A stretch of DNA of 64,000 nt from Patescibacteria group bacterium. GTDB lineage: Bacteria; Patescibacteriota; Patescibacteriia; UBA9934. Shown piece after piece: positions 1 to 64,000 of the stretch. The DNA is taken from positions 132,074-196,073 of the forward strand of contig JBAZWW010000002.1 of assembly GCA_041660165.1 (NCBI GenBank), in the 5' to 3' direction. The translations under genes were made by a program, and so were the position numbers. The notes beneath the pieces are model-generated. The model was not told the origin of the DNA and did not search any database. It saw only the letters and a list, made by a program, of their open reading frames with translations. Positions within the stretch are counted from its first letter, which is position 1; each line of letters begins with the position of its first letter.

Positions 1-814
1 CTATTCTACGGAGCACGGTGCTCACTTGTTCATCATGGTCAGCGGATAGGCCGTGGATGCGCCGAGGCAACTCCGTTACGCGCAGGCCGAGTACATCATA
101 GACCTCGGCGCTGGCCCGCAACACGGCAGTAGAGAACCGGCGCGCGTGCTCGGTTGGAATAGACGCCCATTTCTGCGCGTTGCCGAAGGGCAACAAGTAG
201 GGAGCTCCGGTATTAGGCAAGTTCGCCAGCGTCCGGCCAGACATGGGAGCACCCGGAAAGAAATCGCGTTCGCAGACTTCATCCAGCACCTCCGCAAACG
301 ACCGCACGGCGTGAACGTCAATGTTGTCGAGCTTCAGCCGGTTAGCTCCTTCGCCAATTGCCACGCCCGCGTACACGCGCCGAACCGCTACGCCGTGCTT
401 GGCAAACGCGCTGATAATTTGCGCCATCATGGCCCCGCTAAAGACGACGTCATCAACGAGCGCAATTTCTGGTTCGCCTACCAGGCGAGCAATTTCTCTA
501 ATCTCCTCGGCCAGATCTAATTGGCGTCCGTCGCGCAGGCCATAGCCCGCATCAGCGCCATTCTTGTCCACCAGGCGCGTGATATTGAGCGCCAGCGGAC
601 GGGGCGCGTAAACGGGGTCAAGGCTGACGATCAGCATCGGACAGGCCTTGAGTAGATGCGCGAGGCCATCAACCATTTCTGTTTCTGCCACCCACTCGCA
701 GTTTCCCACGCTTTCTTCAAGAACCTGTGTCAGCGTCCGGCGGAAGTCAGCTAGCAAGTCGGGAGAAATATCAAGCAACAGCGAAAGATCCGCAGAAATG
801 ACGTACGAATTCAT
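1..814 (-). CDS. Phosphoribosyltransferase-domain protein, 3'-truncated by the window start. ATG at 814-812; no in-frame stop before position 1.
   Basis: My own minus-strand translation (MNSYVISADLSLLLD...) contains a PRPP-binding-like motif EIALVDDVVFSGAMM (hydrophobic-DD-hydrophobic-SG). It is absent from the ORF track, presumably because it runs off the window edge. The exact frame at the 3' end was not fully verified. Confidence 0.4.
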   Translation of the reverse strand, partial: MNSYVISADLSLLLDISPDLLADFRRTLTQVLEESVGNCEWVAETEMVDGLAHLLKACPMLIVSLDPVYAPRPLALNITRLVDKNGADAGYGLRDGRQLDLAEEIREIARLVGEPEIALVDDVVFSGAMMAQIISAFAKHGVAVRRVYAGVAIGEGANRLKLDNIDVHAVRSFAEVLDEVCERDFFPGAPMSGRTLANLPNTGAPYLLPFGNAQKWASIPTEHARRFSTAVLRASAEVYDVLGLRVTELPRRIHGLSADHDEQVSTVLRRI

Positions 815-857
815 TTAGCACCTCTGATTTTATTTTCACCTTCCAATTAGTCCCTCC

Positions 858-1415
858 CTACAAGGAGGGGATTGTATGTTTTGCGTAGACTGCTTTGATG
901 GCCATTGTCACGGCATCGGCTGGTGTCTCAGCGATTTCAACGCGTACGCGTTCGCGCTGATCAATAAAACTTCCCGCCAAACGCTCGCTCCAGCCCCCGG
1001 TATTTTTAAGGGCGATGATTGGAATATTGGCCTGATAGGCAATCGCTATTTCTGTCAGCGTTCCTGACCCGCCGTTCACGCAGATGATTGCGTCGCAAGA
1101 AGAAACGAGCACGAATTCACGTCCGCCCCCTCGGCCCATACCGGCGGTAATAATCGCGTCTGCATTTTTTTCGATAACGCCGTCAATGGTTGCTCCATAG
1201 GTAATGCCGAGTGCTAATCCGCCATTGCGTTTAGCTCCTCTGCAGGCCGCTGAAGAGAGCGAGTCAAGGTCTTTCTCCGCGCCAAAGAGCAGGACAGCAC
1301 CAGCTTTAGCGATTTCTTCGCCAATCTTTTCAGCCAGCATCTGGATCTGGTTCGAGTATTGAAGATCCGCGCAAGAACCCATAACGCCAAGCTGTATCTT
1401 TCGTTCAATAGCCAT
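858..1415 (-). CDS. LOG/TIGR00725-family Rossmann-fold protein (lysine-decarboxylase-like, nucleotide phosphoribohydrolase family)
   Basis: 185 aa ORF with GGSGTLTE and a GRGGG glycine-rich loop typical of the LOG/DprA-like Rossmann family. Confidence 0.6.
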   Translation of the reverse strand: MAIERKIQLGVMGSCADLQYSNQIQMLAEKIGEEIAKAGAVLLFGAEKDLDSLSSAACRGAKRNGGLALGITYGATIDGVIEKNADAIITAGMGRGGGREFVLVSSCDAIICVNGGSGTLTEIAIAYQANIPIIALKNTGGWSERLAGSFIDQRERVRVEIAETPADAVTMAIKAVYAKHTIPSL

Positions 1416-1440
1416 ATGCGATGTAAGGATTGTTAGGAGA

Positions 1441-1470
1441 AATAAAAAGACCCGCAGATAAGCGGGCTTC
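1441..1470 (-). terminator. Intrinsic terminator on the minus strand (stem GCCCGC / GCGGGT followed by TTTTTATTT)
   Basis: Plus-strand sequence aaaaagacccgcagataagcgggc. On the minus strand this is a GC stem followed by a U-tract, lying between a 22-codon small ORF and the LOG gene. Confidence 0.6.
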
Positions 1471-1509
1471 TTTACAGTTATTCAAGGGAATAACGTCAAG
1501 CAATCCCGC

Positions 1510-1578
1510 TTAGGCATGGCGGGTATGATGAGAGATGTTGTAAGTGGCGCTCTTTGATTCCATATCGATGATGAGCAT
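1510..1578 (-). CDS. Candidate 22-aa leader peptide MLIIDMESKSATYNISHHTRHA
   Basis: ATG is preceded by AAGGA 7 nt upstream. The stop is immediately followed by alternative hairpins and the terminator at 1441-1470. It is below the length cutoff of the ORF track. Confidence 0.25.
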   Translation of the reverse strand: MLIIDMESKSATYNISHHTRHA

Positions 1579-1884
1579 AACAGATCCTTTACTCACTTTC
1601 AAGTTTTCAATGTTTTGAGTTTGTCTCCTTCTTTATCCCCAGCGCTGTCGGCACCCGCCGGCACGCTTTTGTCATAGCAGGATTGCGGATTCTGAAAAGG
1701 TGTCGGACACCTCCGACATGAATTGGGCGGGGCGTAATTGAGCGCTTCTTTATTTCTGATGAAATGTCTTTAGGACGTTCCAAGCCAGCCGGCCAGCTGG
1801 CAATCGCATCTGATCATCTGACATGCCCTGAACGAGCAAAAGGGAAGGGCATAACGGAGCGCAGAAGCGAATACATGTGATCTA

Positions 1885-1924
1885 GGGGATCAGGATTTTG
1901 CTGGGGAGTTGAATCCTGATCCCA
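1885..1924. promoter_or_regulatory. Perfect 13-bp inverted repeat GGGGATCAGGATT-N14-AATCCTGATCCCC, about 110 nt upstream of the M23 peptidase gene
   Basis: Read directly from the sequence; candidate operator or RNA stem-loop. Confidence 0.4.
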
Positions 1925-2030
1925 GTTTTCGGACAGAGCGGTGACGGTATTTTCCCCTCGAATGCTGGTGCGTACTCCCACGGCATTCGGGGCGAGAATC
2001 AACTCGCTCCAAGAAAGTTTGGAGGTCCAG

Positions 2031-3773
2031 ATGGACCGTAAGTCACCGATCGTTGTGTTCGTTTCCATGTTCCTTCAGGGTTGTTACGGGTCACAGGCTC
2101 AGCTTGACCGAGCGCTCGAACAGCAGAACGGCGAGGGCGGAGGCACGGACGTCATCACGACGGATATGCCGTTTTCCGCCGGCTACGGAAGCCGTTGTGT
2201 GCAGGGGGCGAACGGTTCGTACTCGCATCAGTTTGTGAGCACGAAGTATGACCTTGACCTTGATACCCCGAACGACGTGAATGATCTGGTCTACGCGCCC
2301 ATGAGCGGGACGGCCTATGTGCATGATGACGGTTCGCACGGCTTTGGCCGGCACGTGAACCTGGATCTGCATGACGGCACGTACCTCATCATGGGCCACC
2401 TGAAAGAGGTGTTTGCGGGTAACGGCACGGACGTGGCGGTCGGGCAGATCCTGGGGTTTGAAGGAACCACCGGGAATTCTACCGGCGATCACGTGCATTT
2501 TGGCCGGCATTCGGGCGACGCCAAGAAAGCCGGGGGCTTGGGCGCCAGCCTGGAGGGACTTCAGGTCAAAATGTTCGACGCCACGACTGGTACTGACGCG
2601 GAAGTCATGACCACGGACGCGGTCTGCGGGCTCACGGGCGGACATCTGTACAAATCGGAACTGCCAACCGCTCACTGGCATCCGGTGGGCACGTTTCTCA
2701 AGCGTCCCGGGGATTTGCTCGTGTTCGAGCGGACCTCCGGCAACGGCGTGCTGGCTTACATGAACGAAGACGCGTTCTTGAGCCGTGGGAACAGCTTCAC
2801 GAATGTGGCGCTGATCTCAGATGAGGAGCTGGCGTGTTACTCGCGCGCGGTCCCGGTGTACAGCCTGGGTTACGTGCGCGCTTTGCGGGATTCCGCGGGC
2901 GATGCCTGGATCCTCCTTGGCCAGGCCACGGACCCGGAACGCAAGCGTTTGCGGGTGGATGAAACCGGCGTGGCGGGCGTTCTGCAGAGCTACGGCATCA
3001 CTGCGTATTCGTACGACGACATTGACCATGGGGCCGATTCGGACATTCATTCCTACCCGAACGCGGGGCGGGCCGGCTACCGGGACGGAACGCTCTTGAG
3101 CCAGGCGGGCAAGAGCGACGTGTATGTCATGAACGCGGGGGTGGCCATGCCCATTCGGGACTGGGACACGTACTTGCTCATGGGGTTCGGCGGGCGGGAC
3201 ATCATCCGGGTCACGTCTGATGAGCTGAACACGAACATTCTGGTCAAGGGCAACTGCGCCACGGACACGTACTGTGTGACGCATGAAGACGTAACCACTT
3301 GTGGCGGAAACGCCAGTGAGGAGAACGGAAATGACACCGAAGAAGGCAGTCAAGAAACGGGAGAATTACCCGGGGATGCGGACACGGGAGTGGATGCAGA
3401 TCAGCCGGTGGATGCGGAAACGCTCACCGTTTCCTGGTCCACGCCCGGGAACGTCCGTGCCGATTGGATCACCATTGCCGGCACGTACCTGACGGCTTCC
3501 GGGGTTTCTACGCCTTGGAATCCCGTCCTGGCAGAAGGCCACAGCGCCACGGCCGTGGTCTACAGCCGGTATGACGCTACGCACGGTGACCGTTTCCGTT
3601 TTTCCGGGGCCTACGGCCTTGGCAACGTGGAAAATTGGTCCTGCGTGGCCCCGTTCCCGCCCGGCATCTTGCAGGGAACTGTCCGCGCCACGGTCAACGG
3701 GATCGCTGTCCCGGTTTCAGCCACGGCGGATCCTGACAGCCAAGGATGCCAGTTGCAAATCGACGTGCCGTGA
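2031..3773 (+). CDS. M23-family (LytM-like) metallopeptidase lipoprotein with a long C-terminal domain
   Basis: HxxxD and HVHFGRH (HxH) motifs of M23 peptidases. Signal peptide with lipobox LQGC starts at an internal Met (MDRKSPIVVFVSMFLQGC) preceded by GGAGG. The ORF track starts earlier, at 1941. Confidence 0.75.
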   Translation: MDRKSPIVVFVSMFLQGCYGSQAQLDRALEQQNGEGGGTDVITTDMPFSAGYGSRCVQGANGSYSHQFVSTKYDLDLDTPNDVNDLVYAPMSGTAYVHDDGSHGFGRHVNLDLHDGTYLIMGHLKEVFAGNGTDVAVGQILGFEGTTGNSTGDHVHFGRHSGDAKKAGGLGASLEGLQVKMFDATTGTDAEVMTTDAVCGLTGGHLYKSELPTAHWHPVGTFLKRPGDLLVFERTSGNGVLAYMNEDAFLSRGNSFTNVALISDEELACYSRAVPVYSLGYVRALRDSAGDAWILLGQATDPERKRLRVDETGVAGVLQSYGITAYSYDDIDHGADSDIHSYPNAGRAGYRDGTLLSQAGKSDVYVMNAGVAMPIRDWDTYLLMGFGGRDIIRVTSDELNTNILVKGNCATDTYCVTHEDVTTCGGNASEENGNDTEEGSQETGELPGDADTGVDADQPVDAETLTVSWSTPGNVRADWITIAGTYLTASGVSTPWNPVLAEGHSATAVVYSRYDATHGDRFRFSGAYGLGNVENWSCVAPFPPGILQGTVRATVNGIAVPVSATADPDSQGCQLQIDVP

Positions 3774-3780
3774 GAATCGT

Positions 3781-3820
3781 GGGGGGTGCTCATGGGAAAC
3801 CATGAGCGCCCCTCTTTTAC
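3781..3820 (+). terminator. Intrinsic terminator after the M23 peptidase gene
   Basis: ggggggtgctcatgg-gaaa-ccatgagcgcccc stem followed by TCTTTT. Confidence 0.55.
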
Positions 3821-3844
3821 ATCTCACTCACTTTCTCACTCTCG

Positions 3845-3853
3845 TGTTATAAT
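3845..3853 (+). promoter_or_regulatory. Extended -10 element TGTTATAAT lying 9 nt before the ATG at 3863 (candidate leaderless transcript)
   Basis: Sequence motif only. Confidence 0.3.
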
Positions 3854-3862
3854 CACACCGCT

Positions 3863-6800
3863 ATGCACCTCATTCCGCTTCTGCGGACAGGTTTGCAAAA
3901 ATATTTTAAGTTTCAAGGAGCCCTCTTCTTGGTGTTTTTTATTACCTTTGGCGTTTTTCTTATTCCGCAGGCTCATGTTTTTGCCGACTGCGCTTCTGAT
4001 TGTAGCGCGAACACAGCTCTGAATCCCGGAGATCCAGCCATCGCGGCGTGTGTGGCCGCTTGTCCTGCTAATCCCTCAACCACCACTCCCGCTTCATCAG
4101 ATGCTGTTACCGGCCCAACATGGGCACTTGATGTAGTGCTGACTCCGCTCACCACCATTCTTGATTACATCGCCGCGGGCATCGTGAAATTGACGCTCGT
4201 GATCATGGAAATGATCCTCATTCCAATTTTGAACTACAACTCATTTTCTACCAGTCCGATCATTGGCCTTGGCTGGTCTCTAGTCAGAGACGTGATGAAC
4301 ATGTTTGTCATTATCTCCCTTCTCTTCATTGCCATTTTTACCATTGTTGGCAATCACCGCGCACATTGGGAACAGCAGTTACCTCAGCTTTTCCTGGCTG
4401 TCATTTTCATGAATTTTAGTAGGACTATCTGCGGTATTTTAATTGATATCAGCCAAGTGGTCATGTTTACGTTTGTGAACGCGCTTCTTGATATTGCGGC
4501 TGGAAACTTTGCCCAGCTTTTTGGCCTCCAGGAATTTGGCAAATACGCCAATCAAGATATTCTGACGTCCATTAACAATGGAACGGGTCTCAGTACGTCA
4601 TCGCAGTTTGTGGCTGCTTTTTTACGTATTCCATTATACGGAGCGATTTTTGCCATCCTTCTTTTACTCGCCCTTGCTTTCCTCTACCGCATTGTCATTC
4701 TCTGGGTCTTGGTTATTCTTTCCCCGGCCACGTTTCTCCTTGGCGGTCTCAAAGGCGTCTTTGGCCAGGCCGCGGGTGATCACGCTCAGTGGTGGGGAAA
4801 GTTTACGGGGGCGCTTCTCATGGGCCCGATTCTCACATTTTTCTTGTGGCTTTCGCTGGCTGCCGCTTCTTCTGGTTCTATTGCCCAATCTGAAAATTTC
4901 CCCACTCCGCAAAACGCGCAGTCTTACGGCTTATCGCTTGAGGTCTTTGATTCAAGCCATCTGACAAGTTTGATCCTGGCTTTGATTCTCCTCATTGCCG
5001 GCATGCAGATAGCTGGCGAGCAATCAAGCAAGGTGGGCGGTTTGGCCGGCCAAATGATTAACGAAGGGATGGGCCAGCGCGTGGTGAGCGGAGCGCTCCG
5101 GGCGCCGTTCCAGGCAGGCGCCTATGCCGGCAGGAAGGCTGACGTGTATGCCGGAAATAAACTTGAGATCGGAACACTCCGTGAAGGTCTTGGTAAGGGT
5201 ATCATTGGCGCCGGAGAAAGGCTGGCGCAAACCGGCGGAGTTGGTATGTATCTTGGCCGGGCAGTGGCTGCTGCCGGCGGAAATATTGAGCTTCAGGGCG
5301 AGCATCTGCGCGCTGAGCGCACGAAGGCCGCTACAGAGCGCGTGGGTAAGATGAGCGATTCTGAAAAAGCCATGCACATGGGCTTGCTGGCTACCGGCCA
5401 GAAGTCAAACATTCTTTCTACCAAAGAAGACTTTGACGCCGTGGCTCTTGATTTCATGAGCGATAAGGTGCAGGACGAAACCAAAGAGCACATTGCCCAC
5501 AATTTGGGTATCCATAAGAATACAGGCGAGAGCGATAAGGACTTTGAAGACCGTAAGGAGAGGGAGGTTGCTCCAGCCTTTAACAGGATGATGGCTCAGA
5601 CGCTGGAGTTTGCTAATAAACAGAAGAAGGCTGGTAAGCTTGATGATTCCGCAAAGAGCAAACTCACTTCGCTCAATACTAAGTACGCTGATCTTTTGAA
5701 GGATCCAGCGGAGACAGCCAAGTGGGTGGATGATGAAAAGTTCAACATGAATGACGCTCGTAAGCGTCCGGAGGTGGTTAATAACCCGGCCTTTAGAGAG
5801 GCGGCAAAAAGAAAGGTACTCAGAACCACAAAGGACAAAGATGGAGTTTCCAGGCCTGTTTACCTTTGGGATGAAATCAAGAAGGGCGTGTACGGTGACA
5901 AACTGAAGAAAGCTGCTGACAGTGTTGAGACTCCGCGGGCAACGACTGCCCAGAGGGTGGGCGAGGCTTTGAATGTGAGCAGAACGCCTCAGGAGGATCT
6001 TGAAAAGCATTTGAACTCTAAGACTGATGCGGTGAATATCGTTGGTGGTCTAAGAAATCCAGAAAGTGGTACCGGCCCGCAGGAAATGGTTCAGCCCATC
6101 CTTCAGCCAGCTGACCTTACGGGGAGCAGGGGTAAGGAAATCGGCGGAGCGATTATCAATTCAGAAGTGGATATTGCAAGCTCGCCCATTAAGACGGAGA
6201 TTGTCCAGAACATTGTTTCCACCCAGCCGGCAGAAACCATTGGCAAAGCGTTTAAGAATGAGCAGGTTAAACCGGCAGATATTCCGGCCAGCGCCTTTGC
6301 GTCTACAAACACGAACCGTCCAGCAGTGGTGGAGAGCGTCATCAAGGGCAATGTTGATGTGAAGTTCATGACTGCTCCTGCACAGGCTTCCTATAAGACG
6401 GCGCTTGAGGAGCTGAACACAAGCGGGGGCGTTAGTTCAAAGGATTATGTATCTGCCAAGTCTTCGCTTCTTGAGGCGGGCAGGCTCCAGCCGGGGAATA
6501 CGATTGATTCCGTTGTCTCTGGCATTACCAGAAATCCTACTACCGGCGCGGTTGCGCTTGATCCCTCAGCTTCAAGAGAGGTGAAACAAATTTTTGAGCA
6601 GAAGCCGGAGAATTATAAGTTTGTTGAACAGGAGATTCCTGCGTCTCCAACGGAGGTGAATGACTTTACGCAAGCTGTCGTTCAGACCGCTTCAGGCAAG
6701 AAAATCCAGGATCTTTCTGAGGCTTGGAAGAGCGCCAAGGGCCAACAGAAGACAGATCTCAAGAGCGCCATGGACGTGATTCATGAGTCTCTGGAGCGCG

Positions 6801-6898
6801 AGATCGCTAGCCGAGTGAACCCAAGGGTTCAGACAAAACAACAGATGCAGAACACGCTTGATGAGAGCGTGACCATTAGGACCAGGCTTGGCTTCTAG
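3863..6898 (+). CDS. Polytopic membrane protein, VirB6/TrbL/PrgH-like, with a signal peptide, at least six TM helices and a ~600-aa hydrophilic Lys/Glu-rich C-terminal tail
   Basis: Hydrophobic segments IAAGIVKLTLVIMEMILIPIL, IISLLFIAIFTIVG, ILIDISQVVMFTFVNALLDIAAG, YGAIFAILLLLALAFLYRIVILWVLVILSP and others. It sits directly upstream of VirB3- and VirB4-like genes, in pCF10 prgH-prgI-prgJ-like order. Confidence 0.5.
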   Translation: MHLIPLLRTGLQKYFKFQGALFLVFFITFGVFLIPQAHVFADCASDCSANTALNPGDPAIAACVAACPANPSTTTPASSDAVTGPTWALDVVLTPLTTILDYIAAGIVKLTLVIMEMILIPILNYNSFSTSPIIGLGWSLVRDVMNMFVIISLLFIAIFTIVGNHRAHWEQQLPQLFLAVIFMNFSRTICGILIDISQVVMFTFVNALLDIAAGNFAQLFGLQEFGKYANQDILTSINNGTGLSTSSQFVAAFLRIPLYGAIFAILLLLALAFLYRIVILWVLVILSPATFLLGGLKGVFGQAAGDHAQWWGKFTGALLMGPILTFFLWLSLAAASSGSIAQSENFPTPQNAQSYGLSLEVFDSSHLTSLILALILLIAGMQIAGEQSSKVGGLAGQMINEGMGQRVVSGALRAPFQAGAYAGRKADVYAGNKLEIGTLREGLGKGIIGAGERLAQTGGVGMYLGRAVAAAGGNIELQGEHLRAERTKAATERVGKMSDSEKAMHMGLLATGQKSNILSTKEDFDAVALDFMSDKVQDETKEHIAHNLGIHKNTGESDKDFEDRKEREVAPAFNRMMAQTLEFANKQKKAGKLDDSAKSKLTSLNTKYADLLKDPAETAKWVDDEKFNMNDARKRPEVVNNPAFREAAKRKVLRTTKDKDGVSRPVYLWDEIKKGVYGDKLKKAADSVETPRATTAQRVGEALNVSRTPQEDLEKHLNSKTDAVNIVGGLRNPESGTGPQEMVQPILQPADLTGSRGKEIGGAIINSEVDIASSPIKTEIVQNIVSTQPAETIGKAFKNEQVKPADIPASAFASTNTNRPAVVESVIKGNVDVKFMTAPAQASYKTALEELNTSGGVSSKDYVSAKSSLLEAGRLQPGNTIDSVVSGITRNPTTGAVALDPSASREVKQIFEQKPENYKFVEQEIPASPTEVNDFTQAVVQTASGKKIQDLSEAWKSAKGQQKTDLKSAMDVIHESLEREIASRVNPRVQTKQQMQNTLDESVTIRTRLGF

Positions 6899-6906
6899 GC
6901 TGGCGT

Positions 6907-8496
6907 ATGTCCATGCAACAACTGCTCAATATCTCGACCGCTAGAAAATTCCTCATTGAAGATCCCATCCTTAAAACGTACCGCAGGATCTTTGAGGAGC
7001 GCGGATTACCCGTTGAACGTCGGTCTGAGCTTTTGGATTTGACGAACGCGATTATTGATGGGGCGTTACCTCCGGCGGATGCCTCGGCCATCATTGAGAG
7101 CGCCTTTGGGCTTGATGAGGAAAAAGCAAAACAATTAACGTGCGACGTGCTCGGCTATGGCGTGTTGCCGCTTGAAAAGTTTATTCCAGGCATTCCTGAG
7201 GCCATTACCGCGCTCGGGGGCGAGGTGGAAAAGTATCCGGCTGTTCGTGTAGAGAAGGACAGGGTTTCGGCCTTTGCGTGGTCAGAGCGCCTGCAGAAAG
7301 AGGCGAACATTCAGTTTTCTGACGTGCTCACTAAACGACTGGCGCTTCTTTTGGAAGGCCGAATGAAGGGCGAGAAGAATGCGGAATCCTTACGGACATA
7401 CTTCGGCCGGTCACTCACAATTGGGGGCCTGGCGCTTCTGAAGGAACAAATTGACGCCCTGGCTACGGCCATTGAAGGAGAGGCGCCATTTGTAGAGCTG
7501 GTGAGTGATGAGGAATGGAAGAAGATGCAGGAGCCCGCGCCTGTGGTGGAGGGGTTTGACGACGCCAAACCCGTACGCGCGGGCGAGATTGAGATCCCGC
7601 CCGGCCATGAATTGGCCGCGGAGGTGCCGGTATTGGAATGGAGGGGAAGGACGGACGCTCGATTAGCAGAAGCGGTTGAGGCCTGTGTTGAGTCAGCGAA
7701 ACCGATTTTGCTCGACAAAAATATTGCGCTTCCAAAGTTCCGCGACCTGGCTGAAAAGAATATCCGCGGGGTTCGTGATCCAGGCAAGACGCGGGATATT
7801 TTGGAGAAGGAGTATGCGCTCTCCGGAGCCGATCTTCGCGTGGTCCTAGACGCGTTGTCTGCGGGGAAGAAAAAGTATGATGGAGAGAAAAGGCCGGCAG
7901 AGGATGGAGAGGGGAAAGAGGAAGGAGAGGGAACTGTAGAGCTGAGAGAATCAGACGCCATGGATGCAAAATTCTTGGCACTGACCAAGACCACGCCAAC
8001 GGAAAGTATTGCGCCTATCATGCCTGGATCAAGGGTGTCGGCTGCTAGAGAGGCCGGAACCGCTACCGTGAAAATGCTACGGCCAAAGCCTGCCAAGGCT
8101 GAGCTGACCGTGGGCAGTGTCTCGCCTACCTCGCCGGAAAGAAAAGTGACGGATGTAGTGCAGGCTTCCAGGCTGATGGGGCCGGCTGAACAGCTGAAGA
8201 ACATGAGTCCGCTAGTCTTTCGCCGGATGTCCTCTGACCCCGCAGAGGCCGCACAAAAGATTGATGACCTGTTGTCTTCGCTGGCGGTTGGTGGGTATGA
8301 GGACAAGGTGCACGGCATCAAGGCTTGGCGCGAGAGTCCCATGAACCAGCTGTATCTGACCATCGCGGAAGAGGCGCTTGGCGCCGGTCTTTCAGTGCCC
8401 GAGGTGGCAAGTAGGCGCAGAAAAGAGGGGAAAGACAGCCTCAGTCCCGCGGAAATTAAGGCGCTCGTTTCATTAAATGCGAAACTGCGTTTCTAG
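6907..8496 (+). CDS. Hypothetical acidic soluble protein (529 aa) within the T4SS-like cluster
   Basis: Long ORF with coding-like composition and no recognisable motif. Confidence 0.6.
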   Translation: MSMQQLLNISTARKFLIEDPILKTYRRIFEERGLPVERRSELLDLTNAIIDGALPPADASAIIESAFGLDEEKAKQLTCDVLGYGVLPLEKFIPGIPEAITALGGEVEKYPAVRVEKDRVSAFAWSERLQKEANIQFSDVLTKRLALLLEGRMKGEKNAESLRTYFGRSLTIGGLALLKEQIDALATAIEGEAPFVELVSDEEWKKMQEPAPVVEGFDDAKPVRAGEIEIPPGHELAAEVPVLEWRGRTDARLAEAVEACVESAKPILLDKNIALPKFRDLAEKNIRGVRDPGKTRDILEKEYALSGADLRVVLDALSAGKKKYDGEKRPAEDGEGKEEGEGTVELRESDAMDAKFLALTKTTPTESIAPIMPGSRVSAAREAGTATVKMLRPKPAKAELTVGSVSPTSPERKVTDVVQASRLMGPAEQLKNMSPLVFRRMSSDPAEAAQKIDDLLSSLAVGGYEDKVHGIKAWRESPMNQLYLTIAEEALGAGLSVPEVASRRRKEGKDSLSPAEIKALVSLNAKLRF

Positions 8497-8513
8497 CGTG
8501 GTAAAATACTGTC

Positions 8514-8954
8514 ATGCCCCGCAATCAATTCGTTGTCCCGCAGTTTCTTGACGTGGAGCCACGCATCATTGGCCCGATTACTGCTCGGCAATTTTTAATC
8601 ATGCTGACCGTCGTATTGGTAGACTTTGCCCTGTATCGCATTTTCATCAAGAGCATTCCAGGAATCCTGGTGACTGCCTTGCCGGTAACGCTTATTGGCT
8701 CGGTCTTTGCCTTTGGAAGAATGAACGGCCAGCCGTTTCATGTGATTGCTCTTAACGTTTTGCAGACCGTGCGCCGTCCGGCTAAGCGCGTGTGGGACAA
8801 GACCATGTCAGATATGGACCTGCGCGTGCTTATGAAAAAGGAGGAAGCTCCGCCATCCATCGTTCGCCACACCAAGGCCCCGCTTGAGCAGTCACGGTTG
8901 TCTGAACTGACACTCGTTGTAAATACCGGCGGTGTCTACAGCGGTGAGGAGTAA
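8514..8954 (+). CDS. Small two-TM membrane protein, PrgI/VirB3-like
   Basis: 146 aa with two hydrophobic helices near the N-terminus (FLIMLTVVLVDFALYRIF, ILVTALPVTLIGSVFAF). It lies immediately upstream of the VirB4 homologue, as VirB3/PrgI does. Confidence 0.4.
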   Translation: MPRNQFVVPQFLDVEPRIIGPITARQFLIMLTVVLVDFALYRIFIKSIPGILVTALPVTLIGSVFAFGRMNGQPFHVIALNVLQTVRRPAKRVWDKTMSDMDLRVLMKKEEAPPSIVRHTKAPLEQSRLSELTLVVNTGGVYSGEE

Positions 8955-8956
8955 TT

Positions 8957-9652
8957 ATGGCCAACGCAAAAAACAATCTAGCAAAACCAAAAGCGGGACC
9001 GCCAACCCAGCGGTATTTGGATATTGCGGAGATTAGGGAAGACTGCGTGGTCTTAAAAGACGGCACGCTCCGTTCAGTATTGCTTGTATCGAGTATTAAC
9101 TTTGCCCTCAAAAGCGAAGATGAACAGCAGGCCACCATTCAGGGGTACATGCAGTTTTTGAATGGGCTTGATCACCCTATCCAAATCACTATTCAGTCCC
9201 GCCGGATGAACATTGACGCCTACATGGGGAAGCTGAAGGCGCAGGAAGAAACGATTCCGAATGAACTGTTGCGCGGACAGATTAGGGACTACATGTCCTT
9301 CGTCAAAGAGCTGGTTGAGCTGGGTGAGATCATGCAGAAGCGGTTTTTCGTCATCATTCCGTATGATCCGGCTGAGGGCGGGAAACAGCACGGTTTTTTT
9401 CAGAAACTGTCGGCGGCTATTTCACCGGCCGCAATTATCAAGCTGAATGCCAAACAGTTCGGTGAGCGCAAAGAATATCTCATGCAACGCGTAGGAAATA
9501 TTGCCGGCGGTCTGCAGAGCATGGGGCTTCAGGCGATTATGCTTGATACACAGGGGCTGATTGAGCTGTATTACAATTCCTACAACCCTGACGTTTCTGA
9601 GGTGCAAAAATTGGCTCCCATTGAAAAAATCCAGGTAGAAACCCGTTTCTAG
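8957..9652 (+). CDS. VirB4/TraE-family ATPase, N-terminal domain fragment (231 aa)
   Basis: YLDIAEIREDCVVLKDGTLRSVLLVSSINFALKSEDEQ resembles the conserved N-terminal region of Gram-positive VirB4 (PrgJ/TraE-type). It ends TAG one nucleotide before the ATG of the next ORF, which is in a different frame. Confidence 0.6.
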   Translation: MANAKNNLAKPKAGPPTQRYLDIAEIREDCVVLKDGTLRSVLLVSSINFALKSEDEQQATIQGYMQFLNGLDHPIQITIQSRRMNIDAYMGKLKAQEETIPNELLRGQIRDYMSFVKELVELGEIMQKRFFVIIPYDPAEGGKQHGFFQKLSAAISPAAIIKLNAKQFGERKEYLMQRVGNIAGGLQSMGLQAIMLDTQGLIELYYNSYNPDVSEVQKLAPIEKIQVETRF

Positions 9653-9653
9653 T

Positions 9654-11567
9654 ATGGCTTTTAACATTGATGAACTGAAAAAACAGCAGACCGTAGCTCC
9701 CATCAGGAGCGAGCGGAAACTTTCCTCTGCGGAAATGAGATCCCAGGAAGAGCGGGCCACGCTTGAAGAAGAGCGCTCGTTCAGGAGAGGCACCGTGTCC
9801 GTTCGTGATCTTATTGCGCCGGCGGCCTTTGAAGTCCAGCCCACGCATTTGGTACTTGGCGATAGATTTGTCCGCACGCTTTTTGTGACTACTTATCCGC
9901 GCTACGTTGGTATTGGCTGGGGCGCGCCGGTTATTAACTTCAAAGGAACAATTGATATCGGGATGTTTGTGTATCCCGTGAAGTCAGAGGTGATCTTGAA
10001 GCAGTTGCGTGATAAAGTGGGACAGATTGAAGCGCAGATTGTGTCTGATAATGAATCCGGACGGCCTCGCGACCCAATTCAAGAAACGGCGCTCCGCGAC
10101 GTTGAGCAACTGCGCGATGACCTTACACAGGGCATTGAGCACTTTTTCCAATTTGCGTTTTATGTGACGCTCTACGCGTCAAGCAAGGTAGACCTTGATA
10201 AGCGGACAGAGGAAGTTGAGGCGATCTTTGGCGGAAAACTTATCTACAGCAAACGCGGGCTGTACCAGGCCGAGCAGGGCTTTAACTCCACGCTTCCTTT
10301 GTGTAATGACGAGCTGATGGTTACGTTCAACATGAACACTAGCCCCATCGCTAGTTCATTCCCATTTATTTCTTCCGATGTTTCAAGCGATAACGGCATT
10401 TTGTACGGCATCAACCGCCATAACAACTCGCTCATTTTGTTCGACCGCTTCTCATTGCAAAATGCGAATGCCGTGGTCTTTGCTACGTCTGGCGCAGGAA
10501 AAAGCTATGCGGTGAAGCTGGAAATCCTGCGTTCCATGATGATGGGCACGGATGTCATTGTTATTGACCCGGAAATGGAATACCGCCAGCTGTCTGATGC
10601 CGTGGGCGGGACGTACGTGAACGTTTCGCTGGCGTCTGAGGCGAAGATCAATCCCTTTGATCTGCCCAGGCCAAAGGGCGAGGAATCTTCCGTTGAGGAC
10701 ATTTTGCGTAGCGCCGTCATTACGATTAAGGGTTTGCTCCGCATCATGATTGGTAAACCCATGGGGGAGAAGTCAGTCCTTGGCTTCACGCCGGAAGAGG
10801 ATAGTTTGCTTGATCGAGCCCTTCTTGAAACGTACGCCAAGAAAGACATCACGCCTGATTTGCCAAGTTTGGCGGAGATTACCGATTATCCTATTCTGAA
10901 TGATCTGTTGGAAATTCTTGAGGGCATGCAGGGCGGTGAGAATTTGGTTGCTCGTCTGACAAAGTTTACAACGGGAACATTTTCCGGATTACTCAACTCA
11001 CCAACTACGGTGGAGATGCGCAATCAGCTGGTCATTTTTTCTGTGCGGGATCTTGAGGACGAATTGCGCGCCATGGCCATCTACACCATCGTCAACTACA
11101 TCTGGAACGTGGTGCGTTCAGAGCGGAAGAAGCGTTTGCTGACCATTGATGAAGCGTGGTGGCTCATGCAGAATGAGGACAGCGCCAAGTTCATTTTCGC
11201 CCTTGTGAAGCGCGCCCGCAAGTATTATCTTGGCGTGACCACCATCACGCAGGACGTGAATGACTTTTTGTCGAGTTCGTACGGCCAGGCGATTGTGACC
11301 AACTCCCAACTGCAGATTCTCATGAAGCAGTCATCGGCCGGCGTGGACGTAATTGCCAAGACGTTTAACCTGACGCAAAGCGAAAAATATCTGTTGCTTG
11401 AAGCCGGCGTGGGCGAGGGCATCTTCTTTGCCGGCCAGAAGCACGCGGCCATCAAGATTGTTGCTTCATACACGGAAGATCAAATCATTACCACGAATCC
11501 TGAGCAGTTACTTCAAATTGAGCGCGCCAAGGAAGAATTCCAGAAGTCCTTACAGCCACCCAAGTAA
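9654..11567 (+). CDS. VirB4/TraE-family conjugal-transfer-type ATPase, C-terminal ATPase part (637 aa)
   Basis: Walker A ATSGAGKSY, Walker B-like DVIVIDPE and LLTIDEAWWL, and the YPRYVGIGW region typical of VirB4. Confidence 0.75.
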   Translation: MAFNIDELKKQQTVAPIRSERKLSSAEMRSQEERATLEEERSFRRGTVSVRDLIAPAAFEVQPTHLVLGDRFVRTLFVTTYPRYVGIGWGAPVINFKGTIDIGMFVYPVKSEVILKQLRDKVGQIEAQIVSDNESGRPRDPIQETALRDVEQLRDDLTQGIEHFFQFAFYVTLYASSKVDLDKRTEEVEAIFGGKLIYSKRGLYQAEQGFNSTLPLCNDELMVTFNMNTSPIASSFPFISSDVSSDNGILYGINRHNNSLILFDRFSLQNANAVVFATSGAGKSYAVKLEILRSMMMGTDVIVIDPEMEYRQLSDAVGGTYVNVSLASEAKINPFDLPRPKGEESSVEDILRSAVITIKGLLRIMIGKPMGEKSVLGFTPEEDSLLDRALLETYAKKDITPDLPSLAEITDYPILNDLLEILEGMQGGENLVARLTKFTTGTFSGLLNSPTTVEMRNQLVIFSVRDLEDELRAMAIYTIVNYIWNVVRSERKKRLLTIDEAWWLMQNEDSAKFIFALVKRARKYYLGVTTITQDVNDFLSSSYGQAIVTNSQLQILMKQSSAGVDVIAKTFNLTQSEKYLLLEAGVGEGIFFAGQKHAAIKIVASYTEDQIITTNPEQLLQIERAKEEFQKSLQPPK

Positions 11568-11570
11568 GCT

Positions 11571-12128
11571 ATGAATAAGAAAGTGGAAATTGGGATTGCG
11601 GTTGGCATACTCGTCCTTCTGCTGATTGTGCTGGCGGTGCTTTTGCGCGCCAAACCGAATACGGTTAGCACGAAACCCGTGCAGGAGCAGATTCCAAACG
11701 CACAAACTAATCCCGGCAGTGTGCCGGTTGTTCCCGTGGTGGTCGCTCCCCCAGAACCGGCCGGACCGCAGACCACGGCCAGCATTTTTGTGGCCAGATT
11801 TGCCAGCTATTCATCTGAATCCGATTTTTCTAACGTGGCTGACGTGCTGGTTCTGGCGACTAAAACATTTCAGGCAAAACTGCAGGGCATTGCCCAGGAT
11901 CAGCGGACGCGAGATCTTTCCACCGCGTATTACGGCCTCTCCACAAAGGTAATTGGCAGTTCAGTTGTTCAAGAGGCAGAAACTTCTGCAGAGATCAAGC
12001 TTATGACCCAACAACAGGTATCTGTTGGCAGTCCGGGCAATACTACGGTGCAGTATAAGAACATTACTGTTGATCTGGTTAAAGAAGGAGATACATGGAA
12101 AGTGAACGGCTTTGCTTGGGAGAGCTAA
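11571..12128 (+). CDS. N-terminally anchored protein, possibly VirB8/PrgL-like with an NTF2-like domain
   Basis: Single N-terminal TM helix, a Pro-rich linker, and a ~130-aa C-terminal domain ending in ...EGDTWKVNGFAWES. The position after VirB4 matches prgL/virB8. Confidence 0.3.
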   Translation: MNKKVEIGIAVGILVLLLIVLAVLLRAKPNTVSTKPVQEQIPNAQTNPGSVPVVPVVVAPPEPAGPQTTASIFVARFASYSSESDFSNVADVLVLATKTFQAKLQGIAQDQRTRDLSTAYYGLSTKVIGSSVVQEAETSAEIKLMTQQQVSVGSPGNTTVQYKNITVDLVKEGDTWKVNGFAWES

Positions 12129-12736
12129 CCAGCTGGTTTTTAAACGCGGTCTTCCCGCGTTTTTGTCTGTCCTGCAAAACGGAAGGCGCTCTGCTTTGTC
12201 CGGCCTGTTTGCGTGCTTTTGATGATCGAGTATTCAGGGAGACTGACGGCCACCTGGCCCTCTTTGCGTACGGCAATCCGGCGATCCGAAATCTCATCCG
12301 CGCTTGGAAGTATGACTTTGATCAATCGGGATTCTCGACGCTCATGAAATTAGCTGAGCCAGGACACTCGACCATCAGAACTTTTATAGATAAGGCAGTG
12401 ATTATCCCGATACCATTATCTGATCTTCGAACAAGAGAGAGGGGCTTCAATCAGGCGGTCGTGCTTGGCGAGTGGGTTGCTGAGGTTTCGGGAAGTGAAA
12501 TGAGGGAGCTTTTAAAAAGGGGAGAAGCGAAGGGACACCAAGCTGAAAGAACTGAGGAGGAGAGAAAAAGAGCCATGGAGAAGAGTCCGTTCCTTTTAAA
12601 GGGGGGGAAGGTGCCAGAAAAGATTGTACTTGTTGATGATGTGTGGACAACAGGGTCAACCATGAGAGCGGCGGAGAGAACTTTGAAGGAAGGGGGAGTA
12701 AAAGAGGTGAAGTTTTTGACTATCGCGAAGGGGTAG
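12095..12736 (+). CDS. comFC: ComF-family phosphoribosyltransferase (ComFC)
   Basis: N-terminal CxxC...CxxC zinc finger (FCLSCKTEGALLCPAC) and the C-terminal PRTase motif KIVLVDDVWTTGSTM. The start is uncertain because it overlaps the previous gene. Confidence 0.8.
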   Translation: MESERLCLGELTSWFLNAVFPRFCLSCKTEGALLCPACLRAFDDRVFRETDGHLALFAYGNPAIRNLIRAWKYDFDQSGFSTLMKLAEPGHSTIRTFIDKAVIIPIPLSDLRTRERGFNQAVVLGEWVAEVSGSEMRELLKRGEAKGHQAERTEEERKRAMEKSPFLLKGGKVPEKIVLVDDVWTTGSTMRAAERTLKEGGVKEVKFLTIAKG

Positions 12737-12769
12737 GGTTCTCTGTTATGAACATGCTCATTTGCTAAA

Positions 12770-12782
12770 GCTACAATGTAGC
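12770..12782. promoter_or_regulatory. Perfect palindrome GCTACA-A-TGTAGC 17 nt upstream of the Fur-family regulator gene (candidate autoregulatory operator)
   Basis: Read from the sequence; an imperfect palindrome ATGAACATGCTCAT also lies about 20 nt further upstream. Confidence 0.3.
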
Positions 12783-12798
12783 GTTAGTATAGAAGGGT

Positions 12799-13242
12799 AT
12801 GCGCAAGATGACAGATGCCAGCGAGTACCTCATTGCGGAAATGCAGGATGAAGGGCACAGGGTGCGCCCTCTTAGGCGAGGCTTGGTTGAGATCTTCGCA
12901 ATGAGAAGGAGCCCCCTTACTTTAAAAGAAATTCAGGACATTCTTGGAAAGAAAAGAATTGTTCATCATCGAGTATCTCTGCACAGGGAACTGCGTTTTC
13001 TGCTTTCCTGGCACATTATTGCTCCAGTTACCTTTGCGGATGGATCTACGAGGTACGAATCTAATACACATGGTCATCACCACCATCTTATCTGCACTGG
13101 CTGTTCCGAGGTGGTGGATATCGAGATACCGGAAGGTGATCTTATAAAGATGGGTACAAAATTCGCTGACGAGCACTCCTTTTCTATAAATGAACATTCT
13201 TTAGAATTCTTCGGCCTATGCAAAAAGTGCAAGCGTTCCTAA
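12799..13242 (+). CDS. Fur-family metalloregulator, Zur-like by genomic context
   Basis: HHHHLICTGC and a C-terminal CKKCK metal-binding motif; lies immediately upstream of a metal ABC transporter. Confidence 0.75.
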   Translation: MRKMTDASEYLIAEMQDEGHRVRPLRRGLVEIFAMRRSPLTLKEIQDILGKKRIVHHRVSLHRELRFLLSWHIIAPVTFADGSTRYESNTHGHHHHLICTGCSEVVDIEIPEGDLIKMGTKFADEHSFSINEHSLEFFGLCKKCKRS

Positions 13243-14123
13243 TTGGCGGGGCGGTTATTGCGTGCGTGGCTATTGGCGTTGTTTGGCGCTGGCGGTCTTT
13301 GCCGAGCGTGCCGGCTGTTGCGGATAGCCGGTTATCCGTGGTGGCTACGTTTTATCCGTTGGCCGAGTTTGCCAAGCAGGTGGGGGGCGAGGATATTCAA
13401 CTAGAGCAGATGGTGCCAGACGGCGTAGAGCCTCATGAGTATGAGCCAACCAGCAAGCAGATCGCTTCGGCGAGTTCAGCTGACGTTTTTATCATGAACG
13501 GCGGGGGAGTAGACGCTTGGGCGGATGACGTGGCGGCCTCAGTGCGAGAGCATGGCGGGCTGGTTTTGAAAATGACGGAGGTTATTGAGACGAATCTGAA
13601 TGATCCGCATATCTGGCTTGATCCAAGCAAGGCCAAGGCCATGGTTGGCGAACTTGAAGGCCCGTTTATTTCGAGGGATGGGGATCATCGAGACGCCTAC
13701 GCTTTACGCTCGAAAGACTATCTGACAAAGCTTGATATGCTCGATGTAAGTTATTCGTCAGGCCTGGCAAAGTGTAGTTTGCGAGAGATCATTGTCTCGC
13801 ATGATGCGTTCGGCTACCTTGGCGCGCGGTATACTTTCATTGTCCACGCCATTCTCGGGCTTTCGCCGGAGGCCGAACCGTCCGTGAAAGCCATCGCAGA
13901 TTTGACCGAGTTGGCAAAACGATCGCATATCACCACGATCTTTTTTGAAACCCTCGTCTCACCCAAGCTGGCGCAAACCCTTGCCGGCGAGGTTGGAGCA
14001 AGGGCCGAGGTGTTGAATCCGGTTGAGGGATTAACCGCCGAGGAAAGAACAGCCGGAAAAGATTACCTTGACCTCATGAATGATAATTTGCTCGCCCTAA
14101 AAACCGCCATGCTGTGCCAGTAG
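13218..14123 (+). CDS. Metal ABC transporter substrate-binding protein (ZnuA/TroA family)
   Basis: N-terminal signal anchor and VVATFYPLAEFAKQVGG typical of cluster-9 solute-binding proteins. Confidence 0.8.
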   Translation: MQKVQAFLIGGAVIACVAIGVVWRWRSLPSVPAVADSRLSVVATFYPLAEFAKQVGGEDIQLEQMVPDGVEPHEYEPTSKQIASASSADVFIMNGGGVDAWADDVAASVREHGGLVLKMTEVIETNLNDPHIWLDPSKAKAMVGELEGPFISRDGDHRDAYALRSKDYLTKLDMLDVSYSSGLAKCSLREIIVSHDAFGYLGARYTFIVHAILGLSPEAEPSVKAIADLTELAKRSHITTIFFETLVSPKLAQTLAGEVGARAEVLNPVEGLTAEERTAGKDYLDLMNDNLLALKTAMLCQ

Positions 14124-14830
14124 AAAAAACAAAAATAGTGTACTCGCTTAAAGATGTTGGCTTCTCCTATGGGGAGAATGTTGTGCTTGACGGCGTCACG
14201 GCTGATATTCATGAAGGGGATTACTTGGGGATCATCGGCCCGAACGGGGGAGGCAAAACCACCATTTTGAAAATATTACTCGGGTTGCTTTCACCAAGTG
14301 AAGGCTCGGTCGAGTTGTTCGGCAAGTCCATTGCCCGCAATCAAGAGCGTGCCAGGGTGGGCTACGTTCCCCAGCGCGCTAATGCGGTGGGCGAGCATTT
14401 TCCAGCCACAGTTTTTGAAATTATTGAAAGCGGTCAGACGCCAATCTTAAAGAACGCTCGAACGCTAAAGCGAGCCATTGAAGCCGCCGGCGTGAAACAT
14501 TTGCTCGGTCGTCTCATCGGTTCGCTCTCAGGCGGGGAACGTCAGCGCGTGCTCATTGCCCGCGCCCTGGCGTGCGACCCGAAGGTGCTCATACTCGACG
14601 AGCCAACCAGTGCAGTTGATGCCAAAGGCCAGGAAAAGTTTTACGAATTCATTCATGAGATTAGGGAGAAACTTCATTTGACGGTGATCCTTGTTTCTCA
14701 CGACATGGACATTGTGGCCCATGAAGTGGACACCGTCTTGTGCTTGAATCGCCATCTGATTTGCCATGGTCCGGCGGAAGAAATTATGCATCATCCCCAT
14801 CTTATCCACGGCCATAAACCCGTTAAATAA
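14114..14830 (+). CDS. Metal ABC transporter ATP-binding protein (ZnuC-like)
   Basis: Walker A GPNGGGKTT, ABC signature LSGGERQRV, Walker B ILDEPTSAVD. Confidence 0.85.
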   Translation: MPVEKTKIVYSLKDVGFSYGENVVLDGVTADIHEGDYLGIIGPNGGGKTTILKILLGLLSPSEGSVELFGKSIARNQERARVGYVPQRANAVGEHFPATVFEIIESGQTPILKNARTLKRAIEAAGVKHLLGRLIGSLSGGERQRVLIARALACDPKVLILDEPTSAVDAKGQEKFYEFIHEIREKLHLTVILVSHDMDIVAHEVDTVLCLNRHLICHGPAEEIMHHPHLIHGHKPVK

Positions 14831-14831
14831 T

Positions 14832-15938
14832 ATGCGCAAATTTCTGCTTGCCCTGGTTTTGCTGACTGCGCTCACGGTTCCCTTTGTTGCTTTTGCGGGG
14901 AATAATTCAGTGTATGTGCGCGGAAAAGTACTGGATATTATTGCTGAAGGAGAACGCGATTTGGGCGATGGGAGTATCGACAGATATCAGACAGTATCGG
15001 TTGAGTTCCTGAGCGGAACAGAGGCGAAAAAAGTGGTGACGATTGAGTTTACCGCTATGAAGCCGGGGTTTGAGCAGAAAAAGCTATACAAAGGGGAGAC
15101 GATTGTGGTTGGACAGACAGATGATGTGCGGGGGAGAACATATTATGTGCAGGACGCATTTCGTTTGCCGATTGTGGCCGTGTTCCTCATCCTCTTTTTT
15201 GTCCTTGCGACCGTCTTCGGCCGGGGCCAGGGCGCGCGTTCAGTTTTAGGCCTGGGCGTCAGTTTGTTGATTCTCATGGTCTTTGTGGTCCCGCGTATTT
15301 TTGCTGGCGAGAGCCCGCTTCTTATTTGTGCCATCGGCTCATCTATCATTGCGGTTGTTTCTATTTTATTAGCTCACGGTTTGCACCGGCGGAGTTTTGT
15401 GGCCCTGCTGGCTACGCTTTTGGCTCTGGTGATGGCCTTCATTTTTGCTTCTCTAGCTGTTCACTTTACTACTCTTTCTGGCAGTGGAACTGAGGAGGCG
15501 GTGTTTTTACAGCTCAATTATCTCTCCGGTATTGATCTGCGGGGACTATTGCTTGGCGGTATGGTTATTGGCGCTCTTGGCGTGCTTGATGACGTTACAA
15601 CTGCTCAGGTGGCGGCCATTGAAGAGATTCATAATGCCGATGCATCGCTTGATGCGCGCGAGCTTTACGCGCGGGGTTCATCCGTTGGCCGTGAACACAT
15701 CGCCTCGCTCGTGAACACGCTAGCGCTCGCGTACGTGGGGGCTTCATTTCCCATCTTTCTGCTTTTTTCAGCGCCGGATAATCCACCGCTGTGGGTTCTC
15801 TTAAACAGCGAGCAGATCATGGAAGAAGCTGTTCGAGCACTCGTGGGAGGCTCCGCGCTCATCCTGGCCGTTCCTATTTCAACAGCCTTTGCCGCCTTTA
15901 TCTTCTCGCGTCTGCCAGCCAAGAAAAAATATGTTTGA
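14832..15938 (+). CDS. YibE/F-family integral membrane protein, inserted inside the metal transporter operon
   Basis: Signal peptide MRKFLLALVLLTALTVPFVAFA followed by about seven TM helices. The ORF track start at 14766 overlaps znuC, so an internal Met is used here. Confidence 0.55.
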   Translation: MRKFLLALVLLTALTVPFVAFAGNNSVYVRGKVLDIIAEGERDLGDGSIDRYQTVSVEFLSGTEAKKVVTIEFTAMKPGFEQKKLYKGETIVVGQTDDVRGRTYYVQDAFRLPIVAVFLILFFVLATVFGRGQGARSVLGLGVSLLILMVFVVPRIFAGESPLLICAIGSSIIAVVSILLAHGLHRRSFVALLATLLALVMAFIFASLAVHFTTLSGSGTEEAVFLQLNYLSGIDLRGLLLGGMVIGALGVLDDVTTAQVAAIEEIHNADASLDARELYARGSSVGREHIASLVNTLALAYVGASFPIFLLFSAPDNPPLWVLLNSEQIMEEAVRALVGGSALILAVPISTAFAAFIFSRLPAKKKYV

Positions 15939-16731
15939 TATTCTTCATTACGCTTTTTTTGTTCGAGCACTCCTGGCCGGACTTTGTATTGGCGCGGCCG
16001 CCCCCTTGCTTGGCATGTTCGTTACGGTTAGGCGCCAGTCCCTCATTGCCGATACGCTTGCACATGCCTCTCTGGCTGGCGTGGCCATTGGCGCCGCGCT
16101 TGGCATTGACCCGCTCCTGGCCGCCGCCGTCTGCGCCGTCTTGGCCGCGGTCGTGATCGAGCGTCTGCGCGTGAACGGCAAGCTGTCTGGCGAATCCACG
16201 CTTGCAATTGTTCTTTCGGGAAGCCTAGCGCTCGCAGTTGTCATCATGAGCGCCACGGGGAATCTTAACGCTGGCGTTATCAGTTATCTCTTTGGCGGGA
16301 TTACTACCGTAAGCCAGCTTGATCTCTACTCAATCGCTATTATTTCCGGCATCGCCGTCCTGTTTTATCTGGCTACGCACAAAGTATTATTTCTCATTGC
16401 CTTTGACGAAGACATCGCCCGCGCCCAAGGCGTTCCCGTGGATCGCTTCAGTCTGTTCCTCGCTATTTTGACCGCGGCCATTGTAGCCGTTGGCATGCGA
16501 GTAGTGGGCGTCCTGCTTGTCGGCGCTCTTATGACCGTGCCCGTACTCGCCGCCGTCCAATTTGGCCTCAGTTTCAAAAAAACCGCCGTCTTGGCCGTTC
16601 TCTTCTCTGTGCTCAGTGTTCTCATCGGCCTCTTCGCAAGTTCATACCTTGATCTGGCTGCCGGCGGAACAATCGTCCTTCTTGCCATGGGCTTTTTCCT
16701 GGCCGGACTTTTGTACAAGTCAGCAAAGTAG
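15931..16731 (+). CDS. Metal ABC transporter permease (ZnuB/ABC-3 family)
   Basis: Start taken at MFDILHYAFFVRALLAGL; multi-TM ABC-3 permease pattern. Confidence 0.8.
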   Translation: MFDILHYAFFVRALLAGLCIGAAAPLLGMFVTVRRQSLIADTLAHASLAGVAIGAALGIDPLLAAAVCAVLAAVVIERLRVNGKLSGESTLAIVLSGSLALAVVIMSATGNLNAGVISYLFGGITTVSQLDLYSIAIISGIAVLFYLATHKVLFLIAFDEDIARAQGVPVDRFSLFLAILTAAIVAVGMRVVGVLLVGALMTVPVLAAVQFGLSFKKTAVLAVLFSVLSVLIGLFASSYLDLAAGGTIVLLAMGFFLAGLLYKSAK

Positions 16732-16743
16732 TAATCACAAAAA

Positions 16744-16770
16744 CACGACCCGTAAGGGTCGCATTTTTGT
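16744..16770 (+). terminator. Intrinsic terminator after the permease gene
   Basis: cgacccgtaagggtcg hairpin followed by CATTTTTGT. Confidence 0.55.
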
Positions 16771-16918
16771 GGCGGAGGGAGAGAGATCCTAACTACGTGG
16801 GTCGCCCCACATACATTTTGTCTAATGTTAGCCAAGCCGTTTTCAGTTTTATGGCCACGACTTGCCGAGACTTTGTTAATCATATATAATCTCCCATAGT
16901 CATAGTATAAGATTATCT

Positions 16919-17971
16919 ATGGATCCACGAAGCAATCGAATCGGCAATATCCCCGAATCTGTCTGGTCCCTCATTAACCAAATCGACCATCTGAAGGGCC
17001 AATGGATCGGCGGTGCCAAACTGAACCCGCAAGCACTTGGTCGCTTGAAGCGGTCGGTTTTGGTGACATCGACTGGCGCGTCAACCCGTATCGAAGGATC
17101 GAAGCTGTCCGATGAGGATGTTGAGAAGTTCATGCGCGGTTTATCGCTACAAAAATTTACCGATCGGGATAAGCAGGAAGTGCAGGGGTACTTCGAGCTG
17201 CTCGAAAATATCTTTACCTCGTGGAAGCACATTCCGTTTACGGAGGGCGTTATCAAACAACTACACCGGGAATTATTGAAGTATGCGGACAAGGACGAGC
17301 GACATCGTGGAGAGTACAAAAAAATGGAGAACTCCGTGGAGATGTTCGATGAGTCAGGAAAGTCTGTCGGCATCATTTTTGAAACGACCCCCGCCTATCT
17401 CACGCCGAAGCGAATGGAGGAGCTCGTTGAGCGGACAGCGGGCGCGCTAAAGCAAGGCGAAAGTCATCCACTAGTCGTCATCGGAAACTTTCTTGTCGAA
17501 TTTCTTGCGATTCATCCGTTCCAAGATGGGAACGGGCGCCTTTCGCGCATTCTCACGAATTTACTACTGCTGAAGGCGGGATACGAATATGTGCCCTACG
17601 TCTCGCACGAGAAACTTGTCGAGGACAACAAGGCGGATTACTACGTCGCTCTCCGCAAGAGCCAAACTTCGCTCGGAACCGGGCGTGAGAATATCACGCC
17701 TTGGTTGGAGTTTTTTTTGACCATCTCGCTTGAACAGGCGCGACAAGCGATTGAGTTATTGTCGCACGAAAATATTGAGAAGATTCTCTCGCCCAAACAG
17801 CTCGCGGTGTGGCGGCATTTTGAACTCGTCCCTGAGGCGACTGCGGGTGATATCGCTAAGGCTACCGATGTTGCACGTCCGACCGTCTCACAAGCAATCG
17901 ATGTCTTGCTACGGTTGAAAAAGATTGAGCGTATCGGCCAAGGACGAACGACACGGTATCGGAAAGTGTAA
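16919..17971 (+). CDS. Fic-family protein (class II, with an N-terminal intramolecular inhibitory motif and a C-terminal wHTH-like tail)
   Basis: Canonical HPFQDGNGRLSR motif. An (S/T)xxxE(G/N) motif, STRIEG, is present near the N-terminus. A TTGCCG-N17-TATAAT promoter lies upstream. Confidence 0.85.
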   Translation: MDPRSNRIGNIPESVWSLINQIDHLKGQWIGGAKLNPQALGRLKRSVLVTSTGASTRIEGSKLSDEDVEKFMRGLSLQKFTDRDKQEVQGYFELLENIFTSWKHIPFTEGVIKQLHRELLKYADKDERHRGEYKKMENSVEMFDESGKSVGIIFETTPAYLTPKRMEELVERTAGALKQGESHPLVVIGNFLVEFLAIHPFQDGNGRLSRILTNLLLLKAGYEYVPYVSHEKLVEDNKADYYVALRKSQTSLGTGRENITPWLEFFLTISLEQARQAIELLSHENIEKILSPKQLAVWRHFELVPEATAGDIAKATDVARPTVSQAIDVLLRLKKIERIGQGRTTRYRKV

Positions 17972-17980
17972 AGGCTGCGT

Positions 17981-18268
17981 ATGGGCAAACCCGTCAAAGC
18001 GCTTCATGCACTGAATTGGTACTACGGAAATATTTGTAGTCGCCAATGCCCGGAAGAGAAACAGCGTGAACATTATGAGCAGATGCGAGAGATCATTAAA
18101 GACCACGAGAATTTCATGATCACACACAAGATGTTCGTCAAAGTTATGCAGGAGAAGCACTGTGTATGCGAATCGTCAAACCTCCAACAGTCGCATCGAA
18201 GCTTCTGGAAACTCGATCATTCTGGCTGTCAGGATTTCTATCGTCATCTGTATGATCTCAGCCACTGA
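17981..18268 (+). CDS. Hypothetical small Cys/His-rich protein (95 aa)
   Basis: ORF lying between the Fic and helicase genes, overlapping the helicase start by 17 nt. The coding call is uncertain. Confidence 0.25.
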   Translation: MGKPVKALHALNWYYGNICSRQCPEEKQREHYEQMREIIKDHENFMITHKMFVKVMQEKHCVCESSNLQQSHRSFWKLDHSGCQDFYRHLYDLSH

Positions 18269-20408
18269 AGATCAGTTGAACTTGTACCTCTCCTTATTTC
18301 GTGGTCGAACGGACGTCTACGCCAGACGATGGGAGAAGGAAGGAAAGTCTGGTTACTCGCCGGCGTATGATTTTGATTGGAACGAATTCCTCGCACATAA
18401 GCGCCGTGGCGGAACAATGACAACCTTCGAAAAGAAGACGGCGATTCCGCTCACTCCAGATATCATCCGTAAGCACCTTGTCGGTCAACACGTCGTCGGT
18501 GTCTATCCGCTCCTTGAAAATAACTCTTCGTATTTTATCGCGGCAGATTTTGATGGCGACCGAGCATTTGATGAAGCAAAGAGTCTCATTTCGGTCTGTC
18601 AAGAAATCGGACTCCCTGCATATCTCGAACGCTCGCGTTCCGGGAACGGCGCGCACGTTTGGTTGTTCTTCGAAGAGCAATATCCTGCCGCGCGAAGTCG
18701 GGTGATCATGCTCGAGTGTGTCCGTCGCGCACTTGGCTTGTCTGCCTTCGATAAAGAAGTATCGTTTGATCGTCTATTTCCAAACCAAGATGCTCAGAGC
18801 GGTAAGGGATTCGGGAATTTGATCGCCCTGCCTTTGCAGGGAATATCCGTCGAACGTAGCAATGCCATTTTTATCGATCCTGACAATTTGGTCGCGTTTC
18901 CCGACCAATGGGATTTTCTTGCGAAGGTGAAAAGAATTTCGCCCCACGATCTTGATGCCGCATTCGCTCAGCTCACCGACCAATCAACCAATGAAGTAAC
19001 GACAGACTCAAAGAACCTCGTTTTGATACTTGGCTCAGGCATTCGTCTACAGAACAATTTGCTCGATAAGGCCACGGTCAACTTTATCCGGGAAGAGTTG
19101 AATTTTTCAAATTTGGATTACTGGCTAAAGAAGCGACTCGGCAAAAGTGTTTACCAGACGGAAAAGTTTTTCCGTTTGATTGAGGAAGTTGGCGAACATA
19201 TCCTCCTGCCGCGAGGTTTTTTGACGAAGCTGACCGGTCATCTCCGTACCCGAGGCATACCATTTCTGATTCGTGATGAACGCACTGCCTTGCCCGATGC
19301 CACGTTTACCTCGACGATTGAGCTACGACCGGAACAGACGGACGCCGTCAATCTCGCTATGGCGGTCGAGCAAGGCGTGATCGTTGCCCCTCCAGGCAGC
19401 GGAAAGACCATTATGGGACTCGAACTCATTGCACGTCGTGGACAACCCGCATTGATCCTCACGCACCGTAAGCAGATCATGGATCAGTGGGTCGATCGGA
19501 TTCAGTCTTTTCTTGGAATCGCCAAGGCGCACATTGGACGAATCGATGGGGTCAAGAAATCCGTTGGCGACAAGGTGACCGTCGCCATGATGCAGAGTCT
19601 CGCCCGACGGGAGGATCTGTCGGATCTGCGAGGCAAGTTCGGACTGGTCATCGTCGACGAGTGTCATCACATTCCCGCAAAAACGTTTCGCAAGGTTATA
19701 TCTTCCATCGACGCAAAATATTGCTACGGACTCACCGCAACGCCCGAACGGAAGCATAAAGACGAAAAGCTGATCTATCTGTTTATTGGAGACATCGTCA
19801 CCGAATTGCACGAAGAACACGCGAAAGAATCCGCTCCATCGAAATATCGCCCGGTCGAACCAACAAAGAACGTGATCGTCCGAGCCACGCAACTCGCCGT
19901 TCCGTTCTCTTTCACAGCCGACAACTATCAGATTCTTGCCCGCATTGTTTCTTTCGACCAAGCGCGGAACCGGTTGGTCCTTGAGGACATCAAACGTTCC
20001 GTGGCGGCGGGATGGAAGACGCTCGTTCTCAGCGAACGCAAGGAGCATCTTGAAGTACTTAGCATGTATCTCAAAGGAAGTTGCGAAGCTATCCTGGTGA
20101 CGGGTGACGATTCTGCCGTTTCGCGTAAAAGTAAATTCGCACAAATCGCGTCGGGACATTATCAGGTCATATTGGCGACGGGCCAGCTCGTCGGGGAAGG
20201 AATGGACGTTCCTGATATCCAGGCCGTCGTCTTGGCGTTTCCCCTCGCTTTCGAAGGCAAGCTCGCCCAGTACATTGGTCGTATTCGTGGGGCGCAAAAG
20301 ACAGTCTGCGATTACCATGATGGTAGGACGCCGTTCCTCGATCGTCAATTTAAAAAGCGGAAGAAGTTTTACGAGAAGAGTGGATTTCGGATAACCGAAG
20401 AGAGCTGA
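18252..20408 (+). CDS. Fusion protein: N-terminal archaeo-eukaryotic-primase-like (PrimPol) domain plus C-terminal superfamily-2 DEAD/DEAH helicase
   Basis: AEP motifs AADFDGD (DxD), SGNGAHVWLFF (sGxGxH) and GNLIALPLQG. Helicase motifs PPGSGKT (I), DECHH (II), TATPER (III), a helicase-C region with QYIGRIRGAQ, and an arginine finger. The start is placed at an internal Met (MISATEDQ...); the ORF track starts at 18162. Confidence 0.7.
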   Translation: MISATEDQLNLYLSLFRGRTDVYARRWEKEGKSGYSPAYDFDWNEFLAHKRRGGTMTTFEKKTAIPLTPDIIRKHLVGQHVVGVYPLLENNSSYFIAADFDGDRAFDEAKSLISVCQEIGLPAYLERSRSGNGAHVWLFFEEQYPAARSRVIMLECVRRALGLSAFDKEVSFDRLFPNQDAQSGKGFGNLIALPLQGISVERSNAIFIDPDNLVAFPDQWDFLAKVKRISPHDLDAAFAQLTDQSTNEVTTDSKNLVLILGSGIRLQNNLLDKATVNFIREELNFSNLDYWLKKRLGKSVYQTEKFFRLIEEVGEHILLPRGFLTKLTGHLRTRGIPFLIRDERTALPDATFTSTIELRPEQTDAVNLAMAVEQGVIVAPPGSGKTIMGLELIARRGQPALILTHRKQIMDQWVDRIQSFLGIAKAHIGRIDGVKKSVGDKVTVAMMQSLARREDLSDLRGKFGLVIVDECHHIPAKTFRKVISSIDAKYCYGLTATPERKHKDEKLIYLFIGDIVTELHEEHAKESAPSKYRPVEPTKNVIVRATQLAVPFSFTADNYQILARIVSFDQARNRLVLEDIKRSVAAGWKTLVLSERKEHLEVLSMYLKGSCEAILVTGDDSAVSRKSKFAQIASGHYQVILATGQLVGEGMDVPDIQAVVLAFPLAFEGKLAQYIGRIRGAQKTVCDYHDGRTPFLDRQFKKRKKFYEKSGFRITEES

Positions 20409-20420
20409 TCGGTAGATAGC

Positions 20421-20446
20421 AAAATGACTCCGAAAGGAGTCATTTT
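20421..20446. terminator. Perfect hairpin AAAATGACTCC-GAAA-GGAGTCATTTT (bidirectional terminator) after the helicase gene
   Basis: Read from the sequence. Confidence 0.6.
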
Positions 20447-20517
20447 GGCATGGGGACAATGCCTTATGGGTCGCCCCGTCGCCATCGGCACACGGGTTGC
20501 ACGATAAGAAATTGTCC

Positions 20518-20606
20518 TGGCGGAGGGGGCGAGATTCGAACTCGCGGAGGCTATTAACCTCGACGGTTTTCAAGACCGTTACCTTAAACCGCTCGGTCAC
20601 CCCTCC
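20518..20606 (-). tRNA. tRNA-Ser (anticodon UGA), with long variable arm and encoded CCA
   Basis: Minus-strand fold: acceptor GGAGGGG/CCCCTCC, anticodon loop cuUGAaa, long variable arm, T-loop TTCGAAT, 3'-GCCA. Confidence 0.8.
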
Positions 20607-20674
20607 CGTTTATCAGCTACGGCTGCGTGGGGCATTCTACGCGGTTTTGTTCAGTTTGTCTATGTGCACATGCT

Positions 20675-20703
20675 ATACAAAAATACGACCTTTACGGGTC
20701 GTA
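20675..20703 (-). terminator. Minus-strand intrinsic terminator downstream of tRNA-Ser(GCU)
   Basis: ACGACC-tttac-GGGTCGT stem followed by a U-tract on the minus strand. Confidence 0.45.
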
Positions 20704-20709
20704 TCTTTG

Positions 20710-20799
20710 TGGCGGAGAGGAGAGGATTCGAACCTCCGGTACCCTTTCAGGTACGCAGGTTTAGCAAACCTGTGCCTTAAGCCACTCGGCCACCTCTCC
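20710..20799 (-). tRNA. tRNA-Ser (anticodon GCU), with long variable arm and encoded CCA
   Basis: Minus-strand fold: acceptor GGAGAGG, anticodon loop ttGCTaa, long variable arm, T-loop TTCGAAT. Confidence 0.8.
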
Positions 20800-21057
20800 G
20801 GGTGGGTGGAAAGCTCCTAAAATCGTTTTCTGCTGTGTCGGCTCTCCGGTCCTCGTTCAACGTACCTGCTGGTACGTCTCACTTCGGTCCTCGCGCCTCC
20901 TTGCATAAAGCGATTTTATTAGCTTTCCAAATGCACGCGCCGTTCGCCTTGGCCTCGCTACGCTCGGCCAGCACGAAACGGTTAAATTCGACTCTGATAA
21001 GAACGCGGGTACACTACCTGAATCGGGAGTCTTTTTCAAGCTCGTCCATGTTATACT

Positions 21058-21597
21058 GTGGGAAAGCATATGGCAAAGGAGGCGAAAAAACGAGCGGTTC
21101 CGTTAGAGGAACATGAACATATTGATGTTGGAAACGTCATCAGTATGTGGGAAACGTGGGAATTCCCGCCTACTACCCGAACTACCAGCTGGTATGCCGT
21201 GGCTGGCACCCTGGGGCTCATCATGCTTTTGTATGCGCTTTTTACGGCCAACTTTGTCTTTGCCGTTATCATTCTCATGTTTGCCGTCATTCTTCTTCTT
21301 AGGGACTTGAAAAAGCCGGGCCGGGTAAATGCCTACGTAACTACGTCCGGCATTGTGCTCGGCGACGAATTCTATCCGTATAACGGCCTCAAGGATTTTT
21401 CCATCTCTTATGAACCGCCGGATGTAAAGTACTTGTACGTCACGTTTCAAAGTCGAACCCAGCCCATGCTTTCAATTCACTTGGACGACAAGAATCCTAA
21501 CGAAGTCCGCCAGGCCCTGCTTCCTTACGTTTTTGAGAATCTTGAGCGCGAAGGTGAAAGTTTGACAGATACCCTCCGTCGCGTGTATAAATTGTAA
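21058..21597 (+). CDS. Hypothetical membrane protein with two TM helices
   Basis: 179 aa ORF with two hydrophobic helices; the start could alternatively be 21070. Confidence 0.55.
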   Translation: MGKHMAKEAKKRAVPLEEHEHIDVGNVISMWETWEFPPTTRTTSWYAVAGTLGLIMLLYALFTANFVFAVIILMFAVILLLRDLKKPGRVNAYVTTSGIVLGDEFYPYNGLKDFSISYEPPDVKYLYVTFQSRTQPMLSIHLDDKNPNEVRQALLPYVFENLEREGESLTDTLRRVYKL

Positions 21598-21630
21598 GGT
21601 TTTTAGGACATTTTATAGCTTTCCAAGTAT

Positions 21631-21707
21631 GCGCGCGTAGCTCAGCTGGATAGAGCATCAGCTTGCGGAGCTGAGGGTCGTAGGTTCAAATCCTGCCGCG
21701 CGCACCA
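21631..21707 (+). tRNA. tRNA-Arg (anticodon GCG by my hand fold, tentative), with encoded CCA
   Basis: Cloverleaf: acceptor GCGCGCG, D-arm GCTCAGCTGGATAGAGC, anticodon stem TCAGC/GCTGA with loop TTGCGGA, T-arm GTAGGTTCAAATCCTGC, 3' ACCA. Confidence 0.75.
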
Positions 21708-21713
21708 CAAACC

Positions 21714-21742
21714 GATCCCTTCACTGGGGTCGTTTTGTTTTT
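21714..21742 (+). terminator. Intrinsic terminator after tRNA-Arg
   Basis: CGATCCC-ttcact-GGGGTCG followed by TTTTGTTTTT. Confidence 0.6.
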
Positions 21743-21804
21743 CCTAATAGCAAAAGGAGCCGCGGGGCTCCTTGAGGACGGTTACGGCGAACGGTGCGCT
21801 TTGG

Positions 21805-22143
21805 CTAGCGCGGGGCGGAGGGCTGGAAGAAGGTTTCCGGCACCTCCGTCAGGATGCACCTGGCCTCGTCTTCGCCGGTCTCACGGCCCTGGTAACTGCC
21901 TACCCACATCCCGGCGTGGTGCCGGAAGCGGTACTTGATCTGGTCCGTCCGGTGGGCGTAGCGCTTGGTGAAGCACAGCTCCTCCGCGGTCAGCACCACG
22001 TCGGTGATGATCGCAGTGCCGAAGTTGTCCCGCATCTCGCCATCGCCCGCGTCTCCGTCCGTCTTGATGACGCCGAAGAAGGTGAATGGACTCGGCCCCC
22101 CAATGTTCTGGAAAAAGACTCCATTGATCAGAAACAGCTTCTT
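21805..22143 (-). CDS. Hypothetical protein (~112 aa) in a locally high-GC segment
   Basis: GGAGG lies 5 nt upstream of a GTG start (MKKLFLINGVFFQ...). The local GC of about 60% is well above the flanking regions. The opposite-strand ORF in the track looks like antisense noise. Confidence 0.35.
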   Translation of the reverse strand, partial: KKLFLINGVFFQNIGGPSPFTFFGVIKTDGDAGDGEMRDNFGTAIITDVVLTAEELCFTKRYAHRTDQIKYRFRHHAGMWVGSYQGRETGEDEARCILTEVPETFFQPSAPR

Positions 22144-22264
22144 CACGGATACCTCCGGTCCTGTTGGCTGCTCGGCTGAGCCGGAATACACTACAGTATT
22201 TTCTATTTGTTGTACAGTACCTCTTCATGATCAATCGTAGTACCATAAGGTTGAACCTAGCTAT

Positions 22265-23107
22265 ATGAAAAATAATCCCAACTCGTTAGCTATTTTTGAG
22301 GATTTCAATATTCGTCGAATTTATGACGAGAAAAAGGAGATCTGGTACTTTTCGGTGATCGATATCGTTGCCGCTTTAACTGAGCAAACGAATTATAATC
22401 GAGCTAAAAGTTACTGGACTACGCTGAAAAATCGACTAAAGTTAGAAGGAAGTGAAGTGGTCACAAAATGTGACCAGTTGAAAATGCTGGCTCAAGACGG
22501 AAAAATGCGAGAGACGGACGTGGCTGACGTGGAGTCGTTATTACGCATTATTCAGTCCGTTCCCTCGAAAAAAGCCGAACCAATCAAACTCTGGTTGGCG
22601 AAGGTCGGATATGAGCGAATGCAAGAAATGACTGATCCAGAGAGGGCCCTGGATCGCAGTCGGGGGTATTGGCAAAAACAAGGTAGAAGTGAGAAGTGGA
22701 TTCAGCAACGGATGACGGGACAAGAGACGAGAAATAAATTAACAGATTATTGGAGCGATCATGGCGTAGAACAGGGCGAGGAGTTCGCTATACTCACAAA
22801 CATAATTCACGAGGAGTGGACGGACTTGTCAGTGAAGAATCATAAAAGTTTGAAAGGATTAAGAACGCAAAACCTTCGCGATCACATGAGTGAAGAAGAG
22901 CTGATTTTTACGGCTCTCGCAGAGCTCTCAACTAGAAGAATAGCGGAAACTGACGAAGCTGAGGGATTAGAAGAAAATAAGATTCCGGCCAAGAAAGGCG
23001 GAAAGATTGCCAGGGATGCACGACTGGCTCTTGAAATAAGAACGGGAAAATCAGTAATAACCGGAGAAAACTTTCTACCAAAAAAGAAGTCTCCAAAATT
23101 GTTATGA
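22265..23107 (+). CDS. DinD/BRO-N-like DNA-damage-inducible-protein-D-family protein
   Basis: Architecture and several conserved stretches resemble E. coli DinD, which has a Bro-N-like N-terminal region and a basic C-terminus. Confidence 0.5.
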   Translation: MKNNPNSLAIFEDFNIRRIYDEKKEIWYFSVIDIVAALTEQTNYNRAKSYWTTLKNRLKLEGSEVVTKCDQLKMLAQDGKMRETDVADVESLLRIIQSVPSKKAEPIKLWLAKVGYERMQEMTDPERALDRSRGYWQKQGRSEKWIQQRMTGQETRNKLTDYWSDHGVEQGEEFAILTNIIHEEWTDLSVKNHKSLKGLRTQNLRDHMSEEELIFTALAELSTRRIAETDEAEGLEENKIPAKKGGKIARDARLALEIRTGKSVITGENFLPKKKSPKLL

Positions 23108-23658
23108 ACCGTCCCAGCTTCCTCAAGACTTTTTTAAAGGACCTCTTTGTGGCCTCAGTTACGCCCACCTCTAACCATGCCGTTCGCAAGATTTGTGACC
23201 AGCTATCTTTTGAGAGATCGGGCATGGTGGTAGTTGAGTACGGCGCGGGCAATGGGGCCGTTAGCCAGGAATTACTCCGCCGATTGCCCGCCGATGGGAA
23301 ATTATTTCTGGTCGAGCGCAACGCCGAGTTTGCCGAGCACTTGCGCAAGACCGTGCTCGATCACCGCGTGACAGTGTTCACTGAGTCAGCCGAAAAGATC
23401 GATGAACTCCTGGCTTCACAGGGTGTCTCTAAGATAGACGCCGTTATATCGAGCATTCCGTTCACATTTTTCACGCCGGCGATTGCCCAGTCGATCATTT
23501 TCAAAACTCGACAGCTTCTAAAGCCAGACGGTGTTTTTGTGGTCTTCCAATTTACCCCCAGAGCTAAACATTTTCTTAAGCAACATTTTTCCAAGATCGA
23601 GACGAAGATCATCCTTCTCAACATTCCTCCGCTCTTGGTGTGGAGGGCCGGGGCTTGA
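23104..23658 (+). CDS. Class I SAM-dependent methyltransferase
   Basis: Motif I VVEYGAGNGAVS; about 184 aa. Confidence 0.65.
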   Translation: MNRPSFLKTFLKDLFVASVTPTSNHAVRKICDQLSFERSGMVVVEYGAGNGAVSQELLRRLPADGKLFLVERNAEFAEHLRKTVLDHRVTVFTESAEKIDELLASQGVSKIDAVISSIPFTFFTPAIAQSIIFKTRQLLKPDGVFVVFQFTPRAKHFLKQHFSKIETKIILLNIPPLLVWRAGA

Positions 23659-23672
23659 TCTTTTTTGGATAG

Positions 23673-25769
23673 TTGGTATACTCCGCGGAACTTATGGCGT
23701 TCCACCTCAAGGACTCCATCGCCTCCGTGGCGACTATTGGCTCAGCCAAGGCAAAAGACTTTGCTAGGCTTGGCATCAATACTCTGCATGAAGCGTTGTT
23801 TGATTTCCCGTTCCGCTATGATGATTTGTCCCACGCGGTCATGATTGAGGACGTGAAGCCGGGGCAGAAGGTGACAGTCCAGGGAACTATCATGAGTATT
23901 GATAATCGCCGAAGCCAGAAGTCCTTCCGCATGATGGTGACGGAGGCAACTATCGAGGATGGGACTGGCGGGATCAAGGCCATTTGGTTTCACCAAGGAT
24001 TCTTGACGAAGATTTTGAAGCCCGGCCAAATTGTATCCCTCGCCGGCAAGGTAGATGACCGCTATGGTTTGTCACTCGTCAACCCTGCCTACGAAGTTGT
24101 CGGCAGTGGCAAGGTGGGGAAGGAGACGGGCAGAATTGTTCCTATTTATAAATTGACGGGCGCGCTTACTCAGAAGATTCGTCGGAAGGTGGCCGAGGCC
24201 TCTCTCGCCGCGGTGAACGAGGTGGAAGAATGGATGCCGGAGCGAATCATGAGGGAGGTTGAGTTAATCGGACTCGACCACGCCATTACTGAGCTTCACT
24301 TTCCTTCAGGCAATGAGGCAAAGGACAAGGCGCTCCGCCGTTTAAAGTTTGACGAGTTTTTCTTGCACCAGCTTTTGCACGCTAAGAGCCGTAGAGAACT
24401 CAAAACTCGCAAAGCGCCAAAGGTGCCGTTCCGTGAGGATTTGATGCGAGAATCGGTGGCGAATTTGCCATTTGCACTGACGGGGGCGCAGAAGAAAGCG
24501 GTCTGGGCGATCATTAAGGACATGAACCGTCCAGAGCCGATGAATAGACTGCTCGAAGGCGATGTAGGAAGCGGTAAGACCGTGGTGGCGGCACTTGTGG
24601 CTATGAACGCCTCACACGATGGCTGGCAGTCCGCTATGCTCGCCCCAACGGAAATTTTGGCCGAGCAACACGCGCAGACTTTGCAGAAGCTCTTTGGTGA
24701 TAAGCTGACCATTGGTCTCTATACTAGAACAAAACGCCGGGTAGGCGGTAAGGAAGTGACCAAGGCCCAGCTTCTCTCGGCCCTCAAGAATGGCGCAGTC
24801 AATCTCGTGGTCGGCACGCACGCGCTCTTAACTGGCGAGGTTTTATTTGATCGCCTCGGCTTGATTGTGGTTGATGAACAGCATAGGTTCGGCGTTCGCC
24901 AGCGTCAGGCGCTTAAAGATAAACAGGGGGATCTCGATGGTATTCCGCATTTGCTTTCAATGACCGCTACGCCGATCCCTCGATCATTGGCGCTGGTTCT
25001 ATATGGCGACCTCGACCGCTCAATTTTGAACGAGTATCCAGCCGGCCGAAAACCCATTCTTACCGAAGTGGTCGAGCTTGGTCGTGAGGAACCAATTTAC
25101 GAAATGATGCGCGAGCAGATGGATGCCGGCCGTCAGATTTTTGTGGTCTGTCCGTTGATTGAGGAATCAGACGCCCTCGGCGTAAACTCGGTGCATGAGG
25201 TCTACAAGGAATTCGTGACTGAGGGCTTCAAAGGCTATCGCGTTTCGATGTTGCACGGCCGGATGAAGACCAAGGAGAAAGATGACGTCATGCGTGCGTT
25301 TGCCAATGGCGAATCTGACATGCTGATTTCAACTACGGTGGTTGAGGTTGGTGTGGATGTGCCGAATGCTACCGTCATGTATGTTGAGGGCGCTGAGCGT
25401 TTTGGTCTGGCCCAGCTTCACCAGCTTCGCGGACGGGTTGGCCGTGGCGAGCACCAGAGCTACTGTTATTTGCATCCATCCGGCATCCTTGGCGATGTAG
25501 CCCACGAGCGCATGAAAGCCATTGAGAATAGCCAGGACGGATTTGATCTGGCTGAACGAGACCTCCAGCTCCGTGGCCCTGGCAGTATTTTTGGCACCGA
25601 GCAATCCGGCTTCGAGCAGTTCAAACTCGGCACCATGCATGACATTGACCTGATGAGCCACGCCAAGGATTTTGCTAAGGAGATGCTCGATGAAAGCCCG
25701 GATCTGGAGACGTTCCCGAAACTGAGAGAGCGATTGTATACGTATGTGAATGAGGTGCACTTTGAGTGA
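23673..25769 (+). CDS. recG: ATP-dependent DNA helicase RecG
   Basis: N-terminal wedge domain, DVGSGKT, DEQHRFGV, and a C-terminal TRG-motif region; 698 aa. Confidence 0.9.
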   Translation: MVYSAELMAFHLKDSIASVATIGSAKAKDFARLGINTLHEALFDFPFRYDDLSHAVMIEDVKPGQKVTVQGTIMSIDNRRSQKSFRMMVTEATIEDGTGGIKAIWFHQGFLTKILKPGQIVSLAGKVDDRYGLSLVNPAYEVVGSGKVGKETGRIVPIYKLTGALTQKIRRKVAEASLAAVNEVEEWMPERIMREVELIGLDHAITELHFPSGNEAKDKALRRLKFDEFFLHQLLHAKSRRELKTRKAPKVPFREDLMRESVANLPFALTGAQKKAVWAIIKDMNRPEPMNRLLEGDVGSGKTVVAALVAMNASHDGWQSAMLAPTEILAEQHAQTLQKLFGDKLTIGLYTRTKRRVGGKEVTKAQLLSALKNGAVNLVVGTHALLTGEVLFDRLGLIVVDEQHRFGVRQRQALKDKQGDLDGIPHLLSMTATPIPRSLALVLYGDLDRSILNEYPAGRKPILTEVVELGREEPIYEMMREQMDAGRQIFVVCPLIEESDALGVNSVHEVYKEFVTEGFKGYRVSMLHGRMKTKEKDDVMRAFANGESDMLISTTVVEVGVDVPNATVMYVEGAERFGLAQLHQLRGRVGRGEHQSYCYLHPSGILGDVAHERMKAIENSQDGFDLAERDLQLRGPGSIFGTEQSGFEQFKLGTMHDIDLMSHAKDFAKEMLDESPDLETFPKLRERLYTYVNEVHFE

Positions 25770-25770
25770 G

Positions 25771-25844
25771 GGGAAACAAAAATCCTGTTCAGAAATGTGG
25801 TCGGATTACCTCCCAACATTTCTTCACAGGAATTTTTGTTTCCC
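25771..25844. terminator. Long imperfect hairpin (GGGAAACAAAAATCCTGT ... ACAGGAATTTTTGTTTCCC) between the convergent recG and surface-protein genes
   Basis: Read from the sequence; contains a nested inner stem. Confidence 0.5.
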
Positions 25845-25851
25845 TCACTTG

Positions 25852-27552
25852 CTAGAAACTGAGCGTGTGGCCGGTGATGGGGAGGGCTTGGATGTACGTG
25901 CCGTTGATGTTGGTTGCGCCTGTGTCAGCGTCATCCCAGAGGATGGCGGGGAACACAATGGTATTTGCGGTCAGCTCGCTTGGAATAGAAGCCTGGATGA
26001 TGTCGTCTGTGCTGGCGCCGGACGTATCAAGGAAAAGTGCGAACGTGGTAGCGCTTGAGCTTTGCGGGAGAATGACGTCCGAAATGCCAAGCGCGGCGAA
26101 TCCTACTGGTGCTGTACTTCTGCCACAGGGAGTTCCATCCACCGCTAGGAATGCGGCATCACTGAACATTTCAGTCACACCATTTGAAAGATTTTTTAGC
26201 TGCCACCGTGCTCCAGAGCCAAGTTTGCCAGCTCCACATCTGTTCCAGCCTGTTCCTCCAGCATCTGAGGAGCTCAGTTGGATCATGACGCGGTTTAATT
26301 TCACGAAACCTCCCGGAGCCACGTTCACGTTAAAGCGGAGCACCTCAGCAAAGGCACCGGGTTGGGTTGGTGCTGTGGTGCCGGACGGGGAGGACGTAGA
26401 GAGCGTGAAGGCCGGGCGAGTCTTCCTGAGTACCATGGTGTTCGCATGAAGGTTGGATTCCAGCCACGCACCGGTTATGACGCGTCCGGAGGTGCGTGCC
26501 GTAGCTATAAAGCCCCCGGTTGTACCAAAGTCCAGATCAAATCCGAAGGTCATGTTTGAACGAGCAGGGCTGGTGGCCGTAATGGGAGCAGTATCAACAG
26601 CCACATCCACAACTGAACTGCTTGACGCGCCGGCCGGTACGTACATGTTAAGGCCAGTGAACTTGGCCGAGTGGTTTGAGAGCATGGCGCTCCTCACTAC
26701 CGTTGCGCCAAGCTGATCGAGATATTTGATTTTAACCGCCTGAATGGCCTGGTCATCACCCACATTTTTCAAGGTGAGGGTTTGGATGGTGAACGGCTCG
26801 TTCGTAGCGGTGAAAACGTAGGAGGCGGTGTTAACAAGTGGGGTGCCGGCTAGCGCGATATCTGCGCTCGGTGTGGTGCCGGAAAGTGAAGCGCTCAGCG
26901 TACCTGAATCACGGAGGGTGATGGAAACAGACGGTGGAACGTTTACGCCCGGGTCCGTTGCTCCGCCTATCTGCACTCGGCTTCCGCTCATTTGCCGTCC
27001 CGTGTAATCCTTTGCGGAAACGCTGGCATCATTCTTGAGCGAGAAAGCGTAAATGTCTGGATTGGTTCCGTCCACGGGAACGCTGGCAAAGGAACAGTTC
27101 ACGCTGTAATTGGCGCTCGTGTTGGCTTTGAGGATAATTGGCAGGCCTGTGAATGAGACGTTACCTAGGCGGTCCACAACTCGGCCCTGGCCAAGCGGAT
27201 GGCCTTGGCTGTCATTCAGAGCGCAGAGGCTGATGTGATCTGCCGGAGCAACGTTGTTTTCAATACTCGCAAATGATCCGTCAGTATCCGCGGTTACGGC
27301 AAACGTCAGGCGGTCAACGCGCACTGCCTGGTTTTGTGCCTGGAGGTTTACCAGGAAGACCGGTTCAAGCGTGGCGCCAGCCACGGTGGCGTGCGAGGTG
27401 AGCGCACTGCCAGTTTTGATAACCAGGATTGAGCCCGTGTTATTCGCCGCGATCATGAATCCGGCCGCTGCCGCTAGCCCGGCCGCCGCCATGATGGAAA
27501 GTCCCACTAACGTATTGGTTGTCGTTTGGACAACAGTGGATGATTTTGTCAT
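25852..27552 (-). CDS. Secreted Thr/Ser/Gly/Ala-rich surface protein, paralog 1 of 5
   Basis: Conserved N-terminal signal ...LAGLAAAAGF(M/L/V)IA, a beta-rich low-complexity body, and conserved C-terminal ...G(G/H)TL(V/S)(F/Y). Confidence 0.8.
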   Translation of the reverse strand: MTKSSTVVQTTTNTLVGLSIMAAAGLAAAAGFMIAANNTGSILVIKTGSALTSHATVAGATLEPVFLVNLQAQNQAVRVDRLTFAVTADTDGSFASIENNVAPADHISLCALNDSQGHPLGQGRVVDRLGNVSFTGLPIILKANTSANYSVNCSFASVPVDGTNPDIYAFSLKNDASVSAKDYTGRQMSGSRVQIGGATDPGVNVPPSVSITLRDSGTLSASLSGTTPSADIALAGTPLVNTASYVFTATNEPFTIQTLTLKNVGDDQAIQAVKIKYLDQLGATVVRSAMLSNHSAKFTGLNMYVPAGASSSSVVDVAVDTAPITATSPARSNMTFGFDLDFGTTGGFIATARTSGRVITGAWLESNLHANTMVLRKTRPAFTLSTSSPSGTTAPTQPGAFAEVLRFNVNVAPGGFVKLNRVMIQLSSSDAGGTGWNRCGAGKLGSGARWQLKNLSNGVTEMFSDAAFLAVDGTPCGRSTAPVGFAALGISDVILPQSSSATTFALFLDTSGASTDDIIQASIPSELTANTIVFPAILWDDADTGATNINGTYIQALPITGHTLSF

Positions 27553-27561
27553 ATTTTGCGC

Positions 27562-29283
27562 TTAGTATACCAGCGTTCCGCCAACGATGCTTGGGGAAGT
27601 AATGTATTGGCCGTCAATGTTCGTGACGCCGGTATCCGCATCTGTCCAGCGGATGGAGTCGTTATTTGTGGCGTTGGCTGTCAGCTCGTCTACAATTTCA
27701 AGACGTATTGTGTCATCTTGAGAACTGCTGGCGCCGGTGCTGTCAAACCAGACTGAGAGCGCCTTTGCCCCAGAAGATGAGGTAGGAATGGCTAAGAGAC
27801 CGCCAGTGGCTTGATTGAAGGTCACGATGGCATATGTAGCGATGCCTGGATTTGAAGCGTTACACGCTGTTCCGTCAGCGGACAGGATGCGCCAGTTGCT
27901 GGCATCGCCAAGAGCAGTGCCCGTACTGAAGTCACGAATTTGCCAGCGGTTTGCATCACCCCCAAAGTTACTGCAAGCGTTCCAGCCCCGGGCCTCATTG
28001 CTCGTGCTCATGAGGCGGAACATGATTTGCTGGAGCGCCACCGGACCGCCGGGAGCTGTCCAAATGTTAAACCTAAGGACCTCGCTCCGGCCTGGAACTG
28101 AGGCTCCGGATGGCGAGGCAGAGGAGAGCGAAAGATAGGGGCGAGTTTTTCTGAGGGTGAGCGTGTCTGCATGGATGCTTGCACCCATTGAGGACTCAGT
28201 GACAGTGTGTCCAGAGGTTTGAGCCACGGCCTTGAAGCCGTTAGCGGTGGTGAAATCAAGATCTAGTCCGAAGATCATGCCTGAGCGAGCCGAACCGGTT
28301 GCAGTAATTGGCGCGGTGTCTACAGCTACGTCGATAACAGCTTTGTTAGAGGCGCCGGCCGGTACATAGGCGTTAAGACCGGTGAATTTCGCGAGGTGAT
28401 TTGAGAGAGTGGCCGTTTTCACAACTTGCGCGCCAAGCTGGTCAAGGTATTTGATCTTGACTGTTTGCACGGCCGTATCATCGCCAGTGTTTTTGAGGGT
28501 GAGCGTCTGGATGATGAACGGTTCGTTCGTGGCGCTGAAGGCGTAGGAGACAGTGTTGACGAGCGGGGTGCCGGCCAGGGCGATGCCTGTGCCAGGGGTG
28601 GAGTAAGGACCGGCACTGAGCGTCCCTCCGTCCCGGACCGTCACCGCAATGTTAGGCGGGAAGTTGACGCCGGGATCATTTGGACCGCCAATATTGATGC
28701 GGTTTCCGGGAAGAATCGCTCCTCGATCAGTGTGTGCATCAACGCTAGCATCGGTTTTGATGGAGAAGGCGTAAATGTCTGCATTAGCGCCATCCGTTGG
28801 GACATTGGCAAAGGTGCACCAGAGCCTGAACGTTCGGGTGACATTGGCTGGAATTGTTTGGGCAAGATTGGTAAAGGAAATATTTCCCTGATTATCAGGA
28901 ATCTGGCCTTGGCCAACTAATGCGCCTTGGGCGTTGTTCAAGACGCAGGAGCTGAGATGGTCACCTGCGTTAATGTTATTTTCAATGCTCGAAAAAGTTC
29001 CGTCAGTATCGGCCGTGGCCGTGAACATCAGACGGTTAACGGTGACCGGTTTGTTCTGCGCCAGCAGACTGAAGCTAAGAACCTGTTCAAATGAACCAGC
29101 CACGGTGGAGTGCGAAGCTGGATTGGGCAACGCTTTAATGACCAGGACAGGTAGTGTATTCCTGGAAGCGATCAGAAACCCCGCCGCCGCCGCTAAACCA
29201 GCGAGAGCGACTATCCCGATGCCGATTTTAGTCGAGGTTTTTGTTTGAGTTTGTGTCTGTGTAGCCGTTGATAGGTTGTCCAT
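27562..29283 (-). CDS. Secreted surface protein, paralog 2 of 5
   Basis: N-terminus MDNLSTATQTQTQTKTSTKIGIGIVALAGLAAAAGFLIA; about 75% identity to paralog 1 over the central region. Confidence 0.8.
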   Translation of the reverse strand: MDNLSTATQTQTQTKTSTKIGIGIVALAGLAAAAGFLIASRNTLPVLVIKALPNPASHSTVAGSFEQVLSFSLLAQNKPVTVNRLMFTATADTDGTFSSIENNINAGDHLSSCVLNNAQGALVGQGQIPDNQGNISFTNLAQTIPANVTRTFRLWCTFANVPTDGANADIYAFSIKTDASVDAHTDRGAILPGNRINIGGPNDPGVNFPPNIAVTVRDGGTLSAGPYSTPGTGIALAGTPLVNTVSYAFSATNEPFIIQTLTLKNTGDDTAVQTVKIKYLDQLGAQVVKTATLSNHLAKFTGLNAYVPAGASNKAVIDVAVDTAPITATGSARSGMIFGLDLDFTTANGFKAVAQTSGHTVTESSMGASIHADTLTLRKTRPYLSLSSASPSGASVPGRSEVLRFNIWTAPGGPVALQQIMFRLMSTSNEARGWNACSNFGGDANRWQIRDFSTGTALGDASNWRILSADGTACNASNPGIATYAIVTFNQATGGLLAIPTSSSGAKALSVWFDSTGASSSQDDTIRLEIVDELTANATNNDSIRWTDADTGVTNIDGQYITSPSIVGGTLVY

Positions 29284-29291
29284 AGATTTTT

Positions 29292-31343
29292 TTAGAAGAC
29301 CAGCGTTCCGCCGTTCACGGTGAGGTAATGAACCAGGTACGCGCCCCAGTATTCCTGGTAGCTTGTGCCCACGCCAGGTGTACCGTCATCCTGCCAGAGA
29401 ACAGATCCTGGCAGACGAACCACGTTTTGGCCGGTGATAGGACGCAGAATGTTCGTACCCAAGTAGCCCCTGGCAAAACTGACATCATTCCCGTTGACCG
29501 CAGTGACGAGCGCCCTTTCCTCGGTGGCCTCGCACGTGGTGTTCGTGCCGGAGAAACAGGCAGTGTCTCCTACGGAGAAGCCGGCTCCTTTGGCCAGGGT
29601 GATGATGGAATCGTTTCTTGTTAGGCTGGCGTCGTTAATGGTTGATCCCGGAAGGAAGGTGCTGACGATGGGGTCAGCAACGATGTCAAAACGTACGGAG
29701 TCGTCGCTTGATGAGCTGGCGCCTGTAGAGTCAAAGTACAGCGCGTATGCGTACGATTGGCCTCTTGGAATGACCTGCGGAACGGGGAAGGCGATACCAG
29801 CAAAGCCAAGTGTTGCACCCGTGCTATCACAATTTGCTCCGGTGGTTTTGTAGAGCGTCCAGTTGTTATCAGCTGTATCAAGAGTTTGCGAAGTGCTCTC
29901 GAGCGTCAGGTTATAGAGGTCAAAATCGCTGGCGGTGGTGACGCCTGAGGTGGCGTCTGTATCGCAGTCATTCCAATGTGTTGTTGGGTAAGTGTTATCC
30001 GTTGAACTTATTTTGAACATCAGCTTTGAGAGCACGGCATCTTCATTTACCCCCGCGGTTACGCTGAAACGAATGACTTCGCCTCGGCCGACAACTGCAC
30101 TGCCCGAAGGAGAAGAGTTACTGAACGAAACGGTCGGTTTCGTTTCGCGAACCACGAAAGTAGAAATTTTGTCCGTGCTGAATGCGTCATCGCCAATAGG
30201 ATTCTGTGCCCTATCATCAAGCACCGTGCCGGATGTCATGCCGACAACTTTGAAATTGTCCTTATTGGCTTTATCTACGAATAATCCCATACGGACCTTC
30301 TCGTTTGAGGTCGCTAGTCCGCCTGAGTTGTGGTCGCTTGTTGGTACGTCGATAGATACGGTGACATCCTTGGGATAGCCCTCAGCTACGTACATGTCGA
30401 GTCCGCTAAACTTGGCTTCATTGCCGGACATGGCCGTGGTAGCTGAGCCGGTTGTGCCGTCAGCTTTTGGATATTGGATTTTGACAAGTGAAATATTGTT
30501 CGTGTAGGCATTTGAATCAGCTGTCCCCGTATCATCTTCTGCCTGTTCTTCAGAGAAGGTCAGCGTTTGAACGTTAAATGGTTCACGCGTTGCGGTGAAG
30601 CGGTATTTTGCCACTTCATTGTTAGCGCTTGGAGCCAGGAGAATATCAGCAATCGGCCAGTTCGGAGCGGATTCAATCGCCAGGTCCCCATGTTCAATAA
30701 CCGTCACATTCACTCGCCGGCCATTCAGATTGATGCCCGGATCACGCGGTCCGCCAAGGTGGATTCTTTGTTCAGGAATGGCCGTGCCGTTATTGACTTG
30801 TTCGGCGGTCACAGATCCGTTCCCTATGAGCTGGAGCGCAAACATGTCCGGGTTGCCATTGAGCGGGGCGGTGGCTGGGATGTCGCACTTCACAATGTAA
30901 GAATTGACGGAGTTTGTGCTTACCGCCAGGGCGACGTTGCCGAACGTCAGACGCTGTTGCGCATCAACTGGTGCCGGGCCGGCCATGAGCGTGGAACCGT
31001 TATAGAGGCTACAGCTGGTGACGAGCTCCGATAGGTGAAGATCGTTTTGGATAGTGGTAAATGATTTATCATCATCAGCTAGGCCGGTGAGGACAAGTTT
31101 TGTCACCATGATGTCCTTATTTTTTGCCGAGAGTAAAAAGTTCAGCACATTGGCTCCCCGTGCTCCGCCAACTGCCACTTGGCTTGGAACCGCAGATCCT
31201 AACTGGACACTCAGCACCGGCTCGCTGGTGGTTGCGATCAGAAATCCGGCCGCCGCGGCTAATCCGGCCAGAGCGATGACCCCGATGCCAACTTTGGTCG
31301 AGGTCTGTGTTTGCGTCTGCGTGGCTGTTGATATTTTTTTCAT
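29292..31343 (-). CDS. Secreted surface protein, paralog 3 of 5 (longest, 683 aa)
   Basis: N-terminus MKKISTATQTQTQTSTKVGIGVIALAGLAAAAGFLIA; C-terminus NGGTLVF. Confidence 0.8.
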   Translation of the reverse strand: MKKISTATQTQTQTSTKVGIGVIALAGLAAAAGFLIATTSEPVLSVQLGSAVPSQVAVGGARGANVLNFLLSAKNKDIMVTKLVLTGLADDDKSFTTIQNDLHLSELVTSCSLYNGSTLMAGPAPVDAQQRLTFGNVALAVSTNSVNSYIVKCDIPATAPLNGNPDMFALQLIGNGSVTAEQVNNGTAIPEQRIHLGGPRDPGINLNGRRVNVTVIEHGDLAIESAPNWPIADILLAPSANNEVAKYRFTATREPFNVQTLTFSEEQAEDDTGTADSNAYTNNISLVKIQYPKADGTTGSATTAMSGNEAKFSGLDMYVAEGYPKDVTVSIDVPTSDHNSGGLATSNEKVRMGLFVDKANKDNFKVVGMTSGTVLDDRAQNPIGDDAFSTDKISTFVVRETKPTVSFSNSSPSGSAVVGRGEVIRFSVTAGVNEDAVLSKLMFKISSTDNTYPTTHWNDCDTDATSGVTTASDFDLYNLTLESTSQTLDTADNNWTLYKTTGANCDSTGATLGFAGIAFPVPQVIPRGQSYAYALYFDSTGASSSSDDSVRFDIVADPIVSTFLPGSTINDASLTRNDSIITLAKGAGFSVGDTACFSGTNTTCEATEERALVTAVNGNDVSFARGYLGTNILRPITGQNVVRLPGSVLWQDDGTPGVGTSYQEYWGAYLVHYLTVNGGTLVF

Positions 31344-31350
31344 ATTTGTA

Positions 31351-33087
31351 TTAGAAGACCAGCGTCCCGCCGGTAAGGGGAAGCGTTTTTACGTTTAGAC
31401 TGTTGGCATTGCACTGGAGACCGGCGTCACACCAGATGAGGTCAAGCGAGCTGTAGTTGGCCGGGGAGTAGGGGATACTCGCGCTTACGGAGTCTCCTGG
31501 TTTTGCTCCTGCGGTGTCCAGCATGAGCGAATAGGTGTGGGTAGTCCCGGCGCTGACAAGGAACTCGCTATGGAGCGAAGAATCCAGGAAATTTACGTTG
31601 ATGGTGTCTACCACGGCGTTATTATCGTATCCGCAATGGTGTATTCCATCAGGCGTCATACCAAAGAGCTCCGTGGTGAAGGTGTGCCCGGTTGTGAGAT
31701 CAGTGACCGTGGCTGGCCGTCCGTTGGTGGTGAACGGTCCGCACGAATTCCATCCGCTGTTCGTGGTGTCTGTTGAGTGGATGTTGAACCTGAGATTAGT
31801 AACCGTAACATCTCCCGTTGGCGCCGCCGAAACATTAAAGCGCAGAATTTCGCTATAGCCATGGGCATCTGGTCGAGCCGGTCCAGAGGGCGAGGCGGAG
31901 CTCAGTGTAATCGTCGGGCGAGTTTTGCGCAGGATGAAGGTTCCGCTTGGTTGAAAATTACTCATGCTCGATTCCGTGACGGTAAACCCGCTCGTGGCGG
32001 CCACCGCTTGGAAGCTTCCGGGGGCAGTAAAATCCATCGTTATGCCCAATTGTCTGCCGGAATCATATGGCGTAATGACTGGCGGGGTATCAACGCCCAC
32101 GTCAATCCTGGCCGCGTTGGCTGCTCCGGTGGGCACGTACATGTCTAGGTTTGAAAACTGGAGAAAGTGGTTTGAGAACGTGCCTGTTTTTGTGACCGCG
32201 ATTCCTGATTGATTGTTATAGGTGAGGGATACAAGCTTGATAGCTGCGTCATCCCCCCAATTCTTCAGCGTGAGTTTTTTGACGGTGAAGGTCTCATTTA
32301 CGGCGGTGAGTGAAAAATCGGCCACTCGGTTATTGTTCGTGTTGCCAATGATAATATCCCCGACTGGGGAGAAGCGGTAATCGTTATCTGCGCTCAGTTT
32401 TCCGTGATCGCGGACGGTGACGGTGGTCGGACCCACAAAATTATGAAGAATATTCACGCCGGTGTCCTGTTCATTCCCAACATAAATCCGACTGCCGGGT
32501 AGGGAATTTCCTTGAGGACCAAGCGCAGTGACATAGCTTGGATCGCCAATGAGTGCAAGGGCCATGATGTATTTACCGGTGGCAGAAGAATTTGCCAGAT
32601 CACAGGAGACGGTGAATGGAGTGACGGAATTTGCCGGGAGTGAAAATCTATCACTGAAGGTGAGTATATTTCCATTTGAAATGACGGGCGCCGGGCCAGC
32701 CCAAACGGCTCCTGTACTATTATTCTTGAGGACGCATGAGGTGACAAGATCGCCCCCCGAGAGGTCATTCTCTATAGTGGCAAAATTGCCATCACTGTCA
32801 AAGAAGGCCGCGAAGGATAGTTTTTGTACGGTGATACTGGCATTTTTTGCTTGAAGCTTTATGCCAAGGATGGGCTCATTTTGTGCACCCATGATTGCGC
32901 TGTGGGCCGTGGGTTCAGGAGCGCTAGTCATGATGAGAAGCGGGTGTAGTATGGAAATCGGCCGTTTTTCTGACGCTATGACAAACCCCGCGGCCGCCGC
33001 TAGTCCGGCCAGGCCAAGGAGGGCAAGGCCGACTTTGGTTGAAGTCTGCGTTTGGGTTTTGACGGTCGTGGCTGACGAAGTTTTCAT
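31351..33087 (-). CDS. Secreted surface protein, paralog 4 of 5
   Basis: Start placed at the internal Met giving MKTSSATTVKTQTQTSTKVGLALLGLAGLAAAAGFVIA; the ORF track extends to 33180. Confidence 0.75.
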   Translation of the reverse strand: MKTSSATTVKTQTQTSTKVGLALLGLAGLAAAAGFVIASEKRPISILHPLLIMTSAPEPTAHSAIMGAQNEPILGIKLQAKNASITVQKLSFAAFFDSDGNFATIENDLSGGDLVTSCVLKNNSTGAVWAGPAPVISNGNILTFSDRFSLPANSVTPFTVSCDLANSSATGKYIMALALIGDPSYVTALGPQGNSLPGSRIYVGNEQDTGVNILHNFVGPTTVTVRDHGKLSADNDYRFSPVGDIIIGNTNNNRVADFSLTAVNETFTVKKLTLKNWGDDAAIKLVSLTYNNQSGIAVTKTGTFSNHFLQFSNLDMYVPTGAANAARIDVGVDTPPVITPYDSGRQLGITMDFTAPGSFQAVAATSGFTVTESSMSNFQPSGTFILRKTRPTITLSSASPSGPARPDAHGYSEILRFNVSAAPTGDVTVTNLRFNIHSTDTTNSGWNSCGPFTTNGRPATVTDLTTGHTFTTELFGMTPDGIHHCGYDNNAVVDTINVNFLDSSLHSEFLVSAGTTHTYSLMLDTAGAKPGDSVSASIPYSPANYSSLDLIWCDAGLQCNANSLNVKTLPLTGGTLVF

Positions 33088-33092
33088 AGATT

Positions 33093-34823
33093 TTAGAAGA
33101 CCAGCGTTCCGCCAGTGACAGGAACCGCGTACACGCCGGCGCCGTCCAGGAGGTCTTGGCCGTGAAGTGTTTCGCGCCACTGCAGGTTATGCAGAAGAGG
33201 GGAGAGATTGGCGGGGTCGGTCGGGATGCTGACGGAAATCTTGTCATCGAGTGACGAGCTGGCGCCCGTGGTGTCCACCGTCAGTGAGAAAGTGTGTGTT
33301 GTGCCTGCGGGAATGTTGTTATTAAGCAAGTTAACCAGGGCATAGACAACTGGGTCTTGTTGCCTATCATCTGGCCCGCAGCGTGTTCCGGAGTTGTCCG
33401 CTATGTACCAAGATAAAGCATTAGTTTCGACGTTTCCTGACGTTATGTCCTTAAGCTCCCACTTGGAAACATCGCCAAGTTTGTTGCCGTACGTTCCGCC
33501 CCCGCAACTTGCCCAATAGTTATTTGCATTATCGGTCGCGTTAATTTTGAACGTAAATTGCGACATGCTCACATCTCCGCCTGGATCAGCCGCTACGTTG
33601 AATCGTAATACCTCCTCGCGTCCAGGAATTGAAGCGCCAGATGGTGAGCTGGTGCTGAGAGAGACGGTGGGTTTGGTTTTGTAAAGCTTGAAGGGATTCC
33701 CGTAAAGGCTGGAGCCCATGCCTGCTTCAGTTTGCGTGTGACCAGATGTGTTGGCGACTGCGCTGAAACTTCCGGGTGTGGCAAAATCAAGCGAGGCTTC
33801 AATGGTCATGCCTGAGGTGGCACCGGTCGTGGCGTTGATGGCCGGGGCGCTGACGGAGACGTCGAGTAGCTGGGCATTAGCGGCGCCGGCTTGAATTGGC
33901 ATGGCCATGCCGGTGAATCTAGCGACGCCATTTACAAACGCCATGGAGTTTGTGCCAAGAGTTCCATCAGGGTATCTGTAGGAAAGGTAGGCGTACGCCA
34001 CGGCTTGCGCTTGGCCTGCTTGTTTGATGGTAAGTGTCCGAACGGTGTAATCCTCATTTGTGCTTGAAAGAGTGAATGAAGCAACTTTGGTTGGCCTGGT
34101 TTGATCACCGGCTACCACAATGCCAATCCACGGCGAGGTGGCGCTCATTCCTGCGCTCAGCACGCCGTAATCTTTTACGGTAACCGTGGTGGCGAGTGCG
34201 GTGTTCACGCCCGGGTCTGTTTGCCCGCCAAGGTAAATTCGACTGCCGGGAATGGAATTTCCTTGAGGACCAACCGCGGTAACATCAGCATCATTTTTGA
34301 GCGAAAAGGCGTAGATGTCTGGCGAGCTGCCGTCAGGATAGGCATCGGAAAAAGTACAACGAAGACGCATGGTTTTTCCGCTATTTGCTGGAATGTTGAG
34401 GCCAAGATTGGTAAAAGTGACGCGTCCGGAACTATCGATAATTTGTCCTTGGCCAATGAGATGGCTTGACGCGTCGTATATTCCGCACAGCGAGATGTGG
34501 TCAGCGGGGGATACGTTGTTCTCCACGCTTGCAAACGTTCCGTCAGTATCGCTAGTTGCGGTGAACACAAGGCGGTTAACCTTCATGGCGATATTTTGTG
34601 CCTGGAGCGTGAAGCCAAGAACGGGATCGAGTTCTGTTCCGCTCGTGATGACATGGGACGCAGGCTGAGGCGTCATTCTGATGATTAGCGTTGGCTGAGC
34701 GGCGGAGGCGATCACAAATCCTGCAGCCGCTGCCAGGCCGGCCAGGCCAAGGAGAGCCACGCCGACTTTGGTTGAAGTTTGCGTTTGGGTTGTTGTTTGA
34801 ACCGCTGTTGATGTTGGTTTCAT
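33093..34823 (-). CDS. Secreted surface protein, paralog 5 of 5
   Basis: N-terminus MKPTSTAVQTTTQTQTSTKVGVALLGLAGLAAAAGFVIA; C-terminus TGGTLVF. Confidence 0.8.
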   Translation of the reverse strand: MKPTSTAVQTTTQTQTSTKVGVALLGLAGLAAAAGFVIASAAQPTLIIRMTPQPASHVITSGTELDPVLGFTLQAQNIAMKVNRLVFTATSDTDGTFASVENNVSPADHISLCGIYDASSHLIGQGQIIDSSGRVTFTNLGLNIPANSGKTMRLRCTFSDAYPDGSSPDIYAFSLKNDADVTAVGPQGNSIPGSRIYLGGQTDPGVNTALATTVTVKDYGVLSAGMSATSPWIGIVVAGDQTRPTKVASFTLSSTNEDYTVRTLTIKQAGQAQAVAYAYLSYRYPDGTLGTNSMAFVNGVARFTGMAMPIQAGAANAQLLDVSVSAPAINATTGATSGMTIEASLDFATPGSFSAVANTSGHTQTEAGMGSSLYGNPFKLYKTKPTVSLSTSSPSGASIPGREEVLRFNVAADPGGDVSMSQFTFKINATDNANNYWASCGGGTYGNKLGDVSKWELKDITSGNVETNALSWYIADNSGTRCGPDDRQQDPVVYALVNLLNNNIPAGTTHTFSLTVDTTGASSSLDDKISVSIPTDPANLSPLLHNLQWRETLHGQDLLDGAGVYAVPVTGGTLVF

Positions 34824-34826
34824 AGG

Positions 34827-35822
34827 TTAGGTTTTGGCTGTTCTATTTTTGGCGGCTTCCGTGTGTGCTCGCCACTGGTTGACTACGTCCTCAACGTCTT
34901 CTTTTTGCACGGCGGGATGTTTTGTCTGTTTAGCCGCTCCGTGGACCAGACCTAAGTGTTTGCCGTGGTGTTTGTCCGAGTACTCGATAGAAACTTTGGC
35001 CGCTGCTTCATCTATCAGGTCAATCGCTTTGTCCGGCAGGAACCGCCCGCGAATATACTTGTCAGAGAGCCTGACGGCTTCTTTTAACACCTCGTCAGGA
35101 ATCGTCACCTTGTGAAACGCCTCATACTCCGGCCTGAGCGTTTGCAGCATTCGTACCGCCTGTTCAGGCTTTGGCTCATCCACGAGTACTGGTTGGAAGC
35201 GTCTGTCGAGGGCCGCATCAGTCTTGATGTACTTGGCGTACTCGTCCCAGGTGGTGGCCCCAATAATATGCAAATCGCCCCTGGCTAGGGCGGGTTTGAA
35301 GATATCCGTGACGTTCAGTGCTCCTTCCGTTCCGCTGGCCTGGACGATCATGTGAACCTCGTCAATAAACAAAATAGTTTCGCGGGATTCTTTTTCCAGC
35401 TCGGCCAAAAAGTCCTGCAGGCGTTTTTCAAGTTCTCCCCGGAACTTCGTTTCGCCGAGTACAGCTGCCAGATTAAGCGCATAGAGCGACTTATCTCTGA
35501 GCGAATCCGGCACGTTGCCATCAGCTATGCGTTGGGCGAGTCCGTGAACAATGGCCGTTTTGCCTACGCCAGGCTCGCCAATCAAGAGGGGATTGTTCTT
35601 TGATCGGCGCATCAAAATATGAATAGTCCGGTCAACTTCCGGTTCCCGTTCGCTAAAAGGATCAAGTTTTTTGTCTTTTGCCTGCTTTACTAAATCTGTA
35701 AAATAATCCTGCTTACGGCTTTTTTTGCCGGCAGTCTTGGGTTGATATTTATTCTGATAAATAATACTGCCTCCGATGATCGCTAAAACCATCGCTATGC
35801 CCCAGAGGACATTTGGATTCAT
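34827..35822 (-). CDS. Membrane-anchored AAA+ ATPase homologous to the D1 nucleotide-binding domain of ClpB/ClpC only (no N-domain, no D2)
   Basis: N-terminal TM helix [15 protein letters not shown], Walker [12 protein letters not shown], Walker B ILFIDEVH, arginine-finger region [11 protein letters not shown]. Its stop lies 3 nt from the ATG of paralog 5. Confidence 0.7.
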
Positions 35823-35870
35823 AAGCCAAGTTATTCCTGGCTATTATAACATCAAAAAATGCCCGCCTAG

Positions 35871-37232
35871 CTACTTTCCTAGCTCCTTTACATGTTTTGT
35901 ATTCTTGGGCGTCAACGATGCGGGCATGCCGAGTCTTTCGGCCTCCTTTAGGCGCCTCTCTAGGAAGGGGACTGAGCGGACTTCACCGCCCAAACCAAGC
36001 TCGCCAAGGATAATCATATCGGCAGGGAAGGTCTTTTCGTTGATCGCCGAAATGATGGCTGCGGCCACCGCTAGGTCAGCGGCGTGCTCGTCAATTTTTA
36101 TTCCGCCGACTACGTTCACATACACATCTTGATCATACACTTTGATGCCGGCGCGTTTAGAGATGATCGCGAGCAACATTTGGAGTCTCGACGCATCATA
36201 ACCGCTGGTTCGGCGAACAGGATTCGGGAAGAAGCTCTTGTCCACGAGCGCTTGGATTTCGACCAGGAATGGTCTCGAACCCGCCATGATACACGTCACG
36301 ACCGAGCCCGGCCCCGGCACCCGTTCTTTCAGAAACCTCGCCGAGGGATTTTCAACGGCGATCAGGCCCTTTTCAGTCATTTCGAAAACTCCGATCTCCT
36401 CGGTGCTCCCGAACCGGTGTTTTTCTGCTCGTAGAATTCTATAGGCCGAGTCTGGATCGCCTTCGAGTGTGAGCACGGTATCGACTAAGTGTTCGAGCGT
36501 TTTCGGTCCGGCGATAGATCCTTCCTTGGTTACTTGGCCGATAATAAGCACAGGAATCCCCGTCGATTTCGCAAATCCTATTAGTTCGGTGGTGGCCGCT
36601 CGCACGGCCGTTGGTGTCCCCGGGAACGAATCAGCCTCGGCCACCATCATCGTCTGGATTGAATCTACAATAACGATACTCGGTTTCTCTGCCTTGGCCG
36701 CTGCCACAATCGCGCCCACGTCAACCGCGTTCGAGAATAGAATGGTCGAAGGATTTATGCCGAGTCTCTCAAAGCGCATCCGTACCTGTCCCTCAGATTC
36801 CTCGCCGGAGGCGTAGTAGGACGTCACCATCCTGAGCGAGAGCGAAGGATCCGACTTTCTCTTGTGAGGGTCGGACCCCTCGGTTGCAACCTCGGGGCGG
36901 GAGGGGATCGAAGTGAAGGATGTTGCGATCTGTGCTACGAGCGTCGATTTTCCAATTCCAGGCTCGCCAGCCAGCAAGGTCACTGAGCCTGGCACAATGC
37001 CTCCGCCAAGCACTCGATCAAGTTCGGATAATCCTGTAGAAACAGGGGAGACCATGGCCCCTGTTGCGTCGCCTAGTTTGAGGGTTTGTGCGGGTTTGCT
37101 CGACGATGTTTTTTTGGATAACGAAGACAGCGCCGTGGCGCCGTCCTCCGAAAGCGTGCCCCATTTCCCGCATTCCAGGCAACGGCCGGACCATCTCAGG
37201 ACTTGCGTGTCGCAGTGTGAACAGCTGAACAT
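35871..37232 (-). CDS. radA: DNA repair protein RadA/Sms
   Basis: N-terminal C4 zinc finger CSHC...CLEC, Walker A GEPGIGKST, and a Lon-like C-terminal domain. It carries an extra ~26 aa between the Walker A helix and the GEES motif. Confidence 0.9.
   Translation of the reverse strand: MFSCSHCDTQVLRWSGRCLECGKWGTLSEDGATALSSLSKKTSSSKPAQTLKLGDATGAMVSPVSTGLSELDRVLGGGIVPGSVTLLAGEPGIGKSTLVAQIATSFTSIPSRPEVATEGSDPHKRKSDPSLSLRMVTSYYASGEESEGQVRMRFERLGINPSTILFSNAVDVGAIVAAAKAEKPSIVIVDSIQTMMVAEADSFPGTPTAVRAATTELIGFAKSTGIPVLIIGQVTKEGSIAGPKTLEHLVDTVLTLEGDPDSAYRILRAEKHRFGSTEEIGVFEMTEKGLIAVENPSARFLKERVPGPGSVVTCIMAGSRPFLVEIQALVDKSFFPNPVRRTSGYDASRLQMLLAIISKRAGIKVYDQDVYVNVVGGIKIDEHAADLAVAAAIISAINEKTFPADMIILGELGLGGEVRSVPFLERRLKEAERLGMPASLTPKNTKHVKELGK
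36828..36905. repeat. Copy C of the palindromic repeat family, inserted in frame inside radA
   Basis: ATCCTGAGCGAGAGCGAAGGATCCGAC...GTCGGACCCCTCGG matches the intergenic copies at 43880 and 49091. Its right end has diverged. Confidence 0.6.
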
Positions 37233-37235
37233 AAT

Positions 37236-38798
37236 TTACGGTGCTTTATCGCTGACACAGACGTCTTCTTTGAAGTTCCAGCGCCCGCAAGTGGCCGGGG
37301 GATTATGTGGTGTCCCGCCTCTGGTGTACGCAGAAGTGGTGTTGGTAATAGAACAAGAAGAAGAAACCTTCTTGTCATTGATTTCAAAGTGCCAGGCCTC
37401 TGCGCTTAATCTGCAGAAACCAGCGGCCACCATAGCTTGCATGAGTTTCACTTGGCAGTCCACATCTGCGGTGAAATTCCCGCTTCCTTCGCACCAGACA
37501 TCTACGGCCACGCGGGAGGTATGCGGGCAACGGCTTAAATCCGCATGGGACACAATCCCGCTGATGATGAGGTTGGGATCCGTTACTCCGGCCAGATCTC
37601 CTACAAGAGTGTATCTCCCGCCCACTTTTTTCACTACAGATGAATCCGCGGGGTTGCAGGTAACCGGACTGCAGACTCCGCCATGCGCCAGACAGCCCTT
37701 ATAAAAGAGCGTGGCCTGTTTAGTGAGATCGCGGTCTGCGGAACTAACCACCACGTTTTTGCCGGTCATGGTAAAGAAAGCGTCCGCCGCCTGGATGAGC
37801 ATGGGCCCGCCTTCAGGATCAATGTTAATCGGTCGATGGCCGCTGATGGCGTTAATGATGTGCGTTCCCTCAACTGGCGCGAAGGCTCCCGTGAGTGCAG
37901 AGTTTGCTGTTCCTTGTTCTTCTTCTTCAACTCCCGATGTATCTAGCGATACTCCGCGTATATCAATAAGCGACAGCGGACCAAAGGTCACCGTGGCGGG
38001 GTCAAGCAGGAAAGCGATATCGTAGGCAGCGAAAAGAAGGATAAGGCCAATGACCGCGTTTTTGATTCTCGTCTTTGCCTTTTCTACGCGCTTGGCGCTG
38101 CCACCAGAAATAGTATATTCGAGTCCGCCAATCATGAGCATGACCACCGCAATGAGGGACATGGCTACGAGCAGAAATCTGTACACGGCTTGAATGTAGA
38201 GGCCCAAGAAGTTTGAGGTGACTGTTCCTGTCTCGGTATTCTGAAAAAGCGAGTTGGCAAAATCTAACCCCGGAATAGGCACGTTGAGAATCGGAATGAC
38301 TGGATCGCGTTTTGGCGCGATGGGTTCCGCCAGCGGGGGAGCTGAGGGAGCGGCGATGCACTTGAAAGATATGAGGCCGCCAACGCCACAGGTTGTTTGG
38401 CAGGCGTCTTCTGTGAGGGGCCCGAAGAGTCTTACATCCTGTGAAGCAATAGAAGCGCGGCACATACAACGAAAGTCCGCCGGATTTGTAGTACAAACGC
38501 TGTATGTAGTGCGGTTTTCGAGCGCGGTGTTAGCACCGAGACTTAGTTCCGTTCCTATGCATTCGTTGAATTGGTAGGAAACGCCATTCAAATTATCGCA
38601 ATCCGCTTCACAATCAATAGCCGTATCGGTTGTGGTGGTGATTATGTCTTCTGGTCCGGCAGGCTGACCGCCGGTGTCGAGAAAGCACATGCATTCGTTA
38701 CTGTCGGGATTGTTTGTGCAATCAAGCGCCGCAAATGAAAGCTTCGGGATGAAGAGGAGGAAGAAGCCGGCAACCATGATCGAAAGAAGATATTTCAC
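37236..38798 (-). CDS. Secreted protein with Cys-rich N-terminal region, one internal TM helix, and a C-terminal M15/VanY-like (LAS) peptidoglycan peptidase domain
   Basis: Signal peptide MKYLLSIMVAGFFLLFIPKLSFA, many Cys, TM segment LLVAMSLIAVVMLMIGG...VIGLILLFAAY. HxxxxAVD and WHFE motifs typical of M15 peptidases. Confidence 0.6.
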   Translation of the reverse strand: MKYLLSIMVAGFFLLFIPKLSFAALDCTNNPDSNECMCFLDTGGQPAGPEDIITTTTDTAIDCEADCDNLNGVSYQFNECIGTELSLGANTALENRTTYSVCTTNPADFRCMCRASIASQDVRLFGPLTEDACQTTCGVGGLISFKCIAAPSAPPLAEPIAPKRDPVIPILNVPIPGLDFANSLFQNTETGTVTSNFLGLYIQAVYRFLLVAMSLIAVVMLMIGGLEYTISGGSAKRVEKAKTRIKNAVIGLILLFAAYDIAFLLDPATVTFGPLSLIDIRGVSLDTSGVEEEEQGTANSALTGAFAPVEGTHIINAISGHRPINIDPEGGPMLIQAADAFFTMTGKNVVVSSADRDLTKQATLFYKGCLAHGGVCSPVTCNPADSSVVKKVGGRYTLVGDLAGVTDPNLIISGIVSHADLSRCPHTSRVAVDVWCEGSGNFTADVDCQVKLMQAMVAAGFCRLSAEAWHFEINDKKVSSSCSITNTTSAYTRGGTPHNPPATCGRWNFKEDVCVSDKAP

Positions 38799-38800
38799 AA

Positions 38801-39436
38801 TTATTTGAGGATAGCGTCTATGGCGCGTTTGAGAACGCTGGTGGACAGATCGCCCGAATAGCGGACGTTATTGAGATAGATGGTTGGCGTGGTAGTTATT
38901 TGCAGGAGCGTGCCTTCATCATAGCCCCTTTGGACAAGCGGGAGCGTTTCTTGGCTCGTGAAGCACCGGCTGAACTTATTCACATTCAGTTTGAGGTCCG
39001 TGGCAATTTTTGTATAGAGGTCCGTGCCAAGGAGCGACTGATTCATCATGAGGGCCGAATGAAATTCCCAGAACTTTTTTTGCTTTTCCCCGCATCGGGC
39101 GGCAATGGCGGAAGAAATTGCTTCACCATGCGCGCCGGAGTTCGGCATATCCTTCCACACAATCCGCAGTTTATCCCCATACTGATCGCGCAGATCTTTG
39201 AGGGTGGACTCGAACAAGGCGCAGGCTTGGCACTGATAGTCTCCGTAGTTCACAATAGTGACCGGTGCATTTTGTGGTCCAAGCGAAGGATCAGCAATAG
39301 TAATCTCCGGAACGGTAGGCGCTTGCTTGTCCGTGAAGGTGATGTGGTTTCTGACGGGAAGCGAGAGAATGAAAAAAACAAAGATGACCGCTGTTACTCC
39401 CGCCAAGATGGCAAATCCCTGCCAGAAGTATTTCAT
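38801..39436 (-). CDS. DsbA/BdbD-family thiol-disulfide oxidoreductase, membrane-anchored
   Basis: N-terminal TM helix and thioredoxin CQAC active site. Confidence 0.75.
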   Translation of the reverse strand: MKYFWQGFAILAGVTAVIFVFFILSLPVRNHITFTDKQAPTVPEITIADPSLGPQNAPVTIVNYGDYQCQACALFESTLKDLRDQYGDKLRIVWKDMPNSGAHGEAISSAIAARCGEKQKKFWEFHSALMMNQSLLGTDLYTKIATDLKLNVNKFSRCFTSQETLPLVQRGYDEGTLLQITTTPTIYLNNVRYSGDLSTSVLKRAIDAILK

Positions 39437-39438
39437 AG

Positions 39439-40662
39439 TTACTTTAATCTGAGGAGGTTGAGCCGTCCGCTTTTATCAGAGTAATAGAGCGCATCTCCGG
39501 CCGGCGTGATGGACAGATTGAACATCTGTGTGGGCACGGCGGGAATAGCTACCACGCTGGTATTCATGGTGTTCAGATCAACTTTGAAAAGCGTGTCATT
39601 CGCGGTAATTAGATCAGGAGCGCTTCCTCCGCCTGCGGGCATGACGGCTGGCACGGCGCAGTACGCCACGGTTGAGGTTGAGAATGTGCACTTACTGGCC
39701 AGCGTTTGGAGAGGAATCTGGCGTCTGGCGGATCCTTTGCGGTCCCCATCTTTGTCAGCGTACCAAAGCGTAGCGCGATAATCTTGCGAATCATCGGCAA
39801 CTGAGTAGATGAGGTGTGATGAATCAGGGGTCCACTTTGCGGTAAAACTTGATCCGTTCACAATGAGTACGCCTGCATCCTTGCCGTTCTTATCAATCAT
39901 GTAGATCTCATTTTGGCCAAAGGCGCTCCCGCCAGGGCCGGTTGCTGAAAAGCCTACAACGCTTCCGTCTGGCGACCAATTCACGCCAACTTTGTCCTGG
40001 TTTGCGCCAAGCGCGGCAATAGGCGTGGCAGAAGAACCGTCAGCGGAGGAGATGACCAGCGCTCTGGCAGAAGGATCTACAGCCACGCTTTTGGCGGCCA
40101 CCTGGCTTCCGTCTTGAGAGAAGGAAAAGCCTTCCCAGTGTGCAGGAAGCGTAGACTGCGTGCTTTTTTCAAAGTTATAAACCACGTTGCTTCCATCAGG
40201 AAACTCCACCGCGGCTTCCGTACCGGATCCTGAAAACGTCACATTTGAGGCTTGGGGAAACTTGGCTTGTGAAAGAGCGGTGGCTGTTCCGTTTTGATCT
40301 ATTGAGTAGAATTTTCCGTCCGCCGGGTCATAGTACGCAATGGAGCCATTTGCCATGACCGTTGGCTGGCGGACTGCTGAGGTAGTGAGCGTGAAGGTGG
40401 AGGTTTTTCCGCCATTGGCAATTTGAGAGATCGGAAGCGTGCCGGTCCCCGTGCCGGGCGTAGTGCCTGAGCCGGGAATAATAGGGATTCCAGCACCTGC
40501 GGTTGGCAGACTGCCCGTTCCAATAGCTGGCGGGGGGGTGACAGCGACTGGTATCACGCTTGGTCTGGCGCGGAAGAAGAGGAAATACATGCCCGTGCCT
40601 ATTGCCAGGGTGATGAGAAGCAATCCGCCAAGACGGACGAACATTTGTGTGCGTTCAGACAT
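39439..40662 (-). CDS. N-terminally anchored beta-propeller protein (TolB-like / PD40-type repeats)
   Basis: TM helix followed by a Gly/Thr/Pro-rich linker and repeated ...DGS..A/V..S.DG... strands. Start chosen at the internal Met MSERTQ, which avoids overlap with the upstream gene; the ORF track starts at 40710. Confidence 0.5.
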   Translation of the reverse strand: MSERTQMFVRLGGLLLITLAIGTGMYFLFFRARPSVIPVAVTPPPAIGTGSLPTAGAGIPIIPGSGTTPGTGTGTLPISQIANGGKTSTFTLTTSAVRQPTVMANGSIAYYDPADGKFYSIDQNGTATALSQAKFPQASNVTFSGSGTEAAVEFPDGSNVVYNFEKSTQSTLPAHWEGFSFSQDGSQVAAKSVAVDPSARALVISSADGSSATPIAALGANQDKVGVNWSPDGSVVGFSATGPGGSAFGQNEIYMIDKNGKDAGVLIVNGSSFTAKWTPDSSHLIYSVADDSQDYRATLWYADKDGDRKGSARRQIPLQTLASKCTFSTSTVAYCAVPAVMPAGGGSAPDLITANDTLFKVDLNTMNTSVVAIPAVPTQMFNLSITPAGDALYYSDKSGRLNLLRLK

Positions 40663-40666
40663 ACAT

Positions 40667-41566
40667 TTATGAAGGAATATGGGAAATAATGACGGTTGCA
40701 ATTGGTCCAAAGCCAGGGAAAAAATCGTATACTTTCTGTGCGGTCAGAACAATGGAAATAAAGATGAAGAGGAGAATGGTGACGGCTACCATGGCCATGA
40801 TGGCTTCAAACAGGAAATAGGCAAAGTCTCCCGGTTCTTTGAGCGGATGGTATGGCGGGACAATGGTGTGAATGAACGTTTTAGCGGCAGATTTTGCTAG
40901 CTGGTTTTTCACGAAGTCCTTGCGGGATTCGTAGCGGGACTGCTTTGTCTGCTGATATTGTTGGAGGAAGGAAGGCTCAATTTCTTCGGGAACAAGAATG
41001 GTGACCGCACCGCGCAGAAGGTCATAGGTGTAGGAAATAAAGAACGTGATCCAGCCGTCTTCTCCCGGCGCGTCTAATGCGTTTGCTCCGTGGCCGATGA
41101 TCTTCGCTGCCCAGCGCGTAAGTTTTTTTGTGCCTTCTTTTGCCATTTTTTGCGCCTGTTCTTTTGCCTGTTCTCCGGCTCGTTGCCCGGCCTGATTGGC
41201 TGCCTGCTTCAGCCGTCCCCGGATTCCGCCCAGCTGTGAAACGCCAAGATTGCGGGATTCATTTCTGAGTGATTGTTCCTGGCCAGCCAGAGTGTCCATG
41301 GCCGATTCTTCACCTCCGGTTGGGCCAGTTGGAATAGTCAAAGAAGAGCGGGCCAGCTCCGCCATTTTATAGCGTTGTCGTTCTGCTGACCACTTATTTT
41401 CTGGTGGAAGGTTTTGTTCGGCTTGGATAACGTTTCCCGGAAGATCCTCGCTAATGCTGGGCGCATCTTGAAGCTGTGCTTGAGACCTGGCGGCCACTTG
41501 GCTTTTATGCAAAATATCCGCGGCTGTCCGCGGGTCAAATGCTTGGGCTGTGGCCACACTCGCCAT
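40667..41566 (-). CDS. Hypothetical protein with a C-terminal TM helix (299 aa)
   Basis: ORF with a Gln/Ala-rich N-terminal half and a hydrophobic C-terminus. Confidence 0.55.
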   Translation of the reverse strand: MASVATAQAFDPRTAADILHKSQVAARSQAQLQDAPSISEDLPGNVIQAEQNLPPENKWSAERQRYKMAELARSSLTIPTGPTGGEESAMDTLAGQEQSLRNESRNLGVSQLGGIRGRLKQAANQAGQRAGEQAKEQAQKMAKEGTKKLTRWAAKIIGHGANALDAPGEDGWITFFISYTYDLLRGAVTILVPEEIEPSFLQQYQQTKQSRYESRKDFVKNQLAKSAAKTFIHTIVPPYHPLKEPGDFAYFLFEAIMAMVAVTILLFIFISIVLTAQKVYDFFPGFGPIATVIISHIPS

Positions 41567-41574
41567 ATAGGCGA

Positions 41575-43842
41575 TTATAGCACGATGACGCTTCCTTTTT
41601 TGCTAACCTTCACCTTATAGCTCCCGTGTTTTCGGCCGATGTTTTCTAAAACCTTCTCGGCGAGTGGTCTTTCAATCTGTTCTTCAATCACTCGGCGTAG
41701 GTCTCTGGCGCCGAATTTCTTATTCACGGCTTTGGCGAGTATAGGCAGTGCTCGCGCTTCTGAAGTCAGGGCAATCCCGTGATTTTTTAGACGCTGGCCA
41801 AGCTCGGCGAGTTCTTTTTTGGCAATTTGCATCAAGTGATCCTCGTTCAACGGCCTGAAGAGACAGACCCGGTCAATGCGGTTCAGGAGCTCGGTCTTGA
41901 ACGAGTCTTCGAGGATATTGCGTACGTCGAGTTTCTCACTTTTCTCGTTTGTGAAGCCAACCGCTCCGCGTTCAAATCGTTCGCGTCCGGCGTTGCTCGT
42001 CATAATGATGATCGTGTTCCTGAAATTCACCGGCGCGCCCGTGGCATCGGTGAGGGTTCCTTCGTCGAGTATTTGGAGCAGGAGGTGATGGATTTCTCTA
42101 TGTGCCTTTTCTATTTCGTCGAACAGAATAACGGCGTGGGGTTTGGCTTTTACGGCATCGGTCAATAATGCTTGATCCCTATAACCAACGTATCCGGGAG
42201 GGGAGCCGATGAGTTTGCTGACCGTGTGCGGTTCAGCGAATTCGCTCATGTCCAGACGGATGAGCGACTTGTTGTCGCCGAATACTTCCTCGGCTACGGC
42301 CTTGGCGAGTGCAGTTTTGCCCACACCCGATGGGCCGACAAAAAGAAACGAGACGAGCGGACGTTCCGGTTTGGTGAAGCCAAGTCTGGCGCGGGTGATC
42401 GCACCAACGACTGACTCAACTGCATCATCCTGCGCTACCACACGACGGGCTAATCTCTCGCCGAGAGTTTTCAGTTCGAAGGCTCCGTGGACATTCAATC
42501 GTTCAACCGGAATGCCCGAAATTCGCGAGGCTACTTTGGCAATGAACTGCTCGTCGATCGCGGTTGTACTTGAGCTCTTGCCTGCACTGCCGGCTTCATC
42601 AAGGAGATCAATCGCCTTATCGGGAAATTTTTTGTGCGGGAAATAGCGCGCCGTGATTTCAATGATCGCTTTCAAGGCCTCGGCCGAGTACTTTACGGCA
42701 TGGTGTTTTTCATATCCACCAGCCAGGCCTTTCAAGATGACGAGCGTTTCTTCGGCGCTTGGTTCCCCTACGTTAATACTCGCGAATCTTCGAGCGAGTG
42801 CGCCGTCTTGCTCGATATGTTTTTTGTATTCCTCGCGCGTAGTGGCGCCAATGACGCGGATTTCTCCACGGGCCAGCGCGGGCTTGAAAATGTTTGAGGC
42901 ATCAAGCGCTCCACCGCCAGCACCGGCGCCCATGATGGTATGGAGCTCGTCAATAAAGAGGATTGCTTCTTTGTGTTCCTTGAGATCATCAATCACATCA
43001 AGCAAGCGCGCCTCAAAATCGCCCCGGTACATGGCGCCAGCCACAATAGACGCCATGTCTAGCATGTAAATTTTCTGGCCCTTGAGCGCCGGGGGAGCGG
43101 TGTCCTCCACAATGCGTTTCGCTAAGCCCTCAACAATGGCCGTTTTGCCAACGCCGGGATCGCCAAGCAGAAGCGGATTGTTTTTCGTTCGCCGGCAAAG
43201 AATGTGCGAGAGCCGGTCAATTTCTGCACTTCGGCCAACCAGTGCATCCGCTTTTTTCACTCGGTCAGGGGCAGTGAGTTCTACGCAGAAAAATTCAAGC
43301 GCGGTTTTTTCTTCAGCCTCATTTGCATCATGCGTCTCTCCGCAGTGCTCGCACTTTTCAACTGGCTTTGCTTCAACCTTGGCCGGTGTTTGCTTTTGAA
43401 AGGCGGCGGTTAAGTGGCGCTCAAGAAAAGCGTGCGTTACTTTATTGCCCTCAAGAAATTTGTTGATTTCCGGTTGTTTGAGCGACAGGATGCCGTAGAG
43501 CAGATGTTCGGTACCGATCATTTGATGGCCGTGCATGGAGGCGGTGAGGAGCGCTTTTTCAACTGCCCGGTGTGATTCCTGGGAGAGGTGCGGACTGATG
43601 TCTTTCGGTTCGTGTTTCTTAAGCGCCACCGCCGGCATTCCGCCCATGAACTTCATGACGGATTCGCGTTGAATCCCCGCGTGCCCAAAAACCGTTTCTG
43701 CAAAAGAACCCGGCTCCGTGGTAATGGCCCACAGCAAATGGCGGGGCGTAATGAACTGACTTTCCTCATCCAGCGCAAAAGCCAGCGCTCTAGTGAGCGA
43801 GGTTTTGAGATGTTCAGAGAATTTGTCGAATGCTTCGGACAT
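41575..43842 (-). CDS. clpC: Clp ATPase with two nucleotide-binding domains (ClpC/ClpB-family chaperone)
   Basis: Clp N-domain repeats, D1 [16 protein letters not shown]2 GPSGVGKTALAKAV, and the sensor motif GARDLRRVIE; 755 aa. Confidence 0.8.
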   Translation of the reverse strand: MSEAFDKFSEHLKTSLTRALAFALDEESQFITPRHLLWAITTEPGSFAETVFGHAGIQRESVMKFMGGMPAVALKKHEPKDISPHLSQESHRAVEKALLTASMHGHQMIGTEHLLYGILSLKQPEINKFLEGNKVTHAFLERHLTAAFQKQTPAKVEAKPVEKCEHCGETHDANEAEEKTALEFFCVELTAPDRVKKADALVGRSAEIDRLSHILCRRTKNNPLLLGDPGVGKTAIVEGLAKRIVEDTAPPALKGQKIYMLDMASIVAGAMYRGDFEARLLDVIDDLKEHKEAILFIDELHTIMGAGAGGGALDASNIFKPALARGEIRVIGATTREEYKKHIEQDGALARRFASINVGEPSAEETLVILKGLAGGYEKHHAVKYSAEALKAIIEITARYFPHKKFPDKAIDLLDEAGSAGKSSSTTAIDEQFIAKVASRISGIPVERLNVHGAFELKTLGERLARRVVAQDDAVESVVGAITRARLGFTKPERPLVSFLFVGPSGVGKTALAKAVAEEVFGDNKSLIRLDMSEFAEPHTVSKLIGSPPGYVGYRDQALLTDAVKAKPHAVILFDEIEKAHREIHHLLLQILDEGTLTDATGAPVNFRNTIIIMTSNAGRERFERGAVGFTNEKSEKLDVRNILEDSFKTELLNRIDRVCLFRPLNEDHLMQIAKKELAELGQRLKNHGIALTSEARALPILAKAVNKKFGARDLRRVIEEQIERPLAEKVLENIGRKHGSYKVKVSKKGSVIVL

Positions 43843-43879
43843 AGTGAGAGGGAAGTCAGGTTTTAGGTGTCAGGTATCA

Positions 43880-43965
43880 GGTTCCCATCCCATCCTGAGC
43901 AATAGCGAAGGATCCGCCCCTCACCGGTGAAAGTCGGACCCTTCGCATGGCTCAGGGTGGGAACC
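43880..43965. repeat. Copy A of the palindromic repeat family (intergenic, between the htpX stop and the clpC start)
   Basis: GGTTCCCATCCCATCCTGAGCAATAGCGAAGGATCCGCCCCTCACCGGTGAAAGTCGGACCCTTCGCATGGCTCAGGGTGGGAACC. The two halves are mutually reverse-complementary (terminal inverted repeats). Confidence 0.7.
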
Positions 43966-43966
43966 A

Positions 43967-44839
43967 TTAGCCTCCCATGCTTCGCAATCGTTTTATCCTC
44001 TCCTCAACCGGCGGATGAGTGGAAAAGAGTTTCGAAGCTTTTCCGGCGAATGGATTCATAATGAACAAATGGGCCGTGGCCTGATTCGCTTGTTGCATCG
44101 GGATATTCGCCTGTGAAATTTTTTCGAGGGCGGAGGCCAGCCCTTCCGGGTATCTCGTCAAAAGCGCACCGGAAGCATCGGCCAGGTATTCGTGACTGCG
44201 GGAGACAGCGAGTTTGATGAGTTGCGCGATGAGTGGCGAGAGCACGGAGAGGAGAACACCGACGAGCATGAGAACGATCATGGCGTCACCGCCCTTGCGG
44301 GATCCTCGGAATCTTGTATGCAGGAAGATGTTCGCCAGAAGCGTGAGCGCGCCAACGAGGACTACTACAAGTGTCATGACACGAATGTCGTAATTCTTCA
44401 CGTGCGACAGCTCGTGGGCCGCCACTCCTTGGAGTTCTGACTTTTCGAGAATGGCCAGGAGGCCGGTTGTGAACACTATGGCCGAATGCTCAGGATCTCG
44501 TCCCGTGGCAAAAGCGTTCGGCGAGGGGTCTTCGATAATATGCACCGTCGGCATCGGTACGCCGTCCGTGATGCAGAGATTCTCCACCAAGTTCCAAAGT
44601 TCCGGATTGTCCGCTTTCTGGATCTGTTTTGCCCCGCTTGTCGATAAAGCAATCCTCGCCGAAAGATAATAACTGATGAGCGAGTAGACGCTGGCAATCA
44701 TGGTACCAATGACAATTGAGGACCCAATGTCCAGGTCGTACGCCACTCCAAAGACAGCGCTAAAGACGACTATCACTGCACAGGCAATGAAGATAAGAAT
44801 CCACGTCTTTCGCTTATTGGCAGTGATTGCAGAGTACAT
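43967..44839 (-). CDS. htpX: Zinc metalloprotease HtpX (M48 family)
   Basis: HELSHV zinc-binding motif and multiple TM helices; 290 aa. Confidence 0.85.
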   Translation of the reverse strand: MYSAITANKRKTWILIFIACAVIVVFSAVFGVAYDLDIGSSIVIGTMIASVYSLISYYLSARIALSTSGAKQIQKADNPELWNLVENLCITDGVPMPTVHIIEDPSPNAFATGRDPEHSAIVFTTGLLAILEKSELQGVAAHELSHVKNYDIRVMTLVVVLVGALTLLANIFLHTRFRGSRKGGDAMIVLMLVGVLLSVLSPLIAQLIKLAVSRSHEYLADASGALLTRYPEGLASALEKISQANIPMQQANQATAHLFIMNPFAGKASKLFSTHPPVEERIKRLRSMGG

Positions 44840-44841
44840 GT

Positions 44842-45390
44842 TTAGAACTTCACTTCAGGCACAGCATTTGCTTCCTCAGGCGCATCATAGAAATCGTACT
44901 TCTTGAAGCCCAAGGAATTTGCAATGAGATTATTCGGGAAGACCTGGATCTTGGTGTTGAAGTCGCGGGTCTGGCCATTGTAGAACCGGCGGGAAGCCTG
45001 GATCTTGTCTTCGGTATCTACCAACTCGGTCTGAAGCTGGCGAAAGTTCTCATTCGCCTTCAAGTCCGGATAGCTTTCTGCCACGGCGAACAATGATTTG
45101 AGCGTGCCCGTGAGTTGGTTTTCAGCCTGCGCATGTTCCGCGGGCGTATTAGCTTGCATGGCTTTACTCCTAGCCTCTGTCACTTTGGTGAAGACCGAGT
45201 CTTCATGCTGGGCATAGCCCTTTACGGTGTTGACGAGGTTTGGAATGAGGTCATACCGTCGCTTCAGCTGGACCTCAATATCGCCCAGCGCTTCCTCTAC
45301 TCTATTCTTGAGTGTGATGAGTCCGTTGTAGATGAACACAAGCCAGAGAACACCGGCTATGATGACGAGCAAAAGGATGGGCATGAACAT
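44842..45390 (-). CDS. lemA: LemA-family membrane protein
   Basis: N-terminal TM helix, then the conserved NGLITLKNRVEEALGDIEVQLKRRYDLIPNLV LemA region. Confidence 0.85.
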   Translation of the reverse strand: MFMPILLLVIIAGVLWLVFIYNGLITLKNRVEEALGDIEVQLKRRYDLIPNLVNTVKGYAQHEDSVFTKVTEARSKAMQANTPAEHAQAENQLTGTLKSLFAVAESYPDLKANENFRQLQTELVDTEDKIQASRRFYNGQTRDFNTKIQVFPNNLIANSLGFKKYDFYDAPEEANAVPEVKF

Positions 45391-45481
45391 ATGCGTTGCT
45401 TCCTTAGATAAAGAGTATTACTATTAGAGTAGTTTTATTGAGCTGTGCTGTCAAAGAAAATATTCTCTTTTTCGCTAACTT

Positions 45482-46813
45482 ATGCAGATCCCCGAACATA
45501 TTTTTCACGTTAATGATGTCAGGGGCCTGCTTGGCGAAGTCACCGCAGAGGTGGCCTACCTGTCCGGCCGGGCGCTCGTCCGTAAGACTGGCGCAAAAAC
45601 CGTGGTGGTTGGCCGTGATATGCGGTCTACCAGCCCCCTTCTCCAGGAGGAAGCTATCAAGGGCGTCATGAGCCTGGGCGCAAACGTCATTGATATCGGC
45701 CTCACCTCAACCTCAATTTACAATTTTGCCACCAGCAGTTTGGGCGAGGCTGAGGCGGGCATCATGATCACCGCTTCGCATAATCCTTCAGAGTATAACG
45801 GCATCAAATTTGCGGATAGCACGGGTTTGCCCATTTCCGGCTTGGACATTCTTTCAGCCATCAAAGAAGATGATGGAAAGATAGAGGTTTTCTCAACGGT
45901 CATGAAGAGGGACGTTATTCCTGTTTACGTTGACGCGTGTATTGCGCATATGGGGCCAGCGGATGTGAAGGGCATGAAGATAGCTGTTGATTATGGGAAC
46001 GGCATGGGCGCGCTCGCGCTTCGTCCGCTCGCCCAAAAACTTGGCGTTGAGCTGACGGAGTTATATGCAGAGCCTGATGCGCGATTTCCAAATCATGACG
46101 CTAATCCCGTGAAGCGTGAGACGCTGGCGGATCTGCAAAAACTGATGAAAGAGGGCGGTTTTGCTTTTGGCGTGGCGCTTGACGGGGACGCTGACAGAAT
46201 AGGTTTCCTTGATAATTTGGGCGAGCCTCTGCGCGGAGATGAGGCGCTCGCCCTGTTTGCCGGGGATGAGCTTGAGCGCCATCCCGGCGCCACGATTATT
46301 TATCAGCCGAACCATTCGTGGGCCACGATCAAGGCCATCCAGGACCACGGCGGGCGCGGAGTGCTCCGGCCCATTGGCCGGGCCAGGGTAGTTGAAGGCA
46401 TGCGGACGGAAAAAGCGCGCTTGGGCGGGGAAGTTTCCAGTCATTTCTTTTTTATCGAGTTTGGCGGGCTCGAATCCGTTGATTTTGCTTTTTGCCGGAT
46501 GCTTGCGCTCCTGGCGAAATCTGGAAAATCACTCGTTGAGTTGGCCTCGCCAATTCGAGCGTTTGCCAATAGTTGGGAAGTGAATTTTGAGGTGGCGGAT
46601 AAAGCCAAGGCGGTGGCCAGAGTAGAGGCAAAATACGCGCCTCTCGCTACGGATACGAATCGTATGGACGGCATCCGCATGGAGTTTGGCCATGACTGGT
46701 GGTTTATTCTCAGGGCCTCAAACACTGAGCCAGTGCTTCGTTTAACCGTTGAAGCAACCTCAAAGGAATTGATGGAAAAACGGCGTGATGAGATTTCCGG
46801 GCTGTTGTTCTAG
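45482..46813 (+). CDS. Alpha-D-phosphohexomutase (phosphomannomutase / phosphoglucomutase / GlmM-like)
   Basis: Active-site loop TASHNPSEYNGIKF and a Mg-binding DGDADR motif; 443 aa. Confidence 0.8.
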   Translation: MQIPEHIFHVNDVRGLLGEVTAEVAYLSGRALVRKTGAKTVVVGRDMRSTSPLLQEEAIKGVMSLGANVIDIGLTSTSIYNFATSSLGEAEAGIMITASHNPSEYNGIKFADSTGLPISGLDILSAIKEDDGKIEVFSTVMKRDVIPVYVDACIAHMGPADVKGMKIAVDYGNGMGALALRPLAQKLGVELTELYAEPDARFPNHDANPVKRETLADLQKLMKEGGFAFGVALDGDADRIGFLDNLGEPLRGDEALALFAGDELERHPGATIIYQPNHSWATIKAIQDHGGRGVLRPIGRARVVEGMRTEKARLGGEVSSHFFFIEFGGLESVDFAFCRMLALLAKSGKSLVELASPIRAFANSWEVNFEVADKAKAVARVEAKYAPLATDTNRMDGIRMEFGHDWWFILRASNTEPVLRLTVEATSKELMEKRRDEISGLLF

Positions 46814-46839
46814 TCTGTGTTCGAGTACAATTCGCCCGT

Positions 46840-47922
46840 ATGATTTTTACGATTTTTATCTTCTTGGCTGTTCTGTCGATTTTAGTTTTGGCGCACGAAT
46901 GGGGGCATTACGCCGCCGCGCGGAAAATGGGAATCGGGATTGAGGAATTTGGCATTGGCTTTCCGCCCAGGTTATTCGGCAGGAAAAATAAAAACGGCAT
47001 GCTCTGGAGCGTGAACCTGATTCCGCTTGGCGGGTTTGTCCGCATCAAGGGTGAAAACGGAGAGCGCCGGCATGAACATGATGCGTTTGCACAGAAGAGC
47101 ATTCCGGCCAGGATTTTTGTTTTGCTGGCCGGCGTTATGATGAACCTGTTGGTAGCTTGGGTCTTGTTTAGCGCGGGTTTTGCTTTTGGCCTGCCGGCGG
47201 TGGTTGAGGATTGGACGGACAAGTCGGCGATTGTTTCAAACTTGTCTGTTGATGTTGTACAAATTGTACAAAACTCGCCCGCCTCAGTTGTCGGTCTTAA
47301 AGAAGGCGATAAAATTTTGCAGATTGACGGACAGGCATACACGGATGGCGTGTTGGCGCGTTCGGCTCTGGCTCCGCATGCAGATGGTTCGCCCATTGCC
47401 ATCACGTATGAACGGGAGGGTGTTCGCGCGCATGTGAGCGTGACGCCGGCGTATGTGGATGAGCTTGGCAAGGCGGGCGTAGGCGTAGCCTTGCTTGGCA
47501 CCGGCAATGTCCGTTACCCGCTCTACCTGGCGCCCGTCAAAGGCGCAGAAACAACTATCAGCATGACCATTCAGGTGGTTGGCGCGTTTGTGGGTTTGCT
47601 CTCTGCGCTCTTTCACCATGAAAATGTTTCGGCCAATCTTTCCGGCCCCATTGGCATTGCCACGCTCACGGGCCAGGTGGCTCGCTTGGGCTTCTTCCAT
47701 CTTCTGCAATTCACCGCCATGCTCTCTGTAAACCTTGCGGTTTTGAACGCGCTTCCGTTCCCGGCGCTGGATGGCGGGCGAGTGTTCTTTGTGCTCGTTG
47801 AGGGCATTCGCAGAAAACCCAACAGCCTCACCTTTGAGCAAACCGCCCACACCATTGGCTTTGCACTATTGATCTTGCTGGTATTGTTTGTTACATATAA
47901 GGATATTGTGAAACTGTTTTGA
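46840..47922 (+). CDS. rseP: RIP site-2 metalloprotease RseP
   Basis: HEWGH (HExxH) in the first TM, an internal PDZ domain, and NLAVLNALPFPALDGG in the last TM. Confidence 0.85.
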   Translation: MIFTIFIFLAVLSILVLAHEWGHYAAARKMGIGIEEFGIGFPPRLFGRKNKNGMLWSVNLIPLGGFVRIKGENGERRHEHDAFAQKSIPARIFVLLAGVMMNLLVAWVLFSAGFAFGLPAVVEDWTDKSAIVSNLSVDVVQIVQNSPASVVGLKEGDKILQIDGQAYTDGVLARSALAPHADGSPIAITYEREGVRAHVSVTPAYVDELGKAGVGVALLGTGNVRYPLYLAPVKGAETTISMTIQVVGAFVGLLSALFHHENVSANLSGPIGIATLTGQVARLGFFHLLQFTAMLSVNLAVLNALPFPALDGGRVFFVLVEGIRRKPNSLTFEQTAHTIGFALLILLVLFVTYKDIVKLF

Positions 47923-47999
47923 GTCGTTGGATCCTTATCCCACTCCATCCCACCCCGACGACAGGAGGGGTAGGGCGGGATGGAACATAAGAATGAACT

Positions 48000-49070
48000 A
48001 TGATAAAGAAATTGCAAGAACTAGAAACAGAATGTCTCAAAGCATTTTCGAGCATCTCAACTTCCGCCGAACTTGAGGCTTCTCGGGTCGCTTATTTGGG
48101 ACGCAAGGGTAGACTCGCAGACATCCTGGCTGATCTGCCGAAATTGTCGAACGACGAAAAGCGTTCGGCCGGCCAGAAGGCCAATGAAGTGAAGTCGGCT
48201 ATTGAGGGAGCATTTGAGGCGGCCGTGGCGCGCATTGACTCGGCCCAATCCGCCAAGCGCGCAGAAAAAGAGTGGCTGGATATTTCTCTGCCAGGTTCAG
48301 AGCCGTCAGTCGGCCATCTTCATTTGACAAGTCAAGCGATTGAGGAAATTTCGGATATTTTTTCCCGCCTTGGTTTCGTTCGCGCTCGTCACCCCGAAGT
48401 AGACTGGGATTATTATGCGTTCGAATCCTTGAACATGCCGAAGGACCATCCCGCTCGGGATGATTGGGAAACGTTTTTTGTCGAGGGTGAAAATAATCGC
48501 GTGGCCGAGGGAGAAAAAGGCAAAATCGTGCTCACTCCGCACACCAGCAACGCGCAGGTGCGGGAGATGGAAAAGGGGCAGTTGCCGATCCGCATGATCA
48601 ATATCGGTAAGTGCTACCGCCGGCAATCAACGGCCAGACATCTGACCATGTTCCATCAGTTTGAAGGATTGGTAATTGACAAAACGGCGACCGTTACAGA
48701 ACTCAAAGGGGTGTGCGATTATTTTGCGAAAGCTTTTTTTGGCGAGGGCCGGGTAACTCGTTTACGCCCCTACCATTTCCGTTTTACGGAGCCGAGTTTT
48801 GAGCTCGATGTCTCGTGCGCCGTGTGCGATGGTTCTGGTCTCGTTGCCGGGGCGAAATGCAAGCTGTGCAAAGGCGGTTGGCTTGAGCTCGGCGGAGCCG
48901 GCATGGTGCATCCAAATGTTTTGAAAGCCGGCGGACTCAATCCGAAAGAGTATCAAGGTTTCGCTTTCGGTTGGGGTGTCGAGAGAACCGCCATGATGCG
49001 TTCCGGTCTGAACATTGATGATATTCGGATCATGTATAAGAATGATCTGAGATTCCTCCAGCAATTTTAG
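48000..49070 (+). CDS. pheS: Phenylalanine--tRNA ligase alpha subunit
   Basis: Class II aaRS motifs and the FGWGVERTAMM region; 356 aa. Confidence 0.9.
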   Translation: MIKKLQELETECLKAFSSISTSAELEASRVAYLGRKGRLADILADLPKLSNDEKRSAGQKANEVKSAIEGAFEAAVARIDSAQSAKRAEKEWLDISLPGSEPSVGHLHLTSQAIEEISDIFSRLGFVRARHPEVDWDYYAFESLNMPKDHPARDDWETFFVEGENNRVAEGEKGKIVLTPHTSNAQVREMEKGQLPIRMINIGKCYRRQSTARHLTMFHQFEGLVIDKTATVTELKGVCDYFAKAFFGEGRVTRLRPYHFRFTEPSFELDVSCAVCDGSGLVAGAKCKLCKGGWLELGGAGMVHPNVLKAGGLNPKEYQGFAFGWGVERTAMMRSGLNIDDIRIMYKNDLRFLQQF

Positions 49071-49090
49071 AGTTAGAGTTTGTTTATCTC

Positions 49091-49193
49091 TATCCTGAGC
49101 GAGAGCGAAGGATCCGACTCCTCGGGCGTAGCCCTACGGGCGAGCCTCACCGGTGAAAGTCGGACTCTTCGCATGGCTCAGAGTGGGACCATT
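49091..49193. repeat. Copy B of the palindromic repeat family (intergenic between pheS and pheT), carrying an extra nested hairpin insert
   Basis: ATCCTGAGCGAGAGCGAAGGATCCGAC ... CTCACCGGTGAAAGTCGGACTCTTCGCATGGCTCAGAGTGGGACCATT. Confidence 0.7.
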
Positions 49194-49206
49194 CACCAAT
49201 CTTTCT

Positions 49207-51615
49207 ATGAACATCCTCGCCTCATATAACTGGATCTGCGAATACCTCGATACAACATTGTCGGCGGACGAATTTGCCAAGGAGCTTTCGCTGAAGTCCA
49301 TGTCCGTTGAGAAAATCGACAAGCTGGGCGATAAGTTTGACCACATGGTGGTGGGCCTCATCAAAGAAATCAAAACGCACCCAAATGCGAACAAGCTTCG
49401 TATTGCCGTGACTGATATTGGCGAGAAGACGGTTGAGATCGTGTGCGGAGGATCGAACCTCGAGGTCGGTCAACGCGTGTTCGTCGCTCTCCCCGGTGCC
49501 AAGGTGAAATGGCACGGCCAAGGCGAGGATATCATCCTCGCAGAGGCTGAAATTCGCGGAGTTAAAAGCATCGGCATGATTTGTGCGCCTGCGGAAGTGG
49601 GATTTGACAAACTGCCAGCGGGCGAGCACGAAATTTGGGATCTCTCAGCGGTTACGAACGCGAAGGCCGGTACTCCGATCGTTGAAGCGCTTGAGCTCAA
49701 CGATACAATTTTCGACATTGAAATCACTACGAACAGACCCGACTGCATGAGTATCATTGGCCTAGCCCGTGAAGGCGCCGCCGTGGTAGATGGGCGTTCC
49801 CCCTCTTTCCAAGAGGGGGCTACGGGGGAGTCTCAGGGTGGCCTCGACGTCAAACTCGAATCCTCAAAGTGCTCCCGCTACATGACGGCTACGGTGAAGA
49901 ACGTCAAAGTTGGCCCTTCGCCATGGTGGCTTCAGAAGAAACTTTTGCTCGCCGGCCACAGACCGATCAATAACATTGTTGATATTACGAATTTAGTTTT
50001 GCACGAGTACGGCCAACCGCTTCATGCATTTGACTCGGCAAAAATCCACGGCGGAAAAATTATTGTGCGCGAGGCCATGAAAGGGGAGAAGCTCAAGGCG
50101 CTGGACGGCAAAGAATACGAGTTGTCTCGTAAGAACCTGATCATCGCGGACGCAGAGGGAGCTCTCGCCGTGGCCGGTGTGATGGGCGGACTCGAGTCCG
50201 GAACGTCGAACGCGACCACGACGGTCATTTTCGAGTCAGCCACATTTGACGCCGTGTCCGTTCGCCGGACGGCAAGAGATTTGAACCTTTACTCGGACTC
50301 CCAGCTCGTTTTCGAAAAGGGTCTCTCGACCGAAGCTTTGCCGAGTGCGTTGGCACGAGCGGTCGAACTCGCAAAAGAGATTGCGGGCGGTACACTCGAC
50401 GGAGTAACTGATGCTCAGCCAAAGCCGTACAAGCATCGAACGTATAAGACCTCGACCAAAAAGATTCGCGCGCGGATCGGCGTGGAAATTTCTGACGAGG
50501 AGATCGAGAAGATTTTGTCGAAACTTGGCTTCGCACTCGAAAAGAAGGGACATGTCATCACAGCCACGGTGCCGTACTGGAGAGATCATGACATCGAGTC
50601 GGAAATTGACCTGACCGAGGAAGTTGCGCGCATTTACGGCTATCACCGCATGCCATCCCGGCTTCCCGCCATTCAACCGCCGGCCGCGGTGAATGATGTT
50701 TCGCTCTCGTGGGAGCGCTCGCTCAAACGCGCGCTGGCAGGACTTGGCTATACGGAATTTTTCGGCTTATCGCTCGTTGATGCAAAGGATCTGGAGCACT
50801 ATGGCCTTTCGCCCGTTGATGCGATCAAGCTTTTGAATCCGCTGACGGAGGATTTGAGCTACCTTCGCCCTTCGCTCATGCCGTCGCTTTTGAAGAGCAT
50901 CGAAAGAAACCAAGCAAACGTCCCCTCGGCCCGTGTTTTCGAACTCGCTCGAGTGCACATGGCGTCTGTCATCCCGAGTGACAACGAGGGATCTGCATTG
51001 CCCGACGAACGCCTGCGCCTGGTCATCGCGGAATTCGGCTACGACAGCGCAGAGTCAGCCTTCATGCATCTCAAAGGAACATTGTCAGAGCTTGGCCGGA
51101 ACACCGGCGTCAGCTTCACGCTCAAGCGCGTAGATGACGAACCGCATTATCACCCCGGTCGTTCGGCGAGTATCCATGCCACGAGTGCAGGCGCTAGCAT
51201 CATTGCCGGTTCCATGGGCGAGCTTGCCCCGGAGTTCGCGCGAGCATTCGGCCTCGCGGGTTCGGTGTTCGTGATCGATCTTGATCTCGAAGCGCTCATC
51301 CCGCATATGCGCAAGAGCCTGCGCTATGAACCCATGGGCGAGTTCCCAACCTCCCGTCGAGACCTGTCATTTGTGGTGAACGAGCGCACGGCGTATGAGG
51401 ATATTGTGACAGCTATCAAGACTCCCTTGCTCTCAGACACCGCACTCGCTGACATTTACCGCGGGGCCGGCGTAGATGACGGCAAGAAATCCCTCACGCT
51501 TTCTCTGACCTTTGGCTCTCTTGATCGCACCCTCACCGGCGAGGAAGTAGAAACGGCCATCAAGGCTATCATTGTTACCCTTGAGGGCAAATTCGGCGCA
51601 GTGTTGCGCGGGTAG
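49207..51615 (+). CDS. pheT: Phenylalanine--tRNA ligase beta subunit
   Basis: Start at MNILASYNWICEYL (canonical PheT N-terminus), followed by tRNA-binding, B3/B4, B5 and FDX-ACB domains in order. The ORF track starts 54 nt upstream. Confidence 0.9.
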   Translation: MNILASYNWICEYLDTTLSADEFAKELSLKSMSVEKIDKLGDKFDHMVVGLIKEIKTHPNANKLRIAVTDIGEKTVEIVCGGSNLEVGQRVFVALPGAKVKWHGQGEDIILAEAEIRGVKSIGMICAPAEVGFDKLPAGEHEIWDLSAVTNAKAGTPIVEALELNDTIFDIEITTNRPDCMSIIGLAREGAAVVDGRSPSFQEGATGESQGGLDVKLESSKCSRYMTATVKNVKVGPSPWWLQKKLLLAGHRPINNIVDITNLVLHEYGQPLHAFDSAKIHGGKIIVREAMKGEKLKALDGKEYELSRKNLIIADAEGALAVAGVMGGLESGTSNATTTVIFESATFDAVSVRRTARDLNLYSDSQLVFEKGLSTEALPSALARAVELAKEIAGGTLDGVTDAQPKPYKHRTYKTSTKKIRARIGVEISDEEIEKILSKLGFALEKKGHVITATVPYWRDHDIESEIDLTEEVARIYGYHRMPSRLPAIQPPAAVNDVSLSWERSLKRALAGLGYTEFFGLSLVDAKDLEHYGLSPVDAIKLLNPLTEDLSYLRPSLMPSLLKSIERNQANVPSARVFELARVHMASVIPSDNEGSALPDERLRLVIAEFGYDSAESAFMHLKGTLSELGRNTGVSFTLKRVDDEPHYHPGRSASIHATSAGASIIAGSMGELAPEFARAFGLAGSVFVIDLDLEALIPHMRKSLRYEPMGEFPTSRRDLSFVVNERTAYEDIVTAIKTPLLSDTALADIYRGAGVDDGKKSLTLSLTFGSLDRTLTGEEVETAIKAIIVTLEGKFGAVLRG

Positions 51616-51633
51616 TGGTATTATTGAGTCAAT

Positions 51634-51945
51634 ATGTTGGGAACCCAAGACATCCTCTTCATCGTTCTCGCTTTTTGCGCGCTGTGGTTCACGGCCTTTC
51701 TTTGCTGGTTGTTATTCCAAGCGGCCAGTTTGCTCAAGCGCCTGCATGGCTTAGTTGATGAAGTCAAAGTAAAAATTGATGAACTCCAGCAGTCCATTGT
51801 TGGCATGAAGCGTAAGTTTGACGGCAACGTAGCCCTCATCACCGGCATTGCCGATGGTGTTCGCAGAATCATGGAAGCGCTGAAAGCCATGGACGGGATG
51901 GGGAGAAAAAAGACGTACAAGAGCGAAGATGAGGAGATGATGTAA
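51634..51945 (+). CDS. Small membrane protein with a coiled-coil C-terminal half (hypothetical)
   Basis: 103 aa with an N-terminal TM helix. Confidence 0.5.
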   Translation: MLGTQDILFIVLAFCALWFTAFLCWLLFQAASLLKRLHGLVDEVKVKIDELQQSIVGMKRKFDGNVALITGIADGVRRIMEALKAMDGMGRKKTYKSEDEEMM

Positions 51946-51953
51946 ACTCTGGC

Positions 51954-52358
51954 ATGTTAAAGCAAGATGAACTACTGGATCTAGCGAAGACTCGGTTCGC
52001 TGAGGCGCGTGTGCTTCATGAAAACGGCAAGCATGACGGCGCCGTCTATCTTTGCGGTTATGCGATTGAGCTGGCCTTAAAATGGGTTATTTTGAAAGAC
52101 AAACTTTGGGGATTTCCTGATGAACCGGAAGAGTTCAAGCTATATGAAGAAGTAAAAACGCATGACTTAGAAAAGTTGCTGACTATTGCAAATAGACAAC
52201 AAATGCAGAATGATAGAGTATTCTCCATACCTTGGGGGTATATCAAAAACTGGAGATCGGAGTTTCGTTATCGGCCGATTGGCATGGTCAAAGAGGTAGA
52301 CTCTTCCCAAATGTTGTCATCTGTGGATGCTATCATGAAAGCGCTTGGAGTAGCCTAA
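51954..52358 (+). CDS. HEPN-like domain protein
   Basis: AVYLCGYAIELALK and THDLEKLL resemble HEPN helices. A canonical Rx4-6H motif is not evident. Confidence 0.4.
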   Translation: MLKQDELLDLAKTRFAEARVLHENGKHDGAVYLCGYAIELALKWVILKDKLWGFPDEPEEFKLYEEVKTHDLEKLLTIANRQQMQNDRVFSIPWGYIKNWRSEFRYRPIGMVKEVDSSQMLSSVDAIMKALGVA

Positions 52359-52359
52359 T

Positions 52360-52740
52360 ATGGATCAGTTGATGAAAGATAAATTGCAGAAGATAGCGTT
52401 AGCCCTCGAATCAACGAAGGGAGAATTAAAATTGCTTGCCTGCGTTTGGAGGGATGATGTAAAAAAATGGGATATTTTGGTCAGTGCTAATTGGATTAAT
52501 TACAGCAAACTTCAAGAAGATATTGGGGTTATTTTTGACGAGTTTAAAAAGGAATTCAATGGGGAATTCGCTCTTCGTTTTTCAGGAATTTTTCCGTTGT
52601 CAACTACTGAACCCTTCGTGAATCAAATAACTCAACTGATTTCTGTTACTTCCGGAACCGTCGAACTTAAGGAGATACGCATCGGGGAGGTAAAAGTTGA
52701 TAAGATCGCCCTGATTGTTTCGAGGCCTGTTGTGGCTTAA
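52360..52740 (+). CDS. Hypothetical protein translationally coupled to the HEPN-like gene; possibly a degenerate nucleotidyltransferase-like partner
   Basis: The start lies 2 nt after the preceding stop. There is no GS...D.D motif; only a KKWDILVSA stretch. Confidence 0.4.
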   Translation: MDQLMKDKLQKIALALESTKGELKLLACVWRDDVKKWDILVSANWINYSKLQEDIGVIFDEFKKEFNGEFALRFSGIFPLSTTEPFVNQITQLISVTSGTVELKEIRIGEVKVDKIALIVSRPVVA

Positions 52741-53005
52741 CGGTTGGTGGTAAAAATATGTTTACAGGCATTTTTTCAGCATTACGCCCAGCATCCGCTG
52801 GAGGTTCAAGCGACTTTTCCAAATTCTTCCGAGAGGCATCTTCCCGTGAAAAGAAGAGAGTCTTTTTGGACGTCGCTAGAAAGGCAAGCAAAGAACAGCG
52901 GGACGTCATCCAAGCCTCTCAGAGAACACGTTAGAAAAAAAGCAGTCCTGCCAGAGATGGCTGGGCTGTTTATTTTTTTGTCCGAATATGGCACAGTAGC
53001 CCTAT

Positions 53006-56000
53006 ATGCTGACGCCAGAAAAAGCACAGATTGCCGTAAATGAGTACTTTTCTGCGTTGGCAGAGAAATTTCGTACAGGACAGGCGCGCGAGCACGCGTA
53101 CAGGCCAGTGCTTGAGAAATTGATGAAGGACCTTGATCAGTCGCTGAACGTTTTGAATGATCCGGCCAGAAGCGAGCACGGAAATCCCGACTTCATCTTT
53201 TTACGCGGTGACATCATGGTGGGTCATGCTGAGACAAAGGATATTGGCGTATCGCTCAGTAAGACAGAGAACTCCGAACAGCTCAGTCGTTATTTTGGTT
53301 ATGCGAACCTTTATCTCACGGACTATCTGGAGTTTCGGTTCTTCAAAAATGGCGCCAGATCAAACGAACCCATTGTGATCGGGACGATCAAAGACGGCCA
53401 GCTCGTGGCTCATCCTGAGCGCTTTGCTGAGCTAGCCACTGCGTTGGCCGATTTCGTGCAGGGCAAGCCTCAGCCCATCAAAAGCGGGAAACGACTCGCG
53501 GAAATTATGGGTGGCAAGGCCCGCCGGCTTCGGGACAATGTCCAGCAGTTTCTTGGGACTGAGTCTGAGAAGAACGCGGAGCTGATGCGTATTTATGAGA
53601 CGATCAAGAAACTTCTTGTTCATGATCTTTCCATAGAAAAGTTTGCGGATATGTACGCTCAGACGCTTGTCTACGGCCTCTTTGTGGCCCGTTACAATGA
53701 CAACACGCCGGAAAACTTTTCACGCCAGGAAGCGCGCGAGTTAGTTCCTGAAAGCAATCCCTTTTTACGCGAATTTTTTGACCACATTGCCGGCACTCGT
53801 TTTGATAAGCGTCTGGGCTTCATTGTAGATGAGCTCTGCGCAGTTTTTACGGTCAGCGATTTGAAGGAAATTGTTCACAGGCATCTCAAGGTAGAAGAGG
53901 ACGGAAAGGATGAGAAGGATCCCATCATCCATTTCTACGAAGATTTTTTGCACGAGTACGATCCGGCAGAGCGCAAGAAAATGGGCGCGTACTACACTCC
54001 GCTTCCCGTTGTCCGTTTCATTGTCCGCGCGGTTGATGAGGCGTTAAAGCGTGATTTTGGCTTGCCCAAGGGTTTGGCTGACACCTCAAAGCGCAAAGTG
54101 ACTGTTACGACTCAGGGCATGAAGCCAAAAGAAGTGGAGATACACCGCGTGCAAATCCTTGATCCCGCCGTTGGTACCGCTACGTTCTTGAATGAAATCA
54201 TTAAGCACGTGGCTAAGGATTTTAAGGGCCAGGAAGGACGCTGGTGTTCCTACGTGGAATCTGACCTCATGCCCCGTCTTCACGGGTTTGAGCTCATGAT
54301 GGCTCCCTACACGATCGCTCACCTCAAGCTAGCGATGACCCTGCAGGAAGCCGGTTGCGGTCATCTCAATCAGCGCCTTGGCGTTTATCTCACAAACACC
54401 CTTGAAGAAGGTGTGAAAGTTGATGACACTCTCTTTGGTCTTGGCCTCTCAGATGCCATCGCCAAAGAAGCCGAAGCTGCCGGCAAAATCAAGCACGAAA
54501 AACCCATCATGGTCATTGTCGGCAACCCGCCGTACAGCGGCGAGTCTTCAAACAAAACCGATTACGCCATGAGTCTTGTGGCGAAATATAAATTCGAGCC
54601 GGGCGGGAAAGAAAAGCTCAAGGAACGCAACCCAAAATGGATCAATGACGATTACGTTAAGTTTATCGCCTTTGCGGAAGACATGATTGAGAAAACCGGC
54701 GAGGGCATTGTGGCCATGATCACAAACCACGGCTACCTCGACAACCCCACCTTCCGCGGTATGCGTTGGCACCTCGCCGAGACATTCGACAAACTTTACA
54801 TTTTGGATTTGCACGGGAATGCCAAGAAGAAAGAGACTTCTCCGGATGGAAGCAAGGATGAGAACGTATTCGCGATTCAACAGGGAGTGTCAATCATCGT
54901 GGCTGTTAAAACAGGTAAGAAAAAGATTGGTGCTCAGGCCGCGGTCATGCACGCGGATCTTTTTGGCACACGGGTGAATAAATTCTCAACACTGAATGAA
55001 GATCGTATTTGTTGGATAGAAATTAAGCTTGATGAGAAGTTTCTATTCTTTGCTAATAAAAATACTGAGGGTAAGGAAGAATACGACCGAGGGATATCAA
55101 TCACCGACCTCTTTCTGGAAAACAGTGTCGGCATTGTTACTGGACGAGACGAACTGACGATTGATTATTCCCGAGAGGATCTCTGGAGAAGGGTTCAAAG
55201 ATTCGCCGATCTTGACGTTGAGGACGCTAGATCAGAGTTCCATCTTGGAAAAGACGCGCGTGATTGGCAGGTAGATCTGGCGCAGAAGGATATCAGAAGT
55301 AACTTCTCTGAAACGAAATTAGAGTCGATATATTATCGGCCATTCGACGTTCGTTGGACGTATTACACCGGCAACTCTCGTGGGTTCTATTGTTATCCGC
55401 GGTACGAAGTCATGCAACATTTTTTGAAAGGGGAGAATGTTGGACTTGATATTTGTCGTCAAAATATCTCGCAAGAATTTTCTCATGTTTTTGTTACTGA
55501 CAGAATCGCCGATGACTCGTATGTATCCAATAAATCCCGTGAGCGCGGATACGTGCTTCCGTTGTTCATCTATCGAGAAGACGGCGAGCGAGTAGCTAAC
55601 TTTGATCCGGAAACAATCAAACAATTCACGGCGAGTTTAGAAGAGTTATTTGACCCGGAAAATGTATTGGATTATATCTACGCAATTTTGTACAGTCCCG
55701 CCTACAGGACAAAGTACATGGAATTCTTGAAGACCGACTTCCCTCGGGTTCCCGTGCCAGAGAACGACAAACAGTTCCACGCACTTGCAGAGTTCGGCAA
55801 ACAATTACGAGAGCTTCATCTGCTCACATCGCCCAAGGTACATGATTTCATCACCACGTATCCCAAGGAGGGATCAAATCTTGTAGAAAAGCTAGCGTAT
55901 AAAGACGGGAACGTCTGGATCAATGCCAACCAGTACTTTGGCGGTGTGCCGGAGATAGCTTGGAACTTCTACATTGGTGGTTATCAGCCAGCTCAGAAGT

Positions 56001-56140
56001 GGTTGAAAGACAGAAAGGGAAGAGCGCTTGAGAATAAAGACATTGAGCATTATCAACAGATGATCGTGGCATTGGCAGAGACCGATAAGATTATGAAGGA
56101 AATTGATACGGTTGCTTTTGTCAGGCTGAACACAGTATGA
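53006..56140 (+). CDS. Fused N-terminal PD-(D/E)xK endonuclease plus gamma-class N6-adenine DNA methyltransferase with a C-terminal target-recognition region (MmeI-family Type IIL / PglX-like)
   Basis: N-terminus NPDFIFLRG...GHAETKD (D...ExK), MTase motif I ILDPAVGTATFL, motif IV VIVGNPPYSG; 1044 aa. Confidence 0.75.
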   Translation: MLTPEKAQIAVNEYFSALAEKFRTGQAREHAYRPVLEKLMKDLDQSLNVLNDPARSEHGNPDFIFLRGDIMVGHAETKDIGVSLSKTENSEQLSRYFGYANLYLTDYLEFRFFKNGARSNEPIVIGTIKDGQLVAHPERFAELATALADFVQGKPQPIKSGKRLAEIMGGKARRLRDNVQQFLGTESEKNAELMRIYETIKKLLVHDLSIEKFADMYAQTLVYGLFVARYNDNTPENFSRQEARELVPESNPFLREFFDHIAGTRFDKRLGFIVDELCAVFTVSDLKEIVHRHLKVEEDGKDEKDPIIHFYEDFLHEYDPAERKKMGAYYTPLPVVRFIVRAVDEALKRDFGLPKGLADTSKRKVTVTTQGMKPKEVEIHRVQILDPAVGTATFLNEIIKHVAKDFKGQEGRWCSYVESDLMPRLHGFELMMAPYTIAHLKLAMTLQEAGCGHLNQRLGVYLTNTLEEGVKVDDTLFGLGLSDAIAKEAEAAGKIKHEKPIMVIVGNPPYSGESSNKTDYAMSLVAKYKFEPGGKEKLKERNPKWINDDYVKFIAFAEDMIEKTGEGIVAMITNHGYLDNPTFRGMRWHLAETFDKLYILDLHGNAKKKETSPDGSKDENVFAIQQGVSIIVAVKTGKKKIGAQAAVMHADLFGTRVNKFSTLNEDRICWIEIKLDEKFLFFANKNTEGKEEYDRGISITDLFLENSVGIVTGRDELTIDYSREDLWRRVQRFADLDVEDARSEFHLGKDARDWQVDLAQKDIRSNFSETKLESIYYRPFDVRWTYYTGNSRGFYCYPRYEVMQHFLKGENVGLDICRQNISQEFSHVFVTDRIADDSYVSNKSRERGYVLPLFIYREDGERVANFDPETIKQFTASLEELFDPENVLDYIYAILYSPAYRTKYMEFLKTDFPRVPVPENDKQFHALAEFGKQLRELHLLTSPKVHDFITTYPKEGSNLVEKLAYKDGNVWINANQYFGGVPEIAWNFYIGGYQPAQKWLKDRKGRALENKDIEHYQQMIVALAETDKIMKEIDTVAFVRLNTV

Positions 56141-56304
56141 CGCCCGATGAAATAAAAGAAAAACGAGCAGAGTTTCTCCGATTAACGCGTCAAGCCCAAG
56201 AAATAAGGGACCGTCTTATTGCGCGTGCTGAAGTGTTGATGAAGGAGCTGGATATTTCTTTTGATGAGGCGCTGAACTATATTCGGAATGTGGACACAAA
56301 GTAG
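56137..56304 (+). CDS. Small ORF (55 aa, MTPDEIKEKRAEFLRLTRQAQEIRDRLIARAEVLMKELDISFDEALNYIRNVDTK) overlapping the MTase stop in ATGA fashion
   Basis: Translationally coupled small ORF found by my own translation; it is below the ORF-track cutoff. Confidence 0.3.
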   Translation: MTPDEIKEKRAEFLRLTRQAQEIRDRLIARAEVLMKELDISFDEALNYIRNVDTK

Positions 56305-56352
56305 CGAATGGTGCTTTGTGTGGTTACGCTAGCTACTTAGTTGGAACGTGGT

Positions 56353-57993
56353 TTAGAATGTTGGGTCGGGCATCATGCCTGTCGCCGGCGATTTTAGTTC
56401 GCGCCAGATAGCCACCATGGCGTAAGTGTCACGCCCGCAGTATTTTCTCAAATTTTGGGAGATTTTCATTTTTTCTTCTTGAGAGATAGAGCCGTAAATC
56501 ATTTCATACCAAGCTTCGATAGCTTCTACGCCATTTTGAATTTCTAGTTCCTTGTAGGTCAGAGAGGGTACCATTACGGGCAGAACATTCTTGATCGATG
56601 TTTTTCCTCTAAATTCGGGATGGACGTAAAACTGTTTTTGAAAGATGTCTTTCAGATCGTAAATCCTATCGTTGATGTTTTCGAGGTAGTCAGCATAGTC
56701 GGGATTTCTCTCGGCTAATTGAGAGTTGATCATTCGTTCAAAAGGTTTATGCCAGACGATGATCGTTCCTTCTGGTCCGATGGTGTCGTGCAGCTTCTTG
56801 ATAATCGTTAATGAGGGGTCAGAGGCCTCTTCGTGTAGGTACTCAAAATGTTCTAAATCAGCTCCAGGTGTAGGGATCATGTCGAGAGAGAATTGAAATG
56901 GAACCTGTTGATATGGTTTAAAGCCTTTAAAGAGAGGGATAGCCGGAGGGTAACTTTCGTAGTCGAGAAAAAATAAGGGGAATGACAACGAAGCAAGCTC
57001 TACTCTGATGGCGATGGGGTCGATGATTGATTTCTTCATCTTGTGGACGGTGACCTGATTCTTTTGGATATCAGAGAGTTTAAAATCCTCAGGGACGTCA
57101 TTCAGATCAAAGATGCCCGATTCGACTAGAGATTCTAACTTCTTTTTGCTTAGGCCGATGCGCGATAAATCATGAACGGAGTAAGGGGGAACTTGTGGAT
57201 GAGAATAATTAAACGTACTGCAATGCGAGCTACGACCTGCAAAGAGACATTCGCATGTTAACGCCTTTTCATCTGTCTGGGTGAGCGCGAGCTTCGCTTT
57301 TTGCATGTTATCTCGTGTTGCGACGAGCCTCGTATGGACCTTATCCGTGACATCATCACACACGAACAGTTCGGCGGCATTTATAGTGTCCCCGCGTGCA
57401 TATTCTTTATTGAGATGGATGATGAAGATGCGACCTAGTTTTATGCCAGCGTCTTCTACGACAACAGCTTGAAAGGCGGCGTCCTCTACATGATCTCTGC
57501 CATCCTCCTTTTCATTCATGGAGTTTGTGCCCTTCACCTCGTGGAGATCCCAACAGTCATTTATGGCGTCGTAAGCTAAAACATCATTGCGTACCAAGAA
57601 TCCGTCATAGATAAAGGTTGCCTGGAAAATAACGGGAGTCTTTTTATCCACGAGCACCTTTGTTACCTGCGCCGCATATTCTCCTGCGCTCTCGATTAGC
57701 GTGCCATCAGGAAAAAGTTTCCGTGCCCATTCTTCGACAAGGTTGCCTTTTGCTAGGAGGCTTAGCTCGAACTCAGACAAAGTAAACATTGATTGAAGCT
57801 CTGGCTTATAGAGCTTGAGCCAAGTATTTTTACCACAGGCCAGGAACTCGAGATAGAGGGTCTTAGTAATGTAGTTCATATACCCAGCCATATTTAAAGC
57901 CATCGGTTTGGCGTTTTCCAGAAGATACGCGTCCAACAATATTTTTATCTGGCTTGGAATAAAGCAAGCCGACTTGTCGGGTTTTGAGTCCAA
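56353..57993 (-). CDS. Putative PD-(D/E)xK-family nuclease domain protein with a C-terminal Cys cluster
   Basis: N-terminal FQATFIYDGFLVRNDVLAYD...DLHEVKG (D-x(n)-ExK) and a later C-x-C...C cluster. The start is probably at an internal Met, because the track ORF overlaps the SNF2 gene end by 131 nt. Confidence 0.45.
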   Translation of the reverse strand: MDSKPDKSACFIPSQIKILLDAYLLENAKPMALNMAGYMNYITKTLYLEFLACGKNTWLKLYKPELQSMFTLSEFELSLLAKGNLVEEWARKLFPDGTLIESAGEYAAQVTKVLVDKKTPVIFQATFIYDGFLVRNDVLAYDAINDCWDLHEVKGTNSMNEKEDGRDHVEDAAFQAVVVEDAGIKLGRIFIIHLNKEYARGDTINAAELFVCDDVTDKVHTRLVATRDNMQKAKLALTQTDEKALTCECLFAGRSSHCSTFNYSHPQVPPYSVHDLSRIGLSKKKLESLVESGIFDLNDVPEDFKLSDIQKNQVTVHKMKKSIIDPIAIRVELASLSFPLFFLDYESYPPAIPLFKGFKPYQQVPFQFSLDMIPTPGADLEHFEYLHEEASDPSLTIIKKLHDTIGPEGTIIVWHKPFERMINSQLAERNPDYADYLENINDRIYDLKDIFQKQFYVHPEFRGKTSIKNVLPVMVPSLTYKELEIQNGVEAIEAWYEMIYGSISQEEKMKISQNLRKYCGRDTYAMVAIWRELKSPATGMMPDPTF

Positions 57994-60900
57994 GTCTAGT
58001 CTTGACTTGGATGCACGCGGCTACACATTGCCCATTGGGAGACAGCTGCGCAGACTCAACTTCGCAGTTTCCACCTCCGATCGCTAAGGTTGCCTTTTCG
58101 GCTATTTCCTTCCAGGATTCTTGCTCCTCACTCGTTCTCTGTATCCCTCCTAGTAGGCGGACAAGCGATTCAAGACGAAACGGTGCCTCCGCTGTCATAT
58201 ATTCGGAACGGATATCCAATCCCGTCAGGTAACAGCTTCTTAAGTCGTTAGGGTGTGATGGCTTTCCACTCCAAGCGCATAGCCTAGCTTCGATGGGAGT
58301 ACAGAACTTTCCATCTACCGATCTTATGGCTTCCGTTTCTAGTAAACGAACTGACGACAGGCTACTGGAGACAAATAGTTTCTTTAATGCCAATTTGCCT
58401 GAAACCGCAGATTTTTCGAGTTCCGCAGGCATTACTTTTTTGCCTGTCACCCCGCATATCTCCAGAATACCGGGCATTACTATCTTGCCGGTCATTTCGC
58501 ATATTTCAGCTTCTCCGGGAAGGAGTTTTTGATTTGTTTCTGCGCAAGAAATAAACTCCTGTATATGTCCTTTCTTACCGCTTATTACCGAGCGAGCTTG
58601 CTCATCATGTCGGTATGGTTTTCCGGATACTTCACTTGTAGCTGATTCGTTAACAAGCATGTCTGACGAACTAAATACACATTTGATAAATTGATTTGGC
58701 TCGGCTCGTTTGCCACTCACCGCAGATGTCAAAAGCATCTCGGTAACTACATTCTTTCCTGTGGTATCGGACTTCGTCATCTCGCTCAAGAGGGCGCGTT
58801 TATTTGTCAGGGAGCAGATCCCTATGTGTTCCGGAAGGGCAAGTTTTCCACTTATTTCGGAATTGCTTAGCAGGTGACGGAGAACTCGCACGTTACTGAC
58901 CTGGCATGTTTCTAGGCATTCGATCGGAACATTGGAGCCAGTCTGAGTACATGAGCCCATCTCAGGTACGACAATAGCGCCACTGGATGGAGTCACTGAG
59001 ATGGAACTTGAGTATTCGAAGGTATTTCCAATCTTGTATCGAATGTTGAAATCAAGAAGTCTTTGCACCGTCCCACTAAGACCGACCAATGTGATCTCAA
59101 CTCTTGGGGTGAGGTCATCCTGAATCTTCTTCTTTCTGTATTCACTCGCTCCTGCCGCAGGGAGTTCTTGAGTTAGTCGTTCACGATAAAAGCGGCCAAA
59201 TTCTGTAACACCCGGGTCAAGTAGTGCTTTCGATACTACGTAATCTGGGACAAGTCCGATGGCGGAGGGGTTTTGGAATACATCACTAATCGGCTCGAGA
59301 CCAGGCCGCCCGATGCTCTTTTTATGTTCCTGGGGAGTGCACTCGACTTCTACGAGTCGCTCGTAGCTGTCATGGGCGACTGTGGTACGTATGAGTAACA
59401 AAACCGTACCTTCGTAGTTCCGCCAAACATCTGTGAGACTCAAATTGCTAGACGTCGCACCAAATCCTTCCACCCACTTTTTAGCGATTTCTTGTGCCTG
59501 AGGAAGAGGGTCTTTATCGATATCTCGAATTTGGTGTTTGCCGTATTTAGCGATCTTATCTGCAAGTTTTTGAAAGGCGGGAGTGCCCTGGGAATAGGTC
59601 GTGGCGGTAATTCCAGTACTGTCGTTGAAGTTGATTAATTTATTTTCACCGTCAAGCGACAGCTCAAATTGTCCAGACGGCTTCTCTACAAGGTCAGCAC
59701 CAAGGCTATTCAAGCCTGACATCACAAAACTACGTTCGTCGATAGAGTACGAAATTGGTGGCAGCTTTGGGCTTAGGGGACCAGAGTCGTCAGAACCATT
59801 GCTGCCAAGAGTCGCATTGATTGTTTCTTCATCGCGTTCTAGTTGGAGTTTGGCTTCAGCTATGTTTTTCTCAGCCAGACGAGTCGCAGCCTCTATGTTC
59901 TTTCCAGCCAGAGACGCGCCAACCAACTTAAGAATTTTGTCCTCTAGGCTTTCACCTTCTTCGCCCATGCCCGCCGCTTCCAATAACGCCTCCACATCGC
60001 CGACTGCATGAGATGCCATCTGCAATTTCTCCAATAGCCTCGCGACAATATATTCTTCAAATGTTCCCTCAAGAACCATGTTAAATATGCAGACGCTGGA
60101 ATGCTGAGATCCAAGGCGTTGTACACGACCAATACGCTGTTCAACAATCATTGGATTCCAGGGGAGATCGTAGTTAACCAGAACATTGGCCGCTTGGAGG
60201 TTGACGCCCTCCGACCCCGCCTCAGTAGAAACGATAACGTGAATTTCTGGAATGTCCTTTTTAAACTTCGCGATTGTCTCTTGGTTCCTTGGCCCCGACG
60301 TCCCGTTGATAAGCCCGCATGTAATCTTTTTATCGGAAAGATGTTCAGCAATGACAGCCTGAGTTTCTTTTCTACAGGTAAAAATAACGACTCTCCATTT
60401 GTCAGGATTCTCAGCCCTTAGCTTCTCGATGAGGGTAGAAAGACCGTGAAGTTTTGCTGTTGTACCGATACGATTCACGACCTCACGAACGTCCACGGCT
60501 AGTGGCTTCTCGATAGTTTGATTTATTGCCATGTTTTCTAGTTGCACGGCTAGGGCTTGGGGGCTGCTGACGAGGGCTTGAGCAATCGAGATTTGACTGA
60601 GACGATTCATTTTTGAGAACTCCTTTTCAATAAGAGAGAAGAGTTCGTCTTCTTCCGCTGTCGGTCTTACCTTGTATAGCTCTACCTTTCGATCTGGAAA
60701 ATCTAAATCGGCGTCTGCGCGCCGAAAGCGAGACATGTAGCTATAAACGATGCTACGGAATTCGTCTCTTTTTTCCGGTTTTAGTTTTCTAGCTTGTATC
60801 TGGTCACCTTCGATAAATTTCCGAGCAAAAGAGCTTTCGCTCCCGAAAGGATTCTCGTGTCCTCGCGCTCCAGTGAGCAAATCAACGAGTGAATAGAGAT

Positions 60901-61585
60901 CCCACAGGCGATTTTGAATTGGAGTGGCCGTGAGCATCAATACGTACCTGAAGAGTCGGTCGGTTAGGGCTTTCTTGAAACGCTTGGCTACTTCTGGCGG
61001 TTTCTCGGTACCGAAAAGATTACGTAATTTATGAGCTTCATCGAGGATGAGCATGTCAAAACCCATCTCGCCTAATTCATCTAAGTATTCCCTGGCTGAA
61101 TGGTAGGTAGTGATGAGAGCGCCTCGGTCTTCTGGAAGTTCGACCTTGAGAATCTTAGAACCCGTTTCTCCTATGCTCGAAATGGCAAATTTAGTCTCGA
61201 GTTCCTCCTTCCACTGAGGGATGAGAAGTTTAGGGCACACAACTAAGACCTTATTAACCCTTCCTCTGGCCATGAGTTCACTGACCACTAGGCCGGCGCT
61301 AATGGTTTTTCCAAGACCCACGTCGTCAGCGAGAAGAGTCACCGGTAACCGACGACAAAAATTCATCAGATTCGAAACCTGATGGCGGTATGGTTTGATC
61401 AGTTCTTTCCAGACTCTTTTGGATCGGAGATCTTCCGGCTTATCTATGATGATCGGGGCTATAAGTCCGTACTCCAGAGCTGCACGATATAGTTTGTACT
61501 CGGCGTCGCTAGTTGCTAGTCGCAATGTTTTAGTTTGGAAGGACGGCTTCGAAGAATCCATACTATAAATGAGACCCTTCATCAA
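57863..61585 (-). CDS. SNF2-family helicase (1240 aa) with a ~600-aa C-terminal extension that includes about 10 tandem degenerate 13-17-aa SGK repeats
   Basis: SNF2 N-terminal motifs LADDVGLGKT and ILDEAHKLRN (DEAH), LMLTATPIQN, and helicase-C STEAGSEGVNLQ...QRIGRVQRLGS. The repeats are of the form SEISGK, TTGK, AVSGK, EVSGK, VISGK, MTGK, VTGK, AVSGK, VDGK, WSGK. Confidence 0.8.
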   Translation of the reverse strand: MMKGLIYSMDSSKPSFQTKTLRLATSDAEYKLYRAALEYGLIAPIIIDKPEDLRSKRVWKELIKPYRHQVSNLMNFCRRLPVTLLADDVGLGKTISAGLVVSELMARGRVNKVLVVCPKLLIPQWKEELETKFAISSIGETGSKILKVELPEDRGALITTYHSAREYLDELGEMGFDMLILDEAHKLRNLFGTEKPPEVAKRFKKALTDRLFRYVLMLTATPIQNRLWDLYSLVDLLTGARGHENPFGSESSFARKFIEGDQIQARKLKPEKRDEFRSIVYSYMSRFRRADADLDFPDRKVELYKVRPTAEEDELFSLIEKEFSKMNRLSQISIAQALVSSPQALAVQLENMAINQTIEKPLAVDVREVVNRIGTTAKLHGLSTLIEKLRAENPDKWRVVIFTCRKETQAVIAEHLSDKKITCGLINGTSGPRNQETIAKFKKDIPEIHVIVSTEAGSEGVNLQAANVLVNYDLPWNPMIVEQRIGRVQRLGSQHSSVCIFNMVLEGTFEEYIVARLLEKLQMASHAVGDVEALLEAAGMGEEGESLEDKILKLVGASLAGKNIEAATRLAEKNIAEAKLQLERDEETINATLGSNGSDDSGPLSPKLPPISYSIDERSFVMSGLNSLGADLVEKPSGQFELSLDGENKLINFNDSTGITATTYSQGTPAFQKLADKIAKYGKHQIRDIDKDPLPQAQEIAKKWVEGFGATSSNLSLTDVWRNYEGTVLLLIRTTVAHDSYERLVEVECTPQEHKKSIGRPGLEPISDVFQNPSAIGLVPDYVVSKALLDPGVTEFGRFYRERLTQELPAAGASEYRKKKIQDDLTPRVEITLVGLSGTVQRLLDFNIRYKIGNTFEYSSSISVTPSSGAIVVPEMGSCTQTGSNVPIECLETCQVSNVRVLRHLLSNSEISGKLALPEHIGICSLTNKRALLSEMTKSDTTGKNVVTEMLLTSAVSGKRAEPNQFIKCVFSSSDMLVNESATSEVSGKPYRHDEQARSVISGKKGHIQEFISCAETNQKLLPGEAEICEMTGKIVMPGILEICGVTGKKVMPAELEKSAVSGKLALKKLFVSSSLSSVRLLETEAIRSVDGKFCTPIEARLCAWSGKPSHPNDLRSCYLTGLDIRSEYMTAEAPFRLESLVRLLGGIQRTSEEQESWKEIAEKATLAIGGGNCEVESAQLSPNGQCVAACIQVKTRLGLKTRQVGLLYSKPDKNIVGRVSSGKRQTDGFKYGWVYELHY

Positions 61586-61770
61586 TTAAAATGCTTGTGC
61601 CAAGCTTAGCCTCATTATAGCTTGTTGTAAAATGAGCCGACACCAAAAGCTCCTTAATGGGCCCTATCTAAATAACAACTTTGACAAAATATAAACGTAA
61701 TATAGGAAATAACTTAGAGCGGTGCTGATGAGTCATTGTTAGCAAAACGGAACAAAGAAGTAATGAACAA

Positions 61771-61796
61771 GCCCCGCCGTTATGGCGGGGTTTTTT
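61771..61796 (+). terminator. Intrinsic terminator (CCCCGCC-gttat-GGCGGGG-TTTTTT) on the plus strand with no plus-strand gene upstream
   Basis: Read from the sequence; lies 25 nt before the bcp start. Confidence 0.55.
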
Positions 61797-61820
61797 GGGC
61801 TGGTGTAGGATTGAATAAGT

Positions 61821-62291
61821 ATGAGCACATTAAACGTTGGCGACAAAGCACCGGAGTTCTCGCTCCCCGATCAAAACGGCACGGTTCACAGCCTCGCCCA
61901 AAATAAGGGGAAGTGGGTTTTGTTGTATTTCTATCCCAAGGACATGACGCCGGGCTGTACGGTTGAGGCTTGTGAGCTTAGAGATGCCTGGCAGGATTTT
62001 GCGAAAGTTAATGCGGTAGTTTTCGGCGTCAGTGCAGACTCGGTGAAGAGCCACAAGAAGTTTGAAGAGAAGCACTCTCTGCCGTTTCCAATTCTTTCGG
62101 ATGAGGACAAGACAGTCATCAATGCCTACGGCGCCTGGGGCAAGAAGAAATTCATGGGACGGGAGTATGAGGGGATTTACCGCTGGTCGTTTTTGATAAA
62201 TCCCACAGGGATGATTGAGAAGATTTACAAAGACGTGAAGCCAAAAGAACATGCGCGGGAGGTGCTTAAAGATTTACACGCCGGCGTATGA
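61821..62291 (+). CDS. bcp: Thiol peroxidase Bcp/PrxQ (peroxiredoxin)
   Basis: FYPKDMTPGCT peroxidatic-Cys motif; 156 aa. Confidence 0.85.
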   Translation: MSTLNVGDKAPEFSLPDQNGTVHSLAQNKGKWVLLYFYPKDMTPGCTVEACELRDAWQDFAKVNAVVFGVSADSVKSHKKFEEKHSLPFPILSDEDKTVINAYGAWGKKKFMGREYEGIYRWSFLINPTGMIEKIYKDVKPKEHAREVLKDLHAGV

Positions 62292-62821
62292 ACTTGCTTG
62301 ATACTCAATACGGCAGAGGCCCGCGCCGGGAAACTGAGCCTGAGGCACGGCGGTCACGATTCCCTCGCTGGCAGTCAGCTGAACGGCTTAATGAAATTTG
62401 GCAAGAGGCGCCAGATTCACTGGGTGCATTTGATAAGGTGGTGGATCGGCCGATTGTTTCTTCGGCTCTTGAACAGGCGAAAGGCCTGAGCAGGGAGGAG
62501 CTGGCTCTGCGATTAGCTGATGGCCTGCGCTCGGCCTTTTTGGCGCTTGGCGAAGATGCTCCAGAGACATTGAATGATCTTGATGATCGCGCAAAGCTCG
62601 CCGAACGTTCCGGCGTGCTTACCGGTACCGCACGCGATTATTTGGCCCAGCGGTTAATGGCCATTTCCGGACCGCTTCAGTTTTTGGACAGAGGAATGAA
62701 AATATCGCCTTCACAAGAAGCCTTTCTCCGGAAGGAGGCTGATCGTCTGGCAGTTTTTCTGACGGCGCTTGAACGGGAGGAGCACGTCGAGCCAGCTCAA
62801 GAATCACTCGCGGCAAAATAG
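62288..62821 (+). CDS. Hypothetical protein (177 aa, Arg/Glu-rich, locally GC-rich)
   Basis: ATGA overlap with the bcp stop. Confidence 0.45.
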   Translation: MNLLDTQYGRGPRRETEPEARRSRFPRWQSAERLNEIWQEAPDSLGAFDKVVDRPIVSSALEQAKGLSREELALRLADGLRSAFLALGEDAPETLNDLDDRAKLAERSGVLTGTARDYLAQRLMAISGPLQFLDRGMKISPSQEAFLRKEADRLAVFLTALEREEHVEPAQESLAAK

Positions 62822-62832
62822 TAGAGTCCAAA

Positions 62833-62863
62833 AACCGCCTGGCCCGTGCGCGGGCTGGCGGTT
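62833..62863. terminator. Nested perfect hairpin AACCGCC-TG-GCCCG-TGCG-CGGGC-T-GGCGGTT between convergent genes
   Basis: Read from the sequence. Confidence 0.5.
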
Positions 62864-63254
62864 ATGCGTCACTGGACGCAGCGAGGGTGTAGACGATGTG
62901 TGTCACGTTGAAGTACTTGATGATGTTATTGCCGTAGGCGACACCAAGGCCGTACTTGAATGCCGGCAGACGCCGATTGGCGGAATTGCGCACAGACTCG
63001 AACATGGCCTTGAGCCCCCGTGTGCCAAGCATGAGCGGACCTACGCGGTCTTCCATGAGTCCGTGGATTTCAAGCAGGACTTGCGTGGGATCTGCCAGCG
63101 TGTCGGCGTGGACGTACTCGACTAGTGGAACGAACTCCCTGGTTCCCACGCGTTCAAGCACCGGAAACCCCAGGTAATTCACCCCGCCTTTGTACCTATC
63201 CGGGTCAGTAAACGTGATTCTGAGCCTTTCTCCAGGCTCAAGGTTATTGAACAT
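62862..63254 (-). CDS. Hypothetical protein (~130 aa)
   Basis: Start at MFNNLEP with GGGGAGG 5 nt upstream; the ORF track starts 36 nt earlier. Confidence 0.5.
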   Translation of the reverse strand: MFNNLEPGERLRITFTDPDRYKGGVNYLGFPVLERVGTREFVPLVEYVHADTLADPTQVLLEIHGLMEDRVGPLMLGTRGLKAMFESVRNSANRRLPAFKYGLGVAYGNNIIKYFNVTHIVYTLAASSDA

Positions 63255-63482
63255 TTGAGCCTCCCCGGAAAGAGAGTAGCACAAAACCAAATCCCCCCGT
63301 AGCTCGCAGAGCTAAGGGGGATTGGTGGTCCCGGGCCTAGGGTATTTCACCAAATGGACCCAACGGGATTCGAACAACTACTGTCCAAAGTCTCATAATT
63401 TACAGTAAACTTAGGGTAAGAATCATCAAAATACCCTATGAGAGGAGGAGCTCTAGGTGTCCGTGCGAGCGAGGTTATCAAT

Positions 63483-64000
63483 ATGGTTCCCGACGAGCTT
63501 CTCGACAGGTTGGCAGATGAGACTGGCGTCGATTACTCGGTACAGAAACTTCATGGTAAAACACTTTTTAAACTTTTTCTTTTTGGATTACTGCAGGAGG
63601 GCGATGTGTCATTGCGTGTCCTCGAAACAATCTTTTCATCACGACGATTCCAGACACTCTTTCCAACAAAGGTTTCAGGCGTAAAACATTCGAGCATCGG
63701 CATGCGATTAGAGAATATCAAGTACGCATATTTTGAGCGCATCTTCGAATCATTACTCACGCACCCCGAGCTACAACAAATATGTTTTGGAGACAAAAAG
63801 ATCCAAACGCACAAGATAGATTCTACCTTCGTCGGCATCGCGGAAAAGCTGCTAACAATTGGCGTAAGAAACGGTCGCAGCGCAGATAGGAAGCATCTAA
63901 AATATAGTGTAGCGATCTCTGGAAGTATTCCCGTTAACATCGTGCTCTATACTGAGCGTTCGGCAGTGAGCGAGGATATCGCTCTGCCACCGCTAGTAAA
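63483..64000 (+). mobile_element. IS4/IS5-superfamily DDE transposase gene, N-terminal part (runs off the window end)
   Basis: My own translation MVPDELLDRLADETGVDYSVQKLHGKTLFKLFLFGLLQEGDVSLRVLETIF...KIDSTFVGI. The HGKTLFKL...SLR.LE helix-turn-helix region and the hkIDSTfv first-D region are typical of IS4-family transposases. Confidence 0.6.

Follow-up and report, generated by a model that had tools for sequence, protein, structure and literature searches.

An IEE-like PrimPol-helicase in a CPR bacterium, carried with a Fic gene in a small cassette at tRNA genes

A 718-amino-acid (aa) protein encoded in the 64-kb stretch of DNA analyzed here (the window, to which all positions refer) is a distant relative of Escherichia coli IEE, the IS-excision enhancer, in a bacterium of the candidate phyla radiation (CPR; Patescibacteria). 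Its gene joins a Prim-Pol domain to an XPB-like SF2 ATPase and belongs to the IEE/Z1568-like (AEP-TOTE) family; the fusion is common and already known. In CPR bacteria the unit is a roughly 3.7-kb cassette without an integrase that sits at tRNA genes, usually with a gene for a Fic-winged helix-turn-helix (Fic-wHTH) protein, and we found no earlier description of such a cassette. We propose that the protein is an IEE-like, break-processing polymerase that travels in this cassette, rather than a replicative primase-helicase, a reading to which we give a probability of roughly 0.55.

RESULTS

A Prim-Pol domain is fused to an XPB-like SF2 ATPase

The gene and the domains of its product are placed as follows.

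18252..20408, plus strand: IEE-family PrimPol-helicase gene, 718 aa, translation free of stops
18273..18956, plus strand: AEP (Prim-Pol) catalytic domain, residues 8 to 235, PF22548
19014..19286, plus strand: middle alpha/beta domain, residues about 255 to 345, placed after the AEP domain and before the ATPase core
19317..20285, plus strand: XPB-like SF2 ATPase/helicase core, residues 356 to 678 (Pfam ResIII, DEAD, and Helicase_C)

A mechanical list of open reading frames gave a longer variant with a GTG start at 18162. We preferred the ATG at 18252 as the start because homologs are 715 to 725 aa long and their alignments begin at residues 1 to 5. A preliminary description of this DNA had placed an AEP/PrimPol domain and a complete SF2 helicase core in one chain, which was borne out by Pfam, by sequence matches in the PDB, and by fold. 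Checked against AEP profiles, the N terminus matched AEP-TOTE (PF22548) at residues 8 to 235 (E = 3.7e-78), followed by ResIII at 356 to 500 (E = 1e-27) and Helicase_C at 583 to 678 (E = 7e-8), well outside what chance would give. All of the strings quoted in that description were found: DFDGD (99 to 103), SGNGAHVWLFF (130 to 140), GNLIALPLQG (188 to 197), GSGKT (382 to 386), DECHH (469 to 473), and TATPER (495 to 500). The first three had been given as the AEP signature motifs; all are present, but GNLIALPLQG is not the third catalytic motif. Motif C is VSFD173 RLFPNQD180, and GNLIALPLQG is a family-specific conserved block shortly downstream of it. An AF2 structure prediction of the protein reached a pLDDT of 82.

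The key AEP residues are D99 and D101 (motif A, DxD), H135 (motif B, sxH), D173 (motif C, hD), and Y85. Across 54 homologs, D99, D101, H135, and Y85 were invariant and D173 was at least 90% conserved. By sequence, the domain matched the MpCAPP structures 7nqd/7nqf (E of about 1e-8), and the AF2 model matched the MpCAPP Prim-Pol domain with a TM score of 0.77 to 0.79 (normalized to the target). The PADLOC model for cas-associated PrimPol also matched the protein (E = 1.3e-66), as did NCBIfam PrimPol_Msp (E = 2.2e-26), the latter with a score of 92.5 that is far under its cutoff of 200. The Pfam scan of the protein returned no PriCT or zinc-binding (zinc-finger priming) domain.

In the AF2 model, the middle domain had secondary structure with a pLDDT of 60 to 92; it is conserved in IEE, where it is collinear with residues about 321 to 420. 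The SF2 motifs that follow are Q362, GSGKT (382 to 386), DECH (469 to 472), TAT (495 to 497), GEG-D (648 to 652), and QxxGR (673 to 677), with K385, DECH, R677, and other motif residues invariant in the 54 homologs. Both catalytic centers are intact. XPB was the best NCBIfam match for the helicase (E = 4.8e-28), yet it fell far below the equivalog cutoff; the best PDB sequence match was XPBII (E = 2.6e-21), and Foldseek with the AF2 model returned archaeal and eukaryotic XPB (E = 1.7e-22). Residues about 330 to 700 were closest, in both sequence and fold, to archaeal/eukaryotic XPB (Rad25/Ssl2) and bacterial RadD. However, the XPB core carries no fused polymerase, and the CPR locus lacks Bax1 or TFIIH-type partners. 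The helicase core is XPB-like without being an ortholog of XPB.

The protein is collinear with E. coli IEE, and the fusion is abundant

BLASTP aligned the protein end to end with E. coli O157 IEE (33% identity; E = 3e-122; residues 2 to 714 against 44 to 777). The E. coli sequence was confirmed as IEE by 10 of 10 published residue identities (PMC9943667). This verified IEE falls in PF22548 (E = 1.7e-98), with ResIII and Helicase_C laid out alike. IEE (E. coli O157:H7, ECs1305; Z1568-like; Kusumoto et al. 2011; Calvo et al. 2023, PMC9943667) and the CPR protein share PF22548 and the order of AEP domain, middle domain, and SF2 ATPase, are collinear over their entire length, and have equivalents for all catalytic residues. 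In the AEP domain, D99/D101 align with D142/D144 of IEE, H135 with H178, D173 with D216, and Y85 with Y128, which in IEE stands in for the ribose-2'-OH-binding histidine of rNTP-preferring AEPs (PMC9943667). In the ATPase, K385 aligns with K451 (the ATP-binding Lys) and R677 with R735 (the Arg finger). IEE alone has an additional 43-residue N-terminal segment. Both genes lie on horizontally transferred DNA, but IEE resides in a large P4-like integrative island (AlpA, YfjI, and a Gp2-like gene), whereas the CPR gene sits at a tRNA gene, in a minimal cassette with Fic. The IEE host also abounds in IS3-family elements, but the 64-kb CPR window showed no transposase.

The AEP-SF2 architecture has been described and biochemically characterized for IEE, which has polymerase activity, performs MMEJ that requires both domains, and is an ATPase that does not unwind DNA (PMC9943667); Zabrady et al. 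2021 named the same architecture CAPP-Helicase (PMC8211822). [quoted passage not shown] The preliminary description had held an AEP-SF2 fusion to be uncommon, which our searches contradict, since all of the 120 best full-length homologs had the same architecture. The AEP region alone gave 6,465 clusters (at 50% identity) at E <= 1e-3 and 2,769 at E <= 1e-10. A word-indexed search with the AEP region alone brought back mostly truncated copies and was uninformative on the diversity of architectures. Full-length homologs occurred on 98 plasmid records, IEE matches were present in 1,730 of 5,426 complete E. coli genomes, and the IEE-like gene proved very common in Patescibacteria.

The gene is frequently, but not always, paired with Fic

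Within the window, the IEE-like gene is accompanied by Fic, a small open reading frame (ORF), a Znu transporter, and tRNAs.

16862..16890, plus strand: promoter-like site (TTGCCG-17-TATAAT) upstream of the Fic gene, predicted from a consensus scan alone (10 of 12 matches)
16919..17971, plus strand: Fic-wHTH protein gene, 350 aa (Pfam Fic, DIP2311-like_C, and MarR_2)
17981..18268, plus strand: small Cys-rich ORF, 95 aa, its 3' end overlapping the start of the IEE-like gene by 17 nt
20421..20446, no strand assigned: hairpin AAAATGACTCC-GAAA-GGAGTCATTTT, 13 nt past the stop codon, seen by direct reading and missed by a pattern scan

The Fic protein matched the Fido protein 8uqu (E = 5.8e-39) and SoFic in the PDB and ends in a winged helix-turn-helix. 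Its active-site motif, HPFQDGNGRLSR (residues 199 to 210), fits the HxFx(D/E)GNGRxxR pattern, is intact, and was kept in every aligned copy. Fic AMPylases with a cis inhibitory helix carry an (S/T)xxxE(G/N) motif that precedes the Fic core within the one polypeptide. A motif of this type, S55-T-R-I-E59-G, lies in the N-terminal part of the protein and was present in all related copies that cover the region; on this pattern, it would act in self-inhibition.

Fic lay directly upstream of the IEE-like gene and in the same direction at 12 of 20 genome loci and on contigs L025 to L028. At related loci the upstream slot was occupied by Fic, a second Fic subtype, RhuM, Bro-N, HigB with a regulator, or a resolvase. 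The idea that the RhuM partner is a cryptic Fic homolog was dropped, as BLASTP found no similarity between them. Nor is Fic strictly tied to the IEE-like gene: it also stood by itself or beside a SWIM-like ORF, and no trace of an IEE-like gene was found at those places. The pairing of Fic with the IEE-like gene in CPR bacteria is therefore frequent but facultative in both directions. The small Cys-rich ORF is an optional accessory: it was kept at 49 to 75% identity in four related loci (L002, L005, L007, and L026) but was absent from L025 and most others, and it matched no family.

Past the gene, the hairpin at 20421 to 20446 is a likely bidirectional terminator between the operon and the convergent tRNA-Ser, as judged from its sequence and position. 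Read-through of the operon into the antisense tRNA as a primer-binding site was ruled out, since this hairpin stands between the stop codon and the tRNA. At the locus there was no integrase, transposase, or CRISPR/cas gene, and a scan of roughly 50 ORFs in the window turned up neither a transposase nor an IS. The 350- and 95-aa upstream ORFs have the sizes of cas1 and cas2; however, Pfam identified them as Fic and an unrelated small protein, and with no array present a CRISPR-Cas locus was rejected.

The unit is bracketed by tRNA repeats and spreads horizontally

The cassette lies between repeats of a tRNA gene and its downstream hairpin.

16737..16769, minus strand: copy of the hairpin and flank found after tRNA-Ser(gct), stem at 16746-16761
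16770..16866, minus strand: degraded full-length tRNA-Ser(gct)-like relic, the left cassette bracket, aligning over its whole length with 20710-20799
20518..20606, minus strand: tRNA-Ser(tga) (ARAGORN; Rfam tRNA, 57.1 bits), 3' end toward the cassette
20677..20799, minus strand: tRNA-Ser(gct) at 20710-20799 plus downstream hairpin at 20677-20709, the right bracket, repeated at 16737-16866

The left hairpin copy doubles as a terminator-like site after znuB and was picked up as the direct repeat D3 (41 nt, 85% identity to 20677-20717). We take the relic to be nonfunctional, since neither ARAGORN nor, at E <= 1, the Rfam tRNA model reported it. We considered a short att core at the tRNA and rejected it, because the left repeat is a full-length degraded tRNA plus hairpin. 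The same tRNA-Ser(gct)-like relic was found at the left end of contig L025.

Other loci resembled this arrangement. Duplicates or relics of tRNAs flank the unit in related locus L007 as they do in the window, repeats spaced 3.67 kb apart bracket it in L016, and a minus-strand tRNA abuts its 3' end in L005, L006, L019, and L027/28. The tRNA genes at the unit differ between genomes (Ser, Trp, and Arg). Within the same genome pairs, identity was 47 to 70% for the IEE-like protein and 73 to 77% for Fic, compared to 38 to 47% for RecG and 19 to 42% for the c3 membrane protein. This conservation, far above that of neighboring housekeeping genes, indicates that the Fic/IEE-like unit spreads horizontally. 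IEE-like copies were fragmented or pseudogenized in L016 and L019, and the unit was missing from the locus syntenic with L004 in L034. The cassette is not a compositional island, with a GC content of about 0.50, the same as its flanks. A circular episome was likewise rejected: contigs L025 to L028, which consist of the module only, had neither terminal overlaps nor inverted terminal repeats. The ends of L025 are tRNA-like repeats, which explains the assembly breaks.

DISCUSSION

By homology with E. coli IEE, the protein is most likely a Mn2+-dependent, low-fidelity DNA polymerase. At 33% identity, it probably shares the enzymatic activities, which are established for E. coli IEE alone, although these may differ given that level of identity and the absence of the 43-residue N-terminal extension. 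The AEP active site would elongate 3' ends and tolerate dislocation of primer and template. The SF2 module would hold the adjacent duplex and hydrolyze ATP; it would not unwind processively but would help two 3' ends to come together at short microhomologies (MMEJ or strand switching). A comparable pairing of a low-fidelity or PrimPol-type polymerase with a helicase-like ATPase is seen in AgaPP, the pAgo-associated PrimPol with a PriCT-DUF3987 helicase partner (PMC11724360), and in human DNA polymerase theta; this shared logic yields MMEJ, translesion synthesis, and terminal transferase activities. However, the AgaPP helicase is a separate SF3-type protein in a pair proposed to replicate a mobile genetic element (MGE) (PMC11724360), and polymerase theta belongs to the A family, which makes its likeness to the CPR protein one of analogy, not homology. 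In the cell, the protein would likely process the breaks or replication intermediates that mobile elements leave behind (IS excision being one case), or double-strand breaks of other origin, where the host would have few end-joining options. Fic may regulate the PrimPol-helicase or may be an independent passenger; with pairing facultative in both directions and the two genes diverging at unequal rates, any functional coupling is hypothetical.

Against an IEE-type role, the sole function of IEE demonstrated in vivo needs a transposase, and none was found in the 64-kb window; in addition, the AEP family has been placed in conflict and defense contexts (TOTE and CAPP). A two- or three-gene anti-phage or anti-MGE conflict system, in which Fic-wHTH is the sensor, regulator, or toxin and the PrimPol-helicase, a helicase-bearing branch of the TOTE/CAPP AEP family, is the effector on invader DNA, is possible, but we consider it rather unlikely. 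Its Pfam family is named after such a system, the PADLOC PrimPol model matches, and non-CRISPR CAPP_A relatives are mostly helicase fused and located on MGEs (PMC8211822). The cassette is small, horizontally spread, at tRNA hotspots, and at times pseudogenized, and in its Fic protein the active site is intact and the inhibitory motif conserved. The genes found upstream are of kinds common in conflict systems or on MGEs, which fits a defense role at least as well as an IEE-type one. Nevertheless, the PADLOC matches are to generic PrimPol and helicase models alone, with no other system model; the only characterized full-length homolog works in IS excision and end joining, not phage defense; and Fic occurs alone or with another partner, while a literature search for Fic with PrimPol returned nothing relevant and no paper joining the two in defense. 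As far as the source in which we consulted it goes, TOTE denotes TPR, OB, TBP, Effector conflict systems (Aravind, Iyer and Burroughs 2022, via PMC12458937). The AEP domain of the CPR protein is in the Pfam family named for TOTE, which is membership of a domain family and not of a system. The TPR-OB (TPR-CSD/S1) and TBP genes that define TOTE are missing from the window and from all related loci examined, with no TPR, OB/CSD, or TBP matches in genes within about 10 kb or in related loci with Pfam annotation; a canonical TOTE system was rejected, and cas genes and CRISPR are absent too. The preliminary description had offered a defense or repair effector as one of two roles. That came nearer, in that the characterized homolog is an end-joining, IS-excising polymerase.

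The other role offered there, the replication initiator of a cryptic element, found little support; we regard a replicase of a small integrative element or plasmid, comparable to pRN1 ORF904 or D5-type proteins, as improbable. Primase-helicase fusions are classical MGE replicases, several metagenome contigs hold the module alone, and a discrete insertion of about 3.7 kb with tRNA duplicates resembles Campbell-style integration of a tRNA-carrying circle. Yet those contigs were not circular, and the tRNA-like end repeats account for the breaks in L025. Integrase, Rep, partition, and other origin-type partner genes were not conserved nearby. On plasmids, the gene is cargo next to true replication genes (e.g., IncFII RepA on pDSJ06). 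Among 50,697 phage genomes there was no full-length homolog, only helicase matches, and a phage replicase was rejected on these grounds. In pRN1 ORF904, vaccinia D5, and P4 alpha, an AEP is fused N-terminally to an NTPase, as in the CPR protein, but their motors are hexameric SF3 with PriCT/zinc priming modules, whereas the CPR motor is a monomeric-type, XPB-like SF2 rather than a hexameric SF3, DnaB, or MCM, no such module was detected in the CPR protein, and the ATPase of IEE does not unwind DNA.

We also considered that the PrimPol-helicase drives insertion and excision of the Fic/small ORF/IEE-like unit at tRNA genes without an integrase, or that the unit is a CPR-specific defense pair; we hold either to be a long shot. 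In the self-mobilizing case, strand switching or end joining guided by microhomology would leave the tRNA duplicates and relics at the borders, and Fic-wHTH would be a DNA-binding regulator or addiction factor. A vertically inherited CPR housekeeping enzyme for repair or replication restart, combining PrimPol-type repriming with an XPB-type translocase, would agree with the recurrence of the gene near RecG, RecQ, PIF1, and a conserved tRNA-Ser/c3/tRNA-Arg(gcg) region in several CPR genomes, with a base composition equal to that of the flanks, and with its abundance in Patescibacteria. It is improbable, however, in view of the module being far more conserved than RecG or c3, the varied tRNA sites, the absence of the unit from L034, the fragmented copies, and near-identical relatives assigned to other phyla (although these may be misbinned MAG contigs). 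Finally, a CRISPR-associated primase-polymerase acting in spacer acquisition is effectively refuted at this locus: the protein has the PADLOC and PrimPol_Msp matches and an MpCAPP-like fold, and CAPP_A/MpCAPP (Zabrady et al. 2021, PMC8211822; PDB 7nqd, 7nqe, and 7p9j) has a homologous AEP core, but MpCAPP carries TPR and PriCT-like domains in place of the helicase, the PrimPol_Msp score misses its cutoff, and the 64-kb window holds no CRISPR array, cas1, or cas2.

These findings correct the premise that the locus has a new architecture: the family of AEP-SF2 fusions is large, already has a name, and includes a member that has been studied experimentally. RefSeq labels IEE a "TOTE conflict system AEP domain-containing protein," and together with Pfam this links the IEE, CAPP, and TOTE literatures as one AEP family. 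IEE-type PrimPol-helicases are abundant in the ultra-small genomes of CPR/Patescibacteria, where the cassette travels at tRNA genes, usually with a highly conserved and apparently active Fic-wHTH and with no IS element seen nearby. A unit that mobilizes itself would be a new way of moving DNA based on a PrimPol; the defense alternative would make it a new two-gene system specific to CPR bacteria. Such cassettes raise the question of whether the family acts ancestrally or generally in IS excision. Its role may instead be a broader end-joining or anti-MGE activity, and Fic-mediated AMPylation might control the PrimPol-helicase.

An AEP domain fused to an XPB-like SF2 helicase

The forward strand carries a stop-free ORF of 718 codons at 18252 to 20408. 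A mechanical ORF list instead gave a longer frame beginning at a GTG at 18162; because homologs are 715 to 725 aa long and align from residues 1 to 5, translation likely begins at the ATG at 18252. The preliminary description had proposed here a fusion of an archaeo-eukaryotic primase (AEP) domain with an SF2 helicase. Pfam matches confirmed this fusion, and all the motif strings quoted for it were found in the translated ORF. The sole correction concerns the third AEP motif: the string GNLIALPLQG is present, but the catalytic motif C is VSFD173.

Pfam domains of the window protein
Residues 8 to 235: AEP-TOTE (PF22548), E = 3.7e-78
Residues 356 to 500: ResIII, E = 1e-27
Residues 583 to 678: Helicase_C

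XPB was the top NCBIfam family for the C-terminal half. Across 54 full-length homologs (53 to 87% identity to the window protein), AEP residues D99, D101, H135, and D180 were invariant and D173 was kept in at least 90%; helicase residues Q362, GxGKT (382 to 386), D469-E-C, H473, TAT (495 to 497), GEG-D (648 to 652), and Q673/G676/R677 were likewise invariant. The AlphaFold2 model (mean pLDDT 82) comprised three parts: the AEP domain, a middle alpha/beta domain (approximately residues 255 to 345), and two RecA-like domains. Foldseek matched this model to archaeal and eukaryotic XPB (E = 1.7e-22) and to the Prim-Pol domain of the Marinitoga CRISPR-associated Prim-Pol (CAPP; 7p9j and 7nqe; target-normalised TM 0.77 to 0.79).

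A distant member of the IS-excision enhancer family

The fusion had been thought uncommon, which did not hold: the same domain set was common to all 120 of the 120 best database matches. One database protein, from a Patescibacteria MAG, was 100% identical, and close relatives were mostly from candidate-phyla-radiation (CPR) lineages. Searched exhaustively with HMMER, the AEP region by itself matched 6,465 clusters (50% identity) at E ≤ 1e-3, 2,769 at E ≤ 1e-10, and 618 at E ≤ 1e-30, with lengths of at least 680 aa in about one-third of the best 150 clusters. Full-length homologs occurred in none of the phage records searched and in 98 plasmid records (33 to 36% identity).

Among these plasmid-record matches was a 786-aa protein of E. 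coli O157:H7 EDL933 that carries 10 of the 10 residues (Y128, D142, D144, S171, Q175, G176, H178, D216, K451, and R735) published for the IS-excision enhancer, IEE (PMC9943667). The alignment with IEE spanned the entire window protein (33% identity; E = 3e-122), and all catalytic residues were in register. Since IEE itself scores on PF22548 (E = 1.7e-98) and its RefSeq name is now [quoted passage not shown] the labels "AEP-TOTE," "Z1568-like AEP," and "IEE AEP domain" are names for one family. IEE matches were present in 1,730 of 5,426 complete E. coli genomes; in some strains, iee is split by a transposase of the IS3 family, the element class that IEE helps excise. A "CAPP-Helicase" type was described independently by Zabrady et al. 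in 2021, who found the helicase-bearing architecture to be the most prevalent among non-CRISPR CAPP_A relatives (PMC8211822). We conclude that the enzyme architecture is neither rare nor new, being already known and characterised, and that the window protein is a distant new member of the IEE family in a new host group.

Bacteroidota versions were longer (1,026 to 1,126 aa; L012, 10106 to 13183; L013, 4491 to 7871), with a C-terminal extension of approximately 340 to 400 aa that had no Pfam match; both loci lacked an upstream Fic gene.

The IEE-like gene is frequently paired with a Fic gene

In the window, the IEE-like gene forms a cassette with a Fic-wHTH gene and a small Cys-rich ORF. The Fic-wHTH protein has an intact HPFQDGNGRLSR motif and, near its N terminus, an S-T-R-I-E-G motif of the inhibitory-helix type.

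Features flanking the IEE-like gene
Upstream of the Fic gene: promoter-like site
16919 to 17971 (+): Fic-wHTH gene, 350 aa, directly upstream of the IEE-like gene and in the same direction
17981 to 18268 (+): Cys-rich ORF, 95 aa, overlapping the IEE-like start by 17 nt
20421 to 20446: hairpin 3' of the IEE-like stop codon
Downstream of the cassette (-): tRNA-Ser(tga) and tRNA-Ser(gct)

We retrieved 20 genome loci through the window protein. A Fic gene occupied the equivalent upstream position in 12 of them, one of which (L003) was of a different subtype with a Fic_N domain, and the arrangement was also found in four short metagenome contigs. The small Cys-rich ORF recurred only in L002, L005, L007, and L026; outside these three genes, neighbours varied between loci. 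More distant relatives had other genes in the upstream slot: RhuM, which has no sequence similarity to Fic, an uncharacterised 160-aa protein, or a Bro-N protein (L014). The slot held a serine recombinase in Pantoea, a Gp2-like protein within a P4-like island in E. coli, and HigB with a regulator in Acinetobacter. Approximately 1.9 kb past the downstream end of the cassette, the window encodes a Bro-N protein of its own (280 aa; 22265 to 23107, +). The L014 counterpart (9147 to 9986; 61% identical) lies directly upstream of the IEE-like gene, in Fic's usual place.

The best 120 matches of the Fic protein all had at least 75% identity, and at least 12 of these were on contigs equal in length to contigs bearing IEE-like matches. 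In three long contigs picked as absent from the IEE-like list, Fic stood alone or was followed by a SWIM-like ORF, and no IEE-like remnant was found. Therefore, the pairing is frequent yet facultative in both directions.

In two such Fic loci (L034, 7128 to 7841; L035, 2036 to 2821), the ORF standing in the IEE-like gene's stead encodes 237 to 261 aa with a SWIM-zinc-finger-like CxC...CxH signature, and both loci share with L004 the gene order RecG, Fic, X, PIF1. In L004 the IEE-like gene has as its neighbour this PIF1 helicase gene (6653 to 8365, -), whose product carries an HTH_40 domain. In the Paceibacteria-type loci L010 (5385 to 7241) and L011 (12127 to 13938), the gene next downstream of the IEE-like gene encodes a RecQ helicase with HTH_40 at its C terminus; the ends of the two genes overlap in L011. 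RecG lies less than 10 kb from the IEE-like gene in four loci.

The cassette is bracketed by tRNA sequences

Between znuB and Fic, positions 16737 to 16866 hold a degraded full-length tRNA-Ser(gct)-like relic with a copy of the hairpin that follows tRNA-Ser(gct); ARAGORN and the Rfam tRNA model both failed to call the relic as a tRNA. This stretch is directly repeated at 20677 to 20799, where the intact tRNA-Ser(gct) and its hairpin lie, and between the two repeats are Fic, the small ORF, the IEE-like gene, and tRNA-Ser(tga). L007 has two tRNA-Trp(cca) genes (8369 to 8442 and 12206 to 12277; 79% identical to each other), which enclose exactly the three cassette genes. In L016, the module is bracketed by a 33-nt repeat (1696 to 1728 and 5369 to 5401; 3,673-nt spacing), although so short a two-copy repeat could arise by chance. 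Repeat spacing was approximately 3.7 to 3.9 kb in all three loci, none of which contains an integrase. Scars of tRNA fragments were found in L004 and L005, and a minus-strand tRNA (Ser, Trp, or Arg) adjoins the IEE-like 3' end in L005, L006, L016, L019, and L027/28. Contig L025 ends on the left in a tRNA-Ser(gct)-like relic, as in the window, and on the right in a tRNA half.

The module was much more conserved than adjoining housekeeping genes in the same genome pairs (window versus L004: IEE-like, 69.5%; Fic, 77%; RecG, 41%; neighbouring membrane protein c3, 38%; window versus L011: IEE-like, 47%; Fic, 73%; RecG, 38%). Fic and the IEE-like gene differ in divergence rate and so are not always transferred as a pair. 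IEE-like copies were fragmented in L016 (2981 to 5053) and L019 (5734 to 6857). Taken together, the brackets, scars, conservation contrast, and fragmented copies indicate that a dispensable cassette, lacking an integrase of its own, has spread horizontally into tRNA loci. The frame is also broken in L017 (10001 to 12112; Peribacteria); the broken copies are possibly pseudogenes or assembly errors or, in L017, reflect an alternative genetic code.

The Rfam sRNA model "sX4" matched both window tRNA-Ser genes with their downstream flanks (20466 to 20618 and 20668 to 20807, -). Both scores (44.5 and 24.2 bits) fall below the gathering score of 70, and the matches are most likely artefactual, caused by tRNA-like content of the model.

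The remaining window genes were those of an ordinary CPR chromosome (znuA, znuC, a YibE/F gene, znuB, RecG, RadA, ClpB, PheST, RseP, HtpX, and others), with no transposase among approximately 50 ORFs scanned. The YibE/F-family membrane protein gene (14766 to 15938, +) sits within the znuA-znuC-znuB zinc-transporter row. A 1,044-aa Type ISP/IIG-like restriction-modification enzyme (53006 to 56140, +; N6_Mtase, Eco57I-methylase, and Type_ISP_C), a DUF2779 protein (56353 to 57993, -), and a 1,240-aa ORF (57863 to 61585, -) may form a defence islet. Large ORFs, most of which lack Pfam matches, make up two clusters (1941 to 12736 and 25852 to 40710). These include an M23 peptidase, a ComF-like phosphoribosyltransferase, a TraG/VirB4-like P-loop ATPase (9654 to 11567), and a T4SS-pilin domain protein (37236 to 38798), and may correspond to the secretion, competence, or surface systems that are characteristic of CPR bacteria.

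Proposed function and alternative explanations

Experiments bearing on function come only from E. coli IEE. The AEP domain of that enzyme polymerises DNA in a Mn2+-dependent, error-prone manner and tolerates primer/template dislocation. The helicase-like domain has DNA-dependent ATPase activity but no unwinding activity, and it stabilises IEE on duplex DNA. Both domains are needed for the full-length protein to join 3' overhangs that share at least 4 bp of homology (PMC9943667). In vivo, IEE stimulates the excision of IS3-type elements, a process that depends on the transposase (10.1101/2023.06.07.543989). Because all catalytic residues and the domain order are conserved, we infer that the CPR protein shares this core chemistry, and alignment of its Y85 with IEE Y128 suggests a dNTP preference. 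The CPR protein would perform microhomology-guided DNA synthesis or end-joining, backed by its SF2 ATPase, on breaks or replication intermediates made by mobile elements or other damage. Fic-wHTH may be a regulator, acting by wHTH DNA binding or by AMPylation after inhibitory-helix release, or may be an independent passenger of a shared insertion hotspot.

The main rival, to which we assign about half the weight of IEE-like end processing, sees in the cassette a TOTE/CAPP-style system for defence or conflict; it stays in play because of the kinds of partner found in the variable upstream slot and the population behaviour of the cassette. A TOTE system proper, summarised in PMC12458937 as TPR, OB, TBP, and Effector, was ruled out, since TPR-OB and TBP genes were absent from the window locus and every related locus inspected. 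The suggestion that the protein initiates replication of a cryptic element fared poorly: the IEE-like gene has no conserved integrase, Rep, or partition neighbour, module-only contigs are not circular, plasmid copies are cargo beside genuine replication genes, and replicases use an SF3, DnaB, or MCM helicase whereas the motor here is XPB-like SF2, so the locus does not look like a replicon. A CRISPR locus was ruled out, as the whole window has one trivial tandem repeat and the upstream ORFs are Fic and an unrelated 95-aa protein.

In the literature searched, we found no earlier description of a CPR-wide Fic/IEE-like cassette, of its tRNA-bracketed structure, or of its occurrence where no IS is visible. 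The locus is not categorically new, but the CPR-wide cassette, its tRNA brackets, and its setting with no visible IS are worth a note.

What the first reader, a model, noticed from the sequence alone, without database searches (positions are those of the whole stretch)
34827..35822. Membrane-anchored ClpB/ClpC D1-only AAA+ protein
The 331-aa protein has one N-terminal TM helix followed by a near-complete Clp D1 module (Walker A/B, arginine finger, D1 small domain). It has no Clp N-domain, no M-domain and no D2, and its sequence ends shortly after the D1 small domain. A full-length ClpC-type gene exists separately at 41575-43842, so this is an extra copy and not a fragment of the housekeeping gene. 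Single-ring membrane-tethered Clp D1 proteins are not a standard described class.
Basis: partly seen in the sequence, partly recalled or inferred. Interest (0 to 1): 0.55.

Follow-up and report, generated by a model that had tools for sequence, protein, structure and literature searches.

The report
Membrane-tethered single-ring ClpC motor module
A small group of ultra-small (Patescibacteria) bacteria carries an intact half-size Clp protein-pulling motor, bolted to the membrane and encoded next to surface proteins that share a peculiar 12-residue Thr-x repeat tail, which suggests an undescribed machine that pulls on membrane-anchored proteins.

Summary
Window 34827-35822 (-) encodes a 331-aa protein with an N-terminal TM helix, a 17-aa flexible linker and a complete ClpC-type D1 module. 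It has no N-domain, M-domain or D2, and no Clp remnants lie nearby.

It is not a pseudogene. More than 120 homologues of about 330-390 aa, all from Patescibacteria/Uhrbacteria MAGs, keep the TM helix. Walker A/B, sensor-1, both arginine fingers and the pore loop (K/Q)(Y/F)RG are invariant. The family is monophyletic, separate from D1 of resident full-length ClpC/ClpB. A sister subclade keeps a short coiled coil at the M-domain position.

The new result is a gene-neighbourhood link. In 18 (+2 weak) of 26 independent loci, a gene within 2.5 kb encodes a single-TM surface protein. Its cytoplasmic N-tail (median 17 aa) ends in six T-x dipeptides just before an Ala/Gly-rich TM helix. The window has five such genes in tandem, the first starting 3 nt after the AAA stop codon. 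A 630-690-aa polytopic membrane protein of unknown family (4 loci) and a small M50 protease (2 loci) also recur.

My best reading is a membrane-tethered, Msp1/FtsH-like threading motor that grips these tails. That mechanism is inferred, not shown. I found no curated family or paper describing it.

The parts
34827..35822 (-). Gene for the membrane-tethered ClpC-D1-only AAA+ protein (331 aa plus stop codon)
   Evidence: ORF. Pfam AAA plus AAA_lid_9. Matches only D1 of ClpB/ClpA/ClpV. More than 120 same-length homologues. AF2 model pLDDT 85.
35745..35816 (-). N-terminal TM anchor (aa 3-26). About 5-7 residues lie outside and a K/R-rich stretch follows, which implies N-out/C-in topology.
   Evidence: Helix 3-26 with pLDDT about 90. 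A hydrophobic segment near position 5 is conserved in nearly all full-length members although its sequence is not.
35703..35744 (-). Flexible basic linker between the anchor and D1 (about aa 23/27-40)
   Evidence: pLDDT below 50 for aa 27-34. Linker length is 14-20 aa (median 17) across 15 family members and is G/S/K-rich.
35556..35579 (-). Walker A GEPGVGKT (aa 82-89)
   Evidence: G82, G85, V86, G87 and K88 are invariant in 113 members. Codons read.
35436..35447 (-). Pore-1 loop K-F-R-G (aa 126-129)
   Evidence: Family consensus (K/Q)(Y/F)RG. R128 and G129 are invariant; the aromatic is Y in 80, F in 25 and H in 3 of 113.
35358..35363 (-). Walker B D154-E155
   Evidence: Invariant in 113 members.
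35199..35204 (-). Arginine pair R207-R208 (arginine finger region 'DRRFQP')
   Evidence: Invariant in 113 members.
34956..35168 (-). D1 small (lid) domain, aa 219-289
   Evidence: Pfam AAA_lid_9, E = 2.7e-27. Helices 219-237, 243-256 and 262-289.
34830..34955 (-). C-terminal segment (aa 290-331). It is the last element of the D1 small domain, with no M-domain insert, and ends at the D1/D2 boundary.
   Evidence: Alignment with the 385-aa subclade, which has a coiled-coil insert of about 55 aa exactly here and ends '..EWxGIPVEKL'. G291, H294, V305, D309, W317 and H320 are conserved.
33093..34823 (-). Partner 1: 576-aa type-II-anchored surface protein. Its ATG lies 3 nt after the AAA stop codon.
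   Evidence: N-terminus MKPTSTAVQTTTQTQTSTK | VGVALLGLAGLAAAAGFVIAS. AF2 gives an all-beta body of three Ig-like domains. Foldseek matches integrin alpha thigh/calf domains, MSCRAMM adhesins, pilins and S-layer proteins. No Pfam or NCBIfam hit.
34767..34823 (-). Cytoplasmic T-x repeat tail of partner 1 (aa 1-19)
   Evidence: Position-specific counts over 25 partner N-termini. Positions -12, -10, -8, -6, -4 and -2 are T (V/I); the odd positions are K/Q/S/R.
34698..34766 (-). Ala/Gly-rich signal-anchor helix of partner 1 (aa 20-42)
   Evidence: 'GLAAAAGF' is the most conserved block of the partner alignment: A31, A32, A33 and G35 are invariant. Partner TMs are 46% A+G against 24% in the AAA anchors.
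31351..33087 (-). Partner 2 (paralogue, about 578 aa from MKTSSATTVKTQTQTSTK...)
   Evidence: 40% identical to partner 1 with the same N-terminus.
29292..31343 (-). Partner 3 (paralogue, 683 aa)
27562..29283 (-). Partner 4 (paralogue, 573 aa)
25852..27552 (-). Partner 5 (paralogue, 566 aa)
35843..35851 (-). Possible extended -10 promoter element TGtTATAAT, in the 48-nt gap between radA and the AAA gene (tentative)
   Evidence: Read directly from the sequence. The consensus scan did not list it, and no function is shown.

Best explanation
The gene encodes an active, membrane-tethered, single-ring AAA+ threading motor. It derives from the D1 half of a ClpC-type Hsp100, with the N-domain replaced by a signal-anchor helix and D2 lost.

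Proposed mechanism:
- The N-out/C-in anchor and a flexible linker of about 17 residues hold the substrate-entry face of the D1 hexamer against the cytoplasmic side of the membrane. This is the geometry of Msp1/ATAD1 and FtsH.
- Its dedicated clients are the co-encoded type-II-anchored (N-in/C-out) Ig-like surface proteins.
- Their short basic cytoplasmic N-tails end in six T-x dipeptides directly before an Ala/Gly-rich TM helix.
- The motor grips this 12-residue tail with its pore-1 loops, which contact a substrate every two residues.
- By hydrolysing ATP it pulls on the anchor helix and dislocates it from the bilayer.
- The pulled species is either the whole protein (turnover or quality control) or the anchor stub left after the ectodomain is released by signal peptidase or an M50-type intramembrane protease.

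Shown here: the architecture, an intact catalytic and pore-loop set, family conservation, the separate clade and the gene linkage to tail-bearing proteins.

Inferred: topology, hexamer formation, direct tail threading and the biological purpose.
For: - Domain architecture and fold.
- The TM anchor followed by a K/R-rich linker is conserved across more than 110 members.
- Walker A K, Walker B DE, sensor-1 T, the RR pair and the aromatic-R-G pore loop are invariant in 113 members, so selection acts on ATPase and threading functions.
- The family is a monophyletic clade distinct from D1 of full-length Clp proteins, including those of Patescibacteria.
- Linkage: a gene with the T-x tail plus TM lies within 2.5 kb of the AAA gene in 18 (+2 weak) of 26 independent loci. 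It occurs on either side and in either orientation, in both subclades. The control was 5 spurious hits in 1.5 Mb of loci around full-length Clp genes.
- In the window, all 5 tail-bearing genes form one array that starts 3 nt after the AAA stop codon. Other exported proteins in the window lack the motif.
- Partner bodies vary from 96 to 940 aa and evolve fast; the window partner has only 11 homologues. The conserved shared element is therefore the tail plus TM.
- The tail has a strict 2-residue periodicity over exactly 12 residues, is 33% Thr and has 83 basic against 7 acidic residues. Two-residue spacing of pore-1 loops is a conserved AAA+ feature (PMC7226402).
- Tail length (median 17) and AAA linker length (median 17) are on the same scale.
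- A small Peptidase_M50 gene lies directly downstream of the AAA gene in L016 and L018.
- Precedents: Msp1/ATAD1 extract membrane proteins with an N-terminally anchored single ring (PMC7018516, PMC9273213). After RseP cleaves the type-II protein RsgI, Clp unfoldases recognise the released N-terminal fragment (PMC12203970).
Against: - There is no experimental or structural evidence of any contact between the AAA protein and the tails. Gene linkage shows a shared process, not a direct substrate relation.
- Six of 26 loci show no tail gene nearby, although two of these are short contigs.
- The protein has no protease domain and no ClpP-docking loop, so the fate of a dislocated protein is unexplained.
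- In several Hsp100 proteins D1 alone is a weak motor or a poor hexamer former (general knowledge, not tested here).
- Pulling a whole protein with disulfide-containing Ig domains back through the membrane looks energetically implausible. Hence my preference for the stub or processing version, which rests on only two loci with an M50 gene.
- Linker length and tail length do not co-vary (rho = -0.24, p = 0.38).
- Partner TMs are not less hydrophobic than the AAA anchors on the Kyte-Doolittle scale.
- The recurrent polytopic membrane protein has no place in this model yet.
Confidence: 0.45

Rival explanations
1. Biogenesis or assembly ATPase rather than an extractase. The ring holds or unfolds the N-terminal region of the tail-bearing precursors to hand them to Sec/YidC. 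Alternatively it powers assembly or retraction of a surface fibre or layer together with the polytopic membrane protein. That would be loosely analogous to the ATPase / platform protein / leader-bearing subunit logic of type IV filament systems, or to the accessory Sec system with its special signal peptides.
For: - The same linkage data as for the best explanation.
- Partners have pilin-, adhesin- or S-layer-like Ig folds and occur as tandem paralogues and as small (96-150 aa) and large versions.
- A 630-690-aa polytopic membrane protein is adjacent in 4 loci and overlaps the AAA stop codon in L167 and L169.
- A conserved leader-like N-tail plus a conserved TM is reminiscent of class III signal peptides (resemblance from general knowledge).
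Against: - Clp-type pore loops translocate substrate away from the entry face. With this anchoring, that means away from the membrane, which is the wrong direction for export.
- There is no homology to PilB/GspE, PilC or prepilin peptidase.
- The polytopic protein is present in only 4 of 26 loci.
- No G|F-type cleavage motif is present.
Confidence: 0.22
2. General membrane-proximal proteostasis factor: a membrane-localised unfoldase or disaggregase, or an FtsH/HtpX helper, with broad clients. The adjacency to the surface-protein genes would then reflect co-regulation only, for example an envelope stress regulon, and not a dedicated substrate relation.
For: - D1 is closest to ClpC-type quality-control unfoldases.
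- Six of 26 loci lack a tail gene nearby.
- Neighbours otherwise vary: radA, CTP synthase and cell-division genes.
Against: - The linkage is specific to the tail motif and not to exported proteins in general.
- It holds in either orientation and across both subclades, which is not expected from loose co-regulation.
- The start and stop codons abut by 3 nt in the window.
Confidence: 0.18
3. Membrane tether or modulator of the full-length ClpC. D1-only subunits would co-assemble with, or cap, the resident two-ring ClpC and bring ClpC(-ClpP) to the membrane. The protein would then be an adaptor, not an autonomous motor.
For: - A full-length ClpC/ClpA-like gene lies 6 kb away in the window. Full-length Clp genes are also near the AAA gene in L004, L170 and L171.
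- D1 mediates oligomer contacts in Hsp100 proteins (general knowledge).
Against: - Identity to the resident D1 is only 45%, and the family forms a separate old clade.
- The full catalytic and pore-loop set is invariant, which is unnecessary for a passive tether.
- Proximity to full-length Clp genes is seen in a minority of loci.
Confidence: 0.08
4. Truncated pseudogene or gene-calling artefact of a full Clp gene.
For: None found beyond the short length.
Against: - More than 120 homologues of the same length with a conserved TM helix and invariant catalytic residues.
- No D2 or N-domain remnants in any frame nearby.
- The downstream gene starts 3 nt after the stop codon.
- The family is a monophyletic clade.
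Confidence: 0.01

Closest known systems
ClpC / ClpA / ClpB (class I Hsp100/Clp AAA+ unfoldases), D1 ring
   Same: The D1 large and small domains are clearly homologous. The match to B. subtilis ClpC D1 scores 278 bits, and identity to the window's own ClpC D1 is 45%. Walker A/B, sensor-1, the arginine fingers and the aromatic pore loop are the same, and the lid is AAA_lid_9. A sister subclade keeps a short coiled coil at the M-domain site.
   Different: There is no Clp_N domain, no D2 ring, no ClpP-docking loop and, in the window protein, no M-domain. An N-terminal TM anchor takes the place of the N-domain. The family is a separate clade restricted to a Patescibacteria lineage and fails all NCBIfam equivalog cut-offs.
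Msp1 / ATAD1 (eukaryotic membrane-protein extractase)
   Same: The overall design is the same: one N-terminal TM anchor, a short linker and a single AAA+ ring whose entry face looks at the membrane. The clients are single-pass membrane proteins with a short exposed terminal tail (PMC7018516, PMC9273213; architecture here).
   Different: The AAA+ clade is different: Msp1 belongs to the classical 'meiotic' clade, this protein to Clp D1. There is no sequence relationship beyond the AAA+ core. Msp1 clients are mislocalised tail-anchored proteins recognised by general features, whereas here the presumed clients are co-encoded and carry a specific N-terminal repeat. Extraction activity is not demonstrated here.
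FtsH (bacterial membrane-anchored AAA+ protease)
   Same: It is a membrane-anchored AAA+ ring facing the cytoplasmic leaflet. It initiates on short cytoplasmic termini of membrane proteins and dislocates them (general knowledge; review PMC7226402).
   Different: FtsH has two TM helices, a periplasmic domain, a classical-clade AAA module and a fused M41 protease. None of these is present here.
Regulated intramembrane proteolysis of type-II membrane proteins (RseP/S2P followed by Clp unfoldase, e.g. RsgI, RseA)
   Same: The clients are type-II (N-in) single-pass proteins whose TM helices contain helix-destabilising small residues. An M50 protease gene lies next to the AAA gene in two loci, and a Clp-type unfoldase would act on the cytoplasmic N-terminal product (PMC12203970).
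   Different: The tail here is only about 17 residues with no anti-sigma or other domain. The unfoldase is itself membrane-anchored and lacks a protease partner. The M50 gene is adjacent in only 2 of 26 loci.

Membership tests
Class I Hsp100/Clp (ClpA/ClpB/ClpC) | Two tandem AAA+ modules (D1 and D2) in one polypeptide | tested here: not met
   Only D1 is present. Pfam finds no AAA_2 or ClpB_D2-small domain. The NCBIfam alignments stop at the D1 end. There is no D2 remnant nearby.
Class I Hsp100/Clp (ClpA/ClpB/ClpC) | D1 module with Walker A/B, sensor-1, arginine fingers, aromatic pore loop and an AAA_lid_9 small domain | tested here: met
Class I Hsp100/Clp (ClpA/ClpB/ClpC) | N-terminal Clp_N (Clp R) domain | tested here: not met
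   No Clp_N hit. The N-terminus is a TM helix.
ClpC / ClpB | M-domain coiled coil inserted in the D1 small domain | tested here: not met
   Absent in the window protein. A helical insert of about 55 aa at that position exists in the 385-aa sister subclade.
ClpA / ClpC / ClpX (ClpP partners) | ClpP-docking (I/L/V)G(F/L) loop | tested here: not met
   In class I Clp proteins the loop lies in D2, which is missing here. No such loop is present in the 331-aa sequence.
NCBIfam equivalogs ClpB, ClpA and ClpV (TssH) | Whole-protein score above the curated cut-off | tested here: not met
   347 bits against 1232 (ClpB), 326 against 993 (ClpA) and 324 against 885 (ClpV).
Msp1/ATAD1-type membrane extractase | N-terminal TM anchor plus a single AAA+ ring | tested here: met
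   This concerns architecture only.
Msp1/ATAD1-type membrane extractase | Membership of the classical (meiotic) AAA clade | tested here: not met
   All the best sequence and fold matches are Clp D1.
Msp1/ATAD1-type membrane extractase | ATP-dependent extraction of single-pass membrane proteins | not testable with these tools
   This needs reconstitution in proteoliposomes.
FtsH | Fused M41 zinc protease domain and two TM helices with a periplasmic domain | tested here: not met
   No Peptidase_M41 hit, and only a single TM helix.
Type IV filament systems | PilB/GspE-type ATPase, PilC/GspF platform, and prepilin peptidase with a G|F(M)-type leader | tested here: not met
   No such Pfam or NCBIfam hits for the AAA protein, the polytopic protein or the partners. 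The partner leaders lack the cleavage motif.

The most novel reading that the evidence does not exclude
The AAA protein, the T-x-tailed surface proteins and, where present, the unknown polytopic membrane protein and the small M50 protease form a previously unrecognised bacterial machine. In it, an Hsp100-derived ring anchored in the membrane recognises a genetically encoded 12-residue dipeptide-repeat 'handle', matched to the two-residue step of its pore-loop staircase. It uses that handle to pull on, release or retract cell-surface adhesin-like proteins. This would be a prokaryotic, substrate-dedicated counterpart of Msp1, and possibly a way for episymbiotic Patescibacteria to remodel their attachment surface.
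Probability: 0.3. Interest if true: 0.85.

Novelty: new variant of a known kind. Interest (0 to 1): 0.68.

Why it matters
Hsp100/Clp proteins are textbook soluble two-ring machines. A conserved, catalytically intact, single-ring, membrane-anchored version shows that D1 can be selected as a stand-alone motor.

It would also give bacteria something so far described only for eukaryotic Msp1/ATAD1 and the protease FtsH: a ring positioned to pull proteins out of a membrane.

The link to proteins carrying a six-fold T-x repeat exactly 12 residues long offers a directly testable natural 'grip sequence' for an AAA+ pore.

The clients look like adhesins or surface-layer proteins of Patescibacteria. The biology of these organisms depends on attachment to hosts, and most of their surface proteins have no known biogenesis or turnover pathway.

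Tried and rejected
- Pseudogene or fragment: rejected.
- Recent duplicate of the resident ClpC D1: rejected. Identity is 45% and the clade is separate.
- Known family for the partner N-terminal motif or body: none in Pfam, NCBIfam or PADLOC.
- Identity of the recurrent polytopic membrane protein: no Pfam hit for any of 18 members, and no PDB hit by sequence or profile. I suspected a GT-C-like glycosyltransferase from its layout only.
- Defence-system membership: only generic AAA hits in PADLOC.
- Metagenome scan with the family alignment: the patterns were too general. It returned almost only full-length Clp loci and 2 family loci.
- The first regex for the motif missed several true cases. I replaced it with a six-frame periodicity scan.
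- Co-variation of AAA linker length and partner tail length: none.
- Lower hydrophobicity of partner TMs: not seen on the Kyte-Doolittle scale. Only the Ala+Gly content differs.
- Consistent signal-peptidase site after the partner TM: not present by eye across the paralogues.
- Literature searches for a described TM-anchored D1-only Clp or for this family in Patescibacteria: nothing relevant.
- The promoter/terminator scan gave counts at background level.
Full report
**1. The observation**

The ORF at 34827..35822 on the minus strand is real: ATG start, 331 aa.

- Pfam finds an AAA core (aa 79-191) and the Clp-specific D1 lid AAA_lid_9 (aa 219-286, E = 2.7e-27) and nothing else.
- NCBIfam aligns the protein only to the D1 portion of ClpB (model positions 153-402 of 853), ClpA (162-435 of 734) and ClpV. 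Scores are about a third of the curated cut-offs.
- The closest solved structures by sequence are D1 of B. subtilis and S. aureus ClpC at about 275 bits.
- An AF2 model built on 75 family sequences (pLDDT 85) shows a TM helix at aa 3-26, a disordered stretch at 27-34, the D1 large domain, the lid, and a final helix at 307-330. Foldseek against the PDB returns ClpC, ClpC1 and ClpB D1.
- tblastn with the N-domain and D2 of the window's own ClpC finds no remnants near the gene.

**2. It is a conserved family, not a fragment**

- The protein search returned more than 120 clusters of 290-360 aa at 49-98% identity. All come from Patescibacteria or Candidatus Uhrbacteria MAGs and carry only generic names such as 'AAA family ATPase' or 'ATP-dependent Clp protease ATP-binding subunit'.
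- Nearly every full-length member has a strongly hydrophobic segment starting around residue 5, followed by K/R-rich sequence. The TM sequence itself is not conserved. This fits a selected N-out/C-in anchor.
- In an alignment of 113 members the following are invariant: Walker A lysine, Walker B DE, sensor-1 Thr, the RR pair, the '[12 protein letters not shown]' lid motif and the R-G of the pore loop. The pore-loop aromatic is Y in 80, F in 25 and H in 3.
- At 50% clustering the family collapses to roughly ten representatives among 1.8 billion proteins. It is a small, lineage-restricted family.
- A neighbour-joining tree of D1 regions puts all TM-D1 proteins in one clade, apart from D1 of full-length ClpC-like and ClpB-like proteins, including those from Patescibacteria and the window's own ClpC. 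Identity to the resident ClpC D1 is 45%.
- The clade has two branches. One is the window type of about 330 aa. The other is about 385 aa and carries a helical insert of about 55 residues exactly where ClpB/ClpC carry the M-domain, ending '...EWxGIPVEKL'. I recognise that as the motif at the D1/D2 boundary of ClpC (from knowledge of the family).
- The likely ancestor was therefore a ClpC-like protein that lost D2 and exchanged its N-domain for a TM helix. The window lineage later lost the coiled coil too.

**3. Surroundings in the window**

All genes from 44839 down to 25852 are on the minus strand. In order they are:

| Gene | Coordinates |
|---|---|
| HtpX-like M48 peptidase | 43967-44839 |
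| ClpC | 41575-43842 |
| Two unknown proteins | 39439-41566 |
| DsbA-like thioredoxin | 38801-39436 |
| T4SS-pilin-domain protein | 37236-38798 |
| RadA | 35871-37232 |
| TM-D1 AAA gene | 34827-35822 |
| Five paralogous genes of 566-683 aa | 25852-34823 |

The first of the five paralogues starts 3 nt after the AAA stop codon. A TGtTATAAT element sits in the 48-nt gap upstream of the AAA gene. No convincing terminator separates the genes.

**4. The new finding: a conserved partner**

I fetched loci around family members from genomes and assemblies. These gave 26 independent family loci, counting the window and removing duplicates.

- In 18 of the 26, plus 2 weak cases, a gene within 2.5 kb of the AAA gene encodes a protein with a distinctive N-terminus: a short T/K/Q-rich tail followed directly by an Ala/Gly-rich TM helix. 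The gene is usually the immediate neighbour.
- It can lie upstream or downstream, on the same strand, divergent or convergent. It occurs in both subclades.
- The same six-frame scan gave 5 spurious hits in 1.5 Mb of control loci around full-length Clp genes. Most of those controls are not Patescibacteria.
- Within the window, the only five motif proteins are the array abutting the AAA gene. Other exported proteins in the window have ordinary signal sequences.
- The bodies of the partners differ widely, from 96 to 940 aa. Some carry CARDB or He_PIG Ig-like domains and some are low-complexity.
- The window partner has only 11 detectable homologues. Its best-conserved block is 'GLAAAAGF' inside the TM helix.
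- Its AF2 model (pLDDT 75) is three Ig-like beta-sandwich domains. They resemble integrin alpha thigh/calf domains, MSCRAMM adhesins, pilins and an archaeal S-layer protein. Conserved cysteine pairs fit an extracytoplasmic location.

*Tail anatomy.* Aligning 25 partner N-termini on the start of the TM helix gives the following:

- Tail length is 11-26 residues, median 17.
- Composition is 33% Thr and 22% Lys/Arg, with 83 basic against 7 acidic residues.
- The last 12 residues have a strict two-residue period. Positions -12, -10, -8, -6, -4 and -2 are Thr (sometimes Val/Ile). Positions -11 to -1 are Lys, Gln, Ser or Arg.
- The consensus is (T-x)6 immediately before the membrane. The positive charge places the tail in the cytoplasm, so the partners are type-II (N-in/C-out) anchored.

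Partner TM helices contain 46% Ala+Gly against 24% in the AAA anchors. Kyte-Doolittle hydrophobicity does not differ.

**5. Other recurrent neighbours**

- A 630-690-aa polytopic membrane protein lies next to the AAA gene in L005, L006, L167 and L169. In the last two its start overlaps the end of the AAA gene. It has no Pfam, NCBIfam or PDB match. Its conserved motifs are SPW, GFGFDPFIHRAAE and HPL, and it has a C-terminal soluble domain.
- A small Peptidase_M50 (site-2 protease family) gene lies directly downstream of the AAA gene in L016 and L018. A bPH_2 membrane protein lies upstream in L012 and L017.
- These are minority associations, and I treat them as hints.

**6. How it most likely works**

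*Shown:* an intact D1 ATPase with a pore loop, an N-terminal anchor, a flexible linker of 14-20 residues, and a strong, ancient gene linkage to proteins that share only a cytoplasmic (T-x)6 tail and an Ala/Gly-rich anchor helix.

*Inferred:*

- In Clp proteins the N-terminal side of D1 is the substrate-entry face (established knowledge of the family). Anchoring by the N-terminus therefore turns that face toward the membrane, as in Msp1/ATAD1 and FtsH (PMC7018516, PMC9273213, PMC7226402).
- A tail of about 17 residues can reach a ring held about 17 residues from the bilayer.
- Pore-1 loops of AAA+ translocases contact the substrate every two residues (PMC7226402). A six-fold dipeptide repeat of 12 residues would match a six-subunit staircase.
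- I therefore propose that the ring grips the tail and pulls on the anchor helix.
- There is no protease and no ClpP loop, and the ectodomains are large and disulfide-bonded. So I favour dislocation of the anchor, or of the anchor stub after ectodomain release by signal peptidase or an M50 protease, over retro-translocation of whole proteins.
- The paradigm of RseP cleavage of type-II proteins, with a Clp unfoldase acting on the N-terminal product, is a known precedent (PMC12203970).
- I give about 0.45 to this mechanism. I give about 0.75 to the weaker statement that the AAA protein is an active motor functionally dedicated to the tail-bearing proteins.

**7. Rivals**

- A biogenesis or assembly ATPase, with type IV filament-like logic and the polytopic protein as platform.
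- A general membrane proteostasis factor.
- A tether for the resident ClpC.
- A pseudogene.

The last is refuted. The others are not excluded. The polarity of Clp translocation argues against an export role. The invariance of the catalytic and pore-loop residues argues against a passive tether. The specificity of the linkage argues against a purely general role.

**8. Comparison with what is known**

- By descent it is a Clp/Hsp100 D1. By the defining features of class I Clp proteins (two rings, N-domain, equivalog scores) it is not a ClpA, ClpB, ClpC or ClpV.
- By design it resembles Msp1/ATAD1 and FtsH, but it belongs to neither family.
- No curated model (Pfam, NCBIfam, PADLOC) and no paper in the searched library describes it or the tail motif.

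**9. Verdict**

- The feature is a new variant of a known kind: a membrane-tethered, single-ring ClpC-D1 family restricted to a Patescibacteria lineage.
- The linkage to (T-x)6-tailed surface proteins was unanticipated and makes a specific mechanism testable.
- Interest: 0.68.

**10. Limits**

- All functional statements rest on sequence, predicted structure and gene neighbourhood.
- Most control loci for the motif scan are not Patescibacteria.
- The topologies are predicted.
- I could not profile whole genomes or model complexes.

Noticed in passing
L011-L021 (for example L012:6938-8095, L018:6600-7757): A sister subclade of the family (about 385 aa) keeps a helical, coiled-coil-like insert of about 55 aa at the exact M-domain position and ends with the ClpC-like 'EWxGIPVEKL' motif. 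This suggests stepwise reduction from a ClpC ancestor.
   Followed up: partly
L005:6050-7942, L006:5790-7793, L167:5963-7873, L169:5954-7855: A 630-690-aa polytopic membrane protein family has no Pfam, NCBIfam or PDB match. Its conserved motifs are SPW, GFGFDPFIHRAAE and HPL, and it has a C-terminal soluble domain. It recurs next to the AAA gene, and in L005 and L167 it is followed by a small tail-bearing protein.
   Followed up: partly
L016:8288-8959 and L018:7769-8404: A small (211-223 aa) Peptidase_M50 / site-2-protease-like gene lies directly downstream of the AAA gene. In L016 it sits between the AAA gene and a tail-bearing gene.
   Followed up: partly
L167:7887-8225 and L169:4689-4979: Very small tail-bearing proteins (96-112 aa) have ectodomains made of G-Y-V-P / P-G-Y-type repeats. 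The tail plus TM module is therefore attached to quite unrelated bodies.
   Followed up: no
window 35871-37232 and 41575-43842: radA lies directly upstream of the TM-D1 gene, and a full-length ClpC lies 6 kb further up on the same strand. The same order occurs in the close relatives L004, L007 and L008. It recalls the clpC-radA neighbourhood of Firmicutes but is not conserved in the wider family.
   Followed up: partly
window 41575-43842: The resident full-length Clp ATPase is short (755 aa). It has no M-domain (ClpA-like D1 end 'DEAGSAGKSSSTTAIDEQFIAKVASRISGIPVERL') and has a possible ClpP loop 'AVGF' in D2.
   Followed up: no
window 3863-11567: A cluster of large unknown membrane or secreted proteins ends in a TraG/VirB4-like P-loop ATPase (9654-11567). 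Together with the T4SS_pilin-domain protein at 37236-38798, this suggests a type IV secretion-like apparatus typical of Patescibacteria.
   Followed up: no
window 18162-20408; 53006-56140; 57863-61585: Defence or mobile-looking genes: a TOTE-type AEP primase-helicase fusion, a Type ISP restriction-modification enzyme and a 1240-aa SNF2 helicase. GC content drops to 0.45-0.48 from about 52 kb onward.
   Followed up: no
window 43967-45390 and 46840-47922: A LemA / HtpX-like M48 peptidase pair and a full-length RseP (M50 with PDZ) lie near the Clp genes. This is a local concentration of envelope proteostasis genes.
   Followed up: no
L016 (ORFs at 3806, 6935, 8288, 12320): Several unrelated ORFs in this locus start with the same peptide 'MMKSCGVDILGM'. 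This implies a repeated DNA element of about 36 nt or more sitting just upstream of, or overlapping, gene starts.
   Followed up: no
L008, L011, L016, L018, L019: Several TPA-assembled MAGs that carry this Patescibacteria-type gene and synteny are titled 'uncultured Gammaproteobacteria bacterium'. These are probably mislabelled records.
   Followed up: no
L006:11188-12613: A reverse transcriptase (RVT_1) next to a bAvd gene, which is a diversity-generating retroelement signature, lies 2-3 kb from the AAA gene in this locus.
   Followed up: no

Follow-up and report, generated by a model that had tools for sequence, protein, structure and literature searches.

An in-frame palindromic repeat within radA of a Patescibacteria group bacterium

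REP/BIME elements and REPINs are extragenic palindromes, often arranged as inverted pairs, which are non-autonomous and whose spread is attributed to a hairpin-acting enzyme encoded in single copy (RAYT). Rickettsia palindromic elements (RPEs) were reportedly described by Ogata et al. in 2000 and 2002 (summarized in PMC10969869 and PMC1458961). In R. bellii, 53 of 526 RPEs are located within genes (PMC1458961). The Ssn nucleases and their Ssn-related motif (SRM) repeats have a published architecture of arm, gene and inverted arm (Chenal et al. 2025, PMC11893778), and Ssn/NTS pairs modulate natural transformation in Neisseria. The same paper finds the GTCAT head to be important for cleavage, reports NTS to be rare inside genes (2%) with no description of in-frame read-through, and compares the Ssn system with REP/RAYT in its discussion; Patescibacteria are absent from its main text (PMC11893778).

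We analyzed a stretch of 64,000 nucleotides from a Patescibacteria group bacterium, here called the window. An earlier note on this DNA had proposed that a palindromic repeat sits in frame inside radA, as RPEs do in essential genes of Rickettsia. We confirmed that the insertion is real, in frame and RPE-like.

A repeat copy in frame within RadA

The features of the window that bear on this insertion are as follows.

35871–37232, minus strand: radA (DNA repair protein RadA/Sms), an intact ORF of 453 aa.
36942–36968, minus strand: Walker A motif GEPGIGKST, residues 89–97 of RadA, read from the translation and invariant in the ortholog alignment.
36795–36806, minus strand: GEES motif, residues 143–146, at the end of the core strand after the insert (translation and ortholog alignment).
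36825–36905, minus strand: in-frame insert PSRPEVATEGSDPHKRKSDPSLSLRMV, codons 110–136, a gap in the 5LKM alignment, absent in L123 and L124, with pLDDT <50 over 110–134.
36827–36855, plus strand: left arm CCATCCTGAGCGAGAGCGAAGGATCCGAC of the radA copy, antisense to radA and encoding SDPSLSLRM (nhmmer E=4.6e-16).
36856–36869, plus strand: loop TTTCTCTTGTGAGG of the radA copy, from the frame analysis of all copies.
36870–36902, plus strand: right arm GTCGGACCCCTCGGTTGCAACCTCGGGGCGGGA of the radA copy, its inner stem intact, its outer part diverged and 3 nt longer than the plain element.
43888–43962, plus strand: intergenic copy, a perfect long hairpin between an M48 peptidase-like gene and a Clp ATPase gene.
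49090–49188, plus strand: intergenic copy with a nested module, just upstream of an 820-aa ORF (nhmmer E=2.7e-17).
49121–49144, minus strand: nested 24-nt module CTCGCCCGTAGGGCTACGCCCGAG in the loop of the 49090 copy, occurring once in the window.

RadA works on recombination intermediates. NCBI names the protein of the window only “ATPase domain-containing protein”; it passes the TIGR00416 equivalog (456.9 bits against a cutoff of 403, the match falling in two stretches split by the insert) and aligns to PDB 5LKM with E=3e-101 (phmmer). Its Pfam domains are a zinc ribbon, AAA_25 and a ChlI/Lon-like domain, and no family besides such RadA-type domains matched in the Pfam scan. The RadA motifs are all conserved in the ortholog alignment, the KNRFG-type motif reading KHRFG in the translation. 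radA is under strong purifying selection; amino-acid identity is 87–90% versus 35–47% identity at four-fold sites.

As the earlier note had counted, 44 residues separate GIGKSTL from GEES in the translation, compared with 18 in S. pneumoniae RadA. The note placed an addition of about 26 aa at 36825–36914. The extra segment and its start are as described, but its size is 27 codons (residues 110–136) and it stops at 36905, three flanking codons having been included in the longer span. These 27 extra codons (81 nt) lie past the helix that follows Walker A and ahead of the next core strand, and the phmmer alignment to 5LKM breaks exactly at residues 110–136, opposite a single 5LKM residue. The radA frame is open across the insert, and the conceptual translation is the one that the note quoted. 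In the AlphaFold model the insert is predicted to be a low-confidence coil (pLDDT <50 over residues 110–134) between the helix at 95–105 and the strand at 138–142, a result in favor of the note's reading. The insert is presumably translated as a disordered loop of 27 residues. An intein was considered and rejected; the insert has just 27 aa, where an intein has at least 130 aa, and its DNA is homologous to intergenic repeats.

The extra codons were also said to coincide with a member of a repeat family, and they do comprise a complete copy of 76 nt (36827–36902), which in the window has two intergenic relatives (43888–43962 and 49090–49188). The 27-mer ATCCTGAGCGAGAGCGAAGGATCCGAC occurs at 36829, at 43892 (3 mismatches) and at 49092 (0 mismatches); 100 shuffles gave an expectation of 0. 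Aligned locally to each of the two intergenic copies, the insert outscored 1000 of 1000 shuffles, with nucleotide matches of 28/28 and 45/56, a highly significant similarity under proper alignment. With the radA copy left out, an nhmmer profile of seven other members of the family still recovered that copy at 36827–36885 (E=4.6e-16). The copy matches the repeat over its full length, as arm, loop and arm in that order. Its left arm is identical to that of the 49090 copy (28/28) and, by eye, to the intergenic copy in L123 (32/32). Its right arm is nearest in length to that of L213, which also has 33 nt, with about 25 of 33 positions identical by eye. The element has terminal inverted repeats, being a dyad throughout; no target-site duplication was recognizable at the three window copies.

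The copies differ in how they fold and how they read. The 43888 copy has an RNA fold of z=-6.3 and a DNA fold of -24 kcal/mol (z=-5.75), and the 49090 copy folds with z=-3.9. The radA copy reaches z -0.7 to -2.5, versus about -6 for the intergenic copies; its outer stem has decayed within the gene and the long hairpin is lost, which fits a passenger that no longer needs a hairpin. Read in the frame of radA, all other copies have ...CAC CGG TGA AAG... where the radA copy has CAC AAG AGA AAG; by frame analysis of all copies, it alone in the family lacks a TGA in that frame. The L123 copy (3391–3464) occupies the same genomic position as the 43888 copy with its loop flipped. The 24-nt module nested in the 49090 copy recurs in L154, within the right arm, and in L121, within the radA insert (27/28, 0/1000 shuffles).

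Searches for described equivalents drew blanks. At gathering score, Rfam matched three tRNAs only in the whole window and left the repeat unmatched, and a permissive Rfam search with the 43890 copy gave a best match of E=2.1. A literature search with the arm sequence and the translated peptides returned primers and unrelated text only, and one for palindromic elements in Patescibacteria or the Candidate Phyla Radiation returned nothing relevant.

Related hairpins and GIY-YIG genes

The arm motif was found at more than 120 loci in about 15 phyla. Where this cross-phylum family has the head GTCAT, the window has CCCAT or TCCAT. A metagenome scan with a gapped inner-stem pattern yielded seven loci that are clear members of the window's subfamily; the pattern was too loose, and most inspected matches were chance occurrences in GC-rich DNA. 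By scanning ORFs that read through 134 copies, we found hairpins of the same family in frame in mnmE (L047), an Eco57I-type methylase gene (L115) and tgt (L114; PF01702 E=1e-147; its alignment to PDB breaks at residues 185/214).

When the ORFs within 1.5 kb of the 134 copies were clustered all against all, no recurrent neighbor gene emerged, and no transposase-like, IS200-like or RAYT family recurred beside the hairpins; the largest cluster (6/120 loci) arose from translations of GC-rich DNA. A first scan for GIY-YIG genes gave a weak signal (3/120 loci), and the link became convincing only with arm orientation and with loci selected by protein similarity. Arms bracket a GIY-YIG gene in L064 and L016 and abut one in L035 and L113 (PF01541 confirmed). 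Among 10 loci chosen on protein similarity alone, 9 have SRM-type hairpins within 600 nt, seven of them recognized by the published pattern and two (L247 and L248) by a separate detector. By the listed coordinates, the GIY-YIG gene lies between hairpins in 7 of these 10 loci; L253 has hairpins on one side only, and the second side in L251 was located by eye.

SRM units are hairpins of 20–50 nt, with an oriented, conserved 5' head and a C following the palindrome; the arm has a similar outline, with a head, a 5-bp stem (ATCCT/AGGAT) and the tail ATCC. The published SRM pattern, which in control runs recognizes NTS and matches 7/10 control loci, gave 0 matches in the window, compared with an expectation of 0.44 from shuffles, and recognized no arm of the three window copies or of the cross-phylum family. 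Folded as ssDNA, single arms reached -2.7 to -4.0 kcal/mol (z -0.2 to -1.4, not significant) versus -8.9 (z=-3.9) for NTS; thus, it is the dyad that forms the stable structure. No Ssn homolog is encoded in the window, and that of L152 is weak. The arm variant that ties in-frame insertion to the Ssn/SRM system escapes the published search pattern; SRM-type repeats therefore probably have a wider distribution than has been reported.

The RadA site in relatives and the origin of the insert

In favor of the earlier note's reading, the insert is lineage-specific: orthologs at 87–88% identity (L123, L124 and P0004–P0007) have an empty site, reading AGFQSAYYASGEES. Across the whole clade the site is hypervariable in length and sequence, and other lineages have unrelated palindromes there. 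A different insert, similar in length, occupies the same codon position in the sister genome L121. A common origin of the L121 and window inserts lacks statistical support, as they have no significant alignment and only the 24-nt module matches. Strong palindromes (z -3.5 to -8.8) were present in 4 of 9 inserts at this site in related genomes, compared with 1.8% of 114 control windows, and the four belong to sequence families different from the window repeat; this count leaves out L245, where an earlier GKST motif in the gene caused the insert to be mis-delimited. By eye, the inserts of L126 and L243 share motifs, though their RadA proteins are distant. The left arm of the radA copy shows no mismatch to copies in genomes that have reached saturation at synonymous sites. 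Either the event is recent, or gene conversion or sequence constraint has acted; a simple picture of an old insert in neutral decay does not fit.

We consider it likely that a non-autonomous palindromic repeat, with ends like those of an Ssn cassette, inserted into a RadA loop and is carried there as a passenger. The element is a palindrome of ~76 nt, with two inverted arms (yCCATCCTGAGC-GAGA-GCGAAGGATCCGAC) around a short loop, and it would have landed in the turn between the post-Walker A helix and the next core strand. It would persist because its length keeps the frame, the frame in use has no stop, and the site tolerates residues. Read as a disordered loop of 27 residues, the insert is most likely a passenger that RadA tolerates, and it would serve no function there. 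Because full-length relatives consist of arm, GIY-YIG gene and inverted arm, the dyad is best read as cassette ends without the gene. We infer that it may have spread through a nuclease acting in trans or through recombination between copies, and a mobilizing enzyme for the window's subfamily is a candidate only. Weighing against this explanation are the lack of an Ssn homolog in the window, the failure of the arms to match the SRM pattern, the non-significant ssDNA folding of the single arm, the lack of an identified target-site duplication together with the shortened linker of the closest empty sites (L123 and L124), and a left arm that does not differ from copies in genomes where synonymous sites have reached saturation.

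The last of these points would be accommodated if the site were a nest of palindromes, in which an old insert attracts further hairpins or gene conversion and the present sequence is a recent replacement. We regard this possibility as less likely than not. It would account for the excess of palindromes of other families at the site, the motifs shared by L126 and L243, and an L121 insert that differs at the same codon position; the differing placement of the 24-nt module among the 49090 copy, L154 and the L121 insert, and the flipping of loop orientation between copies at one genomic position, point the same way. However, the window's insert contains no statistically supported remnant of an older element, it does not align significantly with the L121 insert, and separate tolerated insertions could simply accumulate at one permissive site.

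It is improbable that the insert has instead been put to use, either as a new surface of RadA or as a nuclease target by which single-stranded radA DNA is cut, for example during uptake of foreign DNA. RadA's action on recombination intermediates would suit such a role, as would the perfectly conserved left arm and the frame that is kept open. A precedent is the modulation of natural transformation by Ssn/NTS pairs in Neisseria (PMC11893778). Yet close orthologs work without the insert, that of L121 has a quite different sequence, the segment is predicted to be disordered, and the long hairpin is lost; moreover, the window has no Ssn gene, and the arm head is CCCAT or TCCAT rather than the cleavage-relevant GTCAT.

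It is highly improbable that the segment is an ancestral, fast-evolving RadA linker of the clade with a coincidental likeness to the intergenic repeats: the junction does vary in length and sequence in many orthologs, and L121 has an insert of similar length, but the alignments to the intergenic copies, the profile match, the end-to-end correspondence with the element and the empty site in close orthologs all speak against it, and the nucleotide homology refutes it. Derivation of the intergenic copies from radA is excluded by the cross-phylum distribution. There is very little chance that a repeat-induced chimera put the copy in radA, as short-read metagenome assemblies can collapse or misjoin at repeats but radA continues in frame on both flanks, the copy differs from the other two in having a unique right arm and loop, inserts occupy this position in orthologs from other samples too, and the NCBI (196,749 nt) and JGI/ENA (256,942 nt) contigs give the same protein, the identical insert in the JGI/ENA gene call (P0003) arguing against an artefact though both assemblies may share reads.

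Colonization of conserved genes by in-frame palindromes is not peculiar to Rickettsia; it also occurs in Patescibacteria, and the same hairpin family is in frame in Alphaproteobacteria and Chloroflexota too. Such inserts split profile matches and create spurious small ORFs, and annotation pipelines for reduced genomes would gain by recognizing them. That unrelated palindromes have arrived repeatedly at a single RadA loop amounts to a natural experiment on insertion-tolerant protein sites, and the movement of such elements becomes testable with purified enzyme and oligonucleotide. We speculate, as a rather unlikely extension, that inverted Ssn-related hairpin pairs are a general cross-phylum source of coding palindromes in tolerant loops (radA, tgt, mnmE, methylases), mobilized or kept uniform by small GIY-YIG ssDNA nucleases, and that RPEs may be the Rickettsia branch. 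If true, this would supply a candidate enzyme for a 25-year-old puzzle, and the RadA loop of Patescibacteria would be a natural recorder of repeated hairpin invasions.

Comparison with known repeat systems

Intragenic MITEs (ERIC, BOX, QMITE1 and Anabaena MITEs; PMC10969869) are likewise small and non-autonomous, with terminal inverted repeats, and at times form in-frame fusions with host ORFs (PMC10969869). They differ from the present element, for which neither a target-site duplication nor a transposase family was found at the copies and neighboring ORFs analyzed.

As in the REP and REPIN systems, the intergenic copies of the window sit between same-strand genes. In contrast to REPINs with their RAYT, the gene associated here is a GIY-YIG nuclease, and whereas REPs are species- or genus-specific, this arm is nearly invariant across phyla.

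The likeness to RPEs drawn in the earlier note holds for behavior and fails for family. Like an RPE, the element is a short palindromic repeat of many copies in a reduced-genome host, with some copies in frame in unrelated conserved genes at fold-compatible sites, where they would be read as added peptide. Its DNA belongs to a different family, with arms extending over about 15 phyla, and the peptides of the radA insert and of nine other elements had no match at E<=10 in NCBIfam, a library that presumably contains RPE peptide models (TIGR01045 and relatives), in a search run without a positive control. The phylum also differs, the 100% identical RadA protein being that of a Patescibacteria group MAG, not of Rickettsia. 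The element is about 75 nt long, compared with roughly 150 bp for RPEs as given in PMC10969869, and the window holds one in-frame copy in 64 kb, compared with the 53 of 526 in-gene copies in R. bellii (PMC1458961).

In outline, the SRM/NTS repeats and this family share an oriented unit in which a GTCAT-type head is followed by a short stem and a GGATC(C) tail; both also have copies dispersed in the hundreds, a very wide phylogenetic spread, and inverted units that bracket a gene of ~95 aa with a GIY-YIG domain only (L064 and L016). They differ in that the arms here (CCTGAGCG..GCGAAGG) fail the published pattern HGTCWYN(0-2)YYVSBRHN(0-5)WNVSBRGN(0-2)RNCYNB, and in that the window's subfamily, with arms of the CCATCCTGAGC type, has the head CCCAT or TCCAT in place of GTCAT. 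Overall, the repeat DNA is closest to the Ssn-related motif repeats and is distinct from the RPE family.

The insert in radA

The gene that carries the in-frame repeat is radA/Sms. Its product matched PDB 5LKM (E=3e-101) and the TIGR00416 equivalog (456.9 bits; cutoff 403), the latter match being split into two stretches by the insert, and it contains the zinc ribbon, AAA_25/KaiC-type ATPase and Lon-like C-terminal domains of Pfam. The alignment to S. pneumoniae RadA fell into two pieces (query 2–109 with chain 8–115, query 137–445 with chain 117–426), so that 27 residues of the window protein lie opposite one residue of the solved protein. The earlier note's count of the residues separating GIGKSTL from GEES (44, where canonical RadA has 18) was right.

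Features of the radA locus
35871–37232, minus strand: radA/Sms, an ORF of 453 aa
36825–36905, within radA: the insert, residues 110–136 (PSRPEVATEGSDPHKRKSDPSLSLRMV), extra relative to S. pneumoniae RadA

Between relatives, radA is 87–90% identical in amino acids and 35–47% identical at four-fold degenerate sites, which are therefore saturated. The gene is under strong purifying selection, and the insert-bearing radA is thus a working gene and not a pseudogene. NCBI names the window protein only ‘ATPase domain-containing protein’, its insert-free orthologs being named RadA; the splitting of the TIGR00416 match by the insert may be the reason for the vague name.

The 27-mer singled out in the earlier note occurs three times in the window, with 0 occurrences expected, and the three copies (one in radA, 36827–36902, and two intergenic, 43888–43962 and 49090–49188) align end to end as arm, loop and inverted arm. 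In local alignments the radA insert was identical to the 49090 copy at 28/28 positions and to the 43890 copy at 45/56, scores reached in 0/1000 shuffles. With the radA copy excluded, an nhmmer profile of seven other members of the family matched 36827–36885 with E=4.6e-16 and found no copies in the window beyond the known three. The proposed nucleotide similarity to the intergenic copies is thus significant. Both intergenic copies are long hairpins (RNA fold z down to about −6; the 43888 copy as DNA, −24 kcal/mol, z=−5.75); the radA copy has kept the inner stem and lost the outer pairing (fold z −0.7 to −2.5).

The window also contains an unrelated AT-rich inverted repeat (25765–25849; 34-nt arms, 82% complementary, 17-nt loop) and a pair of short, mutually inverted hairpins, ACAAAAAyACGACC...GGTCGyAT.TTTGT, ~3.9 kb apart (16736–16771 and 20677–20711), the second adjoining tRNA genes at 20521–20799.

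Reading frame, loop and lineage

Read in the radA frame, all other family copies carry a TGA in the loop (...CAC CGG TGA AAG...); the radA copy has CAC AAG AGA AAG at the same position and is stop-free. Only one or two of the six frames are open in a typical copy. To survive within a gene, a copy thus has to preserve the frame by its length, lack stops and lie where the protein tolerates it, and these conditions give the radA copy the look of a passenger under selection. An AlphaFold2 model of RadA from 23 orthologs (mean pLDDT 73.7) places a helix at 95–105 after the P-loop, coil at 106–137 and a strand at 138–142 (YYASG), with pLDDT below 50 at residues 110–134. In this model the insert is probably a disordered, low-confidence loop at the helix-to-strand turn of the ATPase core. 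We consider it probable that a dyad resembling the Ssn-related motif (SRM) entered the RadA loop, where it would be tolerated and presumably translated as a passenger.

Such in-frame copies are found elsewhere. Among 134 cross-phylum hairpin copies, 18 lie inside ORFs that continue for 60 codons or more to either side. We checked four (loci L114, L047, L115 and L051), and in three the hairpin is clearly inserted in frame within a conserved protein: tgt of a Magasanikbacterium (L114; PF01702 E=1e-147), in which residues 186–213 (28 residues) lie opposite two chain residues in the PDB alignment, mnmE of an alphaproteobacterium (L047) and an Eco57I-type methylase of Ktedonobacter (L115). The secA of L051 has a single arm only, and many of the other ORFs are translations of GC-rich DNA or have the hairpin upstream of the true start. 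Single arms in Fibrobacter loci (L025:3612–5354, L072, L103) read as VILSDSEGS in Ser-rich linkers of large secreted or repeat proteins; L025 has the peptide twice in one ORF, each time at the start of a repeated domain.

We also read the DNA of eight further insert-bearing RadA orthologs, leaving out the L245 insert, which had been mis-delimited. Strong palindromes were present in 4/9 inserts, the window's counted (L125, z=−8.8; L126, z=−6.3; L127, z=−4.0; L243, z=−3.5), whereas z fell below −3 in only 1.8% of the 114 control windows taken from these genes. None of these four palindromes is related in sequence to the window element; the L126 and L243 inserts have motifs in common, by eye. The RadA loop has therefore gathered hairpin DNA repeatedly, either because no other site in the protein is as permissive or because an existing palindrome draws the next. 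It is possible, if doubtful, that the present copy replaced, or is nested in, an older palindrome, which would refine the insertion of a passenger dyad without contradicting it. That the insert has acquired a function is improbable; its predicted place is the low-confidence coil, and close relatives differ there.

In the orthologs of L123 and L124 (87–88% identity) the site is empty and reads ...IAGFQSAYYASGEES, which confirms the lineage specificity of the insert, and gene order is kept in relatives (T4SS-pilin-like gene, radA, AAA gene). L121, whose ortholog is the closest (90%), carries an insert of 30 residues at this site; the insert DNA has only a 24-nt module in common with the window family (27/28 identities, 0/1000 shuffles) and went unrecognised by the nhmmer profile of that family. 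An ancestral linker is most improbable, as is an assembly artefact. The source organism is a Patescibacteria MAG (protein record P0001, 100% identity). JGI/ENA data yielded a gene call on another contig, P0003, with an identical insert.

In insert-free L123, a 96-aa GIY-YIG-only (Ssn-like) gene lies directly after radA (L123:11272–11801). A repeat of its own, AGTCyTTGCGAGA...TCGAAGCAATC, flanks this gene and recurs inverted downstream; it differs from the window's repeat. Only 48 nt separate radA from the next gene in the window. Positions 26500–34800 hold four to five tandem units of ~1.7–2.1 kb with 65–80% identity (repeat families D1–D11), probably corresponding to the tandem ~570-aa paralogous genes without a Pfam match found after the AAA gene of L121.

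Spread and form of the repeat family

Scanning with CCTGAGCNNNAGCGAAGGATCC, one genome per species, gave at least 120 loci from about 15 phyla; isolate genomes such as those of Enhydrobacter aerosaccus and Bifidobacterium vespertilionis are among the matches listed. The cross-phylum form is GTCATCCTGAGCG..AGCGAAGGATCC, a variable loop, and GGATyCTTCGC..GCTCAGrATGAC. Within the family, the loop is found in both orientations. The window subfamily has the head CCCAT or TCCAT instead of GTCAT and a lengthened inner stem (CCGAC/GTCGG), and includes metagenomic members (L131, L149, L152, L154, L213, L225, L233). The copy between the M48 peptidase and Clp genes occupies the same position in the window (43888–43962) and in L123 (3391–3464), with the loop flipped, and is shared by both genomes despite saturated synonymous sites. 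The arm AAAGTCGGATCCTTCGCTCTCGCTCAGGATGG of the radA insert is 32/32 identical, compared by eye, to this L123 copy. With synonymous divergence saturated, a force stronger than drift has therefore preserved the arm, be it recent spread, gene conversion or protein recognition.

The 24-nt module CTCGGGCGTAGCCCTACGGGCGAG occurs in the window (49121–49144), in L154 and in the radA insert of L121 (6300–6400), nested at differing positions, as if it were itself an insertion unit of yet smaller size. Arms also form tandem direct arrays with periods of ~30, 43 and 87 nt (L016:183–934, L007:7553–7800, L040:1540–1640), L016 having three or four units on each side of its GIY-YIG gene. Several copies (L225:6352–6440; window 49188–49200) stop a few bases before a start codon, with the G-rich element end (GGTGGAG or GGTGGGA) at the position of a ribosome-binding site. 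The GIY-YIG gene of L064 has the arm motif GAAGGATC 7 nt upstream of its ATG.

GIY-YIG genes and known repeat systems

No transposase-like gene was found recurring near family hairpins; small GIY-YIG genes do recur there. At the loci chosen by arm, 4/4 GIY-YIG ORFs touch an arm, and inverted arms bracket the gene in L064 (Patescibacteria) and L016 (Gemmatimonadota). Because these loci had been picked by the arm, we added as a control ten loci picked by tblastn with the GIY-YIG protein alone. Hairpins with GTCATyC...GrATGAC-type ends lie at most 600 nt away in nine of the ten, seven recognised by the published SRM pattern and two (L247, L248) by a separate detector. From the listed coordinates, with the second side of L251 judged by eye, the gene lies between hairpins in 7/9; L253 has them on one side only. 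The inner stem varies by lineage. This arrangement is the published Ssn/SRM system, in which the Neisseria repeat NTS (CGTCATTCCCGCGMAVGCGGGAATCYRG) and related SRMs flank ssnA homologs encoding only a GIY-YIG domain (cd10448), Ssn cleaves ssDNA beside the motif on one strand only, NTS is rare within genes (2%), the NTS-ssnA-NTS arrangement is likened to an insertion sequence, and Rickettsia is named among SRM-rich genera (Chenal et al. 2025, PMC11893778). On Azospirillum lipoferum plasmid AZO_p3 (L252, 254918–256390), an Ssn-like gene flanked by SRM hairpins separates sufB from sufC in an operon that is otherwise conserved.

The published pattern, which recognises NTS and matches 7/10 protein-picked loci, matched neither the window copies, nor the cross-phylum CCTGAGCG..GCGAAGG arms, nor the arms that surround the GIY-YIG genes in L016, L064, L247 and L248. 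Like an SRM, a single arm has a head, a 5-bp stem (ATCCT/AGGAT) and an ATCC tail. However, it folds at only −2.7 to −4.0 kcal/mol, which is not significant, compared with −8.9 kcal/mol for NTS; the stable structure of this element is the dyad. We therefore class the element as an SRM-like variant outside the published definition, not a proven SRM. No Ssn homolog was found in the 64-kb window. We lean slightly towards a cassette origin: the dyad would correspond to both ends of a unit with a GIY-YIG gene inside, and an Ssn-type nuclease would have mediated its spread or kept its copies uniform.

Knowledge of in-frame palindromic repeats dates from 2000, that of the Ssn/SRM system from 2025. New are an arm variant that the published motif does not cover, with its spread into Patescibacteria, Bacillota, Chloroflexota, Acidobacteriota and other phyla; dyads of this kind read through in frame in radA, tgt, mnmE and a methylase; and the repeated use of one RadA loop. 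In the literature searched we found nothing linking Rickettsia palindromic elements (RPEs) with GIY-YIG or Ssn, and the element-encoded peptides had no NCBIfam match at E≤10. The host is not Rickettsia, but the behaviour matches that of RPEs, as the earlier note held: a palindromic repeat lying in frame within conserved genes.
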